Assembly: GCA_002699085.1 (NCBI GenBank) | Contig: PAAR01000004.1 | Coordinates: 14,839 to 78,838 of the forward strand | Source of the DNA: Micavibrio sp. | Lineage (GTDB): Bacteria; Pseudomonadota; Alphaproteobacteria; Micavibrionales; UBA9664 | DNA: 64,000 bases | Direction of reading: 5' to 3' | Shown here: positions 1 to 64,000 of the stretch, one piece after another | Position numbering within the stretch: the first letter of the stretch is position 1 | Layout of the letters: every line of letters begins with the position of its first letter | Notes under the pieces: generated by a model | Databases searched by the model: none | What the model saw: the letters and a program-made list of their open reading frames with translations, nothing else | Told to the model about the DNA's origin: nothing | Program-made: the position numbers and the translations under genes

Positions 1-992
1 GCATTTTGTAGCGCTGAGATAATCAGGCCTCGAATACGTTGAACATCGCGGAAACGTACTTCTGTTTTGGCGGGATGAACGTTGATATCGACATCTGTGT
101 AAGGTAAGTCGAGAAAAAGGGCAACTTGTGGATGACGATCACGATGAAGTACGTCCATATAAGCAGCACGTATACAGCCCATAAGAAGCCTGTCTTTGAC
201 AGGTCGACCATTCACAAAAAGAAATTGGTGTAAATTATTACCACGGTGATGTGTCGGAAGACTGGCAAAACCAGTTAGTTTGGTGTCTGTGCTATCTTCA
301 TTAGGTTTTTCAACATGAATAGCCATGGCATTGTCTTGAAAATCTTTCCCCATGAGGGCTGATAGACGATTAAGACGGGCGGTTTCTAATAAATCACTCT
401 CACGGTTTAGGCGTAATGTGATATTGCCATTGTGTTGTAAGGTGAAGCCAATATCAGGATAGGCCATCGCCAGACGTGTTAGGCTATCTTTGACAGCTAA
501 ATATTCCGAGCGTTCGGTCTTTAAGAATTTGAGACGGGCAGGTGTCGCATAGAAAAGATCACGAACTTCGATGCGTGTACCTTTTTGACGAGCGGCGGGT
601 TGAATTGCTTGTTTCTTACCGCCTTCAACCGATAACTGCCATGCTTCACCATTTTGAGCAGTGATTACGGTCATTTTGGAGACGGCACCAATAGAAGGCA
701 TTGCTTCACCCCGAAAACCAAGGCTAGAAATGTGTAATAAGTCATCATCAAGCAGTTTTGAGGTGGCATGGCGATCAAGAGCAGCATCTAGCTCTTCCTT
801 GTTCATGCCTATCCCATCATCTTCGATAATGATGAGTGTTTTACCGCCTTGTTCAAGGCTAATGTCTATCTGATTAGCCCCTGCATCAATAGCATTTTCA
901 ACCAGTTCTTTAACAGCGGCAGCAGGGCGTTCAATGACTTCGCCTGCGGCAATTTGATTGATAAGTATTTCTGGTAAATAACGTATACGCAT
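1..992 (-). CDS. mutL: DNA mismatch repair protein MutL, N-terminal ~330 codons (3' part of the gene lies beyond the left edge)
   Basis: Absent from the ORF track because no stop lies in the window. Minus-strand translation from the ATG at 992-990 reads MRIRYLPEILINQIAAGEVIERPAAAVKELVENAIDAGANQIDI..., later FRGEAMPSIG, FVNGRPVKDRLL and DVDINVHPAKTEVRF. The frame is open down to position 1. Track ORFs 23-211(-) and 661-873(+) are in other frames. Confidence 0.9.
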   Translation of the reverse strand, partial: MRIRYLPEILINQIAAGEVIERPAAAVKELVENAIDAGANQIDISLEQGGKTLIIIEDDGIGMNKEELDAALDRHATSKLLDDDLLHISSLGFRGEAMPSIGAVSKMTVITAQNGEAWQLSVEGGKKQAIQPAARQKGTRIEVRDLFYATPARLKFLKTERSEYLAVKDSLTRLAMAYPDIGFTLQHNGNITLRLNRESDLLETARLNRLSALMGKDFQDNAMAIHVEKPNEDSTDTKLTGFASLPTHHRGNNLHQFLFVNGRPVKDRLLMGCIRAAYMDVLHRDRHPQVALFLDLPYTDVDINVHPAKTEVRFRDVQRIRGLIISALQN

Positions 993-1067
993 GATGAAAC
1001 ACTGCGCTTTTGAGCCTATAAATGCAATGAAATCAGCTTGTTTTGTATAGGAAATCAGTGGATAGGC

Positions 1068-2348
1068 TTACTCATCACGAATAATGTCAACAAGCGTGGT
1101 GTTTTCCATTTTTACTTTAGATAGATCAACACCTGTTAATATGGTTTGAGAAAGCGTTGCTTGTGATAGATCTGCCCCATCAAGATTAACCCCCTTTAAG
1201 TCAGCGCCTGATAAGTCAGCGCCGTAAAGATTAGCCTCTCTTAAATCAGCATTTTGTAGGTTTACGATATGTTTTCTACCATTAAATTGCAGTGGTTTTA
1301 AATTGGCGAGACTAAGATTGATACCTTTCATATTACAATGCTTGAAAGAGGAGCCACGCAAGTCAGCACTTGAAAAATTACAGTTTGAAAAGTCAGAGGC
1401 ATGCATGACCGAGCTTTGCAGTTGTATTTGACTTAAATCCATATCTGAAAAATTACAATCAACAGCAGAGAGTGCCGTTAAAGGATAGCGACGAAGTGTT
1501 GTATATTCTCTAAAATCTTGGCCTTTAACATCCATGCGCTTTCCAATAGCACCAGCACTGTTAATATAGGCAATATGGTCAGCAATTTGATCTATAAGTG
1601 ATTTCTCACCGTCATAAAGGTCATTATGGGTATCCTCCGAACGAATAGCACCTTTGAAAGAGGTTTTACTGTCTGTGCTAATCCACTCAAGCTTTGCACC
1701 TGAAAGATTAGCTTTATCTAGTTTTGACGCACAAAGATTAGCCCCTGTCATAATGGCTTTACTTAAATTACAATTTTCAAAATTAGCCCCTCGGAAATCG
1801 GCATCGACAAAGGCAGCGCCACTTAATTCGGCACCACTGAAGTCAGCACGATAGGCTTTTGCGCCACTGAAATTACTGTTTTTCATCGATGAGCCAAGAA
1901 AAGAGGTGATGACGATAGGATCATCTGATCCGCTACGTTTTTGTTGAACGATAGGTCCTTTTGGTGCTTTGGCAAGTTTTGCGAGCTGCCCTTCACGCAT
2001 ATCTACAGACGAGAAATCAGCATCGTCGGCTGCAGCATTGGCAACATATGCACCACGAAAATCGGCCCGTTTAAAACTCGCCCCAATCATGTTTACTTTG
2101 CGTAAATCACATGCATAAAAATTAGAATGGTCAAAAGTACAATGGCTTAGATTAGAGCTAACAAAGCTTGAACCAGTAAAATCTGCGCCTGATAGGTCAG
2201 CCCGATTGAAATTAAGATGGTCAAGAACTTTAAATTGTAAGATACACTTTCGTCCGCCCGCAAGGCCTCGACGATATTTTACATGGAGCTTGATAAATTC
2301 TTCAAGCTCGCCTTGGCCAATCGTTGTTAATTCATCCAGTGACGACAA
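1068..2348 (-). CDS. pentapeptide-repeat protein (426 aa)
   Basis: Long runs of five-residue repeats (ADLSGADFTGSSF..., ADLSGADLKGVNLDGADLSQATLSQ). TTG start (complement of 2346-2348) preceded by AAAGGTAGGA. Confidence 0.8.
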   Translation of the reverse strand: MSSLDELTTIGQGELEEFIKLHVKYRRGLAGGRKCILQFKVLDHLNFNRADLSGADFTGSSFVSSNLSHCTFDHSNFYACDLRKVNMIGASFKRADFRGAYVANAAADDADFSSVDMREGQLAKLAKAPKGPIVQQKRSGSDDPIVITSFLGSSMKNSNFSGAKAYRADFSGAELSGAAFVDADFRGANFENCNLSKAIMTGANLCASKLDKANLSGAKLEWISTDSKTSFKGAIRSEDTHNDLYDGEKSLIDQIADHIAYINSAGAIGKRMDVKGQDFREYTTLRRYPLTALSAVDCNFSDMDLSQIQLQSSVMHASDFSNCNFSSADLRGSSFKHCNMKGINLSLANLKPLQFNGRKHIVNLQNADLREANLYGADLSGADLKGVNLDGADLSQATLSQTILTGVDLSKVKMENTTLVDIIRDE

Positions 2349-2432
2349 GGTATCCTACCTTTTGTAAATGCAACTTTATCCTATGTATTCTAACATAGAT
2401 TTTAAGTATGCAGAAGATAGGTTAATGAAAGC

Positions 2433-3932
2433 TTACAGCTTTAAGCGTTTTACTAATTCTTTTGCGGCAACGTCAGTTTCGTTATTCTTGTCATCAAGAA
2501 CTTTCTTAGCCAGCGTTTTTCCAAGTTCAACGCCCCATTGGTCAAAACTATTGAGATTCCACAATATGCCTTGCACAAAAATTTTATGTTCATAGGTGGC
2601 AAGCAATTGTCCTAAATGAAAAGGGCTGAGTGAGGGCAGCAAAAGAACACTGTGGGGACGGCTACCATTGAATTGTTTATAAGGCTCATCTTTTGATGCT
2701 TCTTGACCATTTGTGAGGGCAAGGCTTTGCCCTACGAGATTGGCAAGGAGGATTTCGTGTTGGTTTTTATAAGGGTGATTAGGCTCTATAACGCCGATAA
2801 ATTCACAAAATGTTAGAAGAGGACTTTGGTGAATATGTTGATAGAAAGCATGTTGGCCATTTGTGCCAGGTTGGCCATATATATAAGGCCCTGTGATGTA
2901 ATCTACCTTGTCACCATTACGGTCGATTTCTTTGCCGTTTGATTCCATATCTAATTGCTGCAACCATAAGGGTAGAAACTCTAAGCGTTGATCGTAAGGT
3001 AAACAGGCAAGCGCATGGATATTTAAAAAGCTAATATGCCAAAAGCCGATCAATCCCATGAGCACAGGGATATTTTGTTCTAAAGGTGCATTTAAGAAAT
3101 GCTGGTCCATATTTTCCGCACCGTGAAGTAATTCTTCAAAAACGTCAAATCCTAACCCTAGGGAAAGAGACAGACCAATAGAAGACCAGAGGCTAAAACG
3201 TCCACCGACCCAGTCCTCGAAAGGAAAGATATTGTCAGCATCAATGCCAAATTCTTGGGCTGCTTGGCTGTTTGTACTCAGTGCAACAAAATGATCTTTA
3301 ACAGCATTCTGACCAAGTTTATTAACGAGCCATTTTTTTGCTGTTTCTGCATTTGTTAAAGTCTCAATCGTGGTAAATGTCTTGGAAGCAATAATGAATA
3401 AAGTCTTATCGGCTTCACATTGTTTGAGCACGGCTTGTAAATCGTGCCCATCAATATTTGATACATAATAGACATTTAGTTTTTGCTGCGTCGATTTAAG
3501 GGCTTCATAAACCATGCGTGGTCCTAGATCAGACCCGCCTATACCAATATTGACGATTGTTTTAATGCGCTTTTCCTGATGGGTTTGCTGCACAAATCTT
3601 TTCATATGCGCAAGGCTTTTGGCTACTTCTTTGCGTGGGTTACTGGCACGCAAGGCCGTGTGTAGAACAGCACGGTCTTCAGTGTTGTTTATACGCTCAC
3701 CAGCAAACATTTTGCTGCGCCAATCTTCAAGATTACAACTCTTTGCATAGGTAATTAAACTATCTAATGTTTGTTGTGATGTACGCGTTTTGCTTGCATC
3801 AAAATAAAACCCGTCGAGATCCACTGAAAAGTGATCGAGCCTGTTAGGTTCATTTTTAATGAGATTAGGCACGGAGATAGATTGCTTAGCCAGTCTTTCT
3901 AATTGTTGCCATATAGTATTTTTATTGGGCAT
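2433..3932 (-). CDS. pgi: glucose-6-phosphate isomerase
   Basis: Track ORF 2433-3971 trimmed to the ATG at 3932 (MPNKNTIWQQLERL...). Contains IGIGGSDLGPRMV, FIIASKTFTT and GTNGQHAFYQ PGI signatures. Overlaps the stop of the upstream M16 gene by 11 nt. Confidence 0.9.
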   Translation of the reverse strand: MPNKNTIWQQLERLAKQSISVPNLIKNEPNRLDHFSVDLDGFYFDASKTRTSQQTLDSLITYAKSCNLEDWRSKMFAGERINNTEDRAVLHTALRASNPRKEVAKSLAHMKRFVQQTHQEKRIKTIVNIGIGGSDLGPRMVYEALKSTQQKLNVYYVSNIDGHDLQAVLKQCEADKTLFIIASKTFTTIETLTNAETAKKWLVNKLGQNAVKDHFVALSTNSQAAQEFGIDADNIFPFEDWVGGRFSLWSSIGLSLSLGLGFDVFEELLHGAENMDQHFLNAPLEQNIPVLMGLIGFWHISFLNIHALACLPYDQRLEFLPLWLQQLDMESNGKEIDRNGDKVDYITGPYIYGQPGTNGQHAFYQHIHQSPLLTFCEFIGVIEPNHPYKNQHEILLANLVGQSLALTNGQEASKDEPYKQFNGSRPHSVLLLPSLSPFHLGQLLATYEHKIFVQGILWNLNSFDQWGVELGKTLAKKVLDDKNNETDVAAKELVKRLKL

Positions 3933-5274
3933 TAGGAATATCCTCAACCACTTGCATTTTATAGTTATCATTCAAAGTGGGGTTGCCGACAATAATTGTT
4001 AATGGTTCGGGTGTAAGTAATTGTTGGGCTAATGTTTTTACATCTTCGGTGGAAACTTTATGTATTGCTGCATCACGTTTGTCTAAATAATCAATGGGCA
4101 GTTGATCCATTTGCATACCGAGTAATATACTGGCGATACTGTCTGTGGAGGTTAATTGTAAAGGTAGTGATCCGATCATATATTGTTTGGCTCTGCGTAA
4201 TTCATCGTTTGTAACGCCTTGTGCAATAAATTCCTTTACAATCGCATCTATGTTGTCAAGCATGAGGCCAACATTTTTATTTTCCGTTGAGGTCGAAATA
4301 GTGAAGCTTGGTGCATGGTCGAGTAATTGTGGGGACGAATAAATACCATAGGTTAAGCCCTGTTTTTCACGAATTTCTTCCATTAGACGAGAGCCAAAAC
4401 CATTGCCGCCTAAAATATGATTAAGCAGTAATAATGTGTAGTAATTTTCATCCTTACGCCCTAGACCATCCCAACGCATTTCTACAAAGCTTTGGGGGAT
4501 GTCGAGTGTGTATAGAAAATTTTGCCCTTTATTTTGAACGCTAATGTTTTCGATGGGGGCTTTTGGCCGTGATGGTGGAAGGCTTGCAAAAACATAGTCT
4601 AATAGCTTAGTAAGTTCTTCAGCTGTGATATCTCCAGTTACCGCAACCCTTAAGTTTTCTCGGGTAATAGTGCTTTTAAAAACTTCTTGTAAGTTAACAG
4701 GTGTAATTTTTGATAAGCTTTGTAATGTGCCGCCACTATTCATTGCATAAGGATGATGTTCATATGCTTTGTCATTAGCAATCCGTGCAGCAATCCACTC
4801 TGGATCGGAAAGGGCAGAGCGTATTCTTGATTGATTGGCAGCGATCATTCGATCAACGGCTTCTTGATCGAAGCGGGGCGCTGTGAGGGCGAGTTTTAAC
4901 AGATGAAAAGCCTCTGATTTATGCTTACTTAAAGTTTTTACTGAACCAAAAAAGCCATCTCGACTTGAATTGAATTTTAATGTTATAGAATTGTCATCTA
5001 GGCGTTTTTGAAACTCTTGTGCTGCAACTTCTCCAGCACCTTCATCTAATGTATTTGAGAGTAACGTTGAAAGCCCAGAAAGCATTTCAGGATCTTGTGC
5101 AGACCCGTAAGTGAACCCAATTTCCATCGAAATGACAGGAATAGAATGATCTTCTACAAGCCACGCTGTGATTCCTTTAGATGATGTGACTTGTTGAATA
5201 TTTAAGATTTTATCACTTGCAAAAGCAGGCGTTAGGCATAAACAACACAATAAAGATAAAAGAAACTGTTTCAT
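3922..5274 (-). CDS. M16-family (pitrilysin-like) peptidase, non-catalytic partner subunit
   Basis: 450 aa with a signal peptide and M16 two-domain length, but no HxxEH zinc motif. Lies 1 nt downstream of the catalytic M16 paralogue. Confidence 0.7.
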   Translation of the reverse strand: MKQFLLSLLCCLCLTPAFASDKILNIQQVTSSKGITAWLVEDHSIPVISMEIGFTYGSAQDPEMLSGLSTLLSNTLDEGAGEVAAQEFQKRLDDNSITLKFNSSRDGFFGSVKTLSKHKSEAFHLLKLALTAPRFDQEAVDRMIAANQSRIRSALSDPEWIAARIANDKAYEHHPYAMNSGGTLQSLSKITPVNLQEVFKSTITRENLRVAVTGDITAEELTKLLDYVFASLPPSRPKAPIENISVQNKGQNFLYTLDIPQSFVEMRWDGLGRKDENYYTLLLLNHILGGNGFGSRLMEEIREKQGLTYGIYSSPQLLDHAPSFTISTSTENKNVGLMLDNIDAIVKEFIAQGVTNDELRRAKQYMIGSLPLQLTSTDSIASILLGMQMDQLPIDYLDKRDAAIHKVSTEDVKTLAQQLLTPEPLTIIVGNPTLNDNYKMQVVEDIPNAQ

Positions 5275-5275
5275 A

Positions 5276-6673
5276 CTATTTGCCTTTTTTCTTATCTGGT
5301 GTTGGTTCAGCCGCTTTTTCGGGAGAAGCTAAGGACGCTGTTTCTGGTTCTAAGAAGCCCTCTACGTAAAGCGATTTGGGCGACATATATTTATTGAAAA
5401 CCGCTTTCACGTCTTTTGGGGTTACTTGATTGAGAAGGCTTGGGTAATGCTCTATCTCATCCAATGTCATGCCAGTTGCTAGCGCCTGCCCCACGATCAT
5501 TGCCGGCCCTGTTACGCTGTCACGTAAATAAGCGGTACTATCTTGGATACGTGTTACAGCTTGTTTTATCTCAGCTTCTGTCCAATCTTTTTGGCTATAG
5601 TGCGCAATAAATGCTTCAAAAGCTGCCTTAACGCTATGTGCATCAATATTTTGTGCAGGTGTTGCACTGAAAGAAATATCAGTTGGTCCTAAGGACTGGC
5701 TTGAATAGCGTATGCTGGCGGAGGCAACTAACTTCTGTTTTGCAACGAGTTCTTGATATAGAGGTGCCGAAGAGCCGCCATCAAGAAGTTCTTGTAGAAC
5801 AGTAAGAGCAAGACTTTCTTTTTGGTTTTCTTGCCAATTAGGGGCACGATAAAACCGTGCATAGATAGGTTGCAAAATCCGACTATGCTGCATATTGATT
5901 GTTGTGTTTGTAATAAGTGGGTCAATGGGGCGATTAATAATACGTTTTGGTACCTTATGGCGACTAATTCCACCATAATATTTCTCTGCTAATCGTTTTA
6001 ATTTGTCAGGTTCTATATCTCCAGCAACAATAAGCCGCGCATTATTAGGTTTGTAATGTGCTTCAAAGTACTCAAGCGCATCATTTAGGGTTAGATTTTC
6101 TACATCTGCCTTCCAGCCAATAATCGGAATACCATAAGGATGGTCAGGATAAAGGGCAGCATTTAGTTCGGCAAAAAATAATGCTTGAGGGTCATTTTCC
6201 AACCGTTGACGTCGTTCTTCTAAAACAACGAGCAATTCCGATTTCGCCTCTTCTTCGGGAACTTTAAGGCCTTTCATGCGGTCTGCTTCCATACGCATAG
6301 CTTTTTCAAGATATTCGGATGAGAGCGTCTGGAAATAAGCAGTATAATCTTGTGACGTAAAGGCGTTGTCATTTCCACCTAGATCACGAATGGTTTTTGA
6401 TAGCTCCCCTGGTGCAACATTTTCGCTACCTTTAAACATAAGGTGCTCAATATAATGGGCGACACCTGATTGGCCATAGGGCTCATCTGCTGCCCCTGTT
6501 TTGTACCAAACCATCTGCGTTACAACAGGCGAACGTGTGTTAGGAATGGCGATAACCTCAAGGCCGTTATCTAATGTGAAGCTTTTGGTATTAAAGAGTT
6601 TATCATCTTGTGCGATAGCAGTATGCGTAAAAAATAATAAACACAAAATCGCTATATATATTTTTTTCTGCAT
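5276..6673 (-). CDS. M16-family zinc peptidase, catalytic subunit
   Basis: 465 aa with a signal peptide and the inverted zinc motif HYIEHLMFKG (HxxEH). Confidence 0.8.
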   Translation of the reverse strand: MQKKIYIAILCLLFFTHTAIAQDDKLFNTKSFTLDNGLEVIAIPNTRSPVVTQMVWYKTGAADEPYGQSGVAHYIEHLMFKGSENVAPGELSKTIRDLGGNDNAFTSQDYTAYFQTLSSEYLEKAMRMEADRMKGLKVPEEEAKSELLVVLEERRQRLENDPQALFFAELNAALYPDHPYGIPIIGWKADVENLTLNDALEYFEAHYKPNNARLIVAGDIEPDKLKRLAEKYYGGISRHKVPKRIINRPIDPLITNTTINMQHSRILQPIYARFYRAPNWQENQKESLALTVLQELLDGGSSAPLYQELVAKQKLVASASIRYSSQSLGPTDISFSATPAQNIDAHSVKAAFEAFIAHYSQKDWTEAEIKQAVTRIQDSTAYLRDSVTGPAMIVGQALATGMTLDEIEHYPSLLNQVTPKDVKAVFNKYMSPKSLYVEGFLEPETASLASPEKAAEPTPDKKKGK

Positions 6674-6678
6674 GATTG

Positions 6679-7212
6679 CTACTCGGCTTGTGGCGCTGAA
6701 TTTTGCTGTAATCTCTCACGTTCCGCTTTAGGATCAATTGTCTCGGCTTTAGGTTCAACTTTTTTACCTAAACGTAGAACTTTTAAGCCAATAGGAACAT
6801 CTTCATTGACTCGGTCTTCATAATCTTCGTTAACCTTTTGACGAATGGAGGGGTCGATATCTTGTGCACCTAATTGGTCTAAAAAAGCGTCTGAATTGCT
6901 AGTTGTTGTTGGGGCGATGGAATCGTTAGCATTGTTGAGCACGGCATTCTCAGCGGAAGAGGGCTGCGCATTGAATACGCTTTGTGCTTCTTGTTGTGGA
7001 GTCACTTCTTGAGGACGGGGGGCGCCAGGTTGAGGGACGGGCAAAGTTAATCCTTGCGGAATTTCCAAAGGGGCATGCTTAGTGATACGGAATTCATCGG
7101 GTGTTTTATTGACACCAATACCAATTTTCTTGCCTAGATTTGTGCAGGCGGACATTGAAATAGTTATTAAGGTTACGAAACAAATTTTTGCAATGTTGTT
7201 TAGTGTCTTCAT
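6679..7212 (-). CDS. DUF3035-type lipoprotein
   Basis: Lipobox ISMSAC. PDEFRITKHAPLEIPQGLTLPVPQPGAPRPQE resembles the DUF3035 core. Sits directly downstream of lspA, as I recall for alphaproteobacteria. Confidence 0.6.
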   Translation of the reverse strand: MKTLNNIAKICFVTLITISMSACTNLGKKIGIGVNKTPDEFRITKHAPLEIPQGLTLPVPQPGAPRPQEVTPQQEAQSVFNAQPSSAENAVLNNANDSIAPTTTSNSDAFLDQLGAQDIDPSIRQKVNEDYEDRVNEDVPIGLKVLRLGKKVEPKAETIDPKAERERLQQNSAPQAE

Positions 7213-7222
7213 ACGGCCTCAC

Positions 7223-7747
7223 TTATGGCTTTTTGCTTAGAAAAATTGTGTCTATCAATAATAGAGCAACACCTAGTGTAATAGCAGAATCTGACAAATT
7301 AAAGGCAGGCCAATGATAGCCCATTACATGAATGTCTAAAAAATCAGCAACAGCCCCAAAACGTAGGCGATCTATGACATTTCCGATGGCACCACCAATA
7401 GTAATAGCGAGTGTATAACGAATAAAGTTACGCTCTGTTTTGAGCATCCATACGCCCAAACCAATTGAAATACAAATTGATAGGAAGCTTAAAATGAGAG
7501 CTGTTTCCCCAAAACCGTTTAATAAGCCAAAGCTAACCCCTTCATTCCATACCATTACAAGGTTAAAGAATGGGAGAACATAGATCCCACCGAACGGTAA
7601 GCGCTCAGATGAGGTGAACCATTCAAAGAAATTAAGGGCAGCACTAGGGTCTTCTCGTAAGAATCCTTCTAAAACCCACCATTTTGTGAGTTGATCGGCA
7701 AGAACAATAAGTAGGATAAGTATTAAGGCAATATGTTTATTTTTCAT
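7223..7747 (-). CDS. lspA: lipoprotein signal peptidase (signal peptidase II)
   Basis: Track ORF trimmed to the ATG at 7747 (MKNKHIALILILL...). Motifs DQLTKWWV, NEGVSFGLL and GGAIGNVIDRLRFGAVADFLD. Confidence 0.85.
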   Translation of the reverse strand: MKNKHIALILILLIVLADQLTKWWVLEGFLREDPSAALNFFEWFTSSERLPFGGIYVLPFFNLVMVWNEGVSFGLLNGFGETALILSFLSICISIGLGVWMLKTERNFIRYTLAITIGGAIGNVIDRLRFGAVADFLDIHVMGYHWPAFNLSDSAITLGVALLLIDTIFLSKKP

Positions 7748-7810
7748 GCACTTACCATGGCACGCCAAAGGGCTTGAATCAACGGTTTTTTAAGGTTGTA
7801 AACAGGCTTG

Positions 7811-10800
7811 TTATGCTGCTTTGCGACTACGTGTCACCGATATCTTAACGCTTTCGCCTAGAAGATCATGCGTGCCTGTGTATTCGCTGTTATCACCAGT
7901 GAATCCAAGGCTGTTCGTCAGTGTTTCCGCTTTTATCATCTCTGCATGTGTATCTGCGGCTTGTTTAATCGTATCAGAGACGCTAAGAGTCAGATCAATA
8001 TGGTCTGAAATATCGAAATCGGCATCCTTACGAGTTTGCTGGATAAGGCGAATAAGGTCACGGGCTATGCCTTCTTGCTCCAATTCTGGCGTCAGCTTGG
8101 TATCCAAAATAACAGCACCTTGGCCAGAAATTTGTTGAGAGGACAAACCTTCGGCTGTGTTAAGGCGCATAGAGAAATCTTCAGATTCTAAAGTAACGCC
8201 AGCGGCAGTTACAGTGCCATCGCCATTATCTGACCAATCACCAGAACGAGATGCTTCCATAACTGGTTTCATTTTATCTTTAAGTTTCTTACCAATCTGT
8301 GGATTTACTTTTAATTCTAATGAGCCGTATTGCGCTAGATCAGTGCTTAACGTGACTTTCTTCACGTTCAACTCATCAGCCATTAATTCTTTAAAATCTT
8401 CTAATGTATTGGCGGTTTCTGAGGCGACAATCAATTCAGCCAAAGGCAAGCGCACACGAAGATTTTCTTGTTCTCGTACAGAAAGAGCCGCTGAACAGAC
8501 TTCACGCACCATATCCATAGAAGAGACAAGATTTGCATTGGCCGCTAAGGCATCGGCTTTTGGCCAATCCGTTAAATGCACAGATTCTTCACCTGTTAAG
8601 TTTCTATAGATTGTTTCTGTCAAAAACGGCAAAAACGGTGCCGCAACCCGGCATAGATTATGTAGCACTGTATATAATGTGTCATAAGCTGCTTGCTTAT
8701 CGGCTGTTTTTTCAGCCGACCAAAAACGATCACGAGAGCGACGGATATACCAATTGGTCAGTGCATCAAAGAATTCACGGATTTCAACGCAAGAGCCAGG
8801 TAAGTCATAGACTTCCATTTTTGCTTGGACAGCTTCTATCAAGGTACGTGTTTTCGCCAAAATATATTGATCGAGCGTGTTATCGCTTGATTGAATAATT
8901 TTTCCACGCAATTTATCAGCATTGGCATAGAGTGTATAAAAGCTATAGGCATTCCAAAGTGGGTTAAGGATTTGATTGCGGATTTGACCGATGGCTTTAC
9001 CACCATCATTTGGCACAGCCAGATCGCCACCATTCACTAATGTTGAAGAGATTAAATACCAACGCATACAATCTGAGCCGAATTGGTCAAAAACCTCAAC
9101 TGGGTCAGGATAGTTACGTTTACGTTTAGAGAGTTTTTGTTTGTTTTCATCCAAAACGATACCGTGACAGATGCAGTTTTCAAAAGGCGCACGATCAAAT
9201 AACGCTGTCGAAAGCACGATGAGTGTGTAGAACCAGCCACGTGTCTGACCGATATATTCAACGATAAAGTCGCCGGGGAAATGATTATCAAACCATTCCT
9301 TGTTCTCAAACGGGTAATGCACTTGGGCATAAGGCATTGAGCCCGATTCAAACCAGCAATCAAGGACATCTTCAACACGCACCATCATTGATTTGCCTGT
9401 TGGGTCATCAGGGTTTGGACGTGTTAGGTTGTCAATCATCGGGCGATGGAGGTTATCAACCTTCACACCAAAATCTTTTTCTAGTTCTTCTATAGAGCCG
9501 TAAACATCTACACGTGGATAGGTTGGGTTGTCCGAACGCCACACAGGGATCGGTGCGCCCCAAAAACGGCTACGTGAGATATTCCAGTCACGGGCATTTT
9601 CTAACCATTTACCCATAGAACCATCACGGATATGGTCAGGGATCCAGCTGATATTTTTATTCAGTTCAACCATACGGTCTTTGAATTTAGAGACTTCTAA
9701 GTACCAGCTATTGATCGCTTTATAGATAAGTGGCTGGTCTGTCCGCCAACAATGTGGATAATTGTGATCAATCGTTTCTTGACGCACAAGCTTACCTTCT
9801 TCTTTGAGGCGTTGTGTAATCGGCTTATTGGCATCCATCCATAGCATGCCTTCATAATCTGGCACTTCGCCTGTGAATTCGCCTTTGCTATTGATGGGCA
9901 CAACAATCGGGATTTGTGCTTGCTGGCAATTGGTTAAATCTTCCTCACCAAAACCTGGTGCCTGATGAACAATCCCTGTACCATCTTCGGCAGAGACATA
10001 ATCAGCTGTTAACACTTGGAAAGCGTTTTCAGTGTCTTTGAAGTAAGGGAAGAGCGGCTCATAGGTTAGGCCCTTTAAAGCAGTACCTTTGATCGTTGTG
10101 TATGTTGGTTCATCACCAAATTCTTTGCCATGGGCACCAAGACGTGCTTCAGCCAAGATGTACAGCTCCCCCTCTTTTTCAACAACGGCGTAATCAAGAT
10201 CAGGGTGCACAGCCATCGCCAAATTAGAAGGCAATGTCCACGGCGTTGTTGTCCATGCTAGTAAGTAAGCTGTTTTGCCGTTAAATGGCTCATTTAGTTT
10301 AAAGCGCACTGTAACAGCAGGGTCTTGACGCATGCGGTAGCTGTCATCCATGCGAGTTTCAAAATTTGAAAGCGGTGATTCAATGGCCCAGCTATAAGGT
10401 ACAACACGGTAGCCTTCATAGATGTAACCTTTATCCCAGAGTGATTTAAACGCCCACATCACTGATTCCATATAAGTGATATCAAGGGTTTTGTAATCAT
10501 TATCAAAATCAACCCAGCGACCCATACGATTGACGTAGGATTCCCATTCATGGGTGAATTTCAGAACCGAGTTTTCGCAGGCTGTGTTAAATTTTTCTAT
10601 ACCGTAATCAAGAATTTCATAGCGACCAGAGATACCAAGCTCTTTTTCTGTTTGTAGCTCTGCGGGTAAGCCGTGGCAATCCCAGCCAAAGCGACGCTCA
10701 ACACGTTTGCCACGCATAGTTTGGTAACGTGGTACAGTATCTTTAATATAAGAGGTTACAAGGTGCCCATAATGCGGCAGACCATTCGCAAAGGGTGGGC

Positions 10801-10960
10801 CATCATAGAAAACAAATTCATCGTTTTCAGGGCGATTTTCGATTGATTTTTTAAAGATATTTTCTTTTTTCCAAAAGTTTAGAATTTCTTCTTCCATTTT
10901 CGGGAATGAAGAATTTGGTTTTGCTTCTGGATAAGGCTTGAAATCTGTGTCTTTTGTCAT
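7811..10960 (-). CDS. ileS: isoleucine--tRNA ligase, type 2 (eukaryote-like) form
   Basis: 1,049 aa. HIGH region PPFANGLPHYGHL and KMSKS region KLSKRKRNYPDP. The N-terminus (FPKMEEEILNFWKKENIF) and the absence of a C-terminal Cys cluster fit type-2 IleRS. Confidence 0.95.
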   Translation of the reverse strand: MTKDTDFKPYPEAKPNSSFPKMEEEILNFWKKENIFKKSIENRPENDEFVFYDGPPFANGLPHYGHLVTSYIKDTVPRYQTMRGKRVERRFGWDCHGLPAELQTEKELGISGRYEILDYGIEKFNTACENSVLKFTHEWESYVNRMGRWVDFDNDYKTLDITYMESVMWAFKSLWDKGYIYEGYRVVPYSWAIESPLSNFETRMDDSYRMRQDPAVTVRFKLNEPFNGKTAYLLAWTTTPWTLPSNLAMAVHPDLDYAVVEKEGELYILAEARLGAHGKEFGDEPTYTTIKGTALKGLTYEPLFPYFKDTENAFQVLTADYVSAEDGTGIVHQAPGFGEEDLTNCQQAQIPIVVPINSKGEFTGEVPDYEGMLWMDANKPITQRLKEEGKLVRQETIDHNYPHCWRTDQPLIYKAINSWYLEVSKFKDRMVELNKNISWIPDHIRDGSMGKWLENARDWNISRSRFWGAPIPVWRSDNPTYPRVDVYGSIEELEKDFGVKVDNLHRPMIDNLTRPNPDDPTGKSMMVRVEDVLDCWFESGSMPYAQVHYPFENKEWFDNHFPGDFIVEYIGQTRGWFYTLIVLSTALFDRAPFENCICHGIVLDENKQKLSKRKRNYPDPVEVFDQFGSDCMRWYLISSTLVNGGDLAVPNDGGKAIGQIRNQILNPLWNAYSFYTLYANADKLRGKIIQSSDNTLDQYILAKTRTLIEAVQAKMEVYDLPGSCVEIREFFDALTNWYIRRSRDRFWSAEKTADKQAAYDTLYTVLHNLCRVAAPFLPFLTETIYRNLTGEESVHLTDWPKADALAANANLVSSMDMVREVCSAALSVREQENLRVRLPLAELIVASETANTLEDFKELMADELNVKKVTLSTDLAQYGSLELKVNPQIGKKLKDKMKPVMEASRSGDWSDNGDGTVTAAGVTLESEDFSMRLNTAEGLSSQQISGQGAVILDTKLTPELEQEGIARDLIRLIQQTRKDADFDISDHIDLTLSVSDTIKQAADTHAEMIKAETLTNSLGFTGDNSEYTGTHDLLGESVKISVTRSRKAA

Positions 10961-11000
10961 TTAAACAACATGACCAAAGCGGCTAAAAAAGTCAATATGG

Positions 11001-11036
11001 ATAAAAAGAACCCCAAGATCTAAAAGACCTTGGGGC
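11001..11036 (-). terminator. intrinsic-terminator-like hairpin inside the ileS 5' leader (candidate attenuator)
   Basis: Minus strand reads GCCCCAAGgTCTtttAGAtCTTGGGG followed by TTCTTTTTAT. Arms at 11011-11021 and 11025-11035 with one A.C mismatch. It lies about 40 nt upstream of the ileS ATG, and no minus-strand gene upstream could own it. Confidence 0.4.
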
Positions 11037-11129
11037 TTACTGTGGGGAAGAATGTATAAACACAGTTATTTTGAAGGAGCCGTGTTTATGTCATTTTTTT
11101 ATGTTTATTACTTGGGTTATAGGACATAA

Positions 11130-11181
11130 GTCGTGAGTGAGTCAAATAAAATTATAGCAAATAATCATTTTGTCGTGAGTG
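11130..11181 (+). repeat. perfect 10-bp direct repeat GTCGTGAGTG x2, 42 bp start to start, in the ileS/dcp divergent region
   Basis: Copies at 11130-11139 and 11172-11181, read directly from the sequence. Function unknown; possibly a regulator site upstream of dcp. Confidence 0.6.
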
Positions 11182-11217
11182 CTTGATTTAATGCCTCAAA
11201 ACACTTAATTTCATGCG

Positions 11218-13251
11218 ATGAGTATTGATATTTTATTACAACCTTCGACGCTTCCTTATGAAGCGCCCCAATTTACTGGGTTCACTGAAGACGATTATTT
11301 GCCGGCTGTTCATAAAGGTATAGAGCTTGCGAAAGCAAGGCTTGAAAGCATAAAGGCTAATCCAGAACCTGCGGATTTTGAAAATACGATTGAAGCGCTG
11401 GAAGAATTAGAGCCTGAGTTATCAAGAGTTTTGAGTGTTTTTTATACTTATTATGCGGCACATCGTACCGACAAAATTCAAGCTCTCGCCGAAGAAATTG
11501 GTAGTATCACCTCTGCTTTTTCTAATGATATTTCTTTAGATGCAGATTTATTTAAGCGTGTCGATTTTGTTTATAATCGCAAAGAAACTTTGGAGTTAGA
11601 TACAGAGCAGGCAATGTTGTTAGAGCGTTGCTGGCAAAGTTTTGTGCGTAATGGCGCAAAATTAAAAGAGGATGAGAAGAAAAGGCTTCGTGAGATTGAC
11701 CAAGAAATGGCTAAGATCACACCACAATATTCATCAAATATTATGAGTTCTTCGAATGCTTTTGAACTATTAATTGATGATGAGGCCAATTTACGCGGCT
11801 TGCCGAAAACGGCTATTGTAGCGGCTAAAGAATCTGCCACTGAAAAAAATTATGAAGGGCAATATCGTTTTGTCTTGGATATGCCGTCATATTTACCTTT
11901 TATGCGCTATGCTGAAAATCGTTCTTTGCGTGAAAAAATGTGGCGAGCGGCATCTTCTAAAGCTTTCGAAGATGATTTTGATAACCAAGAAAATGTCAAA
12001 AACATCGCTAAATTACGTTATAAGCGAGCTAAGTTACTGGGTTATGCCAGTCATGCGGATTTCGTTTTAGAAAAGCGTATGGCGAAAAAGCCGAAAGAAG
12101 TCATGAGCTTTATTGATAAAATGATCGAACGGGCAAAAGAACCAGCTCAAAAGGATCTTGATGCATTACGTGCTCTTGCTAAAGAAGATGGTGTATCAGA
12201 TTTTAAACCTTGGGATATTCTGTATTATTCTGAGAAACTCAAAAAGCAATTATTTGATTATGATGAAGAAGAACTTCGTCCTTATTTCAAGTTAGAAAAT
12301 GTTATAGAAGGCTTATTTACGCATGCTGAGAAGCTGTACGGCTTCACTTTTAAGAAAGCACCAGAGAATAAGTATTCGGTCTACCATGACGATGTTCTAG
12401 TCTATGAAGTGTTTAATGCTGATGGTACTTTCCAAGCATTATATTATTTTGATTTGTTCCCTCGAGAAACAAAACGAGATGGTGCATGGGAGAACTCTTT
12501 CCGCCCACATGGAAAAGAACAAGGCATTATTAAAAAGGCTCTTGTGACAAATGTGTGTAATTTCACCAAGCCAACCAAAGATACACCGTCACTTTTAAGT
12601 TTTTATGAAGTTGAAACTTTGTTCCATGAGTTTGGCCACGCCTTACATGATATATGCTGTGAAACAACATATCAGTCACTAGGTTTACGTGGGGTGATGT
12701 GGGACTTTATTGAACTCCCTTCACAAATTAACGAACAATGGCTTGGTGATTATGGTGTGTTGGCTAGTTTTGCTAAACATTATGAAACCGGCGAGCCGCT
12801 GCCACGGGCGTTATTTGATAAGATTGAGGCGAGTAAAACATTTATGGCTGGTCGCACAGTAATGATACAAAGCCTTTATTCTAAGCTAGATATGCGTTGG
12901 CATATTAAAGACCCTTCAGACATTAAAGACGTGGTAAGTTTTGAGCGTGATATTATGCGTGAAGGCAAGATGTTGAAATATGAAGGCGGATGCTTTTCAA
13001 CATCGTTCTCACATATTTTTGCGGGTGGCTATTCTGCAGGATATTATTCTTATTTATGGGCAGAAGTTTTGGATGCGGATGCTTTCTCGGCGTTTGAAGA
13101 AAACGGTCTATATGATAAAGAGACAGCCCTCAAGTTTAGAAATGTCTTGGCTAAAGGTGGGTCTGTTGACCCTATGGAGCTATATATAGAATTCAGAGGA
13201 CGTGAGCCATCGGAAGAGGCTTTCTTAAAACGTAAAGGCCTAGAGTCTTAG
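11218..13251 (+). CDS. dcp: M3-family peptidyl-dipeptidase (Dcp-like)
   Basis: 677 aa with zinc site HEFGHALH. The N-terminal STLPYEAPQF and overall length fit Dcp/oligopeptidase A. The Dcp-versus-OpdA choice rests on recollection of the N-terminal region. Confidence 0.75.
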   Translation: MSIDILLQPSTLPYEAPQFTGFTEDDYLPAVHKGIELAKARLESIKANPEPADFENTIEALEELEPELSRVLSVFYTYYAAHRTDKIQALAEEIGSITSAFSNDISLDADLFKRVDFVYNRKETLELDTEQAMLLERCWQSFVRNGAKLKEDEKKRLREIDQEMAKITPQYSSNIMSSSNAFELLIDDEANLRGLPKTAIVAAKESATEKNYEGQYRFVLDMPSYLPFMRYAENRSLREKMWRAASSKAFEDDFDNQENVKNIAKLRYKRAKLLGYASHADFVLEKRMAKKPKEVMSFIDKMIERAKEPAQKDLDALRALAKEDGVSDFKPWDILYYSEKLKKQLFDYDEEELRPYFKLENVIEGLFTHAEKLYGFTFKKAPENKYSVYHDDVLVYEVFNADGTFQALYYFDLFPRETKRDGAWENSFRPHGKEQGIIKKALVTNVCNFTKPTKDTPSLLSFYEVETLFHEFGHALHDICCETTYQSLGLRGVMWDFIELPSQINEQWLGDYGVLASFAKHYETGEPLPRALFDKIEASKTFMAGRTVMIQSLYSKLDMRWHIKDPSDIKDVVSFERDIMREGKMLKYEGGCFSTSFSHIFAGGYSAGYYSYLWAEVLDADAFSAFEENGLYDKETALKFRNVLAKGGSVDPMELYIEFRGREPSEEAFLKRKGLES

Positions 13252-13280
13252 AAAATAAATAACAGATAAGGAGTTAGAGA

Positions 13281-14147
13281 ATGGATATCACATCTATTAC
13301 CGATAATATTAATGAAGAAACAATGACAGAGATTTGGCTGTCTGTAAGTGCTTATGGCTTACAAGTATTGGCTGCGCTAGCGATCTTTTTTATTGGGAAA
13401 TGGGTGGCACACCGCATTCAATTGGTGGCAGGAAAAGCTTTGGCGCGTGCCAATATGGACGCTACGTTGATTGGCTTTCTGACGAAGATACTTTATGTTG
13501 GCCTGCTTGTATTTATTATTATTGCGGCTCTCGGCCAGTTAGGTGTGCAAACAACATCATTGGCGGCAGCGATTGCAGCTGCTGGTTTGGCTGTTGGCTT
13601 GGCTTTACAAGGGTCTCTGTCTAATTTTGCCGCTGGTGTTTTGATTATTATTTTCCGCTTCTTTAAGGCAGGCGATTATGTCGAAGTCGCTGGTGTCGGC
13701 GGGACAGTAAGTGATGTTTCAATCTTCACGACGGTGCTGATTACCCCTGATAATAAGCGTATTATTATTCCGAATGGTACAATTACCTCTGATAATATTA
13801 TTAATTATTCAGCGATGCCTACCCGCCGTATTGACATGGTGATTGGTGTTGGGTATGGCGATGACCTGAAGAAGGTGCATAAGGTTTTAGAGAGAATTAT
13901 CAGTTCCCATGAAAAAGTGTTGAAAACACCAGCACATCAGATCGCTGTGTCAGAATTAGCAGACTCATCGGTAAATTTTGTGGTGCGTCCTTGGGTTAAA
14001 ACAGCAGATTATTGGGCGGTACGCTTTGCGTTAACAGAAGAAATTAAAACGACGTTTGATAAAGAGGGTATTTCTATTCCGTTCCCACAGCGTGACCTGC
14101 ATATGATACAACCAACGCCAGAGCCGAAAAAATCGACTAAGAAATAA
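13281..14147 (+). CDS. small-conductance mechanosensitive channel (MscS family)
   Basis: 288 aa with three N-terminal TM helices, then GDYVEVAGVGGTVSDVSIFTTVLITPDNKRIIIPNGTITSDNIINYS (MscS beta-domain signature). AAGGAG SD. Confidence 0.85.
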   Translation: MDITSITDNINEETMTEIWLSVSAYGLQVLAALAIFFIGKWVAHRIQLVAGKALARANMDATLIGFLTKILYVGLLVFIIIAALGQLGVQTTSLAAAIAAAGLAVGLALQGSLSNFAAGVLIIIFRFFKAGDYVEVAGVGGTVSDVSIFTTVLITPDNKRIIIPNGTITSDNIINYSAMPTRRIDMVIGVGYGDDLKKVHKVLERIISSHEKVLKTPAHQIAVSELADSSVNFVVRPWVKTADYWAVRFALTEEIKTTFDKEGISIPFPQRDLHMIQPTPEPKKSTKK

Positions 14148-14241
14148 CCTTAATCAGGGCTTTTTCTTGCCGTGCTCTTGCCTCATTTAGCTTTCATACT
14201 AAGTGAATGTTAAATAAAGCAACCCTACAAGGAGTTATATT

Positions 14242-14535
14242 ATGAAGTCTATTTTATTACCTGCACTTTCTGCATTTGTTATTACTGCTGCAATTCCGGC
14301 TGTTGCTATGGCTGATATGCACAAAGGTAACCATTACATGGAAAAAGTTGATACAAATAAGGATGGTAAAATTTCTAAGGCTGAATCACAGGCTGCCCAT
14401 GATGCTCGTTTTGAGAAGATGGATACAGATGGCGATGGTTTTGTCACTAAAGAAGAAGGTGAAGCAGCGAAAGCAAAGATGAAAGAAAAATGGAAAGAAA
14501 TGAAAGATAAAAAGGGCGAAATGCCAGTTGAATAA
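14242..14535 (+). CDS. secreted EF-hand calcium-binding protein
   Basis: Signal peptide (…AIPAVAMA) and two canonical EF loops, DTNKDGKISKAE and DTDGDGFVTKEE. AAGGAG SD. Confidence 0.75.
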   Translation: MKSILLPALSAFVITAAIPAVAMADMHKGNHYMEKVDTNKDGKISKAESQAAHDARFEKMDTDGDGFVTKEEGEAAKAKMKEKWKEMKDKKGEMPVE

Positions 14536-14557
14536 TTTTGCTATTGTAACAGATAAT

Positions 14558-14586
14558 AAAAAAGCGCCTTTTTAGGCGCTTTTTTT
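14558..14586. terminator. bidirectional intrinsic terminator between the EF-hand gene and trhO
   Basis: AAAAAAGCGCC-ttttta-GGCGCTTTTTT. The trhO stop codon (14572-14574) lies in the loop. Confidence 0.6.
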
Positions 14587-15459
14587 GATTTTTGCGTAAT
14601 GTTTATGTTGGTCACGCATTGATCTAAGTTTTTCTTCTGAATGCGTTCCTTTACATTTAGGGCAATGAATACCAGGCTCATAATCTTTGTGTTCCAATGT
14701 TTCTTTAGTGATAAAGGCACCGCAGCCGTAACACATTGTATAGTTACCTTCTTTAAGGCCATGCCCAACCGCCACACGTTCATCAAAGACAAAGCACTCG
14801 CCGTCCCATAGGCTTTGTTCAGCAGGCACATCTTCCAAATATTGTAAAATGCCGCCTTTGAGATGATAGACTTCTTCAAAGCCTTCCGCTTTCATGTAAG
14901 AAGAGGCTTTCTCACAACGGATACCGCCAGTGCAGAACATAGCAACTTTTTTATGTTTAGCTGGATCTAAATGTTCTTTTACCCATCTCGGAAATTCGTG
15001 AAAACTATCCGTTTTTGGATCAATAGCATTTTTAAACGTACCAATCTCTACCTCGTAATCATTGCGTGTATCAATCAATATAGTCTCTGGATCGGCAATG
15101 ATTTTATTCCATTCAGCAGGGCTAACATAGGTGCCAACGATTTTTGTTGGGTCAGCCATTTCATTGCGGATTGTAACAATTTCTTTTTTCAAGCGCACTT
15201 TCATACGTTTGAATGGTTGTTCGCTTGCCGCAGAGAATTTTAATTCCCAGCCATCAAATTCTTTATGGGTGCCGAGCCATGTAATGAAGGCATCTAAGTC
15301 TTCAGGTTTGGCAGCACAGGTTGAGTTGATGCCTTCTGGGGCAAGTAATATAGTCCCGCATACGCCGTATTTTGCGCATTCAGCTTTGATCTTGGCTTGC
15401 CAGTCTGACAAGTTCTCAAGAGCAGTAAATTTATAAAAGGCAGCTACTTTCCACATCAT
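14572..15459 (-). CDS. trhO: rhodanese-domain tRNA uridine(34) hydroxylase (TrhO/YceA family)
   Basis: Rhodanese active-site loop FCTGGIRCEKAS and a C-terminal Cys-rich tail (CYGCGAF...CPKCKG). Start placed at the ATG at 15459 (MMWKVAAFYKF) rather than 15495, which would overlap the upstream gene. Confidence 0.75.
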   Translation of the reverse strand: MMWKVAAFYKFTALENLSDWQAKIKAECAKYGVCGTILLAPEGINSTCAAKPEDLDAFITWLGTHKEFDGWELKFSAASEQPFKRMKVRLKKEIVTIRNEMADPTKIVGTYVSPAEWNKIIADPETILIDTRNDYEVEIGTFKNAIDPKTDSFHEFPRWVKEHLDPAKHKKVAMFCTGGIRCEKASSYMKAEGFEEVYHLKGGILQYLEDVPAEQSLWDGECFVFDERVAVGHGLKEGNYTMCYGCGAFITKETLEHKDYEPGIHCPKCKGTHSEEKLRSMRDQHKHYAKIKKSA

Positions 15460-15475
15460 GGAGCAGTATATAGCT

Positions 15476-16366
15476 TTATTTGAATAATTTTGCAATTTTT
15501 ATCTGTTGTAAAAAATGATTGTCTGGGCCTGAGTTACGCCACGTCAGTGCTATATCTCGCTGTAAAGGTTTGTCACTTTTGATATCAATGAAGCGAAAGT
15601 TGGTGAACATGTTTTGTAGTGGTTCGAGCATCATTTCGGTAATGAGCGTGCCTTTATTCTCCGTTTCACATAGACTCATCACGCTCATTAGTGATGAAAG
15701 ACTATGTTTTTGTTTCTTTAGTTTTGTATTTAGTGAGCAGGCATTAATTGCATGATCGCTCAAGCAATGACCATCTTCGAGTAAGATAAGATCAATTTGG
15801 CTTAATTCTTCTTTGGCGATGATTGGTGATTGATAATCATACGTTTTTGGTAAAGCAAGCATAAATTTATCTTGAGCGTAGACATGTTTTTGTAGTGAGC
15901 CAATATCGTAAGGCAAAGCAATGATTGCTGCGTCAATACGTCCAGAACGCAGTTTTTCCAACAAATGGTCTGTTAAATCTTCATCCAATACGCAGTCGAG
16001 TTTGGGGTACTGTATTTGAACATTTTTTAGAAACTGCGGCGCAAAATATGGGGCAATAGTGGGTATTATTCCTAAGTAGAACGGCCCCGCAATATTGTCA
16101 CGGCGGGCAGTAGGGTCAATAATCTGGTCAGCAAAGTGAAGCAATTTCTCGGCTTCTTTCTTAAATTCTTTGCCGTAGTGAGTGAGTTGCACGTGTCGGC
16201 TGGAGCGTTCAACCAAAGGTTGTCCTATGAGCACTTCTAATTCTTTAATCCCAGCACTTAACGTGGATTGTGTAACAAAGCAATCTTCGGCCGCTTTGGA
16301 AAAGGATAGGCTTCTGCTTAAACTAAGAAAATATTGGATTTGGCGCAGGCTAGGATAATTCTTCAT
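15476..16366 (-). CDS. LysR-family transcriptional regulator, OxyR-like by context
   Basis: N-terminal wHTH (LRQIQYFLSLSRSLSFSKAAEDCFVTQSTLSAGIKELE) plus a LysR substrate-binding domain. Divergent from ahpC-ahpD. Confidence 0.7.
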   Translation of the reverse strand: MKNYPSLRQIQYFLSLSRSLSFSKAAEDCFVTQSTLSAGIKELEVLIGQPLVERSSRHVQLTHYGKEFKKEAEKLLHFADQIIDPTARRDNIAGPFYLGIIPTIAPYFAPQFLKNVQIQYPKLDCVLDEDLTDHLLEKLRSGRIDAAIIALPYDIGSLQKHVYAQDKFMLALPKTYDYQSPIIAKEELSQIDLILLEDGHCLSDHAINACSLNTKLKKQKHSLSSLMSVMSLCETENKGTLITEMMLEPLQNMFTNFRFIDIKSDKPLQRDIALTWRNSGPDNHFLQQIKIAKLFK

Positions 16367-16506
16367 GTATCATATTTATCAATAATTTATAAATCTATCA
16401 ATCGTTTTTATCGATTTCTGGGATAGGGATAATTCATTGGTGTTTTTGTTCAAAATTGTCCATGATCGGCTCGTAAATAAATGTAAATCAGTTAAAGGAG
16501 ATAAAT
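16367..16506. promoter_or_regulatory. divergent promoter/operator region between the OxyR-like gene and ahpC
   Basis: AT-rich 140 bp containing CTAT (16395-16398) and ATAG (16423-16426) half-site-like elements and TATCAAT direct repeats. Only loosely resembles the OxyR ATAG-N7-CTAT pattern. Confidence 0.35.
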
Positions 16507-17076
16507 ATGCTGACTATTGGAGATCTACTACCAGAATTTGAAGTAACAGGCGTTAAGCCAGGCTTTATGAAACATGAAGAAAACGGCGAATCTGCTTTTG
16601 AAACTATCACAAATGAAAGCTTTAAAGATAAGTGGAAAGTAATTTATTTCTATCCAAAAGATTTCACATTTGTATGTCCTACTGAAATAGCTGAGTTTGC
16701 AAAATTGAATAGCGAATTTGCTGATCGTGATTGTGTTGTTCTTGGTGGTTCTACAGATAATGAATTCTGTAAGCTGGCATGGCGTCGTGAACATGCTGAT
16801 CTTAACAAATTAGATCAGTGGAGCTTTGCTGACACAAACGGATCATTGGTTGATGGTTTGGGTGTACGTGAAGAATCAGGTGTTGCTTACCGTGCAACAT
16901 TTATCGTTGACCCGCATAATGTCATTCAGCACGTATCTGTTAACAATTTGAATGTTGGTCGTAGCCCAAAAGAAACATTACGTATTCTTGATGGTCTTCA
17001 AAGCGATGAGCTATGCGCTTGTAACCGTCCAGTTGGCGGCGAAGGCATTGACCTTAAAGCACTAGCAGCTGAATAA
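16507..17076 (+). CDS. ahpC: peroxiredoxin AhpC (AhpD-coupled type)
   Basis: 189 aa with peroxidatic Cys context DFTFVCPTEI. AAAGGAG SD. Followed by ahpD. Confidence 0.9.
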   Translation: MLTIGDLLPEFEVTGVKPGFMKHEENGESAFETITNESFKDKWKVIYFYPKDFTFVCPTEIAEFAKLNSEFADRDCVVLGGSTDNEFCKLAWRREHADLNKLDQWSFADTNGSLVDGLGVREESGVAYRATFIVDPHNVIQHVSVNNLNVGRSPKETLRILDGLQSDELCACNRPVGGEGIDLKALAAE

Positions 17077-17092
17077 GCCTAATACTCTCCCC

Positions 17093-17117
17093 GAGATCGA
17101 GCGTAATGCTCGGTCTC
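17093..17117 (+). promoter_or_regulatory. intercistronic stem-loop between ahpC and ahpD
   Basis: GAGATCGAGC-gtaat-GCTCGGTCTC: 10-bp stem with one G.U pair and no U-tract after it. Confidence 0.35.
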
Positions 17118-17145
17118 ACCCACTAACTTTAGAAAAGGATTGATG

Positions 17146-17706
17146 ATGAGCATTGATACATTGAAAGAATTGCTGCCAGATTACGCTAAAGACATCAAAC
17201 TAAACTTGTCTAGCTTGGCAAATGAAGAGATTTTAACAGACCAGCAAAAATGGGGCACCTTTTTGGCCTCAGCGATGGCAGGGCGTAATGCCACTGTTAT
17301 TAAAGCTGTAGAGGCAGAAGCGTCACAGCATCTTTCAACAGAAGCTTTAACGGCTGCAAAAGCAGCGGCGTCAATCATGGCGATGAATAATGTTTATTAC
17401 CGTTTTGTGCATTTAGCTGCAAATAAGGAATACCAAACATTGCCTGCTAAACTGCGCATGAATGTTATTGGTGCACCTGGTATTGAAAAAGCTGATTTTG
17501 AGCTTTATTCACTGGCTGTATCAGCGATTAATGGCTGCGGTATGTGTATTGATGCGCATGAAGCACAATTGTTGAAAGAAGGCTTAAGTAAGGACGCTAT
17601 TCAAGCGTCAATCCGTATAGGTGCGACGATCCAAGCAGTTTCTACGGTGTTGGATACAGAAAGTGCTTTAGATGGTACAACGGCATTAGCAGCAGCGGCT
17701 GAGTAG
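17146..17706 (+). CDS. ahpD: alkyl hydroperoxide reductase AhpD (carboxymuconolactone decarboxylase fold)
   Basis: CxxC motif in [12 protein letters not shown]. Start moved to the ATG at 17146, 6 nt after AAAGGA. The track start at 17140 is a TTG abutting the SD. Confidence 0.85.
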
Positions 17707-17731
17707 AAAATAACGCTGTGATTAAGACTTA

Positions 17732-17762
17732 ATAGCACGCCATTGAGCGTGCTATTTTTTTA
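17732..17762 (+). terminator. intrinsic terminator after ahpD
   Basis: ATAGCACGC-cattga-GCGTGCTAT followed by TTTTTTT. Confidence 0.65.
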
Positions 17763-18341
17763 TGATTTCAGAATAACTTCTTTTTTAGCAAAGAGCTCTT
17801 TGAGTGGCTGGACTTTTTCAAGCATTGCAGCATAAAGCCCTAATTTATCAGCATGGCCATGGATATAGATAACGTTGAAGATCAATCCAGGCACCGAGCC
17901 TACAGATAGATTAAAGCCAAACCACAACATCATTGAAACAATTGCAAGGCTACGAAATACCATATCAGACTTAAAGGCACGGGATATGATAAAAACGGTT
18001 GTCGCCATAAAAGCTAAATAATCACTTACTGCCCCCGTCCAGCTGAAAAAACTGGCTGCAATCAAAGCTAAGAAGATAATAGCTAAGCTAGGCAAATAAT
18101 GTGGCCCATGTCTAAAGCCACCCAAGCGCATGAGAAGGGCTAAAATCAGATATAAAATATTGATAATACTGGCAATAACCGAGCCCAGCATCAGTTGGTG
18201 TGCTGAAATCATAGCACAGCCGATGGATTCGTTTCTGGCAATGACATTGTAGTTTTTTGAATAAGAAGAGATGCTATAAAATAGGTAGCCTATAAGCCCT
18301 AAGGCTTGAATTCCAATAAAATATAGACTTAACCCCTCCAT
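17760..18341 (-). CDS. polytopic inner-membrane protein (possibly YgjV-like)
   Basis: 193 aa, hydrophobic throughout with about 5-6 predicted helices. The family assignment is a weak recollection. Confidence 0.45.
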   Translation of the reverse strand: MEGLSLYFIGIQALGLIGYLFYSISSYSKNYNVIARNESIGCAMISAHQLMLGSVIASIINILYLILALLMRLGGFRHGPHYLPSLAIIFLALIAASFFSWTGAVSDYLAFMATTVFIISRAFKSDMVFRSLAIVSMMLWFGFNLSVGSVPGLIFNVIYIHGHADKLGLYAAMLEKVQPLKELFAKKEVILKS

Positions 18342-18419
18342 ATATACACTCCCTCAAATGTCTCAATATGAAGGTTTATAATGCCTGAATAAGTTTAAGG
18401 TAGGGTTAATATGGAAAAA

Positions 18420-19703
18420 TTAACTATTGTGAACGAATACTTCGCGGTGCGGATAAGGGATTTTTATATTGTTTTCTTTTAGGGCATCCCATAATGCTAG
18501 AAAAACGTCCCCTTTTACATTGGTAACACCTTTTTCAGCGTCTTTAATCCAGAAACGCAATGTGAATTTAATAGAGCTATCACCAAATTCGATTAAATGA
18601 CAGACAGGCAGAGGTTCTTCAACGACACGTTTGGCTTTCTGAGCCGCTTCTATAGCAATTTTTTTGATAAAATGTGGATCACTATCATAGTGAACACCGA
18701 AAACGATCTGCATACGTACAAGGGTATTGCCATGACTCCAATTGACAACTTGTTGTGTAATGAGATCTTCATTAGGCACAAGGTAAGAAATATTGTCACG
18801 TGTTACAATATTCGTATAACGTGCGCCCATATGCTCGACCCAACCAAAGGCTTCACCGTTTTGTAATTGAATAACATCTCCAGGTTTAATAGAACGGTCT
18901 AGAAGAAGTAGAATACCGCTGAAAAGGTTTGAAACACCTTTTTGCAGACCAAAACCAATACCAATACCAAGGGCACCACCAAACACGGCCAGAACGGATA
19001 AATCGATCCCTGCGCTCGTTATACCTATAAGAACAGCAATACTAATGAGTGCAAATTTGATTACCTTACTAATAAGAACGCGTGCCGTAACAGATATATC
19101 TGTCGTTTTTTGTAAGCGTTTGTCTAAGAAGCTGCTTAAAAAGAATGCGGCAGAAACAAACAACACAACCGATATGATAGATTGAAAAATAGATAAAACT
19201 GAAAGGCGAAAATCACCTATTTTAAAACCAAGGCCATCCATCGCTGAAATGGTATTGTCCAAAATGCCTAAGATCGAGAGAGCTGCAATAATCCACGCAG
19301 CGGACGTTAGTATTTTTCTCAGAAAGGTATTAGCGATGAGTTGTGCTGCAATTCGAATAAAAATCCAAGCCATTAAGAGTTTTGTTGCGGCCGTGATCCA
19401 AATTGTAGCAAAAGTGAAAGGGCTTATGGTTGCAATAGGAATGGTAAAGGCCAACAAAACGGCCATAATCATGTGGGGTGTCAAACCTGTAATACTTTTT
19501 AATATATGCTCGAAGCGCCACGGGAGGTTGGCTTGGTTGATAAGTCTTAAAAGTATTGGTGTTAATATTTTTTTGCCTAATAAGCCTAAACCGAAAGCTA
19601 TAAAAATAATGATAAATTCTATGCCTGTTTGTGGCGTTAAAACGTTGCCGTTTAACCAGCTTATGGCATTTTGGATAAATTTTAGGATTTCTTCTTCAAA
19701 CAT
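18420..19703 (-). CDS. mechanosensitive ion channel, MscS family (long N-terminal membrane domain)
   Basis: 427 aa. SGILLLLDRSIKPGDVIQL...GWVEHMGARYTNIVTRDNISYLVPNEDLITQQVVNWS matches the MscS core. Confidence 0.8.
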   Translation of the reverse strand: MFEEEILKFIQNAISWLNGNVLTPQTGIEFIIIFIAFGLGLLGKKILTPILLRLINQANLPWRFEHILKSITGLTPHMIMAVLLAFTIPIATISPFTFATIWITAATKLLMAWIFIRIAAQLIANTFLRKILTSAAWIIAALSILGILDNTISAMDGLGFKIGDFRLSVLSIFQSIISVVLFVSAAFFLSSFLDKRLQKTTDISVTARVLISKVIKFALISIAVLIGITSAGIDLSVLAVFGGALGIGIGFGLQKGVSNLFSGILLLLDRSIKPGDVIQLQNGEAFGWVEHMGARYTNIVTRDNISYLVPNEDLITQQVVNWSHGNTLVRMQIVFGVHYDSDPHFIKKIAIEAAQKAKRVVEEPLPVCHLIEFGDSSIKFTLRFWIKDAEKGVTNVKGDVFLALWDALKENNIKIPYPHREVFVHNS

Positions 19704-19715
19704 GATGGTGTCAGC

Positions 19716-20585
19716 TTACTCTGATTGGCCCTGTTTACCAAGGGCTAAGGTCTTTTCTCTTAAAATATTCGCGATCTCTAAATGTGGTTTTTGTAATAAT
19801 GCGGCATCAGGGATGATTGGTTGGCCAATATGAACTTTGATGGTTTTTCCTGCTTTGTTACGGCATTCATTTAAAACCAGCGATCTGGTTAATGTAAACA
19901 TTTTTGCCATTGCTGCTAAGCGAAACAGAAAAGAGTTTTCGCCTTCAAAGAATAAAGGGAGGATGGTTGGATATTGACCGTTTTCTTTGTCTCCACCTTT
20001 TGTAAGAAGATAAGATAGGAGCGCTTGCCACTCAAGATCTTCAAAAGGTTTGAGCAGGCCTTTTGGGCGTGCCAAACGACCAGCAGGAAAAATACCTATC
20101 GTGCCGCCATTTTTAAGGTGTTTTAAAGACTTGAAGATACTTTTCTTGTTGGTATCCACAGCCTCAGGCGTTTCGCCGTCATCAATGGGTAGTAAGAAGG
20201 GTGTTATACGATCCGATTTCAAAAGAACTTGATTGGTAAGAATGTAAAAATCTCTACGACGCTGAAATAATAATTGGTTCATGATAAAACCATCGACAAT
20301 GCCAAAAGGATGATTGGCAACAACAATTAATGGGCCTGTAGCAGGGATATTTTCTAGCGCACCGCTGGCGATTTCAATGCTTATTTTCATATGGTCGAGA
20401 GCAGTTGTGAAAATCGGATGGTCGGGGTTTTTGGCTCTGTCTACATCATGCTTTTTGATGCATTGGTCATAGTTATATTCAACCCATAGTCGACCTGTCA
20501 TATATTCAAGTGTGCTAACTAAAGCACGTGTCCAAGCGGATCCTTTATTTGAATAGGTGATAGGCTCAAAATCATACATAGGCAT
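19716..20585 (-). CDS. lysophospholipid (PlsC-like) acyltransferase family protein
   Basis: VVANHPFGIVDG (NH...D acyltransferase block) and GIFPAGRLARP (second block). Confidence 0.55.
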   Translation of the reverse strand: MPMYDFEPITYSNKGSAWTRALVSTLEYMTGRLWVEYNYDQCIKKHDVDRAKNPDHPIFTTALDHMKISIEIASGALENIPATGPLIVVANHPFGIVDGFIMNQLLFQRRRDFYILTNQVLLKSDRITPFLLPIDDGETPEAVDTNKKSIFKSLKHLKNGGTIGIFPAGRLARPKGLLKPFEDLEWQALLSYLLTKGGDKENGQYPTILPLFFEGENSFLFRLAAMAKMFTLTRSLVLNECRNKAGKTIKVHIGQPIIPDAALLQKPHLEIANILREKTLALGKQGQSE

Positions 20586-20730
20586 AGAATAGCAAAGGTG
20601 TTGTTAAAATCACTCTTTTTTATATAGCTAATAACATCTTTGTTATGTATTATACATAATTCTATAACTTGACATTTGAGGGTTTATTGGCCATTGTGCC
20701 TCCTTCCTAAAAAGAGGTGTGTTAATAATA

Positions 20731-21690
20731 ATGAAAATTTGGATTTTATTTAACGAAGAAATCGAAGCAGCCACGTCAGAGGCTTATGAAGTAAGACGTT
20801 TTCTTGCGGAAGGTAAGAAGATGGGTTTAGAGGTTGAGGTATATAACCCAGAGCAATTTGATCTTCTTGTTACAGATGAAAATCGTGACACTGTATTAAT
20901 TGATGGTAAGCCCCATACTTTACCAGATTTCTTATTACCAAGGACGTATGTCGTTGATACTGGTTATTTTGCCTTAGCTGTTATTCGTCAACTTGAGCGT
21001 ATGGGTGTGCGTGTATTTAATAATTCAGCCACGATTGAATCTGTTGCTGATAAAATGCATACGCATCAGATTTTAGCAGAAAACCATTTGCCAACGCCTA
21101 AAACAATGCTTGCAAAATTCCCTGTGAATTTAGCTCTCATTGAGCGCAATCTTGGTTTTCCTGTAGTTGTTAAAACATTATTGGGGGTTAATGGGACGGG
21201 TGTTTTCTTAATTGATACGCCTACAGCTTTCCATGATTTGATGGATTTGATCGGTGAAACGCAGCCAAATATTTTGCTTATTTTCCAAGAGTTTATTTCT
21301 AAAAGTAAGGGCCGTGATTTACGTTTATTTGTCGTTGATGGAAAAGTAGTTGCCTCAATGGAACGTAATGCTAAGCCCGGTGGTTTTAAGGCCAATTATT
21401 CACAAGGTGGTTCAGTACGTGAATTTGTACCAGATGAAGAGGCAATTCGTTTGGCAATTGATGCGTCAAAGGTATTGAATATTCAAGTGTCGGGTATCGA
21501 TCTTTTGTTTACAGAGGATGGCTACACAATTTGTGAGGCGAACACATTTCCTGGCTTCAAAGGCATTGAAAGTTGTTGTGATGTGAATATTCCAGAGCAA
21601 ATCTTTTTGGCCATGCAAGCACGCTTGGAGCGTGAAAAAGAAATGCTCGGCAAAATAGGCCGGCGCAAGACGGATACGTTTCTTAAGTAA
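20731..21690 (+). CDS. RimK-family ATP-grasp alpha-L-glutamate ligase
   Basis: ATP-grasp core (FPVVVKTLLGVNGTGVFL, DLRLFVVDGKVVASMER, GIDLLFTEDGYTICEANTFPGF). ATG at 20731 chosen; the GTG at 20719 is 2 nt from the AAGAGG SD. Confidence 0.75.
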   Translation: MKIWILFNEEIEAATSEAYEVRRFLAEGKKMGLEVEVYNPEQFDLLVTDENRDTVLIDGKPHTLPDFLLPRTYVVDTGYFALAVIRQLERMGVRVFNNSATIESVADKMHTHQILAENHLPTPKTMLAKFPVNLALIERNLGFPVVVKTLLGVNGTGVFLIDTPTAFHDLMDLIGETQPNILLIFQEFISKSKGRDLRLFVVDGKVVASMERNAKPGGFKANYSQGGSVREFVPDEEAIRLAIDASKVLNIQVSGIDLLFTEDGYTICEANTFPGFKGIESCCDVNIPEQIFLAMQARLEREKEMLGKIGRRKTDTFLK

Positions 21691-21697
21691 TTAAAAA

Positions 21698-23137
21698 TTA
21701 CCGCTGAAATGTAATTGGTGCGGGCTCTTTTACAATCAAATTATCTTTGTTTATTTCCAGAACGGCCATGCCTCGTTCTACGAGATTATTACGACCGAAA
21801 CGGAAAATACCATCGACACCTGCAAAACCATTTGGATTTTGGATATTATTACGGGTGTAGATTTGATCTGTTGAGTAACCTTCTTGTGCCCCTTTGTTGG
21901 CTAATACAGCCGCTAAAGCTGTGCCATCATAGGCTAATGAGGCAATACGTGCTGGACGTTCTCCGTAAACATTGGTGTAATTTTGCTCGAAGTCAAAGCG
22001 AGCTTGTGGCGATGGCGCTGCAAATAAAGACCCATTGAACGCAGGCTCGCGAATAAGCCCTGCATCATCCCACACACCTGTGCCCAGAAGGGTTGCGTTG
22101 TGATTGTCTACTTCATAGAAGCGTAAGAGATTAACAATGTTACGACCTAGTTCTCCGCCCACTGGGACAAATAATGTATCATAAGGAAGGTCGCTGGTTG
22201 TACTAACAAGTTGTAACTCTGCGAGCTTGGCTTTTGCTTCACGATTGGACGGGTTCATTTTAACCGCTTGTTCTGCAGCGGCTAGTGCTGCATCATAATT
22301 TTCTTTACGGGCATCGTAATTCACAAACTCACGAATATCAGGCGAGATATTATTATTTAGAGGACTGATTGTCAGAAGCTTCGTGACACGGCCGCCATGA
22401 CTTCTCACAGCATTATTGAAGCTGTCTGTTACGTTTTTACCGTAAGCATCTTCTGTGGAGATAACACCAAAATTCTTACTACCATTTTTAGAGGCGTACT
22501 CAGCAATGCGTGATACTTGTTCAAATGGTAAGATGCCCATCACATAAGTATTCTGACCTGCTGCTGTCCAATCTGTCGAGAAGCTGATATTTTGAATATT
22601 GGAGCGAGCGATATAAGGGCGTACTGCTTTTACTTCTTCAGAAAATAACGGGCCTAGTATAAGTTTTGCGCCTTGGTTAATAGCATCATTAGCCGCCATA
22701 ACGGCTATTTGTGCATCGCCTTTTGTGTCTTTAGGCATAAGTTCAAAATTTTGATCGCCAACGTCAAACAAAGCCATTTGTGCAGCATTTAACATTTGTT
22801 GACCAATTTTCTTGTGCTCTCCGCTAAGTGGTAAGAGGATAGCTACTTTGACTCGGTCCTTTTTAGGCGTGGCGGCTCTGACATTGCGGTAATCTGGTGC
22901 TTGAGCTGCAATCTCTTCTTGAGGTGCTGAAATGACAGCAGTGTCTTGATCGCTACGAACATAATAATCGTAGGGATCATAGGCTGTGCCAGGTTGTTCA
23001 ACGCTTAATGTGCCCTGTGCCAGAATACTTGGTAATGTTTCGGCATTCCCTGATGATAATGGTTTGTTAGGTGCTGTAACACAGCCGCTTAATGCGAGTA
23101 AAGAAAATAAAGTTAGGACAAAAGGGCGTAGTTTCAT
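21698..23137 (-). CDS. LpoA/LppC-like lipoprotein with a type-1 periplasmic-binding-protein fold
   Basis: Start trimmed to MKLRPFVLTLFSLLALSGC (lipobox). VKVAILLPLSGEHKKIGQQMLNAAQMAL resembles the Leu/Ile/Val-binding-like domain. Divergent from rsmI, as lpoA is in E. coli. Confidence 0.6.
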   Translation of the reverse strand: MKLRPFVLTLFSLLALSGCVTAPNKPLSSGNAETLPSILAQGTLSVEQPGTAYDPYDYYVRSDQDTAVISAPQEEIAAQAPDYRNVRAATPKKDRVKVAILLPLSGEHKKIGQQMLNAAQMALFDVGDQNFELMPKDTKGDAQIAVMAANDAINQGAKLILGPLFSEEVKAVRPYIARSNIQNISFSTDWTAAGQNTYVMGILPFEQVSRIAEYASKNGSKNFGVISTEDAYGKNVTDSFNNAVRSHGGRVTKLLTISPLNNNISPDIREFVNYDARKENYDAALAAAEQAVKMNPSNREAKAKLAELQLVSTTSDLPYDTLFVPVGGELGRNIVNLLRFYEVDNHNATLLGTGVWDDAGLIREPAFNGSLFAAPSPQARFDFEQNYTNVYGERPARIASLAYDGTALAAVLANKGAQEGYSTDQIYTRNNIQNPNGFAGVDGIFRFGRNNLVERGMAVLEINKDNLIVKEPAPITFQR

Positions 23138-23176
23138 TATCATAGGTGGCTCCAACAGCATTTAAATAAGTGAGAT

Positions 23177-24055
23177 ATGATTGATAGCGAAAAAATGAAG
23201 CTTTGGCCAGAACCATTTTCCCCGAAAACAGGATTGTATCTCGTGGCGACGCCTATCGGCAATTTACGTGATATGACGTTGCGGGCTTTGGACGTTTTGT
23301 CAGCAGCAGATATGATTCTATGTGAAGATAAGCGTGTCAGCACAAAATTACTTAATGCCTATGGTATTAAAAAACCACTAAGGCCTTATCACGATCATAG
23401 CACAGCGGCGGATAGAGAGGCTGTGCTTGCAATGCTAAAAGAAGGAAAGGTGCTGGCATTAATAAGTGATGCAGGCACGCCGATGATTGCTGATCCCGGC
23501 TATAAGCTTGTTAAAGCTTGTCGTGAAGCCAGCTTGCCTGTTTATGCAATTCCAGGTGCAAGTGCTGTGTTGAACGCATTGCAATTATCTGCAATGCCTA
23601 CAGACATTTTTACTTTTCAGGGGTTTTTACCTACTAAATCTGGCGCATTGAACGCACTATTGGCTACAATTAAAAACAAGACCGAGACGCATGTGTTCTT
23701 TGAATCAGCAAATAGATTAACAAAAACGCTTGGCTTTATGAAGGATGTGCTGGGTGATAGAAAAATTGTTATTGCCAGAGAGCTCACTAAAAAGTTTGAA
23801 GAAGTGTTTTCTGGAACCGCAGATGAAATACTAACGCATTACGAAACACATATCTTAAAAGGTGAGATTGTTATCGTTATTGAAGGTAAAAGTGATGAGG
23901 TTATTGGTGAAGATGCGCTGGATGATCTTTTGCGAAAAGCTTTATCAGCGAATAGCCTTAAAGAAGCAGTTGAGCTTGTGCGGATGCAGACCGCTTTGGC
24001 AAAGAAGGTTGTATATAATAGGGCGTTAGCGTTAAAAGATGCGGCAGATAAGTAG
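23177..24055 (+). CDS. rsmI: 16S rRNA (cytidine1402-2'-O)-methyltransferase
   Basis: LYLVATPIGNLRDMTLRALDVL, EDKRVS and LISDAGTPMIADPGYKLV are RsmI/tetrapyrrole-methylase-fold signatures. Confidence 0.9.
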   Translation: MIDSEKMKLWPEPFSPKTGLYLVATPIGNLRDMTLRALDVLSAADMILCEDKRVSTKLLNAYGIKKPLRPYHDHSTAADREAVLAMLKEGKVLALISDAGTPMIADPGYKLVKACREASLPVYAIPGASAVLNALQLSAMPTDIFTFQGFLPTKSGALNALLATIKNKTETHVFFESANRLTKTLGFMKDVLGDRKIVIARELTKKFEEVFSGTADEILTHYETHILKGEIVIVIEGKSDEVIGEDALDDLLRKALSANSLKEAVELVRMQTALAKKVVYNRALALKDAADK

Positions 24056-24389
24056 CTATCAAAAGGGGCTTTGGGCAGAATGGCTTGTGGCATTTTACCT
24101 TCGTTTTATTGGGTATAAGATTTTAGCCAAACGCTATAAAACCAAATTTGGTGAGATTGATTTAATTGCCCGAAAAAATAATGTACTTATTTTTGTAGAG
24201 GTGAAGGCGCGTAAAAATCAAGAGGATGGTCTTGAAGCCGTCACATTAAAAACACAAAAACGTATTATCAATGCAGCGAAAATATTTATACAAAACTATG
24301 AACAAGAGGTAATGGCGATACGTTTTGATGTTGCTGCCGTCTCCGCACATGGTATTGTAGAGCATATTCGTAATGCTTTTTGCGAATAA
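24039..24389 (+). CDS. yraN: YraN-family (UPF0102) endonuclease-like protein
   Basis: 116 aa. GLWAEWLVAFYL...GEIDLIARKNNVLIFVEVKAR. Overlaps rsmI by 17 nt. Confidence 0.8.
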   Translation: MRQISSYQKGLWAEWLVAFYLRFIGYKILAKRYKTKFGEIDLIARKNNVLIFVEVKARKNQEDGLEAVTLKTQKRIINAAKIFIQNYEQEVMAIRFDVAAVSAHGIVEHIRNAFCE

Positions 24390-24412
24390 GAATAATTTAA
24401 GGAGCCTATTGA

Positions 24413-25012
24413 ATGACACGATTTATTAAACCTTTTCTTATCGCATGCTTGTTGTGTCTGCCCATAGCTTTGAATGGTTGTACTGCCTTTGGTTTGGCAA
24501 CAGGTGCGGCGGCAACAACAGGTGTAGCGGCGGCAAGAGAAGGTGGCATCAAACAAAGTGTTAACGATGCAACTATTGCTATTAGCATTAAAGACCGTTG
24601 GTTTAGGTATAATGTTGAAACATTTGCGAAGCTTAATGTTACTGTGAATCAGGGGCGTGTGTTGGTAACAGGTGTCGTGCAAGACCCTAAACATCGTGTT
24701 GAAGCAATTCGTCTTGTTTGGACCATTGAGGGTGTTAAACAAGTTATCAATGAAGTACAAGTGGCTGATAGTGAAGGTGTTACGGGTTATGTCCGTGATA
24801 GCTGGGTATCAACACGTTTAAGAACGCAAATGACCATTGATAAAGAAATTCAGTCATTGAACTATTCTATTGATACAGTGCAGGGCGTTATTTATCTGAT
24901 GGGTGTTGCACAAGACCAAACAGAACTTAATCGTGTCATTGAAATAGCGCGTACGATACCAAATGCAAAACAAGTCGTTAGCTATGTTAAGCTGGCGGGC
25001 GTTCAGGAATAA
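24413..25012 (+). CDS. dual-BON-domain lipoprotein (DolP/YraP-like)
   Basis: Lipobox ALNGC. Two BON-like units (VTVNQGRVLVTGVV...; DTVQGVIYLMGVAQ...). Follows yraN, as dolP does in E. coli. Confidence 0.7.
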   Translation: MTRFIKPFLIACLLCLPIALNGCTAFGLATGAAATTGVAAAREGGIKQSVNDATIAISIKDRWFRYNVETFAKLNVTVNQGRVLVTGVVQDPKHRVEAIRLVWTIEGVKQVINEVQVADSEGVTGYVRDSWVSTRLRTQMTIDKEIQSLNYSIDTVQGVIYLMGVAQDQTELNRVIEIARTIPNAKQVVSYVKLAGVQE

Positions 25013-25857
25013 TGCAGGAAAAAGACCTAAGAGCTTACAGCGCTACACTTGCCTCTTTGCCTGATGAAGAGATCGATCTAGCTTTTGCCGCTATTTCGTT
25101 GGCGGCACCTAAATATCCTCAGCGGGTGCTTGAACGATACGGCCATCATATTAAAAAAATCTATGATGATGTCGGTATGCGTCATGCTGAACTATTAAAG
25201 GCAGGTGCTGAGGATGATCTGGCGACCAGAGTGGCGGCGCTGAAGCATATCATTCATGATAAATATGAGTATGTAGGCGATAAAGAAACCTACGATTCTT
25301 TGCAGAATGCCAATATGATTGAGGTCATTGAGCGACGTAAGGGATTACCTGTCGCTATTAGTATTTTGTATCTGGCAGCGAGCCATGCTCAAGGGTGGTC
25401 GGCTGAAGGTCTTAATTTTCCTGCTCATTTTGTAATACGAATGACAAAGAATGCGGAGCGGATGATTATTGATCCCTTTAATGATATGGATATTTTAGAT
25501 GCGGCTGGCTTGCGTCATTTAGTTAAAACTTTTATTGGTGGAGAAGCAGAGCTTTCAGCGAATTATTACGAATCAGTTTCAAGAATTGATGTATTGATTC
25601 GGTTGCAAAACAACTTAAAACTTCGCCTTATTTCCATAGAAGATTATGCAGAGGCTTTGGCTGTTGTTGAGCAAATGCAAAAAGTGGCACCAAGAGAGAA
25701 AAGATTTTTACTCGATCAAGGTGTGCTGTTTGCTAAATTAGATGAGAAAAGACGGGCTATTGAGGCTTTAGAGAGCTATTTAGAAGGGGATATAAACCAC
25801 CACGATAAGCATGATGTTGAAGCCTTTATCGCCGAGCTATATAGAAGTTTAAAATAA
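25012..25857 (+). CDS. SirB1/YchA-like transglutaminase-like plus TPR protein
   Basis: RRKGLPVAISILYLAASHAQGWSAEGLNFPAHFVIRM...IIDPFN resembles the SirB1 N-domain. ATG shares a base with the upstream stop (TAATG). Confidence 0.6.
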   Translation: MQEKDLRAYSATLASLPDEEIDLAFAAISLAAPKYPQRVLERYGHHIKKIYDDVGMRHAELLKAGAEDDLATRVAALKHIIHDKYEYVGDKETYDSLQNANMIEVIERRKGLPVAISILYLAASHAQGWSAEGLNFPAHFVIRMTKNAERMIIDPFNDMDILDAAGLRHLVKTFIGGEAELSANYYESVSRIDVLIRLQNNLKLRLISIEDYAEALAVVEQMQKVAPREKRFLLDQGVLFAKLDEKRRAIEALESYLEGDINHHDKHDVEAFIAELYRSLK

Positions 25858-25924
25858 TTTCTTGCCAAAACCTAGAACTGATATAGATTCATCTTGAATA
25901 ACAATTTACTCTTGGAGCATCCGT

Positions 25925-26458
25925 ATGATTACTAAAAAAATTCTAACAATTTCTGCTATTCTTTTATTAGCAGCCTGTTCATCAAATAAAGATAAAGATG
26001 TGCCGCTTTCTGAAGTAACGGAAATTGGTACAACTGGCCAAGCAGGTCAGCCAATCGGTCAAGGTACAATGTTTGATGATGTTGAGCTTTCTGGCCCGCA
26101 AGCGGGTACGCAAGAAGACCTCGTTGTGAACGTGGGTGACCGTGTTTATTTCGGTTATGACCGTTATGACCTGACATCAGAGGCGCGTGCACAACTTGAT
26201 TTGCAAGCACAGTGGCTGAATAAATACCCAAGCACAGCTATTACAGTTGAAGGCCATGCTGATGAGCGTGGTACACGTGAGTACAACTTGGCATTAGGTG
26301 AACGTCGTGCGACATCTGTGAAAAATTATTTGGTTGCTCTTGGTGTAACACCAAGCCGTATCCAAACAATTTCATATGGTAAAGAACGTCCAGTTGCTGT
26401 TGGTTCTAACGAGCAAAGCTGGGCTCAAAACCGTCGTGCGGTTACAGTCGTAAACTAA
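25925..26458 (+). CDS. pal: peptidoglycan-associated lipoprotein Pal
   Basis: Lipobox LLAAC. OmpA-like core EGHADERGTREYNLALGERRATSV. Confidence 0.9.
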   Translation: MITKKILTISAILLLAACSSNKDKDVPLSEVTEIGTTGQAGQPIGQGTMFDDVELSGPQAGTQEDLVVNVGDRVYFGYDRYDLTSEARAQLDLQAQWLNKYPSTAITVEGHADERGTREYNLALGERRATSVKNYLVALGVTPSRIQTISYGKERPVAVGSNEQSWAQNRRAVTVVN

Positions 26459-26465
26459 GAGAAAA

Positions 26466-27392
26466 ATGATTTTGTTAAAACCTAACAAATTTAAAATTAT
26501 ACCAGCTGCCGCCCTTATTGCGGCAGTTGGCATTTTTGCTTCATTTCCCGTACAAGCCCAAGAGCGTGAGTTGTTAAACCGTCTCAATCGTTTGGAAAAT
26601 GAAATACAGACATTGAATGATGCCGTTTATAAAGGCCAAAAACCAGCTTTTGATGTTAATCAACGTGAAGGCGGTGCGATTAATACATTATCACCTTCTT
26701 CTAATGCGCAGGCTGAAATTCGTATGAATGCATTAGAGCAGGAATTACGAGAGCTGACAGGGCGTGTTGAAGAGCTCAACTATAAAAATTCACAGCTCCA
26801 AGCGCAGGTGGAAAGTTTTATAGCTGACAGTAATTTACGTTTTCAAGATTTAGAGGGCGGCGCATTGGCTACACCAACAGAGCCTACAGTGTCTGGAATG
26901 AAATCAGTTGAAGTTACTAATCCAAAGCCTGATTTGGGGACATTACAAAAGGCTTCGCCACAAGATGATAAAACATTAGGTGTTCTGTCAGATAAGCCTG
27001 AAGGTTCCGATCCTGCGGCATTATACGAAGAGGCGTTTATGACGTTGCGTCAAGGGCGTTATCAAGAAGCAGAAAAAAGCTTTAAAGAATTTTTGAGTAT
27101 GTATCCGAAACATGAATTTGCGTCAAATGCACAATATTGGCTCTCTGAAAGCTTTTATGCACGTGGTCAATATGAGAAGGCAGCACAAGGATTTGCTAAA
27201 GGGTATCAAACTTATCCTAAAGCGCCGAAAAAGGCTGATAATTTACTGAAATTGGGTTTATCATTGGCACAGCTTGATAAAAAGTCCGAAGCTTGTGTGA
27301 CATTGCAGCAACTAGAAAATGAAGTACCTGATGCACCAAGCTCAATTAAAACCAGAGCGAAGCAGGAACAGGAAACACTTGGTTGTTCGTAA
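26466..27392 (+). CDS. cpoB: Tol-Pal system protein CpoB (YbgF)
   Basis: Signal peptide, coiled-coil N-domain and C-terminal TPR region (YEEAFMTLRQGRYQEAEKSFKEFLSMYPKHEFASNAQYWL). Follows pal. Confidence 0.8.
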   Translation: MILLKPNKFKIIPAAALIAAVGIFASFPVQAQERELLNRLNRLENEIQTLNDAVYKGQKPAFDVNQREGGAINTLSPSSNAQAEIRMNALEQELRELTGRVEELNYKNSQLQAQVESFIADSNLRFQDLEGGALATPTEPTVSGMKSVEVTNPKPDLGTLQKASPQDDKTLGVLSDKPEGSDPAALYEEAFMTLRQGRYQEAEKSFKEFLSMYPKHEFASNAQYWLSESFYARGQYEKAAQGFAKGYQTYPKAPKKADNLLKLGLSLAQLDKKSEACVTLQQLENEVPDAPSSIKTRAKQEQETLGCS

Positions 27393-28360
27393 TGGACGAT
27401 CTTTTTCAAGCTCTAGTCCCTCAAGAAAAACAAATTATCGTTGCTCTTTCTGGTGGTGCAGATTCTATGGCGTTGACGCATATGTTGGCAACACAGTCTG
27501 AGGTAGCGGTTCATGCTGTTACAGTGGATCATGGGCTCCGCACGGAATCGGCGGATGAAGCCAAAAAAGTAGGCGAGTTAATTGCTAAATTTCCTCGTAT
27601 TAAGCATGTCATTTTACAATGGCAGGGCGACAAACCAGAGGCAGCCATTCAAGAAGAGGCTCGTTTTGCCCGTTATGATTTGCTCAAGACCTACGCTTTG
27701 AAGCACAAAATTAAATTGATTTTCGTAGGTCATCACCAAGACGATCAGGCGGAAACCTTTCTTATGCGTCTTTCAAAGGGCAGTGGTTTAGATGGTTTAG
27801 CAGGTATGGCAGAAACACAAGATATGGGTGGTGACATTACACTCGTTAGGCCCTTGTTGAATTATACACATCAAGAGCTTGTAAAATATTGTCAAGATAA
27901 CAAGTTAGAATGGGTAGAAGATCCAACGAATAAGAATGACAAATATTTGCGGCCTCGTCTTCGAGCTGCTCGTAAAGTATTAGAAAAAGAAGGCTTAACC
28001 TCTAAGCGTTTGTCTGTCACAGCGCAGCGTTTGTCTAGGGCTAAAACAGCTTTGAATGAGGTAACCGATAGGTTGTTTAATCAAGCGACACTGACAAAAG
28101 AAACAGTGAAATTTGATTATCAAACATGGATTAGCCAGCCAGAAGAAATTAGGGTACGGCTTGTCTTACAGGCTTTTTCGCATCTAAGAGAGGCTATTTA
28201 TGCACCGCGTATGGAAAGTGTGGAAAACCTTGTATCAGCTATGGGACAAGCAAAAACTAAATTAAGGCGCACTTTAGGTGGATGTATTGTTGAAGTGGCG
28301 CCAAAAAAAGGCTATATTTCTCTTGCTTTAGAGCCCAAAAAGCCTAGTTTTAAAGGGTAA
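27392..28360 (+). CDS. tilS: tRNA(Ile)-lysidine synthetase
   Basis: PP-loop VALSGGADSMAL. ATG at 27392 overlaps the cpoB stop (TAATG). The track start at 27383 is a TTG. Confidence 0.85.
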   Translation: MDDLFQALVPQEKQIIVALSGGADSMALTHMLATQSEVAVHAVTVDHGLRTESADEAKKVGELIAKFPRIKHVILQWQGDKPEAAIQEEARFARYDLLKTYALKHKIKLIFVGHHQDDQAETFLMRLSKGSGLDGLAGMAETQDMGGDITLVRPLLNYTHQELVKYCQDNKLEWVEDPTNKNDKYLRPRLRAARKVLEKEGLTSKRLSVTAQRLSRAKTALNEVTDRLFNQATLTKETVKFDYQTWISQPEEIRVRLVLQAFSHLREAIYAPRMESVENLVSAMGQAKTKLRRTLGGCIVEVAPKKGYISLALEPKKPSFKG

Positions 28361-28386
28361 TGATTTTGTAGAAGAGGGTCTCGTTT

Positions 28387-30267
28387 GTGAACAGTTTTGC
28401 TAAGAATGCGCTGCTATGGGTTGGTATTTTAATCCTTATCGGCTTTTTGATGAATGTATTTCAACAATCTAATAATACAGGAAGCTCGACAGTTAGCCTT
28501 GCCTATAGCGAGTTTATGAATAACGCTAAACAAGGCGATATCTCTGAGGTTGTGATCGCTAATCAACAAATTAACGGCACAATGAATGATGGTACAAAGT
28601 TTAAAACTGTTATTCCTGAAGGTGAAAATGTTGTCGACCGTATTAATGATACAGGTGTCCGTATTGTTGCTGAAGTCGTTAATCCAAATGAAGTAACCCC
28701 TTTAAGCATGTTACTGTCATGGTTTCCCATGCTTTTATTTATTGGTGTATGGATTTTCTTCATGCGCCAGATGCAAGGTAAAGGTGGCGGCGGTGCGCTT
28801 GGTTTTGGTAAGTCTAAAGCCAAGCTTTTAAGTGAAAAATCAGGTCGTGTAACCTTTGATGATGTCGCTGGGATCGAAGAAGCAAAACAGGAGTTAGAAG
28901 AAGTTGTTGAGTTCTTGAAAGATCCGCAAAAGTTTCAAAAACTGGGCGGTAAAATCCCTAAAGGTGTTTTGCTTATTGGCCCTCCAGGTACAGGTAAAAC
29001 ATTGACTGCTCGTGCTGTTGCAGGAGAGGCGGATGTGCCTTTCTTCACAATATCTGGTTCTGATTTCGTTGAAATGTTTGTCGGTGTCGGTGCAAGCCGT
29101 GTCCGTGATATGTTTGAACAAGGCAAGAAAAATGCCCCATGTATCATCTTTATTGATGAGATCGATGCTGTGGGTCGCCAACGTGGCGCAGGTCTTGGCG
29201 GTGGTAATGATGAGCGTGAGCAAACGCTGAACCAACTCCTTGTTGAGATGGACGGTTTTGAGGTTAATGAAGGCGTTATTCTGATTGCGGCAACCAACAG
29301 ACCTGATGTTTTGGATCCAGCCTTACTGCGTCCAGGTCGTTTTGACCGCCAAGTGGTGGTGCCGAACCCAGATATTAATGGTCGTGAGAAAATTCTTAAG
29401 GTGCATTTGAAGAAAGTACCAATGGCGGAAAATGTCGATCCAAAAGTGATTGCTCGTGGTACACCGGGTTTTTCTGGTGCGGATTTAGCCAATATCGTTA
29501 ATGAAGCCGCCCTTATTGCGGCACGTCGTAATAAAGACCAGGTTGGTCAAGCTGAATTAGAAGAAGCTAAAGATAAGATTATGATGGGTGCTGAGCGTCG
29601 CTCTATGGTGATGACCGACAAAGAAAAGAATCTGACGGCATACCATGAGGCAGGACACGCGATTGTTGCGTTGAACGAGCCTGAATCTGATCCAATCCAC
29701 AAGGCAACGATTGTCCCTCGTGGGCGTGCTTTGGGGCTTGTTATGCGTTTGCCAGAGGGTGATCGTATCTCTATGGCACGTGATAAAATTGAAGCTGATT
29801 TATCTGTGGCTATGGGCGGTCGTATTGCCGAAGAACTTATTTTTGGCCGTGAGAAAGTGACAACAGGAGCATCAAGCGATATTAAAATGGCAACTGATAC
29901 AGCACGTCGCATGGTCACTGAATGGGGCATGTCTGATGTTTTAGGGCCTCTACGTTATGGGGCGGATCAAGAAGAAGTGTTTTTGGGCCATTCTGTGGCG
30001 CAGACTAAGAATATCTCTGATGATACAGCGGCCAAGATTGATTCAGAAATCCGCAAAATTGTGGAGGATTCATACAAGCGGGCGACCAAAATCTTGAAAG
30101 ATAAGATGGATGATCTGCATAAACTCGCTAAGGGTTTACTTGAGTATGAAACTCTCAGCGGTGATGAAATTAAAGATGTGCTTAAAGGTAAAAAGATTAT
30201 CCGTGAAGACAGTAATGGCGATGATTTACCTAAAAAACCAGGTGCCTCAGTCCCTAAAACAGCTTAA
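28387..30267 (+). CDS. ftsH: ATP-dependent zinc metalloprotease FtsH
   Basis: Two N-terminal TM helices, Walker [12 protein letters not shown] region and HEAGHAIV zinc site. GTG start. Confidence 0.95.
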
Positions 30268-30275
30268 CAGTCGCT

Positions 30276-30860
30276 CTAGCAAGGTTTGTAAACGGTAATT
30301 CTTTGACCGTCTACTACTTTTGTTTCTTGTTTTTCACAAGTAGGCTTAGCTGTTCTTGTTTTGAAATATTCTATGATATTTGTAAGTGAAATGCCGTTTT
30401 CTTCGAGTTCTAAACGCATTTGCTCATTTAAAGCAGGGTCATCGGCATTTTCTAAGGCATCGCTAATAGCTTTTGCAGCTGTTAGTTTCTGCTCTTCATT
30501 TTGAGAATTCCAGCCTTGAATTGTAACATCGGCTATAAGCTGATTTTCTTTACAATCTATATTTGCAACCTGACCTGCGGCAGGGATATATGTTGTTTGA
30601 CCAGTTGGTACGCTATCTACAATTTTGCCTTTGGCATTGACGACATCTTTTGTGACAATCACTAATCGTTCAACCATACATGTTTCTGGATTAACGCGCT
30701 CTAAAGGAAGAGTTGTACCATTATCGGCTCTTTCTGTTGTAGGCTGTACCGAATAAGTTGTCGTTGTTGGTGCGGTAGCACAAGCGCCTGCGCTAATGGG
30801 TAATATAAGCCCCATCATTGCATAATGAAAAGATTTTCTTGAAGATTGTGCAGTCATCAT
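30276..30860 (-). CDS. hypothetical lipoprotein (194 aa, 4 mature Cys)
   Basis: Lipobox PISAGAC. No recognisable family. Its stop lies 8 nt from the ftsH stop. Confidence 0.55.
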   Translation of the reverse strand: MMTAQSSRKSFHYAMMGLILPISAGACATAPTTTTYSVQPTTERADNGTTLPLERVNPETCMVERLVIVTKDVVNAKGKIVDSVPTGQTTYIPAAGQVANIDCKENQLIADVTIQGWNSQNEEQKLTAAKAISDALENADDPALNEQMRLELEENGISLTNIIEYFKTRTAKPTCEKQETKVVDGQRITVYKPC

Positions 30861-30888
30861 TTTATTCCTGTTAATTAATGTTGGGATA

Positions 30889-30916
30889 TATTTACATAAT
30901 ATTATTATAATGTCAA
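30889..30916 (-). promoter_or_regulatory. candidate sigma70-type promoter for the 30276-30860 lipoprotein gene
   Basis: Minus strand has TTGACA (30916-30911), a 16-nt spacer and TAAATA (30894-30889), immediately after the upstream terminator. Confidence 0.3.
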
Positions 30917-30952
30917 GAAAAAAGGAGGGCTGATTTTATTCAGCCCTCCTTT
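30917..30952 (-). terminator. intrinsic terminator after the 303-aa secreted-protein gene
   Basis: AAAGGAGGGCTGA-ttttat-TCAGCCCTCCTTT. On the minus strand the stem is followed by TTTTTTC. Confidence 0.6.
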
Positions 30953-30973
30953 TATATAAATAAGTGTAATTAT

Positions 30974-31885
30974 TTAAAGACCTAGCTTCGATTTCGGTAA
31001 CCAAGTGCAGCCAGCCGTTGTCAAATCATATTTGACTGTATTGCTGTCATCAGGCCAAGCGCAAACTTCTTCAACGCCATTTTGTACACGATCAAAATCT
31101 TTCATATCAGGCGTACATACTTTGCCTAGAACCATGTCATTAGCAACTGTACCGCTGATAACGCCGCCATCTACCATAGTGATAGTACAAGCAGATGTGT
31201 CATTAAAAGCATATGTTGGTACTGTAGGTGTTGCTGAATATGCTTGAGGCTGGTAGGTAGGTGCATCTTTATATACATAAACTGTTTCAGTAACAACTTC
31301 TGGCTCTGCTTGTGCGCCTTGTTGCGGACAGCTACCTGTTAGATTAACATCGTTGATACCTTTTTTAGCTAAAATACCACCAAGAATAGTACCGCCTGCG
31401 CAGGCTTTTTCTTCTGGGGCCATTGCATCAAAACCTGTTTTAGCAACATCAATTACAAGGCTATCTTCAACATTTTGTACACATAGCGCTCGTTTTTCGG
31501 CATCATTTTTAACTTCAGTGCTAGCGTGAGCACCTGATGTGTAATTAAAAATAGGTGTGCCAAAAATATCTTCCTGCTCAGAAACTGTTTTTAACATACA
31601 TGCAGAAATAGGATCTAATCCTTGTGCATTATATGATAAGGCAGGCGCACTCGTAGAAACCCCACCATTGGCAAAGCCAAGAGCAGTTGTTTTATTTGTT
31701 AGCTTTTGTTGTTGTTGCTGTTGCTGGCTTAAAGCATTGTCAATATCTATACCAGGTGTTTCTGGTGTAACAACTGGTGGACAAGGAGCGCTTGTGCTAG
31801 GGTCACCGCAAACTTGGGCAAAGGCAGCTGTTGCGATTGCTGAAGCGCCAAGCGTTAGAACTGTTAATTTTTTTGATACTGACAT
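30974..31885 (-). CDS. hypothetical secreted Cys-rich protein with an N-proximal poly-Gln tract (303 aa)
   Basis: Signal peptide MSVSKKLTVLTLGASAIATAAFA. About ten Cys spread over the mature part. Q7 run. No recognisable family. Confidence 0.55.
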   Translation of the reverse strand: MSVSKKLTVLTLGASAIATAAFAQVCGDPSTSAPCPPVVTPETPGIDIDNALSQQQQQQQKLTNKTTALGFANGGVSTSAPALSYNAQGLDPISACMLKTVSEQEDIFGTPIFNYTSGAHASTEVKNDAEKRALCVQNVEDSLVIDVAKTGFDAMAPEEKACAGGTILGGILAKKGINDVNLTGSCPQQGAQAEPEVVTETVYVYKDAPTYQPQAYSATPTVPTYAFNDTSACTITMVDGGVISGTVANDMVLGKVCTPDMKDFDRVQNGVEEVCAWPDDSNTVKYDLTTAGCTWLPKSKLGL

Positions 31886-32231
31886 TTTACATTCTCCTAA
31901 TTGTTTATGTAAAGTTAAATCTGTTTCGTGGCGTAGTTATGACATATCTAAATTTTTCTGTCAAACAAAAAGTTATGAAAAATAAAAATAATATTTTTTA
32001 TGCTTTATTCCCTATATATATAAGTATAAGTCACAAAAATCCAGCTTTAAAATATGACGTATTTATTTTTCATAAAAAGTTTGCGTTTTGTTGTTTCTTG
32101 GTATATAAATGAGGTTGAAATTAATAGAAGGCTTATATATCAAGAGACGAAGTCGTAAAATATTTGCATTTTTTACATACTCTTATTACATTGGCCAACA
32201 TAACGACAACAAAAGATAGCTTTTAGTAAAT

Positions 32232-33662
32232 ATGTCACAAGTACAGCAAGAGACTAATCATAGACACGATGCTTTTTGGGCACATGCTCAGGCGGCAGCT
32301 AAATCTGTGACTCCAACTAAACCTGTGAAGCCAACGCTCGTGAATGCCATTGGCGAAGATGATTATACTGATGCAGATTATACTGATATACCACCCTCAA
32401 CGGCGACTGAAGAATTTGAAGCCGCGGAAAAAGGTTATAAGTGGTTTGGCTTAAAAAGAAGCACATGGGCTAATCTTATCATAAGTTCCACGCTTGTTGC
32501 TTTGGCAGGTTGGAATATTGATAAGTTGGACAATATGTCTAAAGCGTTGTTCACATCAGGGAGTGATAGTGTTGAAGATACAGCGGCATCACCTGTAGAA
32601 AAAGTTGAAATTCAGGGGGCTAAAATCACTCAAACCGCTTCTGGCGATTTAGAAGTTATTGTTAATCCAGCTGCAACGGTAGATTCTGGCGTAAGTGAGG
32701 CACAAGATTCTGATTTTCAGGGTGCTGATGTAAGTCCTTTGGATAAGGTCGCTCAAATGGTGGCTGCTGCAAATAACCCTATTTTAGAGCAAGAATTAGA
32801 GGCCGCTTATAGTAATGATCCTTGGGGGAAACATAATCTAGCTTATTATATGTCATTTGAAATGCATGGTCTGACATTGGACAAGCAACTTGTCTTGGAC
32901 TTATATGCTGAAGCGGCTGCTCAAGACCATCAGCCATCTATAGATAATTATGCCGTGTTGAGCGATATGTGGGATATGACATCCTCATATTATGATAATT
33001 CAGTATATGTAGAAGAATATGAGGAAGAAACTGCTGTGGTCTCTGTGGCAGAAGATTTACCTCAGGTTCGTGAAGTTCCTCAGGCTGATTACGCTAAGGC
33101 AAATCCTTCTGATGTATTGGCTGAAGGGTTGAAGCCATTAAGCGTTTATCAGCAAGTCGTTGCTGATTATCCAGATGCGCCTACATATGTTTTTAGCTAT
33201 GATGTTGCCACACAAAAAATTTCGAAAAATCTAGCTTTTGGTGATTTAGCTAACCATGAGCGTTTTAACATTATTTTCGAAGATGGTCTGGGTAATACGC
33301 ATGCTTTTGTAGGGCAGGCTTATAATAGTGATTATCTTTTGTATCCAGATGTTTTCTTAAGAGATTTGATCGTTTCAAAAGATATATTCCTATATGAGCC
33401 AGTTCTCACGGCCAAAGTAATAGATGATTCCTATATGATGGCTGACATTGGTGGCGGCATAAATTACGCCGCAGATGATTATTCAGTCAATACCGATTTC
33501 AAAGTTGTTTCAGAGGGTTCTGCCGCTTCACAAGAAGCGCAAACAGCTGCAGCAGCAATACCTATGTTCGAATGTATTGATTATACATGTGATAATAGTC
33601 TGTCTGAAACAGATTTTCGCGTGGCAGAGCAGTTACGTGCACCATCACCATCGAATTCATAA
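32232..33662 (+). CDS. hypothetical single-pass membrane protein, acidic, with one Sel1-like segment (476 aa)
   Basis: One TM helix (WANLIISSTLVALAGW) after ~75 cytoplasmic residues. NDPWGKHNLAYYMSFEMHGLTLDKQLVLDLYAEAAAQDHQPS loosely resembles a Sel1 repeat. No obvious SD at the ATG. Confidence 0.45.
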   Translation: MSQVQQETNHRHDAFWAHAQAAAKSVTPTKPVKPTLVNAIGEDDYTDADYTDIPPSTATEEFEAAEKGYKWFGLKRSTWANLIISSTLVALAGWNIDKLDNMSKALFTSGSDSVEDTAASPVEKVEIQGAKITQTASGDLEVIVNPAATVDSGVSEAQDSDFQGADVSPLDKVAQMVAAANNPILEQELEAAYSNDPWGKHNLAYYMSFEMHGLTLDKQLVLDLYAEAAAQDHQPSIDNYAVLSDMWDMTSSYYDNSVYVEEYEEETAVVSVAEDLPQVREVPQADYAKANPSDVLAEGLKPLSVYQQVVADYPDAPTYVFSYDVATQKISKNLAFGDLANHERFNIIFEDGLGNTHAFVGQAYNSDYLLYPDVFLRDLIVSKDIFLYEPVLTAKVIDDSYMMADIGGGINYAADDYSVNTDFKVVSEGSAASQEAQTAAAAIPMFECIDYTCDNSLSETDFRVAEQLRAPSPSNS

Positions 33663-33704
33663 ACATTACTGGTTTAAGGCTTTGAGTTCGGCTATTATTT
33701 TATC

Positions 33705-35066
33705 ATGAAGAGACAGTTTTTTGGAACGGATGGTATTCGTGGTCGGGCAAATCAATTCCCGATGACCGTTGATATGGCACAAAAGGTCGCTATTGCAGCA
33801 GCACATGTTCTTAAAACCCATGAAACACATGCCCGTGTCGTAATTGGTAAAGATACACGCCGTTCTTGCTATATGTTGGAGCAAGCCATGGCCTCTGGCT
33901 TTCTGGCGATGGGTATGGAGGTATTGTTTTTAGGTCCTTTGCCGACACCTGCTGTAGCGTCTTTGACACGGTCGATGCGTGCGGATTTAGGTGTAATGAT
34001 ATCGGCCTCGCATAATCCTTACAATGACAATGGTATCAAGCTTTTTGGTGCGGATGGCTATAAATTGTCAGATGATAAAGAACTAGAAATTGAAGCATTG
34101 CTTGCTAAAGATGACTTGATGTCACTTTATGTAGCGCCTGAGCAAGTTGGGAAAGCAAAACGCTTAGAGGATGCTTCTGGGCGCTATGTCGAGGCTGTTA
34201 AAAGTACATTTCCTAAAGACTTAACGCTTTCAGGCTTAAAGATTGTTGTCGATTGCGCCAATGGTGCGGCCTATAAGGTGGCGCCGCAGGTGCTTTGGGA
34301 GCTTGAGGCGAAGGTAATTCCAATTGCTGTCAACCCAAATGGCCAAAATATTAATGATGATTGTGGCGCTGTGCATACCGAAAATCTACAAAAGACCGTC
34401 ATTGAGCAAGGGGCGGATATTGGTATCGCTCTTGATGGAGATGCAGATCGTTTGATCGTTGTTGACGAAAAAGGTAAACGTGTCGATGGCGACCAGCTTA
34501 TGGGCGCATTAGCCTTGTTTTTGAGCGAGAAAGCGATGTTACGCCAAGATACCTTGGTGGCAACAGTGATGTCGAATTTAGGCTTGGAACGAGCTCTTCA
34601 AAAATACGGTATTCGCTTGATTAGAACGGCTGTAGGAGACCGCTATGTGATGGAGGCGATGTCTGAACAGGGTGCTAGCCTAGGTGGTGAGCAATCTGGG
34701 CATATCATTTTATCGGATTATGCCACTACGGGAGATGGTTTATTGGCGGCGTTACAAATATTGGCACTTATTAAAACCAAAGGGTTGAAAGCATCAGAGG
34801 TATTGCGTGTATTTGAGCCTGTGCCACAAATACTTGAGAATCTTGTCTATGATCCAAAAGAGCCAGCTCCTTTAGAAAAGGACGTTGTAAAGCAGCTTTT
34901 TTCTCATGCTGAAGAGGATTTATTGAAATTAAATGGCCGATTGCTGGTTCGGGTGTCAGGAACTGAGCCTAAAATCAGAGTGATGGCAGAGGCTGATGAT
35001 AGTCGGGCTCTAGCCGATTTGATGCAGGATTTGATGGCAAAATTAAAGACCGCTTTAGTGGCATAA
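33705..35066 (+). CDS. glmM: phosphoglucosamine mutase
   Basis: FGTDGIRG, active-site ISASHNPYNDNGIK, metal site ALDGDADR and GEQSGH. Confidence 0.95.
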   Translation: MKRQFFGTDGIRGRANQFPMTVDMAQKVAIAAAHVLKTHETHARVVIGKDTRRSCYMLEQAMASGFLAMGMEVLFLGPLPTPAVASLTRSMRADLGVMISASHNPYNDNGIKLFGADGYKLSDDKELEIEALLAKDDLMSLYVAPEQVGKAKRLEDASGRYVEAVKSTFPKDLTLSGLKIVVDCANGAAYKVAPQVLWELEAKVIPIAVNPNGQNINDDCGAVHTENLQKTVIEQGADIGIALDGDADRLIVVDEKGKRVDGDQLMGALALFLSEKAMLRQDTLVATVMSNLGLERALQKYGIRLIRTAVGDRYVMEAMSEQGASLGGEQSGHIILSDYATTGDGLLAALQILALIKTKGLKASEVLRVFEPVPQILENLVYDPKEPAPLEKDVVKQLFSHAEEDLLKLNGRLLVRVSGTEPKIRVMAEADDSRALADLMQDLMAKLKTALVA

Positions 35067-35082
35067 TAGTTGCACTAAAAGT

Positions 35083-35112
35083 TTGAATTTTGTGAATGCT
35101 TTGTGGTATTAT
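35083..35112 (+). promoter_or_regulatory. candidate sigma70 promoter with extended -10 for the ankyrin gene
   Basis: TTGAAT (35083-35088), an 18-nt spacer ending in TGG, then TATTAT (35107-35112). It covers the GTG at 35103 that the ORF track uses as a start. Confidence 0.35.
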
Positions 35113-35141
35113 GCAAAAATAATAACGATAAGGATAGCGTG

Positions 35142-35420
35142 ATGATCGATATGGAATTGCAGAAAGAGCTATGGAATGCCGCTGAAATAGGTGATTTGGC
35201 AGCAATTCGTATGGCGGTCGTCAAAGGTGCCGATGTTGAAATGCGTGATGAAAAAGAACGATCAGCAATTAATATTGCTAGTCAACATGGTCAAGCGAAT
35301 GCGCTTTCTACGTTATTGGCGGCTAAGGCAATGGCTCGTTTAGAGCGTTATAACCTGCCATTGGCACCTGTTAAAAACCCTGAAGAAGTTATTGAGCGCG
35401 CTTCAAAGAAATCTGCCTAA
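35142..35420 (+). CDS. small ankyrin-repeat protein (~92 aa)
   Basis: LWNAAEIGDLAAIRMAVVKGADVEMRDEKERSAINIASQHGQANALSTLL gives two ankyrin-type helix-turn-helix units. ATG at 35142 lies 7 nt after AAGGA. Confidence 0.65.
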   Translation: MIDMELQKELWNAAEIGDLAAIRMAVVKGADVEMRDEKERSAINIASQHGQANALSTLLAAKAMARLERYNLPLAPVKNPEEVIERASKKSA

Positions 35421-35504
35421 AAGGCTTATTATCTATTTGCCTATCTGTCTTATTCTTCCTACACTGAGCCACGTGTTAAACGTAGCAAGTGGAGTTTCCA
35501 AAAT

Positions 35505-36791
35505 ATGTCGAATGTAGTTGTTGTCGGTTCTCAATGGGGTGATGAGGGCAAAGGGAAGATTGTTGATTATTTATCAGAGCAAGCGGATATGGTGGTGCGC
35601 TTTCAAGGTGGCCATAATGCAGGTCATACATTGGTTATTGATGGAAAAGTCTATAAATTAAATTTGCTTCCTTCCGGCGTTGTTCGTGGTGGTAAAGTAT
35701 CGATTATTGGCAATGGTGTTGTCATTGATCCTTGGGCGTTGATGAGTGAGATTGAGACAGTTTCTGCTGTAGGCATAAAAATAAGCCCTGAGAATCTTCG
35801 TATTGCTGATAATGCGCATATTATCTTGCCGACGCATCGTGAAATTGATGGTGCTTTAGAAAATGCACGAGGAAAAGGTCAGATAGGTACGACAAAGCGT
35901 GGTATTGGTCCAACCTATGAAGACAAGGTCGCCCGTCGTGGTATCCGTGTTTGTGATTTGGCTGAGCCTGATACTTTGAAGGAAAAATTAGAGGCGATCA
36001 TGTTGCATCATAATGCTCTGTTAAAAGGCCTTGGTGCTGCCGAAATTGATGGCGATAAAGTGTATAAAGATATCATGGAGATTGCACCTAAGATCTTGCA
36101 ATTCAGAACAGTCGGGTGGCGTGATCTTGATGTGGCGATAAAAGAGCATAAAAAGATCCTTTTTGAGGGCGCGCAGGGTGCTTTATTGGATGTCGACCAT
36201 GGTACATACCCTTATGTCACTTCATCAAATACAGCGGCTGGACAGGCGGCTGTGGGAACAGGTATTGGGCCAACAAGCCTTAATTATGTTCTGGGTCTTG
36301 CAAAAGCTTATACAACGCGCGTGGGATCTGGGCCATTTCCAACAGAATTAGAAGATGAAATTGGCCAGCGTTTGGGCGAAGTGGGTAAGGAATTTGGGAC
36401 GAATACAGGCCGTAAACGTCGTTGTGGTTGGTTTGATGCGTGTTTGGTGCGGCAATCGGTAAAAATTGGCGGTATTACGGGCATAGCCCTTACAAAACTT
36501 GATGTTTTGGACGGATTTGATGAAATCAAGATATGCGTTGGTTACGAACTTGATGGTGAGATTATTGATTATTTACCTTCTGGTAAAGAAGCGCAAGCAA
36601 GGGTTACGCCTGTTTATGAGACTTTGCAGGGATGGCAAGATAGCACTTATGGTGCCCGCAGCTGGGTTGATTTGCCTGCAACGGCCATCAAATACGTTAA
36701 ACGTATTGAGGAGCTTGTGGAGTGCCCTGTGGCATTGCTCTCTACCTCTCCTGAGCGTGAAGACGTTATCGTGATGCATTCATTCTTCTAA
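35505..36791 (+). CDS. purA: adenylosuccinate synthetase
   Basis: [15 protein letters not shown]-loop, GGHNAGHT and [14 protein letters not shown]. Confidence 0.95.
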
Positions 36792-36863
36792 AATTTTGTC
36801 TGTTTGCGTTTCAGGGCGGATCAATTACACTGTTTATTTAGAAAATAAGTGTAGAATTGAATA

Positions 36864-39014
36864 ATGCCTGATAGTGCAAAAAATACAGAACCAAAAGTTG
36901 ATGCTTCTGCGCCTGATGTGAAGTCAGAGGCCGCAGGCAATGAGGCTGCGCCTGCTACAACAGAAAAAGCAGCTACATCAGCGGCGGTCAATCCAGCAGG
37001 TAAGAAATTGCGCTTGGGTAAAGCTGTTGATGTCTATATGGATAAGCCAATTAAGCGTTTTAAAAATGCTTACGTGCAATGTTTCCAAGCAAAAAATTTA
37101 GGGACTGGGTCAGATCTCATTGCTGTTTTTTGCGATCGCTATTTACCACCACGTTTCAACAAACTTTCACACTTTGAATCAATCCAGCATCCCAATCTGG
37201 TTAGCTTGGTGGAATCTGGTGTCGTTTTGTCACCACTGGATAATAAAGAATATTTTGTTCTGGCTTACGAGGACAATTTAGGTGCACCTCTCGTGGAAGA
37301 GGATATTGGCTGTGCATTGGGTATTAAGCCAGAAGACGCATACACATATATTCTTTTACCGATTATTGAAGTATTGAAAGATATGCGGAATAAGGATTTA
37401 TTCCATGGTACGATCCGCCCTTCTAATATTTTTCGTGGTACAACGCCTGGGTTAAAAAAGATCATTTTAGGCGATTGCATTTCGGTGCCGCCAGGGGTGG
37501 TTCAGGCTTCCATTTTTGAGCCAATTGAGCGTGCGCTGGCGCAACCAACAGGCAAAGGACCGGGTGTTTTGGTGGATGATCTATATGCACTCGGGGTAAC
37601 TATTGCTTTCTTGTTAAGGCCTAAAGATGTGCTGAAAGGCTTAAGTGAGAAAGAAATTATTATTCGTAAGATTGAGTTAGGCACATTTTCTACTGTATTG
37701 GGTGGCGCTAACATCAAAGGTAATCTCGTGGAGTTCTTGCGTGGTGTTTTACAAGATGATCCAAAACAGCGCTGGGATTTGGATGATGTAACGGCGTGGA
37801 TTGATGGTCAGCGTGGTAATATCACAAAGCAGCCAACAAAAGCGGTTAAAGCCAATAGGCCTATTTTAATTGATGGTAAAAAAATATCTTTTCCTGCCGT
37901 TTTGGCGATAGAGGGATTGGAAAAGCCAAATGAATTAGAGGCTTTGCTTGATAATAGAGAGTTGGGCCAATGGATAGAGCGGTCAATTGATGATAAAGCA
38001 ATGCAAAAAGGGATTGAACTGGCTCTTAAATCAACGAAACGTGCTGTCACAAGTAAAAGTAGTATGTATCAATCAAAAATGGTGTCTCGTCTGGCAATGG
38101 TTTTGCACCCTATTGCACCGTTGCGCTATAGAGAGTTTGCTGTATCACCATTAGGCGCAGGGATCGCTTTAGGAGATGCTTATCATGGTGATAAAGATGT
38201 TAGTGTCTATGATGAAATTATTCGTAATGATGAATTTATATTTTGGCTAACCAATAATGAAGGTGCGGCCTGGGACACTAATGCGATGATGTCTGTTTTC
38301 GCATCTTGTCGTGAGTTTGTCTCAACGACTGTGCCAGGCTACGGTTTAGAGCGCTGTCTGTATTACTTAAATGAAAATATTCCGTGTTTAAGTCCTATTT
38401 TAGACGGGTACTATGTGCGGACACCGGAAGAGCTCTTGATTGCACTGGATAAGATCGCCGCTAAGAAGAATAGGGCATATAAGCCATTCGATAGACATAT
38501 TTTGGCTTTTTTATTGGTTAAAGAGCGTAATTTGTTGGAAAACTCGCTTATTGATATCAATTCAAAAGCGTCTTGGCGACAAGTGTTTGGTATTTTGAAA
38601 GTATTTAGCACAATACAGCAGCTCGCAGGTATGGGGGAATTGCCAGGTCTGGCGAATTGGATGTTGGAAATTATGGAGCCAATATATAAAAGATATCACA
38701 ATAGAGAAACGCGTCTTGAGTTGAAAACAAGGTTGCATGAGAAATGCGGTGGTAGTTTAGAAAAAATGTTTAAATATATCGATAACAACGATGTTGTCGC
38801 TAATGATTCTAAACGATTCAAAGAAGCTTTACGTGATTATATTATGCTCGATAAAGAAAGAGATATCTACGAAAGAGGTTTGGAAAACCCTGGTACTGTA
38901 GGTGTGGAAAGGGGGCATCAGGCAGCGGCAGTTTTTTGCGTGATTATTGCGGTCTGTTTGATATTAGGTTTCGTTAGTGTTTCACTTGGCAATCATCAAT
39001 ATTTAGGGTTTTAA
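36864..39014 (+). CDS. tail-anchored protein-kinase-fold protein with degenerate catalytic motifs (predicted pseudokinase), 716 aa
   Basis: Hanks-fold order HPNLVSLVESG / FVLAYEDNLG / FHGTIRPSNIF (HRD replaced by HGT) / ILGDCIS / FEPIERA / DDLYALGVTIAFLL / DPKQRW. No VAIK-type Lys. C-terminal TM helix AAAVFCVIIAVCLILGFVSVSL. Confidence 0.6.
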   Translation: MPDSAKNTEPKVDASAPDVKSEAAGNEAAPATTEKAATSAAVNPAGKKLRLGKAVDVYMDKPIKRFKNAYVQCFQAKNLGTGSDLIAVFCDRYLPPRFNKLSHFESIQHPNLVSLVESGVVLSPLDNKEYFVLAYEDNLGAPLVEEDIGCALGIKPEDAYTYILLPIIEVLKDMRNKDLFHGTIRPSNIFRGTTPGLKKIILGDCISVPPGVVQASIFEPIERALAQPTGKGPGVLVDDLYALGVTIAFLLRPKDVLKGLSEKEIIIRKIELGTFSTVLGGANIKGNLVEFLRGVLQDDPKQRWDLDDVTAWIDGQRGNITKQPTKAVKANRPILIDGKKISFPAVLAIEGLEKPNELEALLDNRELGQWIERSIDDKAMQKGIELALKSTKRAVTSKSSMYQSKMVSRLAMVLHPIAPLRYREFAVSPLGAGIALGDAYHGDKDVSVYDEIIRNDEFIFWLTNNEGAAWDTNAMMSVFASCREFVSTTVPGYGLERCLYYLNENIPCLSPILDGYYVRTPEELLIALDKIAAKKNRAYKPFDRHILAFLLVKERNLLENSLIDINSKASWRQVFGILKVFSTIQQLAGMGELPGLANWMLEIMEPIYKRYHNRETRLELKTRLHEKCGGSLEKMFKYIDNNDVVANDSKRFKEALRDYIMLDKERDIYERGLENPGTVGVERGHQAAAVFCVIIAVCLILGFVSVSLGNHQYLGF

Positions 39015-39021
39015 ATAAGCT

Positions 39022-39582
39022 ATGGCTAAAAAAGTAAAAAAAGTAGCTGTTCCAAAGGCGGGGCGTAAAAAGAAAAAGTCAAAATTGGCTCTACAGTTCA
39101 TTTTTATTATCATTGTTTTTATTATTATGAGCTTATTGTTCTTGCCTACGACTTTTGTGGTGTTTTTTGGAATGATGCCAACATGGGCATTGTTTTCAAT
39201 GGATGGCTCCAAGAATAAGCTCAAAACAGTTGCTGTGGGAGCAATGAATTTAGCGGGTTGTACTTACGTGCTAACAGATTTGTGGGTAACGAGTCATACA
39301 TTGCCCTATGCGATTAGTTTGCTTTTAAAGCCGTCTAGTATGATTGCTATCTATTTGATGGCGATGGCTGGTTTCGTTCTGCAACGTGTTATTTTGGGTA
39401 TCGTTTCTTCAATGATGCTGCAGCAAGCACGGGCTAAAATAAAAATTATTTTGCGTCGTCAGGATGAGTTAAAAGCGAAATGGGGGCCAGAAGTGACAGG
39501 TACTATTCCGCTTGATATGGACGGTTTTCCCTTAAAGGATGTGCCCGATCAACCAGCGGTTGCATCAACACCAGCCGCTTAA
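39022..39582 (+). CDS. small polytopic membrane protein with a Lys-rich N-terminus (186 aa)
   Basis: MAKKVKKVAVPKAGRKKKKSK followed by about four hydrophobic helices. Starts 7 nt after the pseudokinase stop. Confidence 0.5.
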   Translation: MAKKVKKVAVPKAGRKKKKSKLALQFIFIIIVFIIMSLLFLPTTFVVFFGMMPTWALFSMDGSKNKLKTVAVGAMNLAGCTYVLTDLWVTSHTLPYAISLLLKPSSMIAIYLMAMAGFVLQRVILGIVSSMMLQQARAKIKIILRRQDELKAKWGPEVTGTIPLDMDGFPLKDVPDQPAVASTPAA

Positions 39583-40502
39583 AACTGAATGTCGAAATAA
39601 TAACGATAATTTGGATTTGTTGCAGAAGGCGGTATGAATTTAAACGGGATTAAGGCCCGACCTTGTTTCTTTAATTGGATAGCGATGATATTTTTTCCGT
39701 CTTGCGCAGTTACAGAAGCGTCACTTACAGCACTGCTTTTCTTGATTTGCTGCAACATGCTAGGTGAAACGGGTGCACCATTTGTTTCAATCGTTACAAG
39801 GTTCTCTTGGCTATCAAAAAGAGCTGTATTTTGCAATTTTTCTGAAGCATCAAAAACGACCCGCATAGAACTGTTAGAGACTGAGAGACGGATATCTTTT
39901 AGTGAACCAGATTTCGCAGGGGCAATCGTTTGAGGCTTGATATCAAGTGGTTTATTTTGTGCGGTATTCTCGACAGGTGTCTGCTCGGCATTTTGTTGAA
40001 CTGTCTGTGTTGATGCTGGGGCTTCTGTAAGAGTTTTTAATTGCGTGACAAGCTCGCCAATGTCTTTTTCAATATTGATGAGGCGGTTAAGAGAAGGACG
40101 CATTTCATCAAATTCATTACGGAAGTTTTGGACGGCATTTTCAAGTCGTGTAAAGCGCTCATTGTTATTGCTAATATCTTCAATGAATAGTGTTTTATTA
40201 TTGTCGCTACCTATTGCGCTAGCACTGTTATAATTGGCAGTTGCTTGTGGTTTTGGGAAGTCAGTTGAGGGTGTTGCAAGATCTTTTATATCATAGTCAG
40301 TTTCATTGCCAATAGTCGTTAATGTGCCACTGCGTGCTTGAGGACTCGTCTGTTTTACTTGTTTATTTTTACTAAACATAGTGGGCATAGAAAGCCCGCA
40401 GCCTGATAGCAGCATGCTATAGCTTAATAGTGCTCCTATAAAAGCAAGGCGGAGCCGCTTGGAAAGCAGCTTTTTGCTAGGCTTTTTGTCTGTTAAAACC
40501 AT
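39579..40502 (-). CDS. lipoprotein with a coiled-coil segment and a C-terminal AMIN-like domain (307 aa)
   Basis: Lipobox MLLSGC. FTRLENAVQNFRNEFDEMRPSLNRLINIEKDIGELVTQLKTL looks coiled-coil. SLKDIRLSVSNSSMRVVFDASEKLQNTALFDSQENLVTIE resembles AMIN. Confidence 0.45.
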   Translation of the reverse strand: MVLTDKKPSKKLLSKRLRLAFIGALLSYSMLLSGCGLSMPTMFSKNKQVKQTSPQARSGTLTTIGNETDYDIKDLATPSTDFPKPQATANYNSASAIGSDNNKTLFIEDISNNNERFTRLENAVQNFRNEFDEMRPSLNRLINIEKDIGELVTQLKTLTEAPASTQTVQQNAEQTPVENTAQNKPLDIKPQTIAPAKSGSLKDIRLSVSNSSMRVVFDASEKLQNTALFDSQENLVTIETNGAPVSPSMLQQIKKSSAVSDASVTAQDGKNIIAIQLKKQGRALIPFKFIPPSATNPNYRYYFDIQF

Positions 40503-40604
40503 GTATGTTTACGCTCTCAGAACCAAGATATAGATTAATCCTATATTATGGTAGTTGACCCGCCGACTCAGGTCAACAAAGCATGTGTTGTCTTATAACA
40601 AGAA

Positions 40605-41090
40605 TTAAAAATTAATAATAAGGTCGTAATCTGTGTCGTAATGGCCATTATTGTATATAGCACCTCCACTTAGTGAAGTTAGGCGGGCCATAACATTAAA
40701 GGTATCTGTTCCTGCGGCATTTGTTTGCAATGTATTAGGTCGTATGCGGATATTATCAATCGTAAAATCTGCGCCAGGTCCTGTAAGGACTGTGCTTGGT
40801 GCAAATGTGATTGTGTATGGTGAGTTTGCAGGTCCGCCAGTCAATGTAAACTCGCCTCTTGTGGGTGCGATGTAAATAATGGTGTTGGGGTTAGCTGTGT
40901 ATCCACCATTATTTTGGATATTAATACGGAGTGTCGTATTGAAGCTTTTAAAACCAAAAGTACCAAAACTGAGGTCTTGGGTCTGTGTAATGATGACCTG
41001 TGCTTGTGCGGATAAAGAAATTGTTATCGCAATAAAAATGCTTACAAAGACAAGAGCGATATTATTCTTTTTGCAGAACAATTTCATCAT
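40605..41090 (-). CDS. DUF4402-like fimbrial subunit (minor or second subunit)
   Basis: Start trimmed to MMKLFCKKNNIALVFVSIFIAITISLSAQA (signal peptide). LSFGTFGF motif just after the cleavage site and a C-terminal aromatic (…DLIINF). Overlaps the chaperone stop. Confidence 0.55.
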   Translation of the reverse strand: MMKLFCKKNNIALVFVSIFIAITISLSAQAQVIITQTQDLSFGTFGFKSFNTTLRINIQNNGGYTANPNTIIYIAPTRGEFTLTGGPANSPYTITFAPSTVLTGPGADFTIDNIRIRPNTLQTNAAGTDTFNVMARLTSLSGGAIYNNGHYDTDYDLIINF

Positions 41091-41871
41091 ACAAAGTTCC
41101 ATTATCTGTGTCTGTATAGCTAAGACGTAATTCACCTTTGCCTACAGGCATTTCATCTAGTGTAATAGTCCCTGTGCGCTCATTAATTTCATCAAATAAA
41201 TTGAAATTTGTCACAAAACCAATGTTTTTCCAGTCACCGCCTTGAGGGCGCCATGCTACGTCGATACGCCCCAATGTGCTGGCGCTACCAGATCTTACAG
41301 CTTTAAACGTAACTTCTGGCTTTTTACTCTTTGTTTCACTTGGCGTTTTGAGCAGAATGTCTTCAAGCTTACCTGAGGCAGATAACTCACCTTGCCTAAC
41401 GATAACGGGGATTGATATGCCTAGATTAATACCAAGTCCAACTGATACTTTACCGCTCTCAGTATCTGCTTTTTGAGGTTGTTTTTCTGCAATAGCTAAA
41501 AGGTGGAAGCGATATTCACCATCTGGCAAATCAGCGGGACGTCTCAAAGAAAGGCGAACCTTTTGCTTACCCATAGGCGGAAGAGTAAATGTTTTCGGTG
41601 ACATTCTGAGGACCTCAATCGGGTTAAATAACGGCGAGAGAGGCTCTTCTAAGGTAGTATAGGCGCCGACTGTATCTTGTTTGTAATTGATTGTTTTGAG
41701 TGTGTAGGTTTCTTCTTTGTCTGAAAGATTTAATACGGTTATTTCACCAGATCTCTCACGGTTTTCTATAACGACCATGCGCGGAATAATATCAACGCGT
41801 GCAAAGGCGGTGCTTGTTACAAAAAACGTTAACAATAAAATAAAAAAAGCTATTACATTCGAGCGCATCAT
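41062..41871 (-). CDS. periplasmic fimbrial chaperone (PapD-like Ig fold)
   Basis: Signal peptide MMRSNVIAFFILLLTFFVTSTAFA, then IIPRMVVIENRERSGEITVLNLSDKEETYTL and RMSPKTFTLPPMGKQKVRLSLRRPADLPDGEYRFHL, typical of chaperone strands. Start is ambiguous (GTG 41895, ATG 41880/41871/41868). Confidence 0.6.
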   Translation of the reverse strand: MMRSNVIAFFILLLTFFVTSTAFARVDIIPRMVVIENRERSGEITVLNLSDKEETYTLKTINYKQDTVGAYTTLEEPLSPLFNPIEVLRMSPKTFTLPPMGKQKVRLSLRRPADLPDGEYRFHLLAIAEKQPQKADTESGKVSVGLGINLGISIPVIVRQGELSASGKLEDILLKTPSETKSKKPEVTFKAVRSGSASTLGRIDVAWRPQGGDWKNIGFVTNFNLFDEINERTGTITLDEMPVGKGELRLSYTDTDNGTLYDEIVLQKE

Positions 41872-41901
41872 ATCCTCCATAGATCGTACACTCACTATAA
41901 C

Positions 41902-41933
41902 CGAAAAAAGCCCCGCTGCAAGAGCGGGGCTTT
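41902..41933 (-). terminator. intrinsic terminator between the major-subunit gene and the chaperone gene
   Basis: Minus strand reads AAAGCCCCGCT-cttgc-AGCGGGGCTTT followed by TTTTTCGG. Confidence 0.6.
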
Positions 41934-41964
41934 AACAATATATTTAAGAAAATGAAATTAATAA

Positions 41965-42531
41965 TTAGTAAGAAACAACTACGTCAACTGTACCAGCGAA
42001 CGTACCATCTGTTAGCTGTGTTGCTTGAACTGGTGTTGTTAGTGTCGCACCAATTTCATATGTATCTAAAGCTGTTGCTGTGTATGGGATCGGTGTACCA
42101 AGCGTTACTGCCGCACTACCTGCACCATTAATATCAACAGTAAACGCACTCATTGCCAACGTATCTGTACCATCTGTTGGGTTGATAAGGTTGTTCATTG
42201 TAAAGTTGATTGTTGCGCCTGTAACACCAGCAGCAGATACTTCAGCAGCTGTTGGTGAGCCAGAAGCTTGCGCTACTAGGGCAGGTGCACCACCTGTCGC
42301 AAATGAAATAGAGTCATCTGTTGCAATTGTTGCAGATGCAGAGTTTGCGTTGTCTGTTATGGCAATTAATGTACCAAAATCAAGTGGTGTCACTTGTGTT
42401 AACGTGATCGAGTTAGCAACATCAGCTGTAATGTTAACAGTTAATGTATCTGCTGCATCTGATGTCGTTGCAAACAAGGCAACCGTGGCTGCCGTTAATG
42501 TTAGGTATTTTAGTGTTTTTGTAAGTTTCAT
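41965..42531 (-). CDS. DUF4402-like major fimbrial subunit (188 aa)
   Basis: Signal peptide …ALFATTSDA. Ala/Thr/Gly-rich mature protein with LDFGTLIAI near the N-terminus and a …VDVVVSY C-terminus. Strong SD GAAGGAG 7 nt before the ATG. Followed by a terminator hairpin. Confidence 0.6.
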   Translation of the reverse strand: MKLTKTLKYLTLTAATVALFATTSDAADTLTVNITADVANSITLTQVTPLDFGTLIAITDNANSASATIATDDSISFATGGAPALVAQASGSPTAAEVSAAGVTGATINFTMNNLINPTDGTDTLAMSAFTVDINGAGSAAVTLGTPIPYTATALDTYEIGATLTTPVQATQLTDGTFAGTVDVVVSY

Positions 42532-42687
42532 TTTTTGGCTCCTTCAAAAAAGTCAGTTAGTGTGTTAAAAATTAATGTATAGTATCATAATTAAGAATAT
42601 CGCCAAATAGTTAATTGAATCTTAAAAAACATAATTTAAATAAAATTTTATTTAAACTTTTACAGAGGGATAGACATCGTAAAGCAG

Positions 42688-45600
42688 ATGAGGTTTTTCA
42701 AGAGAAATACATGCTTTCTAGTGTTGCTTTGTTTGAGTTTACAGGCTTGTCCAAACACTGCTTGGGCACAAGAAATAGCAGATTTAAGGTCTCTAGCTAG
42801 TAGTTTTGTGCAAAAACTATCACCTCAATATAAGGATCTTCAGGCACAAAAAGATGCTTTGGATCAAATTCCTGAGGGTTCGTCACTGCTATTGCGCCCT
42901 AGATCGGAAAAAGTCGTATTTGATGGTGAAATATATTCTTTCAAGCGTAATAACGCTATATATATGGCGTTAGAAGATTTTATTGAATTATTAGAGTTCA
43001 ATGTAGGTTTTGATAATAGTACATTAAAAGGGAGTGGCTGGTTTTTGCGCGAAGACTGGCATATTGATATTGATATTCCCCATAAAAAAGTTGTATCTCG
43101 TGGCGTTACTTACAATATTGATTCGGCGAATATTTTTGAAGAAGATGGTATTGTTTTTGTTAAAGACACAACGCTAGCCAAGTGGTTTGGGTTAAGCTTT
43201 GACTACGATATAGAGCAGCAGTTCATTGATATTGAGAGCGCATATCCGCTGCCGTCGGTTGCGCGTAATTTACGACAAACAAAAGGACCTGGCAGCATAT
43301 CAACGCTTAATGAGCCTGTTTTGCCTAGATTGGAACAGGAAAAGCAGCTGTTTGATTTAAATGTTGCTGATGTAAGTTTGGGTACATCAATGACGAAACA
43401 GTCATCAGGTGATGCACTTAACCGCCAATACGGAAATGTGACTGTAGAAGGTGAGCTCTTAAAACATAATGCCTATGTTTTTTCAGCGGCAGATAGCGAT
43501 AATAATTTATCCTCTGTTGTCGCTCGATTATCTAAAAGATCAGAAGATCCAGATTTATTGGGGCCTTTAAATGCTCGTTCATATGCTATTGGAGATATTG
43601 AACAAACTGATATGCCCTTAACAGGTAACACATCACAAGATTTAGGATTTCGGTTTGATAACAATCCGCTGGAGAACACTGATTTTGCTACGACAAATAT
43701 TGTCGGTGATGGCTTACCTGGTTGGGATGTCGAGCTTTACCGAGAAGGCATATTATTAGATACGCTGACGATAGATAATGATGGCCGTTATGAATTTAAT
43801 AATGTGCAATTATTCCTTGATGACAACACTTTTGAACTATTCTTTTATGGTCCTCAAGGTGAGATACGTAGTGAAGAGATTCAGGTGCCTGTAACAGCCG
43901 ATTTATTAAGAACACAGGATAAAACCTATGAGTTTTCTGTTTCTTTTGAGGATACTCAAACATTTGAAAACACGCTTACGCCAGATCAGGATCAAGGAGC
44001 TATGCATGTTGCAGGACGCTATAATAAACTTCTCGGTGATGAAACCTTAGGTTATGTCGGGTTTCGGTCACGTCAGGTAGGTGGCGAACGTAAAGATTTT
44101 TTAAGCTCAGGTATTTCGACAATTGTTGGGCAAACTATTCTGGATACCAACTTTGCTGTTGATGAAGATGCCAGTATTGCTGGAGAAGCTTTGCTGCGAC
44201 AAAATATTGATGACTGGAACTTATCTTTGCGTGCCAAAGCAAATTCAGATGGATTTGCACCTGATGACATCACTGACCCTCTTATCAGAGAATTTAACTT
44301 CAGTGCGTCAAAGCCTTTGGGTAAAGATGGGAATGGTATAAAAGGTAATGTATTGTTGAATGCATTACATCAAGAAACAGTAGCAGGTAGTATGCTTGAT
44401 TCCGTTGACGCTGGGTTCAGTCAGCAGTTTAACCGTACTAATCTGTCTCATCGACTTACCTATGAGAATAGCGATATTGTCGGCGGTGTTGATAATGAAG
44501 ATGTCGATTATACACTGTCTGCACGGCGTATTATAGGGCCAATGTTTACGAGATTTGGGGCAACATATAATATTACGCCAGATTCAGAATTAGAGAGCTT
44601 ATTTGGCCAAGTTAATTATCGTTACAATAGTAAATTTTCAACGGATGTTTCTTTGCAGCATCAATTAGATAATGAATTAACAACAGGGCGTTTAAACTTA
44701 AATTATATTGGTGATAAGATAAGAACATCCCCCTTTGTTGAGATGAATTCAGATGACCGTATATATGCAGGTGTAAACCTTAATTTCTCGTTGATTGATC
44801 CTGCATACGAAGATACACCCATTGTAACCAGTCGTAGACAAATTGGTCGAGGGTTGGTGTCAGCACATGTGTTCTTGGATAAGAATGGCAATCTTATTTT
44901 TGATGAAGGAGATGAACCTATTAAAAATGCAACCGTTGAAAGTGTTAATACACGCCGAAGTGACATTACAAATGCGCAGGGTTATACAACGTTAAAAGAG
45001 CTGACCACCACTCGTCCAACTGATATTCGTCTTGTTGCAGACACATTACCTGATCCGTTTATGATACCAGCCTTTGAGGGTCGCTCAATTTTTCCAGAAG
45101 CGGGTAGCATGATTAAGATGGAGTTCCCTGTTCATATGTCAGGAGAGCTTGATGGTGCAGTATATTATTTATCGGAGACAGGTAGTAAACAAACATCAAG
45201 CTATCATGGTATTACGCTAACTTCGCTAGATCATCCTGACCGTAAGGTGTTTGAAGCAAGATCAGAAACAGATGGATATTACTTGATGTATTTATTGCCT
45301 CCTGGTCGGTATCTTTTAAATACCGAACCTAAAAGCAGAGCGGGTAAATCATTAGGCAACACCACGCCTCAGATCGTTACGATTGGCTATGAAGGCACAA
45401 TCTTAAGTAATCAGGATATCCAAGTTACTGTAGGGCAGCCTTATATTCCTTATGAAATTCATTTTGCTGAAGGTGCAGCAAAATATGCCGATGCGCAGCA
45501 ATATACATTAAAAGTGAAGCGAAAAGGGGCGTCTAAATTATCTGAACTTATTAGTGGTCTGTTGAGTAAAAGGCTTAATAAATCAATGATTAAGGATTTA

Positions 45601-45765
45601 ACACGCATTGCTGATAAAAAGACAGAAGACGGTGTATATGAGCAATACACAGATAGTGATCTTCAAAAATTACATCATGCATGCGTAGAAATAAAACAGA
45701 CAGGCATTACGTGTGCTATTGAAGTTTTTGTACCTGCAGCAAATCAAGAAGTTGCGTTACGTTAA
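42688..45765 (+). CDS. fimbrial outer-membrane usher-like protein with extra C-terminal Ig/CarboxypepD_reg-like domains (1,025 aa)
   Basis: Signal peptide. GWDVELYREGILLDTLTIDNDGRYEFNNVQLFLDDNTFELFFYGPQGEIRSEE resembles the usher plug/middle-domain pattern. Long beta-rich middle part. VFLDKNGNLIFDEGDEPIKNATVES resembles a CarboxypepD_reg-like unit. Divergent from the subunit-chaperone operon. Confidence 0.5.
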   Translation: MRFFKRNTCFLVLLCLSLQACPNTAWAQEIADLRSLASSFVQKLSPQYKDLQAQKDALDQIPEGSSLLLRPRSEKVVFDGEIYSFKRNNAIYMALEDFIELLEFNVGFDNSTLKGSGWFLREDWHIDIDIPHKKVVSRGVTYNIDSANIFEEDGIVFVKDTTLAKWFGLSFDYDIEQQFIDIESAYPLPSVARNLRQTKGPGSISTLNEPVLPRLEQEKQLFDLNVADVSLGTSMTKQSSGDALNRQYGNVTVEGELLKHNAYVFSAADSDNNLSSVVARLSKRSEDPDLLGPLNARSYAIGDIEQTDMPLTGNTSQDLGFRFDNNPLENTDFATTNIVGDGLPGWDVELYREGILLDTLTIDNDGRYEFNNVQLFLDDNTFELFFYGPQGEIRSEEIQVPVTADLLRTQDKTYEFSVSFEDTQTFENTLTPDQDQGAMHVAGRYNKLLGDETLGYVGFRSRQVGGERKDFLSSGISTIVGQTILDTNFAVDEDASIAGEALLRQNIDDWNLSLRAKANSDGFAPDDITDPLIREFNFSASKPLGKDGNGIKGNVLLNALHQETVAGSMLDSVDAGFSQQFNRTNLSHRLTYENSDIVGGVDNEDVDYTLSARRIIGPMFTRFGATYNITPDSELESLFGQVNYRYNSKFSTDVSLQHQLDNELTTGRLNLNYIGDKIRTSPFVEMNSDDRIYAGVNLNFSLIDPAYEDTPIVTSRRQIGRGLVSAHVFLDKNGNLIFDEGDEPIKNATVESVNTRRSDITNAQGYTTLKELTTTRPTDIRLVADTLPDPFMIPAFEGRSIFPEAGSMIKMEFPVHMSGELDGAVYYLSETGSKQTSSYHGITLTSLDHPDRKVFEARSETDGYYLMYLLPPGRYLLNTEPKSRAGKSLGNTTPQIVTIGYEGTILSNQDIQVTVGQPYIPYEIHFAEGAAKYADAQQYTLKVKRKGASKLSELISGLLSKRLNKSMIKDLTRIADKKTEDGVYEQYTDSDLQKLHHACVEIKQTGITCAIEVFVPAANQEVALR

Positions 45766-48700
45766 GCGGGTTCAGGTGTTTTTTCGTGGACTGGATTATA
45801 TTTGCGCTGAGGGTGCGCAACATTTCTCATGTTGTCGTCAATCTCACCCAGGTGTTTATTGCTTTTCATCCATCTTTTTATTTCATTAAATAAAGCTTTT
45901 TTCTTTGTGCTGCGGCCAATAAAATGTGCATATCTTTCTGGTTCGGATTCAATAGCGTCTATTTCACGCATTGCCTGATGGTATTGGTAAAAGGAGATGT
46001 AACGACGCATTTGCAAAATTTCATTTTGATCGTCTGTTGTTAGGTCTTTTTTACAGATATCGTAATGCACATTATTAATAGTGATGGCTGCAGTCTCTAA
46101 TAAAGGTCTATATTTCATTATCTCTTTATAAAGAGTAGATGCTTCTTTCTTATTATCGTCCGTAATCGCACTAACATATTGACTTAAAAGTTTTGTGATT
46201 CTTTTATAACCAGTATTGGTGTTGCCAGCGCGGATCTGTCCAAGTTTAGCTATGCCTTGTTCTGCGCGCGGTCCTTTTTTCTTGATTGGCCATAAAGGCT
46301 TATCAAGTATAGGAAATTCAGGTTGTTCAAGACTTCGGAAAAATTGATCTTTGTTGCCCTCATTTGTTTCCGATATTTTATTAGATAAGGTTTTCCAATT
46401 GTCATCGGGGTCAATAAAATTACGATATTGTTTAACGATACCTGCTCGGTAATCTAACGTTTCTCTTGATAGTCCTGCATTGGCATTGACGACAAAGCCA
46501 AATTTCGCAGGCATAACAATAGGATTTTTCTTCATATCAATGATTTCAAAAACATCATCTTTACGGTCATCAGCCATGGCAAGAATTTTTTCAGCAGGCA
46601 AGCTCATATATTTATAAGGATCATATTTCAGATTAAAGACAACGGCATATTGGTCATCTTTCATTGTTGCAACCAAACAACCCATTTTCGGTATGGGCTG
46701 CAAGGCAGAAGGGCTGACATAAGAAAAGACAGGATGCGGGCCATTAAAACCTGTGGCCATACCCATCATATCGTTTAGTAAATGATAATTACTACTATCG
46801 GCATTAATCACCATCTGCCCAACAATTTCTGGTGAGATATCATATTGCTTCCAAAATAGTTTTAAGCAGAGCTGAGTATCAGCCAATGCACCATGCAAAT
46901 TACGGCTGTTATATTTGATGTTCATTGCATCGCAAAGGGCACTTAAACGGTGATCGTCAAGCCCTGAGGGTGATTTGTGTGGTTTGTATTTTTGCGGTGC
47001 GAAAGCAGCCAATGCACGTGATATATTACGAGTGTCTATGCCAATAATGCCATAAGTCTCAAACGGTTTTAAACGAGCGTGTAAATTGCGACCTAGTTCT
47101 TTTTCAATCATACGTTGATCGAAGGGTTTGTTATGTGCGGCAACAATAACTTTCATTCTGTTTTTTGCTGTAACAAGCTCTGGTTCTTTGGTGGATTTTT
47201 TTAACGCCAATTGTTGTGAATTTATACGCAAATCATCAACAGCATCGTTAAATGCTTGGGTAAAGCTTGCAGGCGTCAAACCTTGTGAGAAATCTTTGTA
47301 TGTCAGTCCTGTTATAAGCATCGCCTCAGGTGACGGCACAATATAATCAGGTATTTGCTGTTTAACAATTTTTGTATCAATTGTTTTGCGGGTTTCGCTG
47401 TTTTGTAGAATAAGCCCTAATTCATAGATCCGATGTTCAGGCGCTTCTTTGCCTGTGGTTTCTGTGTCTAGCCCAGTAACTATATGAATTTCTTTATCTT
47501 CAAAAACAGTTGATTTCTTGTAACGCTCGATACCAAAAGGAAAATCTTGTGTGAGATAGCCATTACCAGAAAGAACATTGAAACGTGGTGATAGAAAGAA
47601 AGGGAGACTACTTGCTAATGCATTTTCAGAGGTAAATCCTGCATCTCTTAAAACAGCATTCTCAAACCGTTCTATAAGTTTTCCAGCTACGGTAAAAGGA
47701 TCTGGCTTCACGCCAATAACGATTGTTGAGAAACGACCTTTTAACCAAAATTTATTAGCGGGGGCGTGTGATTTTATACCGATAAAGCTAGAGGGTTCAG
47801 TTCCAGTTACTTCAGCATTTTTACCTTTCTTAATACGAATGCGTGCATTATGTACAGCACGCATAGTCTGTGCACCGACCTTTTCAGCTAAGAGCATATG
47901 TGCGTTGATTTGTGCTGGAGAACCATGTGCAGGAATTGTAAAAGGCTTTCCAGATTCAATAATGGTTTCCATACAACCGTCTTCGGAAGAGTGACCAGAG
48001 CCGTGTCGAATAGTAAGCTCACCTGCTTTTGCGATGGCTTCTGGCATATAAACTTTGGCACCATGGAATATTTCTATATCAATCTTAGAATCTGCTCTTT
48101 GCCATTTGTTGTTACCAACGGGGATTACACCTTGTAAGTAACAAACAACATCTAAATCATTGAGGCGAAACTTATCATTCACATCACGGACCAGCTTATT
48201 CATAGCTGATTGTGGTTCATCTTGTGTACCTGTTGCGAGGATGGCATAACGCTCGGCGCCTTCACCTTTAAGGAGCTTTTTCGCTTTTTTCTGGCTGTCC
48301 ATCAGGATTGTCACGCCCATTCGTTTTGCCCATTCTTTTAACGCATGGGCCTTATCGGCATCACGGACCAGATCTTGTACGGCCTTGCCGCTGATGATTA
48401 ATGTGTTGCAATCTGTTTGCGCAAGAGCGTGTATTGTGGTGGCAAGGCGTGTAATGTTTGACCCTAGCATAGGGAAAATCATTCTTTGTCCCGCATGAGC
48501 TTCTACTATGTTGATGATATCTTCTTCGACTTCTAATTCTGTAGGATTGCGTTCTGTCCTATTAGCGCCTGTAGAATCTGCCGTCATGACATCTGGTTCA
48601 AAGCCACGCAACCATGTGTTTAGATCGGGAAGTCCCAGACGATTAGCAGGATCACGACTGTAATCCCCTGTATGCCTTAATGAACCAGCAGGTGTTATGA

Positions 48701-50402
48701 GATCATACATTTGCCCTGGGTCAGAGTGAGGCATAGGACCAACACGGATTTTAAATGAGCCGATTTGTAAGACTGGATAATGTTCACTTTTACCGAGCTC
48801 TTTGCTGGGTAAAGTTTCTGTCCATTGCTCTATGGTAACATCATCAATAACAGTTTTTTTGCGCTTTTCTGGATCAGAAGGATTTACATCCTTGAGCATA
48901 TTAATTGTATAGCATTTTTCTAATATCTCTTCTTGAATAGACTTCTCTATTTTTAGTTCACGCATTTTGCGCTTGAGGCTAAGAAAGGTCATTTCATTCA
49001 TAATGAGCGGTGGTAATTTGTAACCCGCCTTAATCAGATAAGGGAGTTGTCCTAAATGGTCTTCATGTTTATGGGTAATAAGAATGAAATCTACGGGTGT
49101 TTCGGGTATGTGATTTTTATCAAACTTATGATGTAAAAATCTGCTCGCATTATAAAATGCAATGTCAAAAACATCATGGAACAGGACACCAGCATCAATC
49201 ATGGCGGCTTCAACTTTAATAGAGCCATCTGCTTGTACTGAACGATATGTGATGCCGTATTGATTGCCCCCAATGTTCAGGTCGTGGTCAGAGGTCAATC
49301 GACGGGAAGGATTTCCGCCAATGATTACCAAATCCATTATGCCTTGTTTTGGAATTTTCATGGGTTGGTTTAGATATTGATGTGCCTGCGTGTGAAGCAT
49401 TAACTCCGATGGCAATGCATATTTACGATTGTAAGATTTGGCCGCCAAATCTTCGATAAGTGCTTTATCGCCAGCCCGAACGGTACGATTTATATTCCTT
49501 ATAACTTTTAGGATGGTAGAAACAGCATGAGAATCTTTTAAGTCAATTTTTCGTCCTTCATATATGAGAGAGCTTATTTTGACTTGCTTGGGTTTACCTT
49601 TAACGGGTGTTGTTTTTATTTCGTATAATGTTTCTGTTTTTTCTTCATGCGTCTCTTCATTTAGAACGGATATTAATCCAGTAATATGAAGATGTGCAGG
49701 TGTTTTGCCTTGCGTATATGTGTATTCAAGGGTTGAGAAACTGTCATTGCCTTCTTTTCCATGGTGGCTAAGGACGTTATGAATTGGTTTGCCGACATAG
49801 TTATAATGCTCTGGCGCAACACCTAAAAGAGCAGGCATAAAAAAAGCCGAAAAAATGGGGTTTTCAGCTGATCTATTAAAGTTTTTTAGCGCATTAAGGT
49901 TTCGTTTTATATCGCCATTTGCATAAAGTGCTGGCCATGCTTTGCGGCCAATATTCTGTTTTATAAGATTGTGCTCTTGAAGCAATTCAATAGGGTTAAC
50001 CCATTCATTATGGCGCCCTACTTTGTCAAAAAAGTCTTTGCAGAGTCTTTCAAGTTTTTTTGTGTGCTCAGGGAGCGTAATGTCTAATGCTTCTAGTATG
50101 TCACCGGCCCGTATTTTCGCTTCGGTAATTTTTATGCGCCCATCTTCATTTTCTGCGCACTCCATGTCGAAGAAATGGATATGTTGATTGTCTGCATTGT
50201 TTTCATGCACATCATAACTACAGCGGAGGCGATAGCCTGCCTCAGTACGGGTAATTTCAAAAACAAGCGCACGGATCGTGCCGGTCTCAGAATCGGTGAG
50301 GATTGTGAAATGGCGAGACTCGCCTGTCTTCTCTAAGTTTGATAGCGTTTCTTCTATACCAAACCTAGAAAAGAAGTGCTCTTTTCTATAGCTTATGCTC
50401 AT
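45762..50402 (-). CDS. 1,546-aa fusion protein: unassigned N-terminal ~350 aa, RNase J-like metallo-beta-lactamase/beta-CASP nuclease, Exonuclease I-like DEDDh exonuclease, basic C-terminal tail
   Basis: MBL motif ILITHKHEDHLGQLPYL (49056-49073) preceded by LVIIGGN and IDAGVLFHD. Beta-CASP-like MTADSTGA, HGSGHSSEDG and TIPAHGSP. DEDDh motifs GLDTETTG (47451-47474), AAHNKPFDQRMI and LHGALAD (46878-46898). The downstream region has an ExoI C-domain layout. Confidence 0.7.
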   Translation of the reverse strand: MSISYRKEHFFSRFGIEETLSNLEKTGESRHFTILTDSETGTIRALVFEITRTEAGYRLRCSYDVHENNADNQHIHFFDMECAENEDGRIKITEAKIRAGDILEALDITLPEHTKKLERLCKDFFDKVGRHNEWVNPIELLQEHNLIKQNIGRKAWPALYANGDIKRNLNALKNFNRSAENPIFSAFFMPALLGVAPEHYNYVGKPIHNVLSHHGKEGNDSFSTLEYTYTQGKTPAHLHITGLISVLNEETHEEKTETLYEIKTTPVKGKPKQVKISSLIYEGRKIDLKDSHAVSTILKVIRNINRTVRAGDKALIEDLAAKSYNRKYALPSELMLHTQAHQYLNQPMKIPKQGIMDLVIIGGNPSRRLTSDHDLNIGGNQYGITYRSVQADGSIKVEAAMIDAGVLFHDVFDIAFYNASRFLHHKFDKNHIPETPVDFILITHKHEDHLGQLPYLIKAGYKLPPLIMNEMTFLSLKRKMRELKIEKSIQEEILEKCYTINMLKDVNPSDPEKRKKTVIDDVTIEQWTETLPSKELGKSEHYPVLQIGSFKIRVGPMPHSDPGQMYDLITPAGSLRHTGDYSRDPANRLGLPDLNTWLRGFEPDVMTADSTGANRTERNPTELEVEEDIINIVEAHAGQRMIFPMLGSNITRLATTIHALAQTDCNTLIISGKAVQDLVRDADKAHALKEWAKRMGVTILMDSQKKAKKLLKGEGAERYAILATGTQDEPQSAMNKLVRDVNDKFRLNDLDVVCYLQGVIPVGNNKWQRADSKIDIEIFHGAKVYMPEAIAKAGELTIRHGSGHSSEDGCMETIIESGKPFTIPAHGSPAQINAHMLLAEKVGAQTMRAVHNARIRIKKGKNAEVTGTEPSSFIGIKSHAPANKFWLKGRFSTIVIGVKPDPFTVAGKLIERFENAVLRDAGFTSENALASSLPFFLSPRFNVLSGNGYLTQDFPFGIERYKKSTVFEDKEIHIVTGLDTETTGKEAPEHRIYELGLILQNSETRKTIDTKIVKQQIPDYIVPSPEAMLITGLTYKDFSQGLTPASFTQAFNDAVDDLRINSQQLALKKSTKEPELVTAKNRMKVIVAAHNKPFDQRMIEKELGRNLHARLKPFETYGIIGIDTRNISRALAAFAPQKYKPHKSPSGLDDHRLSALCDAMNIKYNSRNLHGALADTQLCLKLFWKQYDISPEIVGQMVINADSSNYHLLNDMMGMATGFNGPHPVFSYVSPSALQPIPKMGCLVATMKDDQYAVVFNLKYDPYKYMSLPAEKILAMADDRKDDVFEIIDMKKNPIVMPAKFGFVVNANAGLSRETLDYRAGIVKQYRNFIDPDDNWKTLSNKISETNEGNKDQFFRSLEQPEFPILDKPLWPIKKKGPRAEQGIAKLGQIRAGNTNTGYKRITKLLSQYVSAITDDNKKEASTLYKEIMKYRPLLETAAITINNVHYDICKKDLTTDDQNEILQMRRYISFYQYHQAMREIDAIESEPERYAHFIGRSTKKKALFNEIKRWMKSNKHLGEIDDNMRNVAHPQRKYNPVHEKTPEPA

Positions 50403-50542
50403 TTATGTCTATCCCTGTTCAGAGGATGTTTTTTTGTTTTTATTGTCTTTAGTAATAAACAAAAAAGACTCTATTGCAATGCAAAAAATAATTTATTTTT
50501 TCTGTTATTGCCAAAGATAAGAGTCGGTTATATTGAATAAGT

Positions 50543-51445
50543 ATGAAGCAAAAATCGCAATCAACAAACCACATAGGTCTCATAAAACCTCAGGTTTTTT
50601 ACTCTAACCCGCAGACTTTAAATACGAATCCTTATCAGGATAAGGAGCTGCACCATGCTGATTCTGTCGTACTTTCTAAGGCATTAGAAGAGTTTAAAGG
50701 TTTCCATGAAATGCTTGTGGATAAAGGTGTTGCTGTGACAATGTTGTTAGGACATCCAGAATGTCCAGACCACGTTTTTCCGAACTTCTTTAGTACGCAT
50801 GATAATGGGCAAGCAATTCTTTTTCCAATGATGGCAGAGAATCGTTCGAAAGAACGGACACCAGAGATTTTAGATTTTATTAAACGACATTATACGATTG
50901 CCCATGATCTCACGCATTTTGAAGCTGAGGGTAAAGCTTGTGAGGCAAATGCCAGTGTTTGTCTTGATCGTGTGAACGGCATGGCTTTTGCTGTGCTATC
51001 AAAACGGACGGATGAGGGTTTAGCGAGGCACTTAGCTGACATAATGGGTTACGATATTGTCATCGGCGAGACGGCATTAGATAATGGACTGCCTGTATAT
51101 CATACTGATCTTATGATGTTTGTTGGCGAGGGATATGCGGCTGTTTGCTTTGAGATAATGACAAAAGGGGCGGAAGAATTTAGAGACGCACTGACTAAAT
51201 TAGGTCATGAAATTGTTGAGATTAGTAAAGAGCAGCTCAATGAAATGTGTGGTAATGCGTTGCAAGTTATTGGGCAAGGCGGCCAGAAATATCTTGTAAT
51301 GTCTTCACGCGCTTTTAATGCTTTTAGAGACGATCAAAAAATGATCTTTAAAAAATATGTTGCGGATATCCTACATGCGCCAATTCCAACGATCGAGAAA
51401 TATGGCGGGGGTTCAGCACGTTGCTTGATGCAGGAGCTGTTTTAA
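50543..51445 (+). CDS. guanidino-group-modifying-enzyme fold protein (arginine-deiminase-related; CtlX-like citrulline utilisation hydrolase candidate)
   Basis: 300 aa. The C-terminal catalytic-Cys context GGGSARCLMQELF and the HTDLMM motif are typical of the amidinotransferase/ADI superfamily. Translationally coupled to ornithine cyclodeaminase. Confidence 0.6.
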   Translation: MKQKSQSTNHIGLIKPQVFYSNPQTLNTNPYQDKELHHADSVVLSKALEEFKGFHEMLVDKGVAVTMLLGHPECPDHVFPNFFSTHDNGQAILFPMMAENRSKERTPEILDFIKRHYTIAHDLTHFEAEGKACEANASVCLDRVNGMAFAVLSKRTDEGLARHLADIMGYDIVIGETALDNGLPVYHTDLMMFVGEGYAAVCFEIMTKGAEEFRDALTKLGHEIVEISKEQLNEMCGNALQVIGQGGQKYLVMSSRAFNAFRDDQKMIFKKYVADILHAPIPTIEKYGGGSARCLMQELF

Positions 51446-52449
51446 TGCTCTATGTTGATGTCGCACAAATGGTTAAATTGATCGGTAAGATTGGTGTTGA
51501 AACGGCCATTGTTGAATTAGCAGAGTATATAGAACAAGATTTTAAGCGCTGGGGCGAATTCCAAAAACAACCTCGTTATGCAGCCCACCACCCTAAAGGT
51601 GTTGTTGAATTAATGCCGATCGCTGACGACCAGCAATTTGGTTTTAAATATGTGAACGGCCATCCAGCTAATACCAAGAAAGGATTACAAACAGTCATCG
51701 CTTTTGGTGTTCTATCAGATATGGAGACAGGTTATCCATTACTATTATCAGAAATGACTTTTGGGACAGCGCTTAGAACCGCCGCCACATCAAGCTTGGC
51801 AGCAAGATACTTGGCCAGACAAGAGGCTCAAACCATGGCAATTATTGGTAATGGCAGCCAGTCAGAGTTTCAAGCTTTGGGCTTTAAAGCCATGTTAGGA
51901 ATCAAGACAATAAGGGTTTACGATATTGATCCTGATGCCTCACAAAAATTAGCGCAAAACCTTATAAATAAAGGCTTAGAAATTATCATTTGCAAAACAG
52001 CGGATGAAGCCATTTTGGGAGCTGATATTATCACGACTGTAACAGCAGATAAAAAGGCTGCCACGATTTTGTCTGATAATATGGTAGGGGCTGGCGTGCA
52101 TATAAATGCCATTGGTGGAGATTGCCCAGGCAAGACTGAGCTTCACGCAGATGTCCTAAAACGAGGGTCTGTTTTTGTTGAATATGAACCACAAACACGG
52201 ATTGAAGGGGACATCCAACAAATGTCTGAAGATTTTGCTGTAACAGAGTTGTGGCAGGTTTTTGCAAGCTTGCAAAAAGGCCGTGTTAACAACGAACAAA
52301 TCACAATTTTTGATTCTGTTGGCTTTGCGCTCGAAGACTTCTCATTCTTACGGTATATCTACGATAAAATTTGTGACTCTGGCTATGATGTGTCGCTGGA
52401 TCTATTTGCGGAACCAGATAATCCACGAGATTTATTCGGTTTGTTGTAG
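51445..52449 (+). CDS. ornithine cyclodeaminase / mu-crystallin family protein
   Basis: Rossmann segment MAIIGNGSQSEFQALGF, with TVTADKKAATIL and HINAIGGDCPGKTEL. ATG at 51445 overlaps the upstream stop (TAATG). The track start at 51421 is a TTG. Confidence 0.8.
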   Translation: MLYVDVAQMVKLIGKIGVETAIVELAEYIEQDFKRWGEFQKQPRYAAHHPKGVVELMPIADDQQFGFKYVNGHPANTKKGLQTVIAFGVLSDMETGYPLLLSEMTFGTALRTAATSSLAARYLARQEAQTMAIIGNGSQSEFQALGFKAMLGIKTIRVYDIDPDASQKLAQNLINKGLEIIICKTADEAILGADIITTVTADKKAATILSDNMVGAGVHINAIGGDCPGKTELHADVLKRGSVFVEYEPQTRIEGDIQQMSEDFAVTELWQVFASLQKGRVNNEQITIFDSVGFALEDFSFLRYIYDKICDSGYDVSLDLFAEPDNPRDLFGLL

Positions 52450-52577
52450 GTTTTTTTCGTGAAAAGCTGCGAATCATTTTATTTCTTAAAAGATCAAGTT
52501 TTTATCATAAATAACAGTTTAATCCTTGACAATAACGCAGTTAATTATTTACATATAATTAAGGATGGAGGGCGAGT

Positions 52578-53159
52578 GTGTTAAAAAAGACAAAAAGTCG
52601 TAGTCGGGTTTCAGCAGCATGGTTCTCGGCTGTTTGGGTTCTGGCGGCGTGTCAATCTGTACCAGTACAGAATGATAGACCAGTAGAACTTGGCTATTTA
52701 GAAAATGTCGCTGTTCAAGGTTTTCAAACAAGTTGTGTAGCCTCTAAACTGGATACAGGTGCTGATAATTCCTCTGTTAATGCAAAAATTGCACAAAACT
52801 GGAAAGATTCTGATACAGGCGTTGAATATGTCCGCTTTCAGCTACAATCAGGTGATGAAGTGTCAGACTATATTACGTTGCCAGTAGAAAGATGGGCAGA
52901 AATCAGAGGTAAAGAAGGGCGACCCACTGTAACAAGACCTGTTGTTTTGATGGATTTTATTATCAACGGTAAAAAAATTCGTGGTGAAGTAAATTTAGCA
53001 GATCGCGATCATCTGTCCTATGATGCCCTTGTTGGTAGAAGCATGTTGATTGATCGCTTCATTATTAATCCTGCGCGCAAATATATGGCCGATAGTACTT
53101 CTTGCCCTAATCCTTCTTATCAAAAAGTGGCTCTTAATGGCTCTCACCTAAGACCTTAG
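52578..53159 (+). CDS. retropepsin-like 'ATP-dependent zinc protease' family protein (DUF785/RimB-like)
   Basis: Signal/lipoprotein-like N-terminus (…VLAACQS). KLDTGADNSSVNA and ALVGRSML resemble the two half-sites of this family. GTG start after GGAGGG. Confidence 0.6.
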   Translation: MLKKTKSRSRVSAAWFSAVWVLAACQSVPVQNDRPVELGYLENVAVQGFQTSCVASKLDTGADNSSVNAKIAQNWKDSDTGVEYVRFQLQSGDEVSDYITLPVERWAEIRGKEGRPTVTRPVVLMDFIINGKKIRGEVNLADRDHLSYDALVGRSMLIDRFIINPARKYMADSTSCPNPSYQKVALNGSHLRP

Positions 53160-53244
53160 CGAATAATATTTTTCTTTTATTTATATTTGGAACTAATTAA
53201 CGGCTCCTTTGTTGTTGATGTATAACAATGAGAAAGGAGCAAAC

Positions 53245-53421
53245 ATGCTTAGATGGGCACTTATATTTTTAGTCGTCGCTATCGCAGCCGGATTTTTTGG
53301 TTTTGGTGGTGTCGCAGCAGTCTCTGCTGAGATCGCACAAATATTATTCTTTGTCTTTCTTGTCTTATTCATTATTGCCGCTGTTATGGCAGTATTGAAG
53401 GGTCGAACCCCACCTGTATAA
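53245..53421 (+). CDS. DUF1328 (YtjA-like) small membrane protein, 58 aa
   Basis: MLRWALIFLVVAIAAGFFGFGGVAAVSAEIAQILFFVFLVLFII. ATG at 53245 lies after AAAGGAG. The track start at 53209 is an unsupported extension. Confidence 0.75.
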   Translation: MLRWALIFLVVAIAAGFFGFGGVAAVSAEIAQILFFVFLVLFIIAAVMAVLKGRTPPV

Positions 53422-53477
53422 GAAAAAGACAACTTATTACTAAATACATGACTTAATTTATTTGAAAGGAAACGACA

Positions 53478-54302
53478 ATGAAAACGTCAATTTTAACAGC
53501 TGTTTCTGTTTTGGCCCTTATGGCCGCAGCACCTGCATTAGCAGATAATACAGAAAGAACGATGAACCAAAATGATACACCAACTATCACTGAACAAGAT
53601 GTTGAGCGTAATTGGGATAAAGCTAAAGACAATGTCAAAGAAGGTTGGGAAAACACCAAAGACGCTGTCAAAGACACCTATAATAAAGCTGAAAACGCTA
53701 TAACAGGTGAAAATAGAATGGCGATGTCTGAATTGCCAGCCAATGAACTATCAACGGCTAAAGGTATTCTTGGGCAACCAGTTTACAACACAAACGGTGA
53801 CCGTGTTGCTAAAGTAAAGGATATTATTCTTGACCGTAATGGCAATGCTCGCATGGTTATTTTGGCAGATGGTGACTTTACGGGCCTCGGTAAGTTGGCG
53901 GCATTTGACTATAATGTTGTAACACAACGTACAGCTGAAGGTGATGTTGTTGCTTCTTTAACAGAAGAAACAATTAACCAAGCCGCTGAGTTCTCTTATG
54001 ACCCAGAAGACAGTTCAAGAACAGTGAAAGTAAAACCTAATGATGGTTATTCAGTCACAGAGCTTTTAGGTAGCCGTGTAATAAATCCTGAAGGTGAAAC
54101 CTTGGCAACATTGGATAATATTACATTTAACAATGGCCGCGCAGAAAACATGGTTGTTTCATATGGTGGTGTTTTAGGATTAGGCGCTGAAAAAGCAGCT
54201 TTTGATTTTACTGATGCGGATAAAACACGTGATGGTGATAGTATTAAGCTACAATTGAGTGCTGATGAAGCATCTGACTTTGAGGCATATAAAAGAATGT
54301 AA
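53478..54302 (+). CDS. secreted protein with two PRC-barrel-like domains
   Basis: Signal peptide …APALA. GILGQPVYNTNGDRVAKVKDIILDRNGNARMVIL and LLGSRVINPEGETLATLDNITFNNGRAENMVVSYG match the PRC-barrel pattern. Confidence 0.65.
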   Translation: MKTSILTAVSVLALMAAAPALADNTERTMNQNDTPTITEQDVERNWDKAKDNVKEGWENTKDAVKDTYNKAENAITGENRMAMSELPANELSTAKGILGQPVYNTNGDRVAKVKDIILDRNGNARMVILADGDFTGLGKLAAFDYNVVTQRTAEGDVVASLTEETINQAAEFSYDPEDSSRTVKVKPNDGYSVTELLGSRVINPEGETLATLDNITFNNGRAENMVVSYGGVLGLGAEKAAFDFTDADKTRDGDSIKLQLSADEASDFEAYKRM

Positions 54303-54325
54303 TCACTTTATGTGATCCATAATGT

Positions 54326-54356
54326 AAAAAGCCCGCTTTAATGCGGGCTTTTTTTA
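54326..54356. terminator. bidirectional intrinsic terminator between the PRC-barrel gene and the adhesin gene
   Basis: AAAAAGCCCGC-tttaat-GCGGGCTTTTTTT, with A and T runs on both sides. Confidence 0.7.
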
Positions 54357-54370
54357 TATATGGTGAGGGT

Positions 54371-57300
54371 TCAAGTTTCGGTTTGTAGAGCTTCTCTTAA
54401 CTCGGTCTGACGACGTTGTTGATATGTTAATGTATCTTCAAATTCATCGTATAAATCTCGATAAGCAGCCGTTTCAGTATCGTTTTGAGCGTTTGATTCG
54501 TTGTTATTAGCAGTCTTTTGATCGTTCTCTGCACTCATTTCTTTAAGAGCACTTAGGATATCACGGACAGTTTTGCCTTGTGGCAGTGTATGAACCTCAG
54601 TGCTTTCATTATTCGGTGTATTGTTTTCCGTCGTTTCATCTGATTGTGTCGTCAAATTTGAGTTAAAGACAACAAAATTAGAACGGTTATCTAGCATGTT
54701 TTGCATCTCAAATGTCGTATTGGCACGGATAATTTGTCCAATTCCATCTGAGCCGTAGAATGCATTTATTTGATCTGAAGCGTTACCCGTAATAAAGCTT
54801 TGAATAAGACCGTTTGAGCTGTAGTCACGATCTTCTTCTATTTTATGACCTAAATAGCCGTCTCTTGAACTATTCGGTCTATCTTGGGGAATTGTGTTTA
54901 GTGTTAGCTCGCTTGCATCTTCGATATCAATAACAAAAACCTTGTCAAAAGTACCGCCATTACCGTCATCAGTGCGGATTGTTACGCTGTGCTGCGTGGC
55001 AGTTTCGTAGTCAGCCTCTGCATTAAGCAATAATTTATTACCACTGATGAGGAACATATTATCTGGGTCAGATATGATGGTGTAAGTGAAGCTATCACTT
55101 GGTACATCAACATCATTCGTGCCTAATGTGGCAATAACATCACCAATTTCGCCCAGTTCTGAAATGCTTGTGGCGTCTGCGGTAATATCTGTTGGTGCAT
55201 CGTTTACATTAATACGAGATAGAGCAAAACTCGCAGTAGCTGCGACAGCGCCATTTTCGCCGCCATCAGCAAGTGATATATCAAAGCTACCGTCCATTTC
55301 AGAACCATCATGGATGAAATCTACACGGTTATTGTTAATGTCGTCTTGCGTGAAGGTGTTTTGTGCGACACCGCTTACTTCTATTGTGCCGTGGCTCAAA
55401 TTAGAGGCCGTGTAAGTGACATCTGTGGCTATGTCATCGCTATCGGCCATATTAAGCATGGTTGATGTAATCGTTTTTGTTCCGCCTTCAAGCACTGTTG
55501 TTCCAGTGTTTACTGTAATAGTAGGGGCATCATTGATGGGGTCTACAACCATATCAAAACGCCCTGTGCTTGCCACGACACTGTCTTCGCCGCCATCTAT
55601 GACGGATATATCAAAGCCTGCAGAAGATGTTTCTGAGCCATCATGTAAGAAGCTTACCAAGCCTGCATTAAGATCTGTTTGTGTGAAAGTGTTTTGCGTG
55701 ACGCCATTTACTTGAAGTACGCCATTTGAAAGGTTACTTGCTGTGAATGTAAGACCTGCATCAGAATCGTCATCATCCGATACATTGAGTTTTGCAGGAT
55801 CAATAACGACAGATTGCCCTTCATTAACTCTTAATTCGGCATTATTTTCAAATAAAACAAGATTTCTAAAGGAGGCGTCATTGGCGGCACTCGCATCATC
55901 ATCCGCAAAGAATGTCATATAGTTGAAATTGCCAGTAAAGAATGTACCGACTGCAATATCGTAGTGCACCCAGCCATCGCCAACATTATAGGTGTTAAAT
56001 GTTTTATTGGTCGGGGCGTAGCTTAGTTGGTCGCCCAAGAACTGGAAGGCAGATTGAATAGTACCGTCATTATCAACGTCAAAACCAAGACCTTGTACTT
56101 CACCTTCATCCGTTGCCAAGAAATCAAAGCTAAGGATTGTATCTGCTGTTATTGTGTAAGGTAGGTTAATCTTTTTCCAAGGATTACCGTTTAGTGTAAG
56201 TGTGTAGCCGTCTGGACTAATAGTCGCTGTACCAGAATCCTGACCACCCCAATAACCACTGACTGTGTAATCATTAAAGTTTACGCCGACTGTATTACCA
56301 TTTGAAATAATAAGATTTGGTGCGTCATTCACAGGCGTTACTGTAATAGCGAAAGAGTCTGTATCAGCAGAAACACTATTCTCGCCGCCATCGGCTAATG
56401 AGAGATCAAAGCCTGCCGAGGTTGTTTCAGAACCGTCATGGATGAAGACCACACGGTTATTGTTGATATCATCTTGCGTGAAAGTATTTTGTGCTACGCC
56501 ACTGACTTCGATCACACCGTTTGATAGGTTTGAGGCTGTATACGTGACATCGGTGTCAGCATCATCAACATCAGACATATCGAGCATAGCACTGGTAATT
56601 GTTTGGCTCGCCCCTTCATTTATTGTAACGCCTGTATTCACTGTAATGCTTGGCGCTTCGTTAATTGGTGTGACAGTAATGGCAAAAGAGCCAGTATCAG
56701 CAGCGGCACTATTCTCACCACCATCGGCTAATGAAATATCAAAGCCTGCCGAGGTTGTTTCAGAACCGTCATGGATGAACACCACACGGTTATTGTTGAT
56801 ATCATCTTGCGTGAAGGTGTTCTGCGCTACGCCACTGACTTCGATCACACCGTTTGATAGGTTTGATGCTGTATAAGTGACATCGGTGTCAGCATCATCA
56901 ACATCAGACATATCGAGTATGCTGCTTGTGATTGTAACACTTGCTGCCTCATCAATTGTTACACCTGTATTTGTAATAATAGTCGGTGCTTCATTGACTG
57001 GTGTGACAGTAATGGCGAAAGAGCCTGTGTCCGCCGCTGCGCTATCCTCGCCACCATCGGCTAATGAGAGATCAAAGCCAGCTGAAATGGTTTCACTATC
57101 ATCATGGATAAACACAACACGGTTATTGTTGATATCATCTTGCGTGAAGGTGTTCTGCGCTACGCCACTGACTTCAATTATACCATTAGACAGGTTTGAT
57201 GCTGTGTAGGTGACGTCTGTTGCGGCATCGTCAGCATCTGTGAGATTAAGCATTGCTGATGTTACAGTGAGGCTCGCCCCTTCATTCATCGTAGCGCCTG

Positions 57301-60300
57301 TGTTCGTCGTTATAACGGGGGCATCATTAATCGGTGTGATACTCATCGCAAAATTGCCTGTTGCAGGGGTGGAACTGTCTTCACCACCATCAGCAACTTG
57401 GATATCAAAATTAGCACCTAATGTTTCAGAGCCGTCGTGAATAAAGCTAACTAGACCCGCATCCAAATCTGCCTGAGTGAAAGTGTTTTGTGTTACACCA
57501 TTTACTTGCAAAATACCATTTGTGAGGTTGGATGCTGTCCATGTAAGGCCTGTACCAAAGTCATCAGGGTCAAATGAATCAAGCATAGCTGTTGTGATAT
57601 TTAAGGTAGCGCCTTCATCTATTGTTTGACCAACATTCGTTGCAATAATGGGGGCATCATTCGTGTTGTCGACAGTTAAATTAAATGTACCTGTCGCCGC
57701 TACTGCACCATTTTCACCACCATCAGCAATGCTGAAGTCAAAATTTGTCCCAAGTAATGGACCGCTATGTCTGAATGCTACACGAGAATTGTCAATATCG
57801 TCTTGGGTAAAGCTGGTTATGGCGACATTTGGATTCGATATAAATTCTAACTGACCATTATTCACATTAGTAATTGTGAATGTTAGACCTGTACCGTTGT
57901 CATCACTGTCGGCAGCGGCTAAGACAGACTTTTTAAGAATAACAATGCTATTTTGGTTAACACTTGAACCAAGATTTGTGCCCACAGTCGGGCTGTCATT
58001 CACATCTATTTTGTTGATGTTAAAGGTAGCTGTATCGGCAGTGGAACCATTTTCACCGCCATCAATTACAGAAATGTCAAAACGTGCATCTGCCTCGTTA
58101 CCGTCATGGCGGAATACAACCCGGTTAGCGACAAGATCGGCTTGTGTGAAGGTGATAATTGGTACATTTGGATTAGTAGATAATTCAACTTGTCCATTAA
58201 CAACGTTAGATAAGGTATAGGTAAGGCCTGTGCCAGAATCATCTGGGTCTGTCACGTTTAATTGAGTTGTTGTAATCGTAACCGTTGATCCCTCAACAAC
58301 ATCAATGCCTGTATTGGTTGTGATAATAGGCGCATCATTCACAGCTGTTTTAGTAAGTGTAAAGGTGGCTGATGCTGTGCCTGCTAGGTCTTCACCGCCA
58401 TCGGCAAGGACAACGTCAAAGCGACCATTGCCTTCATTGCCGTCATGGCGGAATACAACACGGTTATTATTAATGTCGTCTTGAGTAAAGGTGTTTTGCA
58501 CAACGCCATTCACTTCGATTGTACCGTTGAGTAAGTTTGATGCTGTATAGTCTAAATCTGTATCCGCATCATCTTGATCTAAAGAATTAAGCATCGCCGC
58601 AGTGACTACTCTGGTTCCACCTTCTACGACTGTTGTGCCTGTATTGACATTGATTGTTGGTGCATCATTGACGGGTGTAATGTTGATTGAAAATGTTTGT
58701 CCGGAAACTACAGTAGCACCGTCTGTCACCGAGAAAGTGAAGCTGTCCGAGGTGTTTTCTGAACCATTATTCACATAGGTTACAAGTCCATTTTGAATGT
58801 CATCAAGGGTAAAATTATTTATCGCTACAGCTGGGGCAGAGGTCAATGCTAAGAATCCGTTATCTGGTGTATCAGTAACACTTATTATAATGTCTGTAGC
58901 CGCAGTGTCTCCATCCGCAATATTAAGCTCTGTAGTTGTAATTGCTACATTGCCGCCTTCATTTGTTGTGACAGGATTATTGGCTGTGATAGAAAAGGTT
59001 TCACTAAAATTGACAGTGATATCAATTTCATCAAATAGGCCTGCGCCTCCAATTTCGGTGGCACGTATTGTTAGGACATATGTGTCTAAAACAGAAGGAT
59101 CAAGATTAGTGTTGTCTAAAATTGTTATTTCGCCAGTCGAAGTATTTATTTGGAAAATACCATCCGCATTACCAGCTTCGATAGTATAATTAAGAGTATT
59201 GCCAGCATCGGCGTCGGCTGCTTGCACTGAACCAACAGATGTGCCATTGGCAATATCTGAGCCATCTGTATTATTATGGCTCACCGTATAATAACTATTG
59301 TTTAGAACATCATCACGTTCCCATTCGACAACATATCGTCGACTATTACCGTTTGCTTCATCGTACCATTGCCCATTTGTATTCATAATGGCGTAATCAT
59401 TGGCAGTTGTATTAGGTTCTGAACCTGCCCATCTCTCATATGCGCCACCTACGGCTGTACCACCTTGGCTAAATTGTGTGCCAGCCTCAGGCCCAGCAAT
59501 CCATAGCCAGCTACCTTCATTGTCGATGTCAGAGGCTGCTATCCAAATATGATTACCTAAAATGTTGTCTACAAAAGTATTTTCTGCGGCCGAGGTGATC
59601 GTGACGAGATGACCTGCTGCACCATTTAACATGGCAGATTCTGCATTCGCAAGAGCAGTCGTGATGCTGACATTATTGTTATAATAGCGATACCAGTTAC
59701 CTGTGGCTGAACTATATTGAGCATTTTGGTCGATGGCATAAATAATATCTGCATCATTGAAAGAGGGTGCTTCATTGAGATCATTTAAAGTCACTGTGAA
59801 GTTACGCTCAGCATATAAAGGCGAGGCATTATCGTCTGTGGCTCTAACACGAAGTGTGAAACTTGTTTGTGTTTCGTAATCAATAAAATTTGTATCACGT
59901 ACTTGAATAACACCAGTAACGCTATTTATTTTGAAAGCATTATTTGTGTTACCACCGACAATAGAATAACTCAGTGTTTCACCAACTGTATCTGTCGCAC
60001 TTACTGTACCGACAACAGTATTGTTGGCAGAATTTTCATCAATATTAAATGGACCGCCTGCAGCAATAATTGGAGCTTCATTCACATCGATTACATTAAT
60101 TGTGATGGTGTCGGTATCTGATAAAAGCCCCGGGCCATTATCGGTTACTTGAATGGTTAGTGTGTAAGAGGTGGTTGTTTCATAATCGAGGGTTGTATTA
60201 TCAGCAACTGTGATTTGTCCTGTGGCGCTATCAATGGTAAAAATACCATTTCCTGTACCGCCTGTAATAGAATAGGTTAGCACTTGTCCTGCGCCAATTT

Positions 60301-62140
60301 CAGCATCATCGGCATCTAAATAGCCTAAACTATCGCTATTGCTAGCATCTTCGAAAACATCAAATGTTTGAGCAGGTGTAATAACGGGGGCTGTGTTGTT
60401 CGTATCAACGGTAATGTTATATGTACCAGATAGAGTAGTTGTACCGTCTGTGACATCAAAGGTGAAGCTGTCAGAAGGGTCAATGGCACCGCCATGTGTA
60501 TAGGTGACAAGTGCTTGGTCTAAATCTTCTTGTGTAAATGTATCACCTAGGCCGATGAGCACGCCATTTAGGTATAATTCACCATCGGTCGCATCTGTGG
60601 TAATTGTGTAAATAATATTTGTATCCAATGTATCAACATCATTCACGACAAGTTGTGTGTTAATATAGCTTGGTCCTACGGGCATGCGTGTGATGACAAG
60701 ATCGCTGTCAATTGTACCTTGAAAAGTTGAAGGGCCAGAGGCACTACCGTTAAATCCTCCATATGACCCCGCACCCAGCACACCGTATCCAGAATTATTC
60801 GAGCCTACATGGTCGGTTGCTGTATAGCCTGTTAAGGTTGCTTCTGGCGCACGCTCAATATTAAACCAGTCAAAATCATTGGCTTGTTGATAAGACATCC
60901 GCACTTCGTCGGTGACTTGGTCGATTTCAATGACAACGGCATATTGTGTTGATGTAGCTAAAGGCGTAGAGCTTAAACGAGGTGTGCTAGTGGCATTACT
61001 AATATAAAATCCGAGGCTATTATTCGCATCAAGGTAAAGACCTATACCGACGCCCGATCCACCAGATTCAAAAATAACTTGCCCTGGATTACTTGTAGAG
61101 GCGACAGCAGGTGTTGTGAAAATAAGAGAGATTTGACTGCTTTGGTTGTCTAAAGGAGCTTGCATATTGCCGTATTCGCCAACACCAGATCGTCTAAAAA
61201 CTTCTGTGCCAAATTGCCCAGGGCCTTCAACGCCACCAATACTTGTGGTGAAGCTTTGGAACACTGTCGTTCCTGTATTGATATCTATGCTTAGAGGGTC
61301 ATTGACAGGTGTAATACTGATATCAAATGTGTCAGTTGCGGTTGCTGCAGTTCCGTCTGACACAGTAAAATCAAAGCTGTCTGTTGTTGTTTCAGAGCCG
61401 CCATGTATATAAATCACACGGTTATTATTGATATCATCAAGGGTAAAACTTGAAATAGCGACCCCAGCATTAGTGGTAAGTTCTAATTGTCCACGAAGTG
61501 GTGCTGATGTCACAGAAACGACCACATCGCTATCGATATTATCGGGGTCTGTAATGCCTAAAGCTGTAGCATCTATGGTTTGTGTGCCACCTTCATTAAG
61601 GCTTATGCCATTATTGGTAACATCAGGTGCTTCATTTTGCGGTACGATTGTAATAGAAACGCCTTGAGAAAAATAACCATCGAGCGAAAAGTTTAGATTA
61701 TGTGTTGTCGTTGGATTATCGGATGTGTTTTGGTAGGTAACATTTTCGATCAGGCGTTCAATGGCCGCCTTTGTTGTGGTGTTATCAAAGTTAATGATAA
61801 GATCAGTACCATCTTGGCCATCTGAGACGATTGTACCAATTTGTGTACCACCAAAAGTTATATTCGTTCCATCAAAGCCAATTTGTCCAGCTCCCGTCCC
61901 TTCATTACGAATACTTAAATCATCTTGAGCTAGGCCTGTAGAGGTGACGTGGAAGGTTTCGCCGTTAAAATCAAGCGTTGTACCTGTGATTGTTACATCG
62001 CCATCAATCACCGCAGGGGCGGCATTTGAGACATCTTCACCAATAACTGTAGATGTGATAAGGCCTGCCAGTGACGCATCAAACATCATGCGCTTTTCTA
62101 GCTCTAAAATACCTATCTTTTTTCTACGAATACCGACCAT
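54371..62140 (-). CDS. giant (2,589 aa) mosaic repeat adhesin
   Basis: About a dozen ~111-aa modules with the core TFTQDDINNNRVVFIHDGSE...F.(I/L)S(L/V)ADGGE...VNDAP (CSPG/cadherin-like type). Four classical cadherin repeats (…LDYETTTSYTLTIQVTDNG…VIDVNEAP). LamG/ConA-like region ~60680-61135. C-type-lectin-like region ~59320-59720 (HIWIAASDIDNEGSWLWIAGPEAG). CBM-like insert ~55850-56317. Acidic/Gln-rich C-terminus. Confidence 0.8.
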   Translation of the reverse strand: MVGIRRKKIGILELEKRMMFDASLAGLITSTVIGEDVSNAAPAVIDGDVTITGTTLDFNGETFHVTSTGLAQDDLSIRNEGTGAGQIGFDGTNITFGGTQIGTIVSDGQDGTDLIINFDNTTTKAAIERLIENVTYQNTSDNPTTTHNLNFSLDGYFSQGVSITIVPQNEAPDVTNNGISLNEGGTQTIDATALGITDPDNIDSDVVVSVTSAPLRGQLELTTNAGVAISSFTLDDINNNRVIYIHGGSETTTDSFDFTVSDGTAATATDTFDISITPVNDPLSIDINTGTTVFQSFTTSIGGVEGPGQFGTEVFRRSGVGEYGNMQAPLDNQSSQISLIFTTPAVASTSNPGQVIFESGGSGVGIGLYLDANNSLGFYISNATSTPRLSSTPLATSTQYAVVIEIDQVTDEVRMSYQQANDFDWFNIERAPEATLTGYTATDHVGSNNSGYGVLGAGSYGGFNGSASGPSTFQGTIDSDLVITRMPVGPSYINTQLVVNDVDTLDTNIIYTITTDATDGELYLNGVLIGLGDTFTQEDLDQALVTYTHGGAIDPSDSFTFDVTDGTTTLSGTYNITVDTNNTAPVITPAQTFDVFEDASNSDSLGYLDADDAEIGAGQVLTYSITGGTGNGIFTIDSATGQITVADNTTLDYETTTSYTLTIQVTDNGPGLLSDTDTITINVIDVNEAPIIAAGGPFNIDENSANNTVVGTVSATDTVGETLSYSIVGGNTNNAFKINSVTGVIQVRDTNFIDYETQTSFTLRVRATDDNASPLYAERNFTVTLNDLNEAPSFNDADIIYAIDQNAQYSSATGNWYRYYNNNVSITTALANAESAMLNGAAGHLVTITSAAENTFVDNILGNHIWIAASDIDNEGSWLWIAGPEAGTQFSQGGTAVGGAYERWAGSEPNTTANDYAIMNTNGQWYDEANGNSRRYVVEWERDDVLNNSYYTVSHNNTDGSDIANGTSVGSVQAADADAGNTLNYTIEAGNADGIFQINTSTGEITILDNTNLDPSVLDTYVLTIRATEIGGAGLFDEIDITVNFSETFSITANNPVTTNEGGNVAITTTELNIADGDTAATDIIISVTDTPDNGFLALTSAPAVAINNFTLDDIQNGLVTYVNNGSENTSDSFTFSVTDGATVVSGQTFSINITPVNDAPTINVNTGTTVVEGGTRVVTAAMLNSLDQDDADTDLDYTASNLLNGTIEVNGVVQNTFTQDDINNNRVVFRHDGNEGNGRFDVVLADGGEDLAGTASATFTLTKTAVNDAPIITTNTGIDVVEGSTVTITTTQLNVTDPDDSGTGLTYTLSNVVNGQVELSTNPNVPIITFTQADLVANRVVFRHDGNEADARFDISVIDGGENGSTADTATFNINKIDVNDSPTVGTNLGSSVNQNSIVILKKSVLAAADSDDNGTGLTFTITNVNNGQLEFISNPNVAITSFTQDDIDNSRVAFRHSGPLLGTNFDFSIADGGENGAVAATGTFNLTVDNTNDAPIIATNVGQTIDEGATLNITTAMLDSFDPDDFGTGLTWTASNLTNGILQVNGVTQNTFTQADLDAGLVSFIHDGSETLGANFDIQVADGGEDSSTPATGNFAMSITPINDAPVITTNTGATMNEGASLTVTSAMLNLTDADDAATDVTYTASNLSNGIIEVSGVAQNTFTQDDINNNRVVFIHDDSETISAGFDLSLADGGEDSAAADTGSFAITVTPVNEAPTIITNTGVTIDEAASVTITSSILDMSDVDDADTDVTYTASNLSNGVIEVSGVAQNTFTQDDINNNRVVFIHDGSETTSAGFDISLADGGENSAAADTGSFAITVTPINEAPSITVNTGVTINEGASQTITSAMLDMSDVDDADTDVTYTASNLSNGVIEVSGVAQNTFTQDDINNNRVVFIHDGSETTSAGFDLSLADGGENSVSADTDSFAITVTPVNDAPNLIISNGNTVGVNFNDYTVSGYWGGQDSGTATISPDGYTLTLNGNPWKKINLPYTITADTILSFDFLATDEGEVQGLGFDVDNDGTIQSAFQFLGDQLSYAPTNKTFNTYNVGDGWVHYDIAVGTFFTGNFNYMTFFADDDASAANDASFRNLVLFENNAELRVNEGQSVVIDPAKLNVSDDDDSDAGLTFTASNLSNGVLQVNGVTQNTFTQTDLNAGLVSFLHDGSETSSAGFDISVIDGGEDSVVASTGRFDMVVDPINDAPTITVNTGTTVLEGGTKTITSTMLNMADSDDIATDVTYTASNLSHGTIEVSGVAQNTFTQDDINNNRVDFIHDGSEMDGSFDISLADGGENGAVAATASFALSRINVNDAPTDITADATSISELGEIGDVIATLGTNDVDVPSDSFTYTIISDPDNMFLISGNKLLLNAEADYETATQHSVTIRTDDGNGGTFDKVFVIDIEDASELTLNTIPQDRPNSSRDGYLGHKIEEDRDYSSNGLIQSFITGNASDQINAFYGSDGIGQIIRANTTFEMQNMLDNRSNFVVFNSNLTTQSDETTENNTPNNESTEVHTLPQGKTVRDILSALKEMSAENDQKTANNNESNAQNDTETAAYRDLYDEFEDTLTYQQRRQTELREALQTET
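56318..57316 (-). repeat. three consecutive 333-bp in-frame tandem repeat units (adhesin modules 6-8)
   Basis: Unit boundaries at 56318/56651/56984/57316, mapped from the (V/I)N(D/E)AP junctions. The exact 41-nt string GTGACATCGGTGTCAGCATCATCAACATCAGACATATCGAG occurs at 56544-56584 and 56877-56917. Modules 7 and 8 share a 60-residue identical stretch. Confidence 0.85.
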
Positions 62141-62215
62141 TAAATAAAAATTACCTTAAATTATCACTACCTCTTTAATTTTACGTCTAAAACCTTAACA
62201 ACTCCTGAAATTTTG

Positions 62216-64000
62216 CTAATTCACGCCACTTTCTTGAATAATGAGCGCAATGAACTTTTTTATGTAATAAATCAATGGAATAGAGCGTTTTCCATGTATC
62301 TTCAAATGCCCTCGATAAATGAGCGGCATATCATTGCTCGGTGTTGTTTCTGTCAGGGTTATTTTATAAAAACTTTTGGTCGATTTACTTTGTTGGTTTT
62401 GTGAAATACTGGTGACAGGGCCGCCGTAAGTCGTTGATAATTCTGGCCATTCTATATCAGTATTATTTATCTGTTCTATACTAGTAACTGTTAATGGATG
62501 GGCCTCTGAAAGGCTATAAGCAGGCGTAAAAGTTGCTTTGTCGCCTCGTTCAATACGGGCTAAATTCGTTTCTTCAACATAGGCAATGTAATTGTTTTGT
62601 GTTTCTTTTTGGACAAGGCGGAAGAGAAGCTCAGTGTCACTAATGTTTCTATCTGCATGGATGTCAGGCATTAAATCATAAATTTTCCCATCAAAAGGTG
62701 CTGTAATAATCAGTTGCTCTCGTTTCTTTTTTAATGAAGCGAGCTCTTGTGTCGCTTCAGCAATATTTTCATCAATGAGACTGCGTCGTTCACGGTAAAG
62801 TTGAGGGTTTGTTTGTTCGCGTCTTTTTGTGTCGAGAAGCGTTTTAAGACGTTCTTGGCTTAGCTTAATATTTTTTTCTAAAAGTGGCGAAGAAAGAGTA
62901 GCTAATGTTTGGCTTTGTGAAACCTCATCATCATTTTCGACAAGTATTTTTTCAATATAGGCTGGACTTGGCGCATATATATTTTGGTAAGAGGCAGGGG
63001 TAACAATCGCTACGGTGTTAATCGTACCGCCTGTCGGAAAAACAATAAATAACAAGAGGATTACAATAAAAGTACCGCGAATAAAGCGATCTTTATCTGA
63101 TTTTATGCTTTCAAACTTACCGGTTAAATATTTGATTTCTTTTAATATTGGTAGGATTATAAACCAAGATATCTCAACAAGAAATAAGATAAGTCCAAGC
63201 GGTTTGAAAAAGACATGATAGACCAGAACGGCGATCCCTAGATAAAGAAGGAAACGATAGATTATAACACCTAAGCCGAACAATGTGAGGAAACGCTGAC
63301 GTTGAGGTAATACATCTTCTGGACGTTCTTCTTTAAGTCCAAAAATATGCCAACGGAGCCAATGTTTGGCAAAGGCAATAGCTTTTTGATGAAGATTCTC
63401 AATCCCCAGATAATCGCTTAACACATAATAGCCATCATAGCGCATGAAAGGATTTAGGTTGACGAAAATAGAGCCAACTAAAGAGATGGCAACTACACTA
63501 AATGCGAGGCTTTGGCCGAGTGCAGAGGGGGTTAAATGCCAATAAATTAGAAAGATAGCGGCTAAAACAAACTCCGTCATAACACCCGCTAAGCCCATCA
63601 TCATGCGTGCTTTTGATGAAGGAATACGCCAACTTCCAGACATTTCGGTATATAAAACAGGGTACATGACCATAAAAGCAACACCCATATGTGGCACAGG
63701 AATACCATAGTGTTTGGCCATGAAAGCATGGCCAAATTCATGGAAAATTTTAATAATGAAAAAGGCTGTGGCAACGAGCATTAGCCCCTCTGCCGTGAAA
63801 ATTTGTGTGAACGTATGAAAGAATTCATCGCTTCGTGGTAGGGTTAAAAAGAACCCAAACGCCAGTAAGGCTAGGCAAGATAGAAAAAAGGTCTTTGTAA
63901 ACACACCTTTGATATAAGGATATGCCGCATCAAGAAATTTTTGTGGCCTGATGATTGGAATCGTAAAAAATAAATAGCCATGTAATGCCTGCTTCCATAA
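62216..64000 (-). CDS. fusion of an M50 (site-2-protease-like) membrane metalloprotease domain with a HlyD-type membrane-fusion/adaptor domain; 5' end beyond the right edge
   Basis: HEFGH (63728-63742) and NLNPFMRYDGYY (the second S2P motif) lie within multiple TM helices. The C-terminal half has the HlyD layout (IYAPSPAYIEKILV..., a long coiled coil, IITAPFDGKIYDL). The track start at 63904 is a GTG, and my translation shows the frame stays open to 64000 (…LWKQALHGYLFFTIPIIRPQKFLDAAYPYIKG-). Confidence 0.65.
   Translation of the reverse strand, partial: LWKQALHGYLFFTIPIIRPQKFLDAAYPYIKGVFTKTFFLSCLALLAFGFFLTLPRSDEFFHTFTQIFTAEGLMLVATAFFIIKIFHEFGHAFMAKHYGIPVPHMGVAFMVMYPVLYTEMSGSWRIPSSKARMMMGLAGVMTEFVLAAIFLIYWHLTPSALGQSLAFSVVAISLVGSIFVNLNPFMRYDGYYVLSDYLGIENLHQKAIAFAKHWLRWHIFGLKEERPEDVLPQRQRFLTLFGLGVIIYRFLLYLGIAVLVYHVFFKPLGLILFLVEISWFIILPILKEIKYLTGKFESIKSDKDRFIRGTFIVILLLFIVFPTGGTINTVAIVTPASYQNIYAPSPAYIEKILVENDDEVSQSQTLATLSSPLLEKNIKLSQERLKTLLDTKRREQTNPQLYRERRSLIDENIAEATQELASLKKKREQLIITAPFDGKIYDLMPDIHADRNISDTELLFRLVQKETQNNYIAYVEETNLARIERGDKATFTPAYSLSEAHPLTVTSIEQINNTDIEWPELSTTYGGPVTSISQNQQSKSTKSFYKITLTETTPSNDMPLIYRGHLKIHGKRSIPLIYYIKKFIALIIQESGVN

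Follow-up and report, generated by a model that had tools for sequence, protein, structure and literature searches.

Organization and Distribution of the Gene Pair

The locus comprises two genes on the forward (+) strand of the window, by which we mean the whole 64-kb stretch of DNA analysed; all features described below lie on the same strand. Gene 1 (36864..39014, stop codon counted) encodes a 716-aa tail-anchored pseudokinase and is supported by the open reading frame (ORF) list, 124 full-length homologues, and a compact full-length AF2 model (pLDDT 91.8, pTM 0.85). Gene 2 (39022..39582, stop codon counted), also present in the ORF list and represented by 41 homologues, encodes a 186-aa polytopic membrane partner. 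They are separated by the 7-nt spacer ATAAGCT (39015..39021), which has no strong Shine-Dalgarno sequence, and the junction read from the window is TAA-ATAAGCT-ATG; we infer that the two genes are translationally coupled. Both ORFs were found where a preliminary description of this DNA had placed them, as was every motif that it had quoted, including HGT at 37404-37412. The 3′ end of gene 2 shares 4 nt with a convergent gene. We found neither a terminator nor a convincing promoter in the interval separating purA from gene 1. With one mismatch allowed, a CtrA box was detected upstream of gene 1 in 23 of 84 loci compared with approximately 11 expected, and in this window there was none; this signal was considered too weak for use.

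The gene 1 family is large, with at least 1117 clusters at 50% identity (representatives at E<=1e-30) and 1771 at E<=1e-3, and the architecture is identical in all of the top 150 representatives. Its members fall into three deep clades and occur in at least 364 species genomes, which are Micavibrio-like and Rhodospirillales-like. Related loci were retrieved with an alignment of members sharing GLERCLY. The hosts include Micavibrio, whose members are epibiotic predators for which attachment pili matter, as well as the plant-associated Nitrospirillum and Niveispirillum.

A Degenerate Protein Kinase Fold

The gene 1 product lacks a signal peptide and begins with an Ala/Pro/Glu/Lys-rich tail (residues 1-47, 36864..37004), which is predicted to be disordered (pLDDT 40-44), corresponds to gappy, unconserved alignment columns, and varies within the family. 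It is followed by a catalytically degenerate domain of the Hanks-type protein kinase fold (residues ~48-315, 37005..37808). As a single sequence, the protein matches the Pfam Pkinase family PF00069 with 14.7 bits and E=0.021, below the gathering threshold of 31.7 bits, and twitchin kinase with E=4.5e-4; a precomputed PF00069 hit is carried by only about one third of its homologues. When a profile of 116 homologues was compared with the PDB, 1288 kinase chains were matched (best E=4.3e-13), and it is because this profile was used, unlike the single sequence, that the kinase fold emerges far beyond chance. Foldseek searches with the AF2 model also retrieved the kinase domains of PknB, WNK3, and DAPK1 at E~1e-9 with a target TM of ~0.7, and the subdomain IX Asp (D239) and subdomain XI Arg (R303) are conserved in the family. 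The Hanks kinase fold proposed earlier from motif order is thus upheld by both the homologue profile and the model. Since most members score below the PF00069 threshold, kinome surveys based on this Pfam family may have under-sampled them.

None of the hallmarks of an active Hanks Ser/Thr kinase (VAIK Lys, αC Glu, HRD Asp, and Gly-rich loop) was found. The catalytic loop reads HGTIRPSN (37404..37427) in place of the canonical HRDxKPxN, with Asp replaced by Thr and Lys by Arg while His and Asn are kept. The position of the catalytic Asp (residue 183) is occupied by A/N/S/G/C/R/T in all 116 aligned homologues; Asp was observed in none of these and in none of 233 further scanned sequences, five of which have Glu. 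In strand β3 (IAVFC, 37119..37133), the alignment with MK2 (FALK/fAlv) and the family column counts assign F89 to the position of the VAIK Lys, which is V/I/L/M/A/F/Q in the family and Lys in 0 of 116 sequences, and the VAIK Ala (A87) is retained in 108/116. The loss of both the catalytic Asp and the VAIK-type Lys, which had been noticed in this one sequence, therefore extends to the aligned family. A degenerate Gly-rich loop had also been noticed, and its degeneracy holds. Its proposed location, LGTGSD (37098-37115), is one hairpin off and represents the β2-β3 turn; according to the strand map and family columns, the true position is the equally degenerate β1-β2 loop PIKRFKNAY (residues ~62-70, 37047..37073). 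The αC-Glu position is unconserved, as judged from the MK2 profile alignment and family columns. At the start of helix αC, R97-F98 (37152..37157) includes an Arg present in 115/116 homologues, which is possibly the arginine of the 'RF' motif in the C-helix of bacterial kinases (bioRxiv 10.1101/2025.01.12.632604); the register is not fixed, and the profile alignment places R97 two residues before the αC-Glu position (-2), not at -4.

Other cleft positions are well preserved. The DFG-region equivalent is LGDC (37467..37478), where D204 lies opposite the DFG Asp in the profile alignment, with a register uncertainty of +/-2 given that the single-sequence alignment is shifted by 2; D or E is found here in 108/116 homologues. 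Together with the catalytic-loop Asn (N188, also 108/116), both metal-ligand positions are retained, and H181 (115/116), R185 (85/116), and Q214 are strongly conserved as well. The segment from LG[DE]C to EPxE comprises only ~15 residues and has no conserved Ser/Thr. Judged from these alignments and the model, gene 1 is a Hanks-fold pseudokinase throughout its family.

All-Alpha Domain and Membrane Anchor

The kinase fold is followed by an all-alpha domain of unknown fold (residues ~330-640, 37851..38783), which was modelled with high confidence (AF2 model of residues 318-716, pLDDT 91.4) and has conserved W370, P416, P419, and W461. Its most conserved motif is GYGLERCLYYLNENIPCLSP (38337..38396), containing Y500 and C508, and a DRH motif (38490..38498) contributes D543 and H545 (115/116). 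Across 116 sequences, Y500, C508, D543, and D648 never vary, and conservation of at least 95% is seen for H545, E496, and R497. The preliminary description had left the ~380 residues after the kinase fold unassigned, and our searches agree: no sequence match was found in Pfam, NCBIfam, or PDB, and Foldseek returned no match for the model in PDB (best E=0.71) or BFVD (best E=1.0). A designed armadillo-repeat protein matched by the domain profile among PDB sequences (E=0.011) was rejected as spurious.

A long juxtamembrane stalk helix (residues 642-673, 38787..38882), which contains D648, leads to the C-terminal transmembrane (TM) anchor (residues ~686-708, 38919..38987). This anchor lies within a helix of the AF2 model (676-710), has a Kyte-Doolittle value of 2.99, is preceded by the conserved G684, and is followed by only ~8 residues; G684 and small juxtamembrane residues are conserved across the family. 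The hydrophobic helix is found in 119 of 120 homologues, which bears out the single C-terminal TM helix recognized previously. Gene 1 qualifies as tail-anchored, given its lack of a signal peptide and its one predicted TM helix, located no more than ~30 residues from the C-terminus.

Membrane Partner and Strict Pairing

No Pfam or NCBIfam family was found for the gene 2 product. It starts with a Lys-rich, predicted cytoplasmic N-terminus, MAKKVKKVAVPKAGRKKKKSK (39022..39084), whose character is conserved in the family, and continues with a hydrophobic core (39085..39405) of 3-4 predicted TM segments with conserved P53 (GMxPT), N76, A114, and G117, in line with the Lys-rich protein of about four TM helices described before. 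The predicted cytoplasmic tail (39406..39579) consists of a basic amphipathic stretch and a conserved W154-G-x-E-V-T-G...PLD..GF motif. This topology is derived from the positive-inside rule.

A partner homologue is located directly downstream of gene 1 and on the same strand in all 86 loci with enough sequence, and it is likewise found 3′ of gene 1 in the two closest relatives (L088 and L089). The gap between the two genes is -4/-1 in 19 loci, 0-20 nt in 53, and 21-70 nt in six, so that 72/86 fall between -4 and +20 nt. Larger negative gaps in the other 8/86 probably reflect over-extended ORF starts. Rearrangements were observed on both flanks of the pair, 5′ of gene 1 and 3′ of gene 2, but in no case did one separate the two. 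The distance matrices of pseudokinase and partner are correlated with r=0.80, compared with 0.57 and 0.62 for each of them versus the syntenic purA, and a partial correlation of 0.70 is obtained with purA as comparison (57 loci). The preliminary description had suggested a dedicated partner and proposed that co-occurrence and adjacency be checked across genomes; the intact pair in 86/86 loci and the correlated divergence agree with that suggestion. Genes 1 and 2 form a real two-gene unit, probably an operon, whose strict pairing has been maintained in hundreds of alphaproteobacterial species.

Genomic Neighbourhood

The partner gene is the only universally conserved neighbour of gene 1. The purA gene lies upstream of the pair in 54 of the 80 genome loci analysed, which are the best-scoring loci and not a random sample. 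In this window, a DUF4402-type fimbrial cluster is present downstream, from which a possible role in organizing or regulating an envelope structure had been argued. Such a cluster adjoins the pair in no other locus compared, including those of the two closest relatives, and it was rejected as a functional clue, so the earlier argument falls.

A different association recurs. In ~50 of 88 loci, tadE-tadF-tadG directly follow the pair, and in 49 of the 50 loci carrying this block it lies 61-224 nt past the partner gene. Such loci occur in two of the family's three deep clades. The genes downstream of the pair in M. aeruginosavorus are tadE, a 181-aa gene, a tadG-like gene, flp, a prepilin peptidase gene, rcpC, and a secretin gene. 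No TadE/F/G homologue was found in the 64-kb window, and neither the two closest relatives nor any member of the Rhodospirillales-type clade has tadE/F/G beside the pair. The adjacency of tadE-F-G is an independent hint at a surface fibre; it could also be merely inherited gene order.

Proposed Role and Alternative Explanations

On balance, we favour with moderate confidence the interpretation that the pair forms a non-catalytic inner-membrane scaffold or switch complex. The operon would supply both components of the complex. The gene 1 product would face the cytoplasm with its disordered tail, kinase fold, all-alpha domain, and stalk helix, held by its one C-terminal anchor, and the gene 2 product, a roughly four-pass protein, would expose its Lys-rich N-terminus and conserved tail on the same side; the anchor helix may pack against the helices of the partner. 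The complex would work without phosphotransfer, as a scaffold or as a switch controlled by a ligand or partner, using the conserved cleft residues H181, R185, N188, D/E204, Q214, and R97 together with the surface of the all-alpha domain, and it may recruit or regulate another envelope-associated machine. The only recurrent candidate for such a machine is the Tad/Flp pilus, as suggested by the tadE-F-G genes after the pair in most Micavibrio-like genomes, this window being different in that respect.

Strong conservation of H181, N188, and D/E204 is unusual for a fully dead scaffold; the cleft may still bind a nucleotide or have an unorthodox activity. Gene 1 might thus be an atypical enzyme whose cleft binds a nucleotide and carries out AMPylation or another transfer, as in SelO and SidJ, or WNK-like phosphorylation with a relocated residue. 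SelO and SidJ are pseudokinases with non-kinase activities, in which the catalytic Asp is gone and the metal-binding Asn/Asp are kept. Gene 1 resembles them in both respects, which offers a tentative lead, but they retain the β3 Lys and have their own Pfam families, neither of which applies to gene 1; no match to SelO (PF02696) or UbiB/ABC1 (PF03109) was found in Pfam at E<=1. The strong conservation of R185, Q214, and R97 around the cleft, the retained A87, and the presence of WNK kinases among the best structural matches also speak for an enzyme. Against it stand the absence of a β3 Lys in every member and of the catalytic-base Asp in 349 sequences, the degenerate Gly-rich loop, and the missing αC Glu. 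As a WNK-like relocated Lys, β2 position 72 was rejected, since just ~45% of the family has Lys there and the protein of this window has Gln. Overall, we regard an atypical enzyme as unlikely.

A more far-reaching version of the complex is that the Micavibrio-like and Rhodospirillales-like Alphaproteobacteria possess, in this pair, an unrecognized core complex for signalling or assembly at the membrane, in which a nucleotide- or metabolite-binding pseudokinase and a new-fold Cys-His-Asp site control the Tad/Flp pilus or another envelope machine. We consider this proposal doubtful; if true, it would add to the seven described families a new class of bacterial pseudokinases, which might have a chemistry of its own. 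It is also rather improbable that the all-alpha domain is the working part of the protein, a novel enzyme or metal site formed by C508, D543, H545, and Y500, with the pseudokinase as its regulatory module. Its confidently modelled fold without known relative and the invariant or nearly invariant Y500, C508, D543, D648, H545, E496, and R497 are compatible with that idea, and C508, D543, and H545 could be an active site; however, the domain resembles no enzyme family by sequence or fold, and the conserved Cys, His, and Asp may equally well be structural or form an interface.

PADLOC matches to MkoA (E=6e-9) and PD-T4-6 (E=3e-5) might indicate an anti-phage defence kinase module, but they extend over no more than the generic kinase fold, PADLOC gives no match for the partner, and the locus lies amid housekeeping genes (ftsH, glmM, and purA) in deep vertical synteny, with none of the patchiness and island-like occurrence that typify defence genes; a defence system is very improbable and was rejected on this context. 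That misalignment has hidden the catalytic residues and gene 1 is an ordinary active Hanks kinase after all, as the weak single-sequence Pfam hit and the two DFG registers 2 residues apart might suggest, is barely credible, being contradicted by the MK2/MK3 profile alignments, which put HRa opposite HRD and fAlv opposite FALK, and by the homologue alignment, in which neither an Asp at the HRD position nor any Lys within β3 is present.

Comparison with Known Systems

To date, seven families of bacterial pseudokinases have been published (PMC12599244; bioRxiv 10.1101/2025.01.12.632604), none of which matches gene 1 by motif. The GLW family has GLW in place of HRD, a poly-Leu stretch (LLLL/W) in β3, and loss of the DFG Asp in 100% of members, and it is set apart by these motif definitions from the gene 1 family with its H-[RG]-x, [FI]-A-[LV]-[VI]-C, and LG[DE]C motifs. 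DLHK, CP1, DYD, and ActPs1-3 are defined by motif patterns and domain partners such as helicase/DNA2, COG3899, and actinobacterial indels: in DLHK the HRD Asp is retained and a TM helix is lacking, CP1 is a cytosolic family that occurs with COG3899, and ActPs1-3 come from actinobacteria and carry characteristic indels. By these descriptions, gene 1 fits none of them. No paper on the gene 1/gene 2 family was found in the literature, and the pair, which had earlier been judged impossible to place, likewise matched no described bacterial system in our sequence- and description-based comparison, which found no family for the all-alpha domain or the partner.

Partial likenesses exist nevertheless. 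PknB-type Hanks Ser/Thr kinases provide the best structural matches and share the order of a kinase domain followed by a C-terminal TM helix, but PknB, an active kinase, carries extracellular PASTA sensor domains, whereas gene 1 has lost catalysis and has nothing extracellular. The pseudokinase domain of MviN/MurJ in Mycobacterium tuberculosis (ActPs3), which acts in envelope biogenesis without ATP binding (PMC12599244), is membrane-tethered and cytoplasmic like that of gene 1. ActPs3, however, is actinobacterial; 97-98% of its members have lost all three catalytic residues, and it shows a large activation-loop deletion and fusion to a 14-TM flippase, in contrast to the gene 1 family, which retains His, Asn, and the DFG-like Asp/Glu in a separate tail-anchored protein. 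EssB/YukC, a membrane pseudokinase and structural organizer of the type VIIb secretion system of Firmicutes (PMC12599244), shares with gene 1 a kinase fold that is cytoplasmic and catalytically degenerate, along with one TM helix. The top PDB matches listed did not include it, and its description sets it apart: EssB carries a sizeable extracellular domain past the TM helix, where gene 1 has ~8 residues, and gene 1 for its part has the inserted 310-residue cytoplasmic all-alpha domain and the 4-TM partner. In addition, EssB belongs to Gram-positive T7SS loci while the host of gene 1 is an alphaproteobacterium, and no T7SS genes were found in any gene-pair locus inspected. Bacterial pseudokinases are little studied, and few of them, EssB/YukC and the MviN domain among these, have known roles. 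The pair described here unites a dead kinase fold that has conserved metal-ligand positions, a ~310-residue domain without PDB relative, and an obligate small membrane partner, and its role could reveal a lineage-specific organizer of an envelope machine.

The two genes and their surroundings

Gene 1, which encodes the 716-aa tail-anchored pseudokinase, occupies positions 36864-39014 of the plus strand, and gene 2, which encodes its 186-aa polytopic membrane partner, follows on the same strand at 39022-39582 after a 7-nt spacer (ATAAGCT). Both ORFs lie exactly where the preliminary description had placed them, and all peptide motifs quoted there are encoded at the positions reported. Since gene 2 ends 4 nt within a convergent minus-strand gene (39579-40502), overlapping its 3′ end, the transcription unit stops there. 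On the 5′ side of gene 1 are ftsH, three unannotated ORFs, glmM, a small ankyrin-repeat gene and purA, and no terminator-like site was found in the 72-nt gap between purA and gene 1.

Other observations concern neighbouring genes. The ankyrin-repeat protein (~90-105 aa), encoded just 5′ of purA (window 35103-35420, plus strand), is syntenic across Micavibrio-like genomes, including the homologous locus L001 (4197-4469) and the loci of the two closest relatives, L088 (6232-6507) and L089 (6222-6488); in L089, purA is absent and the ankyrin gene lies directly 5′ of the pseudokinase gene. The three ORFs between ftsH and glmM (30276-33662; two minus-strand ORFs of 194 and 303 aa and a plus-strand ORF of 476 aa) have no Pfam match, and their counterparts occur in the same order and orientation in L088 (1078-4738). 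The minus strand at 45762-50402 encodes a 1546-aa fusion protein with ~400 N-terminal residues without assignment, a metallo-beta-lactamase plus RNase J beta-CASP module (residues ~430-765) and a DEDDh RNase_T-type exonuclease (residues 978-1183).

A kinase fold without the catalytic residues

Taken alone, the gene 1 protein gives a borderline kinase match (Pfam Pkinase, 14.7 bits, E=0.021, against a cut-off of 31.7 bits; twitchin kinase as the best PDB sequence, E=4.5e-4), whereas the signal becomes unambiguous when homologues are included. Among 5.8 billion proteins searched, 124 full-length relatives of 620-750 aa were identified, and a profile built from 116 of them matches 1288 PDB kinase chains, with MK3/MK2/CaMK as the best (E=4e-13). 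In an AlphaFold2 model based on the same alignment (mean pLDDT 91.8, pTM 0.85), residues ~48-315 were matched by Foldseek to the kinase domains of PknB, WNK3/WNK1 and DAPK1 (E~1e-9, target-normalised TM ~0.7), PknB-type kinases being the closest by fold. The proposed kinase fold is thus supported by both kinds of search. Members of the family are labelled 'protein kinase family protein' by NCBI, so that these genes are already known to databases.

In the profile alignment, the family sequence H-R-a-I-R-p-s-N lies opposite HRDvKPeN, and f-A-l-v opposite F-A-L-K of MK2. Across the alignment columns of the 116 sequences, the HRD Asp position (T183 in the window protein) is A/N/S/G/C/R/T and never Asp, the VAIK Lys position (F89) is V/I/L/M/A/F/Q and never Lys, and the alphaC Glu position is unconserved. 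A motif scan of 233 further members revealed no Asp at the catalytic-base position and Glu in five. The loss of both residues, previously noted for the single protein, therefore extends to its homologues, and the family is pseudokinase throughout; an ordinary active kinase is effectively excluded.

Metal-ligand positions are nonetheless retained: the catalytic-loop Asn (N188) is kept in 108/116 sequences, and the DFG Asp position (D204, motif LG[DE]C) is Asp/Glu in as many. Also kept are the HRD His (H181, 115/116), the APE Glu (E219, 109/116), the subdomain IX Asp (D239, 115/116) and the subdomain XI Arg (R303, 112/116), while the catalytic-loop Lys position (R185) is Arg in 85/116. Despite the missing Asp and Lys, the retention of H181, N188 and D/E204 would be compatible with an atypical enzyme or a nucleotide-binding switch, which we consider unlikely.

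The Gly-rich loop is indeed degenerate, as had been proposed, but LGTGSD is the beta2-beta3 turn; model strands and family columns place the loop equivalent at PIKRFKNAY (residues 62-70). R97, almost invariant at the start of helix alphaC and followed by Phe in the window protein, may be the 'RF' arginine that a recent study presents as characteristic of Ser/Thr kinases in bacteria (bioRxiv 10.1101/2025.01.12.632604), although in the MK2 alignment it lies 2 residues before the alphaC-Glu position, versus 4 for the RF arginine.

C-terminal domain, membrane anchor and partner

In the rest of the gene 1 protein, the most conserved residues are W370, P416, P419, W461, Q585, R617 and D648. Equally part of this set are two motifs of the all-alpha C-domain (residues ~330-640), G-x-G-x-E-R-C-L-Y500...C508-x-S and D543-R-H545, whose invariant Cys, Asp and His might indicate a new enzyme domain, a reading that appears quite improbable to us. 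A long helix (642-673) runs into the sole strongly hydrophobic segment (residues ~686-708), which is followed by eight residues; such a C-terminal helix is found in 119/120 homologues, in agreement with the single TM helix described before. As the N-terminus is disordered and hydrophilic and no signal peptide is present, tail anchoring is predicted, with the whole protein cytoplasmic.

The partner has no family assignment in Pfam, NCBIfam or PADLOC. Its 41 detectable homologues (150-194 aa) have in common an N-terminus rich in Lys/Arg and three or four hydrophobic segments, consistent with the Lys-rich polytopic protein originally proposed, as well as conserved P53, N76, A114 and G117. Beyond the hydrophobic part come a basic amphipathic stretch and a tail with the conserved pattern W-G-x-E-V-T-G...P-L-D..G-F, and the positive-inside rule would place both ends of the protein in the cytoplasm.

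Conservation of the pair

When a single genome of each species was scanned, relatives were detected in at least 364 species, comprising Micavibrio-like MAGs, of which many carry the label Pseudobdellovibrionaceae, and Rhodospirillales-type genera such as Niveispirillum, Nitrospirillum, Arenibaculum and Oleisolibacter. In six loci reached via individual homologues (including M. aeruginosavorus, Thalassospira, Roseospira and Dongia), a homologous small gene lies 7-52 nt 3′ of gene 1. A partner HMM matches the next same-strand ORF in 86/86 non-redundant loci whose sequence extends 600 nt or more downstream, two apparent misses being start-codon artefacts. The gap is 0 to 20 nt in 53 of these loci, -4 or -1 (overlap) in 19 and 21 to 70 nt in six; larger negative values in eight probably reflect over-extended ORF starts. 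In both L088 and L089 (44-48% identity to the gene 1 protein of the window), the partner begins 9 nt downstream. The pairwise distances of one protein correlate with those of the other (r=0.80, 57 loci), compared with only 0.57 and 0.62 against syntenic purA (partial r 0.70), which is soft evidence of co-evolution.

A C-domain profile searched against 1.84 billion cluster representatives produced 1117 matches at E<=1e-30, and in all of the best 150, fragments aside, the domain has the same position within a ~680-720-aa protein. Together with the pairing data, this indicates that both the architecture and the pairing are fixed.

Genomic neighbourhood and a possible Tad link

Among 80 best-scoring (not randomly sampled) loci, purA lies directly 5′ of gene 1 in 54. 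On the 3′ side, the window contains a fimbria-like cluster (40605-45765) encoding, on the minus strand, a DUF4402 protein (40605-41135), an Ig/Fn3-like, chaperone-like 277-aa protein (41062-41895) and a 188-aa Ala/Thr-rich secreted protein (41965-42531), and, divergently on the plus strand (42688-45765), a 1025-aa protein in which some stretches are CarboxypepD_reg/SdrD_B-like. This cluster is absent beside the pair in every other locus examined, L088 and L089 included, so the earlier argument from fimbrial neighbours for an envelope role fails as formulated.

A different association is typical of most Micavibrio-like genomes. In about 50/88 loci, tadE, a tadF-like gene and tadG come next after the partner on the same strand, with a partner-tadE gap of 61-224 nt (median 136 nt). 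In L001, a tad/flp pilus locus (8822-14157) opens in this way, and in M. aeruginosavorus the tad genes run on into flp, prepilin peptidase, rcpC and secretin. According to a rough NJ tree, the arrangement occurs in two of three deep clades, some of its loci having an altered upstream flank; the Rhodospirillales-type clade retains purA and has no tad genes at the pair, and no TadE/F/G homologue was found in the 64-kb window. The Tad connection is a lead rather than a conclusion, and it is only a tentative suggestion, on the doubtful side, that the Tad pilus is the client of the complex in tad-linked species.

GGDEF-domain genes lie no more than ~1-2 kb from the pair, on either side and either strand, in 13/38 loci without tad genes (L007, L052, L054, L061 and Nitrospirillum/Niveispirillum loci), which may be due to chance, such genes being common. 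CtrA-box-like sites (TTAA-N7-TTAA, <=1 mismatch) occur 5′ of gene 1 in 23/84 loci versus ~11 in shuffles, and none is present upstream of gene 1 in the window.

Proposed role and comparison with known systems

Four features are established: the kinase fold, its lack of catalytic residues, the anchoring by the tail and the obligate pairing of the genes. From them we infer that the two products would form a complex in the inner membrane at fixed stoichiometry. In it, the anchor helix of gene 1, whose juxtamembrane Gly and small residues are conserved, would pack onto the helices of the partner, and the cytoplasmic pseudokinase and helical domain would serve, with no phosphotransfer, as either a docking platform or a conformational switch. 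This non-phosphorylating complex is, in our judgement, the probable overall picture, though with considerable reserve. Of the original interpretation, the identities of the proteins and their belonging together largely stand, and the neighbourhood argument does not. An anti-phage defence system is effectively excluded, as the PADLOC matches are confined to the kinase domain, the partner has none and the locus lies among housekeeping genes.

We found no description in the literature of the gene 1 family, its pseudokinase nature, the C-domain or the partner. A recent classification of bacterial Ser/Thr kinases recognizes seven pseudokinase families (ActPs1-3, GLW, CP1, DYD and DLHK), among which only GLW, defined by GLW in place of HRD, a poly-Leu beta3 and a missing DFG Asp, is proteobacterial and TM-bearing (PMC12599244; bioRxiv 10.1101/2025.01.12.632604). 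By their published descriptions none of the seven fits gene 1, in line with the initial view that the pair belongs to no described bacterial system. The pair, widespread yet uncharacterised, extends the theme of membrane-anchored bacterial pseudokinases, to which it adds a novel domain as well as an obligate partner. In its logic it comes nearest to EssB/YukC of type VIIb secretion and to the pseudokinase domain of MviN.

Follow-up and report, generated by a model that had tools for sequence, protein, structure and literature searches.

Does a cluster of genes in a marine Micavibrio-like bacterium encode a pilus-assembly system of the chaperone-usher (CU) type, and if so, where does it belong among the known systems? 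The original prediction placed a four-gene locus of an undescribed archaic CU branch at positions 40605-45765 of the window (the whole stretch of 64,000 nucleotides that was analysed). All four open reading frames were found at these positions, but the locus is larger than proposed, since its left edge moves to 39579 with the addition of a fifth conserved gene. We consider it likely that the five genes form a complete CU fibre-assembly system, representing a deep, unclassified branch of the known pathway that uses DUF4402 pilins. The main features are as follows.

39579-40502, minus strand: conserved accessory lipoprotein, 307 aa, AMIN at the family level (homology, synteny and lipobox)
40605-41090, minus strand: minor DUF4402 subunit (subunit A), 161-aa precursor, predicted tip or initiator (DUF4402 profile match)
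41062-41868, minus strand: PapD-like periplasmic chaperone, 268 aa from its likely start (family-level PapD_N matches and hhalign)
41907-41933, minus strand: intrinsic terminator or attenuator after the major-subunit gene, AAAGCCCCGCTCTTGCAGCGGGGCTTT followed by a T-run
41965-42531, minus strand: major (polymerising) DUF4402 subunit (subunit C), 188 aa with signal peptide (family-level DUF4402 matches, hhalign and model)
42409-42453, minus strand: 15-residue N-terminal extension of the mature major subunit, ADTLTVNITADVANS, predicted donor strand
42532-42687, no strand assigned: divergent intergenic control region between the major-subunit gene and the usher gene, 24% GC
42688-45765, plus strand: usher-like outer-membrane assembly pore, 1,025 aa with signal peptide (model, Foldseek and hhalign)

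The usher gene and the subunit C gene point away from each other across an AT-rich spacer of 156 bp. This divergent arrangement, already noted in the original prediction, was confirmed and is conserved in 59 related loci. Subunit, chaperone and usher genes form a cluster in at least 59 loci, and the order s-s-C-U (subunits, chaperone, usher) is collinear in Thalassomonas, Colwellia, Polaromonas and Sphingopyxis. The longest open reading frame of the chaperone gene spans 41062-41895 on the minus strand (277 aa), and translation probably begins at the ATG at 41868, with GGAGGA upstream. That of subunit A spans 40605-41135, also on the minus strand, with the ATGATG at 41090 as the probable start, which overlaps the end of the chaperone gene. 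The expression signals ascribed to the subunit C gene could be located as well: its Shine-Dalgarno sequence, GAAGGAG, lies at 42545-42539 on the minus strand, 7 nt before the ATG, and a strong intrinsic hairpin is found at 41933-41907. A hairpin with T-run after the major-subunit gene is present in 50 of 59 related loci, compared to 1 of 59 shuffled controls. The divergent intergenic region also contains a perfect palindrome of 22 nt at 42635-42656.

Usher architecture

The Pfam Usher profile (PF00577) did not match the 1,025-aa protein at E ≤1 and was found in none of its 120 listed homologues. At curated thresholds, none of the usher, PapD_C and SCPU models of Pfam and NCBIfam gave a match, and profile searches of PDB sequences returned no significant usher, chaperone or pilin. 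The AlphaFold (AF2) model of the protein (pLDDT 87.8, pTM 0.71) has the full architecture of an usher, with an N-terminal domain, a 24-strand barrel, a plug and two C-terminal domains, followed by an additional domain.

42883-43239, plus strand: N-terminal periplasmic domain, residues 66-184, compact alpha/beta fold with pLDDT >90 that precedes the barrel in the model
43351-44796, plus strand: 24-strand beta-barrel, residues 222-703, counted with DSSP on the model as 6 strands, plug insert and 18 strands
43690-43893, plus strand: plug beta-sandwich, residues 335-402, between barrel strands 6 and 7 of the model
44851-45468, plus strand: C-terminal domains 1 and 2, residues 722-830 and 834-927, both beta-sandwiches in the model
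45499-45735, plus strand: additional C-terminal domain, residues 938-1016, beta-alpha-beta-beta-alpha-beta in the secondary structure of the model, tentatively SPOR-like

When this model was compared to the PDB using Foldseek, the best 18 matches were all FimD or PapC (E 1.8e-29 to 5e-14), led by FimD 3rfz_B (E 1.8e-29) and PapC 7lhg_C (1.1e-22), and every non-usher scored 1e-10 or worse. For the barrel, E-values of 4.6e-16 to 4e-15 were obtained with the translocation domains of FimD and PapC (3ohn and 2vqi), and the structural alignments gave 10-13% identity to FimD and PapC. An hhalign comparison with four E. coli ushers (probability 83.8%, E 7.8e-6) was in register across the barrel and C-terminal domain 1, and paired residues 720-826 with the C-terminal-domain region of the E. 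coli proteins. The usher-like barrel and plug on which the original prediction hinged are thus both present in the model, with FimD and PapC as best matches, and the usher assignment is borne out by the AF2 model and Foldseek without any usher profile match. The protein is too divergent from known ushers and is therefore not recognised by standard annotation.

The segment that had been singled out as plug-like (GWDVELYREG..., residues ~345-376) lies inside the modelled beta-sandwich that is inserted in the barrel. PGWDVELY in the plug is the most conserved motif of the usher family, in which G340, P344, W346, D347, E349, L350 and Y351 are invariant or nearly so. Matches below threshold were found for plug residues 341-374 (SdrD_B) and for residues 738-774 (CarboxypepD_reg). 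The 'extra Ig/CarboxypepD_reg units' described before turned out to be the two C-terminal domains that are found in every usher. The true extra of this usher is the final alpha/beta domain, which is possibly SPOR-like. This domain has a conserved Cys-x9-Cys, C999 and C1009 being nearly invariant in the family. The C-terminal end of the usher family HMM matches Thalassomonas SPOR proteins (E 6.5e-7 to 4e-4), and an alphaproteobacteria-only usher profile matches SPOR proteins weakly (E 0.001). One homologue (P0099) matches Pfam SPOR (PF05036) at E 0.0081, below the cut-off, and another (P0094) carries clear additional SPOR repeats; the usher sequence of the window itself gave no match to the SPOR profile.

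Subunits, chaperone and accessory lipoprotein

Both small secreted proteins had been described as DUF4402-like, which was confirmed for subunit A by profile, and for subunit C via its relatives and hhalign. Subunit A (motif LSFGT, C-terminus ...IINF) matches DUF4402 (PF14352) at E 1.3e-10 with 42.4 bits, the cut-off being 25.2. Subunit C (LDFGT, ...VVSY) has no Pfam match itself; a homologue with 82% identity carries PF14352, and 58 of the 96 subunit C relatives match DUF4402 (best E 2.6e-22). The major and minor subunit families align in hhalign at 99.2% (E 6.6e-20), and the N-terminal extension coincides exactly with a gap of 15 residues. The AF2 model of subunit C is a beta-sandwich (pLDDT 91.5), and its top Foldseek matches are almost all CU pilins, although these matches are weak (E 1.2e-3 and above, TM about 0.5). 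The model is consistent with the incomplete Ig fold that the original prediction expected of the small proteins. CsuA/B comes first among the best structural matches, which further include PapE, FimF/G, PapA and Caf1, and the Csu pilus 7zl4 and CsuE are also among the top.

The N-terminal extension of the major subunit has alternating hydrophobic residues (L, V, I, A, V) and is unstructured in the monomer model. It is present in the usher-adjacent subunits and absent from the other subunit class, in which the mature N-terminus begins directly at the first core strand. Major subunits have a median of 26 residues between the predicted signal-peptide cleavage site and the FG motif, and minor subunits have 10. 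Judged by its sequence, the 15-residue extension is likely the donor strand. Since the minor subunit, subunit A, lacks this extension, it is predicted to be the tip or initiator. The original prediction saw no recognisable tip adhesin gene, which holds in so far as there is no separate adhesin domain, but a candidate tip subunit can be recognised in the second DUF4402 protein. Neither a two-domain adhesin nor a terminator subunit is present at the Micavibrio-like locus, which speaks against a CU system.

The chaperone encoded between the two subunit genes, proposed to be PapD-like, is indeed a remote PapD relative, as judged by family PapD_N matches and hhalign. On its own, it matches PapD_N at a sub-threshold E of 0.07, and 23 of 43 family members match at E ≤0.01 (best 2.3e-6); PapD_C gave no match at curated thresholds. 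The hhalign comparison with five E. coli chaperones (92.6%, E 4.4e-7) pairs LPDGEYR with the LPxDRE motif. All members of the family have E-Y-R and IPV(I)VRxG, and relatives are labelled 'P pilus assembly chaperone PapD' by JGI. Counting against a CU reading, the position of FimC Arg8 is occupied by Met, with an Arg one residue earlier.

The fifth gene codes for a lipoprotein with the lipobox LLSGC, a coiled-coil-like segment and a C-terminal domain, and C35 is nearly invariant in its family. It is homologous to the neighbour gene in another of the loci (L002, E 2e-21), and adjoins the cluster in most alphaproteobacterial loci. AMIN (PF11741) is matched by 23 of 44 family members (best 8.2e-8), and the lipoprotein in the window gave no match to this profile at E ≤0.01.

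Relation to known fibre systems

Like the archaic Csu pili of Acinetobacter baumannii and CupE pili of Pseudomonas aeruginosa, the locus combines a PapD-type chaperone and an outer-membrane usher with small beta-sandwich pilins that have an N-terminal donor strand (predicted here), and both systems are widespread in environmental bacteria. However, archaic pili are built from SCPU subunits, whereas the Micavibrio-like locus has DUF4402 subunits, an usher that escapes PF00577 and carries an extra C-terminal alpha/beta domain, and an associated AMIN-family lipoprotein. In the Micavibrio-like clade, the usher gene is also divergent from the subunit genes, and the predicted tip subunit consists of just one pilin domain, where CsuE has two domains.

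The locus might be a divergent member of the defined archaic (sigma) CU clade (Csu, CupE, Myxococcus spore-coat-U) and not a separate branch. That the major subunit matches CsuA/B best in structure, with 7zl4 and CsuE among the top, fits this, as does the L-x-FG motif near the mature N-terminus of the subunits, which we take to resemble that of SCPU-type pilins. Nevertheless, we find this unlikely. SCPU (PF05229) is matched by 0 of 96 subunit C relatives at E ≤0.01, and by neither subunit A nor C at E ≤1. The chaperone profile, run against PDB sequences, does not retrieve CsuC even at E ≤1, and sigma ushers such as CsuD match PF00577, whereas the 1,025-aa usher does not. What points to the 'archaic' part of the original prediction is the weak structural similarity, with no SCPU or Usher profile match.

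With type 1 (FimA-H/FimC/FimD) and P (Pap) pili, the locus shares usher domains that are alike one by one, the chaperone N-domain motif, and a tip subunit without donor strand, the latter being predicted here. Unlike in these pili, there is no lectin-domain adhesin, adaptor or terminator subunit and no PapD_C match, and the usher exceeds FimD (878 aa, from fimD coordinates) by ~150 residues.

Another alternative is that the CU-like machinery makes no discrete pilus, but an amorphous or capsule-like polymer or surface coat, comparable to Caf1/F1 antigen or Myxococcus spore coat protein U. The lack of an adhesin domain and the single subunit gene in the Sphingopyxis operon are in line with this. 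The same applies to the long loop (~16 residues) between the chaperone strands assigned F1 and G1 (read from sequence), as a long F1-G1 loop is found in chaperones that build thin polyadhesive fibres. However, the second subunit, without donor strand, is conserved, and such a dedicated subunit speaks for an ordered fibre whose tip is defined, so that a coat seems improbable to us.

Finally, the 1,025-aa protein could be a plugged outer-membrane barrel unrelated to ushers, such as a porin or a TonB-dependent-like or LptD-like transporter, with small neighbours that are unrelated periplasmic Ig-like proteins. In line with this, no usher profile matched at curated thresholds, and the NCBI pipeline names usher relatives in cultured bacteria 'carboxypeptidase regulatory-like domain-containing protein'. 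We nevertheless regard this reading as hardly conceivable. Porins, TonB-dependent receptors and LptD score 2.5e-7 or worse versus 1e-29 for ushers, and the protein agrees exactly with ushers in its number of strands, the place of its plug and its pair of C-terminal domains. Its gene also shows tight and broad synteny with genes for PapD-like and pilin-like proteins.

Proposed assembly and distribution

For a CU system with DUF4402 pilins, assembly might proceed as follows. All five proteins would be exported by Sec, as suggested by the signal peptides and lipobox visible in their sequences. In the periplasm, the PapD-like chaperone would cap each DUF4402 subunit, whose Ig-like fold is presumably incomplete, and the chaperone-subunit complexes would dock on the modelled N-terminal domain of the usher, by analogy with FimD. 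The plug would then exit the 24-strand barrel, allowing the fibre to be threaded outwards. Since the minor subunit has no N-terminal extension, it should only be able to accept a donor strand, and would thus be the first to enter and end up at the distal tip, and the major subunit would polymerise by donor-strand exchange via its 15-residue extension. The strong Shine-Dalgarno sequence and the terminator after the major-subunit gene may cause more major subunit to be made than chaperone and tip subunit; in pap, stoichiometry is set by a stem-loop that follows the gene for the major pilin.

We speculate that the extra, possibly SPOR-like domain of the usher and the AMIN-family lipoprotein anchor the platform to peptidoglycan, perhaps at the pole or former septum. 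AMIN domains guide PilQ, the secretin of type IV pili, to the pole by way of septal peptidoglycan. As in PilQ, and with SPOR domains as in division proteins, AMIN/SPOR would be linked with an outer-membrane pilus-export pore here too, the SPOR-like call in the window being tentative. However, PilQ belongs to the type IV pathway and the locus to the chaperone-usher pathway, and the AMIN domain, assigned at the family level, is on a separate lipoprotein. In a Micavibrio-like epibiotic predator, the fibre could most plausibly, if speculatively, serve for attachment to surfaces or prey.

DUF4402 has no mention in the literature library searched. Among cultured bacteria, the operon is carried by Thalassomonas actiniarum, Sphingopyxis indica MC4, Polaromonas sp. 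E5S and M. aeruginosavorus, for instance. The usher family has 394 matches among species-representative genomes, and the same unstudied system is found in hundreds of other bacterial species.

Layout and genomic setting of the DUF4402 locus

The four open reading frames (ORFs) that the original prediction had assigned to a chaperone-usher-type fimbrial locus were all present as described, together with the gene for an accessory lipoprotein (L). The features, with C and A denoting the major and minor DUF4402 subunits, are as follows.

39579-40502, minus strand: L, 307-aa lipoprotein with the canonical lipobox LLSGC, its Cys nearly invariant
40605-41135, minus strand: A, 176-aa ORF, probable start ATGATG at 41090, which gives a 29-nt overlap with the end of the preceding gene
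41062-41895, minus strand: PapD-like chaperone, 277 aa, probable start at 41868
41965-42531, minus strand: C, 188 aa
42688-45765, plus strand: usher, 1,025 aa, divergent from C

As predicted, C has a strong Shine-Dalgarno sequence (GAAGGAG, 7 nt upstream of its ATG) and a terminator of its own, a strong hairpin with a T-run at 41933-41907, which lies only about 35 nt upstream of the chaperone start. A terminator-like hairpin followed the major-subunit gene in 50 of 59 related loci, compared to 1 of 59 shuffled controls. Since the chaperone gene in the window follows the terminator too closely for a promoter to fit in between, partial read-through is likely, and this would yield the major subunit in large amounts and the chaperone and tip subunit in small ones, thereby possibly controlling their stoichiometry.

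The spacer between the C and usher genes is 156 bp long with a GC content of 24%. It contains a 22-nt perfect palindrome at 42635-42656 (TTTAAATAAAATTTTATTTAAA), which could be due to chance as the sequence is AT-rich, and a different palindrome (ACTGATACTCAGT) recurs in the corresponding spacer of five related loci (L037, L039, L059, L062, and L068). These palindromes may be operators; a universally conserved operator was sought in the divergent spacer across the related loci and not found, the palindromes being clade-specific only.

The neighbors of the pilus locus include the housekeeping genes purA, glmM, ftsH, and ileS, and its GC content is in line with that of the flanks; the locus thus belongs to the core chromosome. 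Rfam gave no match within 39000-46500 of the window, NCBIfam none for any of the locus genes, and a hypothetical protein recorded for a Micavibrio sp. metagenome-assembled genome (MAG) is 100% identical to C. Just past the lipoprotein gene lie the genes for a 716-aa protein (36864-39014, plus strand) with faint similarity to Pkinase (E 0.021) and to the LanL-like lanthi_synth_IV family (E 1.6e-4), and, downstream of it, a 186-aa hydrophobic protein without family match (39022-39582, plus strand). On the other side, a gene convergent with that of the usher, their stop regions overlapping by 4 nt, encodes a 1,546-aa protein (45762-50402, minus strand) that combines an RNase J beta-CASP domain (residues 639-765) with an RNase T-type exonuclease (978-1183), which is an unusual fusion.

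The 1,025-aa protein as a predicted usher

The Pfam Usher profile did not match the 1,025-aa protein, and the only Pfam similarities, to CarboxypepD_reg (738-774) and SdrD_B (341-374), were below threshold. A protein database search yielded 284 relatives; among the 120 matches listed, none carried PF00577, and those with names bore hypothetical, generic domain or 'sporulation' labels. Searches of PDB sequences with the usher, the chaperone, and both subunits, by sequence and by profile, returned nothing meaningful. The AlphaFold2 model, based on an alignment of 62 relatives, was of good quality (pLDDT 87.8, pTM 0.71) and comprises the following elements.

Residues 66-184: compact N-terminal domain
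Residues 222-324: six long barrel strands
Residues 335-402: beta-sandwich between strands 6 and 7 (plug)
Residues 413-703: eighteen further strands
Residues 722-830 and 834-927: two beta-sandwich domains
Residues 938-1016: last domain, beta-alpha-beta-beta-alpha-beta

FimD and PapC are built on exactly the same plan of a 24-strand barrel that is interrupted by a plug between strands 6 and 7, preceded by an N-terminal domain, and followed by two C-terminal ones, and the segment that had been called plug-like, with its GWDVELY motif, falls inside the modelled 335-402 sandwich. When the model was compared with the PDB using Foldseek, the best 18 matches were all FimD or PapC (E 1.8e-29 to 5e-14), the first non-usher match had an E-value of 1.5e-10, and porins, TonB-dependent receptors, and LptD followed at 2.5e-7 or worse. 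Profile-profile comparison with four E. coli ushers (FimD, HtrE, EcpC, and SfmD) gave a probability of 83.8% (E 7.8e-6), with an alignment in register over the barrel and C-terminal domain 1. The usher-like barrel and plug are thus present in the predicted structure, and, judging from this model, the protein is an usher by structure though not by sequence. What the original prediction had taken for extra Ig units are, according to the model, the Foldseek matches, and the profile match to FimD/PapC-type ushers, the canonical C-terminal domains instead; the last alpha/beta domain and a helical segment at the N-terminus account for much of the extra length.

This last domain has a SPOR-like secondary structure with a conserved Cys-x9-Cys, and the C-terminal end of the usher family HMM matches SPOR proteins of Thalassomonas (E 6.5e-7 to 4e-4), in which the operon is flanked by SPOR-domain proteins in place of L. 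The Thalassomonas usher homologue itself matched Pfam SPOR below threshold (E 0.0081), and a Desulfobacter homologue carries additional clear SPOR repeats. Because a profile of this domain built from alphaproteobacteria only matched SPOR weakly (E 0.001 over 27 positions), the SPOR assignment for the last domain of the window usher is tentative. The lipoprotein L, found in most alphaproteobacterial loci, is homologous to the equivalent neighbor gene in other genomes (E 2e-21), and the AMIN domain was matched by 23 of 44 members of its family (best E 8.2e-8), the window protein not being among them. The pilus platform could be anchored or positioned on peptidoglycan and, if confirmed, ushers fused to or associated with peptidoglycan-binding modules would be a novelty.

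Chaperone and DUF4402 subunits

The window chaperone matches PapD_N below threshold (E 0.07), and of its 112 relatives several have been named PapD or fimbrial chaperone by JGI. Among 43 aligned family members, 23 matched PapD_N at E ≤0.01 (best 2.3e-6), and comparison of the family profile with five E. coli chaperones (92.6%, E 4.4e-7) aligned LPDGEYR with LPxDRE. E-Y-R and IPV(I)VRxG are invariant in the family, and the column of FimC Arg8 holds Arg or Lys in 34 of the 43; the window protein has Met there and an Arg one residue earlier. The G1 strand was assigned to GLGINLGISIPVIV.

A matched DUF4402 at 42.4 bits (cut-off 25.2). C itself had no match in Pfam, and an 82%-identical relative carries PF14352; among 96 relatives of C from a library of 1.84 billion proteins, 58 matched DUF4402 and none SCPU. 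BLASTP did not relate A to C significantly (E 0.27), and their homology became visible with profiles only: iterated searches from either one converged on the same set of ORFs, and the major and minor classes aligned with hhalign at 99.2% (E 6.6e-20). A tblastn search of plasmids with A found no match, and a distant DUF4402 representative was traced to contigs of about 1 kb only.

The model of C (pLDDT 91.5) shows an unstructured stretch (residues 27-42) followed by a beta-sandwich, and its PDB matches were nearly all chaperone-usher pilins, CsuA/B being the best (E 1.2e-3), followed by PapE, Csu pilus, CsuE, FimF/G, PapA, and Caf1. This supports a pilin-like C that is closest to the archaic type, a weak but consistent similarity that does not prove membership of that clade. 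In the 59 related loci, the distance from the signal-peptide cleavage site, predicted by a simple heuristic, to the L-x-FG motif was a median of 26 residues for the divergent, usher-adjacent subunit and 10 for the other class, and in the hhalign alignment the minor class lacks 15 residues immediately behind the signal peptide. The corresponding N-terminal extension of C, ADTLTVNITADVANS, has L, V, I, A, and V at alternate positions, which reads as a donor-strand pattern. By the logic of the pathway, the minor subunit, being without a donor strand and thus an acceptor only, would occupy the distal tip of a fibre assembled by donor-strand complementation. A tip subunit is accordingly recognizable by its missing extension, contrary to the earlier claim that there is no recognizable tip adhesin gene; a separate adhesin domain is indeed absent.

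One related locus encodes a minor-class subunit of 336 aa (L021:3624-4634, minus strand) with the FG motif at its normal N-terminal position and about 180 extra C-terminal residues, and three library proteins of about 340 aa (P0369, P0372, and P0385) have two DUF4402 stretches each; some members may thus possess a two-domain tip or tandem subunits.

Distribution and classification

A motif scan of 185,579 species-representative genomes, one per species, yielded 394 usher relatives. The best 80 of these 394 came mostly from Micavibrio-like or unclassified alphaproteobacterial MAGs, with a few labelled Bdellovibrionales or Pseudobdellovibrionaceae, Desulfobacterales, Thalassomonas, and Colwellia. 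Members of the family occur in alpha-, beta-, gamma-, and deltaproteobacteria, and cultured strains carry some on plasmids.

The divergent usher arrangement seen in the window recurs: in related loci the order is lipoprotein, subunit, chaperone, subunit, and divergent usher, with the major subunit always divergent from the usher. The order of the window was found in 12 loci, and in 23 the pair of minor subunit and chaperone is on the other strand; Thalassomonas, Colwellia, Polaromonas, and Sphingopyxis have the ordinary collinear order of subunit(s), chaperone, and usher. Some genomes contain two copies of the whole five-gene cluster (L020 and L021 belong to one MAG), which in L016 lie back to back and inverted (about 3478-10230 and 10230-16770).

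The annotation of these plasmid genes reads 'DUF4402 domain-containing protein', 'molecular chaperone', and, for the usher, 'carboxypeptidase regulatory-like domain-containing protein', indicating that NCBI's pipeline identifies the chaperone in a loose way and misses the usher altogether. Two such plasmids, pMC4 of Sphingopyxis indica (L084), typed as conjugative, and pE5SP1 of Polaromonas sp. E5S (L085), typed as non-mobilizable, carry collinear operons with usher homologues of about 895 aa whose match to the window usher ends at residue 918, the last C-terminal domain being apparently absent. Their label exemplifies a gap in annotation that is systematic, and experiments could conveniently start from these strains.

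To our knowledge, the classifications of chaperone-usher fimbriae (alpha, beta, gamma, kappa, pi, and sigma) were built from proteins matching the usher profile. The DUF4402 system agrees with the structural definition of the chaperone-usher pathway but, by sequence, falls outside the definitions of the Usher family and of the SCPU/sigma subunit family alike. With all evidence being computational and the structures single-chain models, we infer that it works like a chaperone-usher pilus and is probably a separate deep branch. In the proposal of a new branch of archaic pili, it is the archaic link that finds less support, considering the weak CsuA/B similarity and the lack of SCPU matches, and it seems improbable that a proper phylogeny would place the system inside the sigma clade. 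The more far-reaching reading of a separate branch, namely a seventh, unclassified one missed by every usher-profile census, whose platform in the Micavibrio-like clade is fixed by the SPOR-like fusion together with the AMIN lipoprotein, for instance at a cell pole, and serves these epibiotic predators in prey attachment, is possible and still rather doubtful.

In the library of papers covered by full-text searches, DUF4402, PF14352, and IPR025514 were mentioned nowhere, and there was nothing relevant that links usher with 'carboxypeptidase regulatory', 'SPOR domain' or Micavibrio. Among pili, the genome paper of M. aeruginosavorus covers type IV and Flp only, with no mention of ushers or fimbriae (PMC3189940). 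Recognition of this common family outside the usher profile would broaden the diversity known for the pathway, give DUF4402 a function, correct the systematic misnaming of the usher, and supply a candidate surface fibre by which Micavibrio-type predators could attach and which may have a role in predation.

The window also encodes a 2,589-aa protein (54371-62140, minus strand) with 12 Cadherin_3 stretches (E 2.8e-235), cadherin, Big_9, and a C-type lectin domain, and thus a giant repeat adhesin. Its gene adjoins that of a 562-aa protein with peptidase M50 and HlyD-like domains (62216-63904, minus strand), and the two could form a second attachment system of this predator-like genome.

Follow-up and report, generated by a model that had tools for sequence, protein, structure and literature searches.

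Organisation of the locus

On the minus strand of the window, which is the whole 64,000-nucleotide stretch of DNA analysed here, a single open reading frame from an uncultured marine Micavibrio-like bacterium encodes an N-terminal module, an RNase J-type core and an Exonuclease I (ExoI)-type module in one polypeptide (Table 1). The frame proved uninterrupted on translation, as a sequence-only reading of the same DNA had reported, and codon arithmetic reproduced the positions given there for the HxHxDH, GLDTETTG and LHGALAD motifs. Neither a signal peptide nor a membrane segment was found in the 1546-aa protein (maximum 19-residue hydropathy 1.23); the product is soluble and without a secretion signal. 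Promoter-like matches in the intergenic region upstream were no more numerous than expected from shuffled sequence.

Table 1. Features of the fusion gene and its upstream region (window coordinates).
Feature	Position	Strand	Description
RNase J-ExoI fusion ORF	45762..50402	-	1546 aa + stop, ATG start, 175 kDa
Promoter-like TTGGCA-18-TATTTT	50485..50514	-	consensus match only; in 140-nt divergent intergenic region
Shine-Dalgarno-like AGGGA	50412..50416	-	9 nt upstream of ATG, read from sequence
N-terminal module, residues 1-352	49347..50402	-	two similar alpha/beta units, family-specific
RNase J-type metallo-beta-lactamase/beta-CASP core, residues ~353-945	47568..49346	-	Pfam, NCBIfam and PDB matches
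Metal-binding HxHxDH (H444, H446, D448, H449)	49056..49073	-	invariant in alignment A1
H-G-S-G-H, residues 800-804	47991..48005	-	aligns with HTSGH of RNase J1 (3zq4)
Complete Exonuclease I-type module, residues ~946-1530	45813..47567	-	AlphaFold2, Foldseek and profile
DEDDh motif I GLDTETTG (D979, E981), residues 977-984	47451..47474	-	sequence and alignment
DEDDh motif III LHGALAD (H1170, D1175), residues 1169-1175	46878..46898	-	sequence and alignment
Disordered C-terminal end, last ~11 residues	45765..45797	-	pLDDT <50 at model residues 592-602; variable in family

A frame of this length could arise from a chimeric assembly or a missed frameshift merging two or three genes, and one relative, L011, is indeed split into three ORFs in a MAG where the adjacent 5'-nucleotidase gene is split as well. 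Against such an origin, the identical 1546-aa protein with the same neighbours was recovered in at least eight contigs from several independent assemblies, four of them of separate origin (one Tara ENA assembly, GCA_002358745.1 and two Logan runs). Approximately 29 full-length relatives (1422-1607 aa) have collinear modules, and GC content is even along the whole gene. Because the same protein and neighbours recur in several assemblies, the fusion is not an assembly artefact. Together with full-length orthologues in 16 of 185,579 GTDB species genomes, this recurrence in assembled sequence, as distinct from reads, effectively excludes a stop or frameshift that was assembled away, and we regard the chimera as effectively refuted.

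The RNase J-type core

HMM searches confirmed, at scores well beyond chance, the RNase J-type nuclease previously placed at residues ~355-960, with catalytic residues intact. Pfam Lactamase_B matched residues 430-484 and RNase_J_b_CASP residues 639-765 (E 1.2e-8, above the gathering score); the beta-CASP domain HMM PF22505 reached 35.2 bits (gathering score 27). The NCBIfam RNase J family TIGR00649 matched the core at E 3e-26, and RNase J chains in the PDB matched at E 1e-19 to 1e-15 with motif-by-motif alignment, whereas SNM1- or CPSF-like matches were weaker (E 2.5e-4 or worse). All four metallo-beta-lactamase motifs are present when aligned to RNase J1 (D403; H444, H446, D448 and H449; H559; D580), and their residues are conserved in 29 members except for H444 in one; the HxHxDH signature is kept in 28 of the 29 full-length members, its first His being replaced by Glu in P0034. 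Motifs A, B and C of the beta-CASP domain are likewise complete: D609 (ADSTGA), H804 (HGSGH) and H826 (PAHGS). S802 and H804 are kept in 29/29 members and G803 in 28/29, within a segment whose RNase J1 counterpart is beta-CASP motif B plus the 5'-monophosphate pocket. Of the 18 active-site residues checked over both nucleases, 17 (all but H800) are retained in 27 or more of the 29 full-length members, at module identities down to 17-23%.

With bacterial RNase J (B. subtilis RNase J1, 3zq4; T. thermophilus, 3bk1) the core shares the metallo-beta-lactamase/beta-CASP signature, all metal-binding motifs, the S-G-H segment and the series HSxP, HTGDx, DST, SN..RL, TG(S/T)Q.EP, H.SGH and P.HG. Judged from its sequence, the core resembles RNase J without being an orthodox member of that group: it is only ~26% identical to annotated RNase J over residues 377-845, and the cutoffs of the curated full-length models were missed (TIGR00649, 91.8 bits vs. 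400; NF047419, 90.6 vs. 820). Sequence matches to RNase J end at about chain residue 440 of 555. The C-terminal (dimerisation) domain of RNase J is not detectable by sequence in the fusion protein, and the last ~80 residues of the core (865-945) are unassigned, a linker or possibly a remnant of that domain. At the core start, extra sequence lies between the conserved GG and IG.NQ segments, relative to the RNase J N-terminal motif.

Plant chloroplast RNase J carries a C-terminal GT-1 domain. A further lineage-specific appendage on an RNase J core, and a precedent for the present case, is the N-terminal extension of H. pylori RNase J (PDB 8cgl, chain of 705 aa). These additions are short or DNA-binding domains unrelated to the N-terminal module described here, and not a second complete nuclease; in the fusion protein the core is flanked by an orphan module of 352 aa and an ExoI of 600 aa.

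The Exonuclease I-type module

In an AlphaFold2 model of residues 945-1546 (602 residues; pLDDT 82.6, pTM 0.82), residues ~970-1190 form a DEDDh exonuclease domain, ~1225-1300 an SH3-like domain and ~1300-1530 a helical C-domain that is expanded. The top 18 Foldseek matches were all ExoI chains (E 1e-16 to 1e-13, target TM 0.62-0.75); 4rg8, 4js4, 3hl8 and 1fxx matched at E 1e-16 to 1e-14 and target TM 0.70-0.75 over 555-591 aligned columns, and the superposition of the modelled structure takes in most of the ExoI chain. By sequence, Pfam RNase_T matched at E 1.7e-9, above its gathering score (PF00929, 38.8 bits vs. 24), and a profile search of PDB sequences retrieved ExoI at E 1.7e-5. The curated ExoI model PRK11779 gave 15.6 bits against a cutoff of 260, and the Pfam ExoI C-domain models (Exonuc_X-T_C / ExoI_C) had no match in the 1546-aa protein; a match to Exonuc_X-T_C, below threshold, appeared only in the distant member P0033. 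A standalone bona fide ExoI, P0053, matched the module profile at E 3e-24 and forms the sequence bridge to known enzymes, so that ExoI homology is supported by sequence indirectly. The HMM evidence for the DEDDh domain and the fold of the whole module agree with the earlier description of an ExoI-like half with SH3-like and helical domains.

Common to the module and ExoI/SbcB (E. coli 1fxx and 4js4; M. szegediense 4rg8) are the DEDDh motifs, the L(I/V)TG segment after motif I and the three-domain layout (TM 0.70-0.75 over ~460 residues). The two differ in that identity to solved ExoI is 14-16%, the helical domain here is larger by ~100 residues, and the module never stands alone within the fusion family. 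All 29 members keep D979, E981, D1095 (motif II, within AAHNKPFD), H1170 and D1175 unchanged. The last ~100 aa were earlier set apart as basic and unassigned; the basic charge is not conserved (among relatives the pI of the final 60 residues runs from 4.4 to 10.8), and most of the segment lies inside the ExoI superposition (up to 591 of 602 columns).

The N-terminal module and the extent of the family

In a confident AlphaFold2 model (pLDDT 81.6, pTM 0.71) the N-terminal module consists of two similar units, residues ~1-130 and ~183-310, in each of which five or six long antiparallel strands precede a helix of ~20 residues. The internal repeat signal is weak (hhalign E 2e-4, probability 44%). 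The module matched no PDB sequence, and its model matched no PDB or viral fold at E<=0.001. When 1.84 billion proteins were searched exhaustively with a profile, the module turned up only in proteins of the same three-part architecture and in short, probably truncated pieces of them. The impression that the first ~350 aa resemble nothing known thus holds for both sequence and fold outside the family. The module may regulate the enzyme, oligomerise it or recruit substrate.

Every full-length relative shows the same fused three-part layout, and all come from uncultured Micavibrio-like Alphaproteobacteria, to which the always three-module family is restricted. Two homologue searches gave no homologue attributed to cultured M. 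aeruginosavorus, and searches of viral contigs and plasmids yielded no copies. The protein is an intact covalent union of an RNase J-type core and an ExoI module behind an unrecognised N-terminal region. Literature searches found no description of this covalent pairing, in line with the sequence-only reading. Both kinds of nuclease are known, and their fusion with the N-terminal module defines an uncharacterised family.

Genomic neighbourhood

In 15 of 17 compared loci the next gene downstream, in the same orientation, encodes a cytosolic 5'-nucleotidase IA-like protein (PF06189, E 4e-37 to 4e-51). The spacing is -49 to +33 nt in 14 of these loci and 133 nt in the frameshifted L011; in some loci the stop of the fusion gene overlaps the start of the nucleotidase gene. 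This partner is missing in the window, in its closest relative L005 and beside three distant members, and the coupling is therefore not obligatory. The earlier statement that the gene stands alone with no operon partner is accordingly true of this window but not in general.

The divergent neighbours in L014-L016 are an RNB/RNase R-family gene and a gene for a LOG/TIGR00730-domain protein. In L020 the next gene downstream encodes a ribonucleotide reductase, and HIT and PRK-family (uridine-kinase-type) genes lie within ~5 kb; PrmA, FYDLN and thiolase neighbours recur near two distant members. The window itself holds core genes (among them those for PurA, PGI, a class I tRNA synthetase, an FtsH-type M41/AAA protease and signal peptidase II) without mobile or defence genes; the region is core chromosome, and the earlier placing of the gene in an accessory stretch is not supported. 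No restriction, integrase, transposase, mobile-element or defence families were among those listed for at least 20 loci, and no repair genes recurred near the fusion loci. Genes for giant cadherin-like and RTX surface proteins lie in the vicinity.

Proposed function and alternatives

As the most likely function, at slightly less than an even chance, we propose that the protein serves nucleotide turnover in the cytoplasm, breaking RNA or ssDNA down from both ends to mononucleotides. The RNase J core would cut internally and then run 5'->3' on 5'-monophosphorylated ends, while the tethered ExoI clamp would run 3'->5' on single-stranded nucleic acid; with both polarities in one chain, fragments would be fully converted to 5'-mononucleotides and intermediates not released. 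Most members would pass these to the presumably co-transcribed cytosolic-type 5'-nucleotidase, and in one clade genes for an RNase R-like enzyme and for a LOG/PpnN-like nucleotide hydrolase stand next to the fusion gene. The system would thus turn over RNA or ssDNA in bulk and recycle nucleotides in cells that have small genomes and are presumably predatory or epibiotic, a lifestyle assumed from MAG names only.

A precedent is found in Haloferax volcanii, where RNase J is paired with a 3'-5' exonuclease in the non-covalent RecJ3/4-aRNase J complex, which acts on RNA and ssDNA (PMC10470531); a preprint on the aRNase J-ASH-Ski2-exosome network likewise ties an RNase J-type enzyme to a 3'-5' exonuclease (10.1101/699629). 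These archaeal assemblies are multi-subunit and use a DHH/RecJ-family protein or the exosome as the 3'-5' partner, whereas the present case is one bacterial polypeptide with a DEDDh ExoI. Several points count against turnover: the nucleotidase gene is missing from some loci, this window among them, cytoplasmic dephosphorylation of NMPs is not obviously of use for salvage, cultured M. aeruginosavorus synthesises nucleotides de novo (PMC3189940) and had no homologue attributed to it in either search, and the partner 5'-nucleotidase matches the PADLOC defence candidate PDC-S08.

The core-chromosome setting, including the recurrent PrmA, FYDLN and thiolase genes, the conserved active sites of both nucleases and the RNase R-like gene of L014-L016 would also suit a housekeeping enzyme, in which an RNase J orthologue joined to an acquired 3'-5' exonuclease and an N-terminal scaffold forms a single-chain "degradosome" that serves mRNA decay and the processing of rRNA and tRNA, not bulk catabolism. 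The archaeal pairing of RNase J with 3'-5' exonuclease machinery lends this some support. We consider this possible but rather improbable: at 92 bits against a 400-bit cutoff and ~26% identity the core is far more divergent than an orthologue, ExoI is known as a DNA-specific enzyme, the recurrent partner is a nucleotidase and not an RNA helicase or PNPase, and among GTDB species genomes only those 16 yielded the family, with no match attributed to cultured M. aeruginosavorus.

The PDC-S08 match (E 1.8e-49) speaks for an anti-phage or anti-plasmid nuclease that would destroy invading nucleic acid, with the adjacent nucleotidase depleting nucleotides. CRISPR- and DRT-associated DEDDh and SbcB-like models also match the ExoI module, and large multi-nuclease proteins are common in defence. 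The PADLOC-DB 2.0 matches are, however, to generic DEDDh / SbcB-like domains only, with no system-specific protein model or system-level model matched; the protein has no obvious sensor or NTPase module, neighbours in at least 20 loci are housekeeping genes with no restriction, integrase or transposase family among those listed, PrmA, FYDLN and thiolase recur near two distant members, and viral-contig or plasmid copies were not found. Defence is thus unlikely, the PDC-S08 match of the partner leaving it a small probability, and of the roles put forward earlier, context favours nucleic-acid or nucleotide turnover over phage or plasmid destruction.

Some archaeal RNase J enzymes also degrade ssDNA, and ExoI, a DNA enzyme, retains its full ssDNA-clamp architecture here. 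End processing in DNA repair or recombination would have the beta-CASP core act as a 5'-3' DNA exonuclease (as in SNM1/Artemis) and, with ExoI, resect or trim ssDNA of either polarity as a stand-in for RecJ plus ExoI; the archaeal RecJ3/4-aRNase J complex functions in DNA-damage survival (PMC10470531). The core is nonetheless specifically RNase J-like (E 3e-26) and not SNM1-/CPSF-like (E 2.5e-4 or weaker), repair genes do not recur nearby, and the genes that do recur beside it encode enzymes of nucleotide and RNA catabolism, which leaves repair quite unlikely.

A secreted or injected predatory effector degrading prey nucleic acids, with the N-terminal module as delivery domain, appears very improbable. 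The host lineage is named after epibiotic predators, the surface proteins noted above are encoded nearby, and secreted nucleases are reported from Bdellovibrio (PMC7925074). The protein nevertheless lacks both a signal peptide and a membrane segment, secretion-system and immunity genes do not recur alongside, the partner nucleotidase is of the cytosolic type, and all three modules co-vary as one conserved unit, unlike a polymorphic toxin.

The convergent neighbour (42688-45765, 1025 aa), formerly called a fimbrial usher, matched no usher model in Pfam or NCBIfam; its only Pfam matches, CarboxypepD_reg and SdrD_B, were sub-threshold. A DUF4402 gene lies in the cluster beside it, and the adjacent cluster may therefore encode a pilus-like system.

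The fusion is a single, authentic gene

The domain fusion, a 1546-residue protein with an orphan N-terminal module, is real and conserved; it is uncharacterised and confined to a narrow uncultured lineage. Translation of the window gave an uninterrupted ORF with an ATG start, and codon arithmetic on this translation placed the nuclease motifs exactly where the sequence-only reading had put them (see table). That reading had also proposed a single unbroken ORF, which was upheld: the same 1546-aa product with the same flanking genes was recovered from at least eight contigs, four of which came from a Tara Oceans ENA assembly, GCA_002358745.1 and two Logan run assemblies. Given this identity, and the collinear full-length relatives (1534-1597 aa) present in other genomes, an assembly chimera was effectively excluded. 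The gene has a GC content of 0.39-0.41 along its length, like the rest of the window. Sequence analysis described a soluble protein of 175 kDa with no signal peptide and no membrane segment, and it is highly improbable that the fusion is a secreted predatory effector.

Coordinates of the fusion gene, its motifs and associated features (window positions unless a locus is named)
Feature	Coordinates	Strand	Description
Fusion gene	45762-50402	-	
Shine-Dalgarno-like AGGGA	9 nt upstream of fusion-gene ATG	-	sequence reading
H444-x-H446-x-D448-H449	49056-49073	-	
GLDTETTG	47451-47474	-	
LHGALAD	46878-46898	-	
Extreme C-terminus	45765-45810	-	last ~15 residues; disordered and variable among homologues
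DDAH and ornithine cyclodeaminase genes	50543-52449	+	overlapping; eukaryote-type dimethylarginine dimethylaminohydrolase family (E 5e-68), ornithine cyclodeaminase (E 7e-119)
1025-aa gene and the small genes beside it	39579-45765		small genes encode, among others, a DUF4402 protein and a protein with weak Fn3 likeness
Cadherin-like repeat protein	54371-62140	-	2589 aa; Cadherin_3 x12, Cadherin, Cadherin_4, Big_9 and a C-type lectin domain
Pentapeptide-repeat protein	1068-2348	-	426 aa; Pentapeptide E 1e-57
PF06189 (cN-IA-like) 5'-nucleotidase gene	L001-L004, L006-L016, directly 3' of the fusion gene; e.g. L004:14746-15891	+	
Split fusion and nucleotidase genes	L011:9983-14481, L011:14614-15640		MAG MFD03250.bin.1.57; both in overlapping ORFs
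RNase R/II-family gene and LOG-domain gene	L016:5108-9523; likewise L014, L015	-	727-aa RNase R/II-family protein, under RNase R cutoff; 739-aa LOG-domain protein
P0053 (standalone ExoI) and adjoining genes	L026:4008-7395		SRA-HNH (ScoMcrA-like) gene, ParB_N fragment, DUF6119 gene

Distribution and conservation of the family

All fusion homologues came from uncultured members of the Alphaproteobacteria, under the labels Micavibrio, Rhodospirillales or Alphaproteobacteria, and a scan of 185,579 species genomes yielded 16 loci with the family. Two of the 16 bore odd bin labels, yet had neighbours common to Micavibrio-like loci: the record titled 'Alcanivorax sp.' (L007) showed the gene order of L004, L008 and L013, and the one titled 'Cytophagales bacterium' (L015) that of L014 and L016, which suggests mis-binning or mislabelling. 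L004 is the 1.38-Mb contig JAUHVY010000001.1, and L013 the complete MAG chromosome OZ253663.1. Neither the homologue search nor the species-genome scan gave a match attributed to the cultured M. aeruginosavorus. In databases, members and fragments were named only 'hypothetical protein', 'exonuclease domain-containing protein', 'mRNA degradation ribonuclease J1/J2' or 'COG2925'.

Eighteen residues were checked in 29 full-length members, and 17 of them were kept in at least 27 members: the metal ligands of the MBL and beta-CASP domains, the residues of the S-G-H pocket and the full set of five DEDDh residues. This held down to 17-23% module identity, and such conservation at this divergence places both nucleases under purifying selection as active enzymes. 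Truncated contigs and the frameshifted assembly L011 aside, every member seen had all modules. The split ORFs of L011 probably arose from indel errors in the assembly and are unlikely to be pseudogenes.

Two nuclease modules of known families

In Pfam, residues 639-765 passed the threshold as an RNase J beta-CASP domain (E 1.2e-8), and residues 430-484 fell just short of it as an MBL domain. The family profile matched solved RNase J structures among PDB sequences at E 1e-19 to 1e-8, and CPSF-, Integrator- and TTHA0252-type beta-CASP proteins scored much more poorly. Pairwise alignment with B. subtilis RNase J1 brought HSxP, HTGDx, DST, SN..RL, TG(S/T)Q.EP, H.SGH and P.HG all into line, and identity to annotated RNase J genes was ~26% over residues 377-845. 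An RNase J C-terminal domain was not detectable in the core by sequence, and residues 865-945 lie outside all assigned domains. The NCBIfam RNase J model matched the protein at E 3e-26, yet with 92 bits against a 400-bit cutoff. That the fusion is a housekeeping RNA-decay enzyme acting in place of canonical RNase J is possible, if rather unlikely.

The C-terminal module was recognised by Pfam as RNase_T (residues 978-1183, E 1.7e-9), and its profile matched Exonuclease I best among PDB sequences (E 1.7e-5), followed by RNase T. An AlphaFold2 model of residues 945-1546 (pLDDT 82.6, pTM 0.82) retrieved Exonuclease I chains as all of its top 18 PDB fold matches (E 1e-16 to 1e-13), superposing with TM 0.62-0.75, normalised to the ~460-residue target, over 555-591 aligned columns; RNase T came next at 1e-6, over the exonuclease domain only. 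The fold search thus bore out the SH3-like and helical ExoI domains proposed to follow the DEDDh domain. The last 100 residues had been taken for an unassigned basic region, a view that had to be abandoned: they lie mostly inside the ExoI superposition, their basic charge is not conserved among relatives, and in the model only the last ~11 residues are disordered. A role as a DNA end-processing enzyme, which the ExoI-type module might bring to mind, appears distinctly unlikely.

A profile search of 5.8 billion proteins with the ExoI module, limited by a word prefilter, returned three proteins. One of them, the standalone 464-aa P0053 (E 3e-24), is an unambiguous ExoI (E 7e-40 to 4rg8 and 1fxx, with RNase_T and ExoI_C domains) and links the fusion's module to the ExoI family at the sequence level. 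P0053 is the standalone ExoI nearest the module; its own surroundings have the look of a mobile or defence island, which those of the fusion family do not.

The fusion thus has two nuclease active sites, each from a known family and each intact. It fell under the curated NCBIfam thresholds for full-length membership of both RNase J and ExoI, and is best filed as RNase J-like plus ExoI-like, as an orthologue of neither.

Many relatives have an acidic C-terminus with hydrophobic end residues (e.g. ...DDDAQEFVLDI, ...DDPLDELVPVS), which we take to resemble SSB C-terminal tails. ExoI binds such tails, and that the fusion's own C-terminus might serve in autoregulation is pure speculation.

The N-terminal module has no detectable relatives

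The N-terminal ~350 residues had been described as matching nothing recognisable, and database and fold searches agreed. The module profile found no relatives among PDB sequences; Pfam at E<=5 over 13 members returned only an insignificant match to KH_TffA (E 0.13); and Foldseek with the modelled structure gave no significant fold relative in the PDB or among viral structures. The model of residues 1-352 was of reasonable confidence (pLDDT 81.6, pTM 0.71) and consists of two units that resemble one another, in each of which a ~20-residue helix comes after five or six long antiparallel strands. Comparison of the two units by hhalign gave a weak profile-profile signal (probability 44%), which weakly supports an internal duplication. 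The top non-significant fold matches were tandem beta-sheet-plus-helix proteins (di-domain ARO/CYC, polyketide-synthase dehydratase and thioesterase domains), a resemblance of the model that can be taken only as a hint. When 1.84 billion representative proteins were searched exhaustively with HMMER, the module turned up in only 23 entries; the lengths of 22 fit the fusion architecture or short, probably truncated, pieces of it, and the other was rejected as a spurious repeat protein.

Gene linkage and proposed function

The gene had been said to stand without an operon partner. This holds in the window, where it is monocistronic, and fails in relatives: 15 of 17 loci have a ~340-380-aa gene downstream on the same strand, a PF06189 cytosolic-type 5'-nucleotidase (E 4e-37 to 4e-51). 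The intergenic gap was -49 to +33 nt in 14 of these loci and 133 nt in the frameshifted L011, and the two genes are apparently co-transcribed. Of the 17 loci, only the window and its closest relative, L005, lack the nucleotidase gene, as searched by tblastn.

In the divergent clade L014-L016, an RNase R/II-family gene and a gene with a LOG/TIGR00730 (PpnN-like) domain lie upstream and are divergently transcribed. The latter encodes a 739-aa protein with the domain (SLOG cluster 4) at its C-terminus, and a conserved 96-aa ORF, matching no family, just precedes the fusion gene. The nucleotidase is missing from three members more distant still, which lie among housekeeping genes; two of them share recurring PrmA, FYDLN and thiolase neighbours, and one is followed by a ribonucleotide reductase, with HIT and PRK-family genes beyond it.

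RNase J acts both as an endonuclease and as a 5'-monophosphate-dependent 5'-3' exonuclease, and ExoI is a processive 3'-5' ssDNA exonuclease; both are textbook enzymes, of opposite polarity, studied as separate proteins. If the fusion works like RNase J plus ExoI, as its families would suggest, it would break single strands down to 5'-mononucleotides, working from both ends. That its recurrent neighbours include a 5'-nucleotidase, RNase R-like and LOG-like proteins and a ribonucleotide reductase leads us to favour, tentatively, nucleic-acid and nucleotide turnover as its physiological setting.

The sole positive hint of a defence nuclease was the match of the nucleotidase to the PADLOC single-gene candidate PDC-S08 (E 1.8e-49). 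Defence models gave only generic matches to the fusion itself. A pooled Pfam scan of 129 neighbouring ORFs listed metabolic and housekeeping families and none of defence or mobile elements; IMG/VR contigs held no fusion homologues, and PLSDB plasmids held canonical RNase J only, with no fusion copies. We consider a defence role unlikely.

Two-ended degradation for nucleotide turnover can be extended to a bolder proposal, which we regard as doubtful. The fusion would be an unrecognised, self-contained 'shredder' specific to predatory or epibiotic Micavibrio-like bacteria, its orphan tandem domain a new substrate-recruiting or regulatory fold that gates two opposite-polarity processive exonucleases, which would eat into a captured strand from its two ends simultaneously. 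Together with the 5'-nucleotidase, the fusion would make up a pathway dedicated to converting prey-derived or self nucleic acid to nucleosides or, alternatively, a new nuclease-plus-nucleotidase immunity module.

In the literature searched, a covalent fusion of RNase J with ExoI was nowhere described. Conceptually, what comes closest is the archaeal RecJ3/4-aRNase J complex, whose coupling is non-covalent (PMC10470531). The protein is a new combination of known parts and introduces no new principle. Its conservation with both active sites intact raises the questions of how a pair of processive exonucleases would work together on a single substrate, and whether the RNase J core is used on DNA or the ExoI module on RNA; it also marks a 350-residue domain pair without detectable relatives. 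The nucleotidase linkage, together with the RNase R-like and LOG-like genes of one clade, hints at an undescribed nucleic-acid catabolic route in poorly known, presumably predatory, small-genome Alphaproteobacteria. As one gene to express and assay, the fusion is tractable; enzymologists and those who study the biology of Micavibrio-like bacteria should find it attractive.

The window is core chromosome

The gene had been placed in an accessory stretch beside a fimbrial usher, and neither placement was supported. By its gene content the window is core chromosome, with PurA, PGI, a class I tRNA synthetase, an FtsH-type M41/AAA protease, a PP-loop ATPase, signal peptidase II and a phosphoglucomutase-family enzyme. 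The fusion gene diverges from the DDAH/ornithine-cyclodeaminase pair and converges on a 1025-aa gene, the two stop regions overlapping by 4 nt; the supposed usher is this 1025-aa gene, which matched no usher model and gave only sub-threshold matches to CarboxypepD_reg and SdrD_B. Together with the small genes beside it, it may belong to an unrecognised pilus or surface-fibre cluster. Elsewhere in the window, the cadherin-like repeat protein is probably a giant surface adhesin, and the pentapeptide-repeat gene lies among housekeeping genes.
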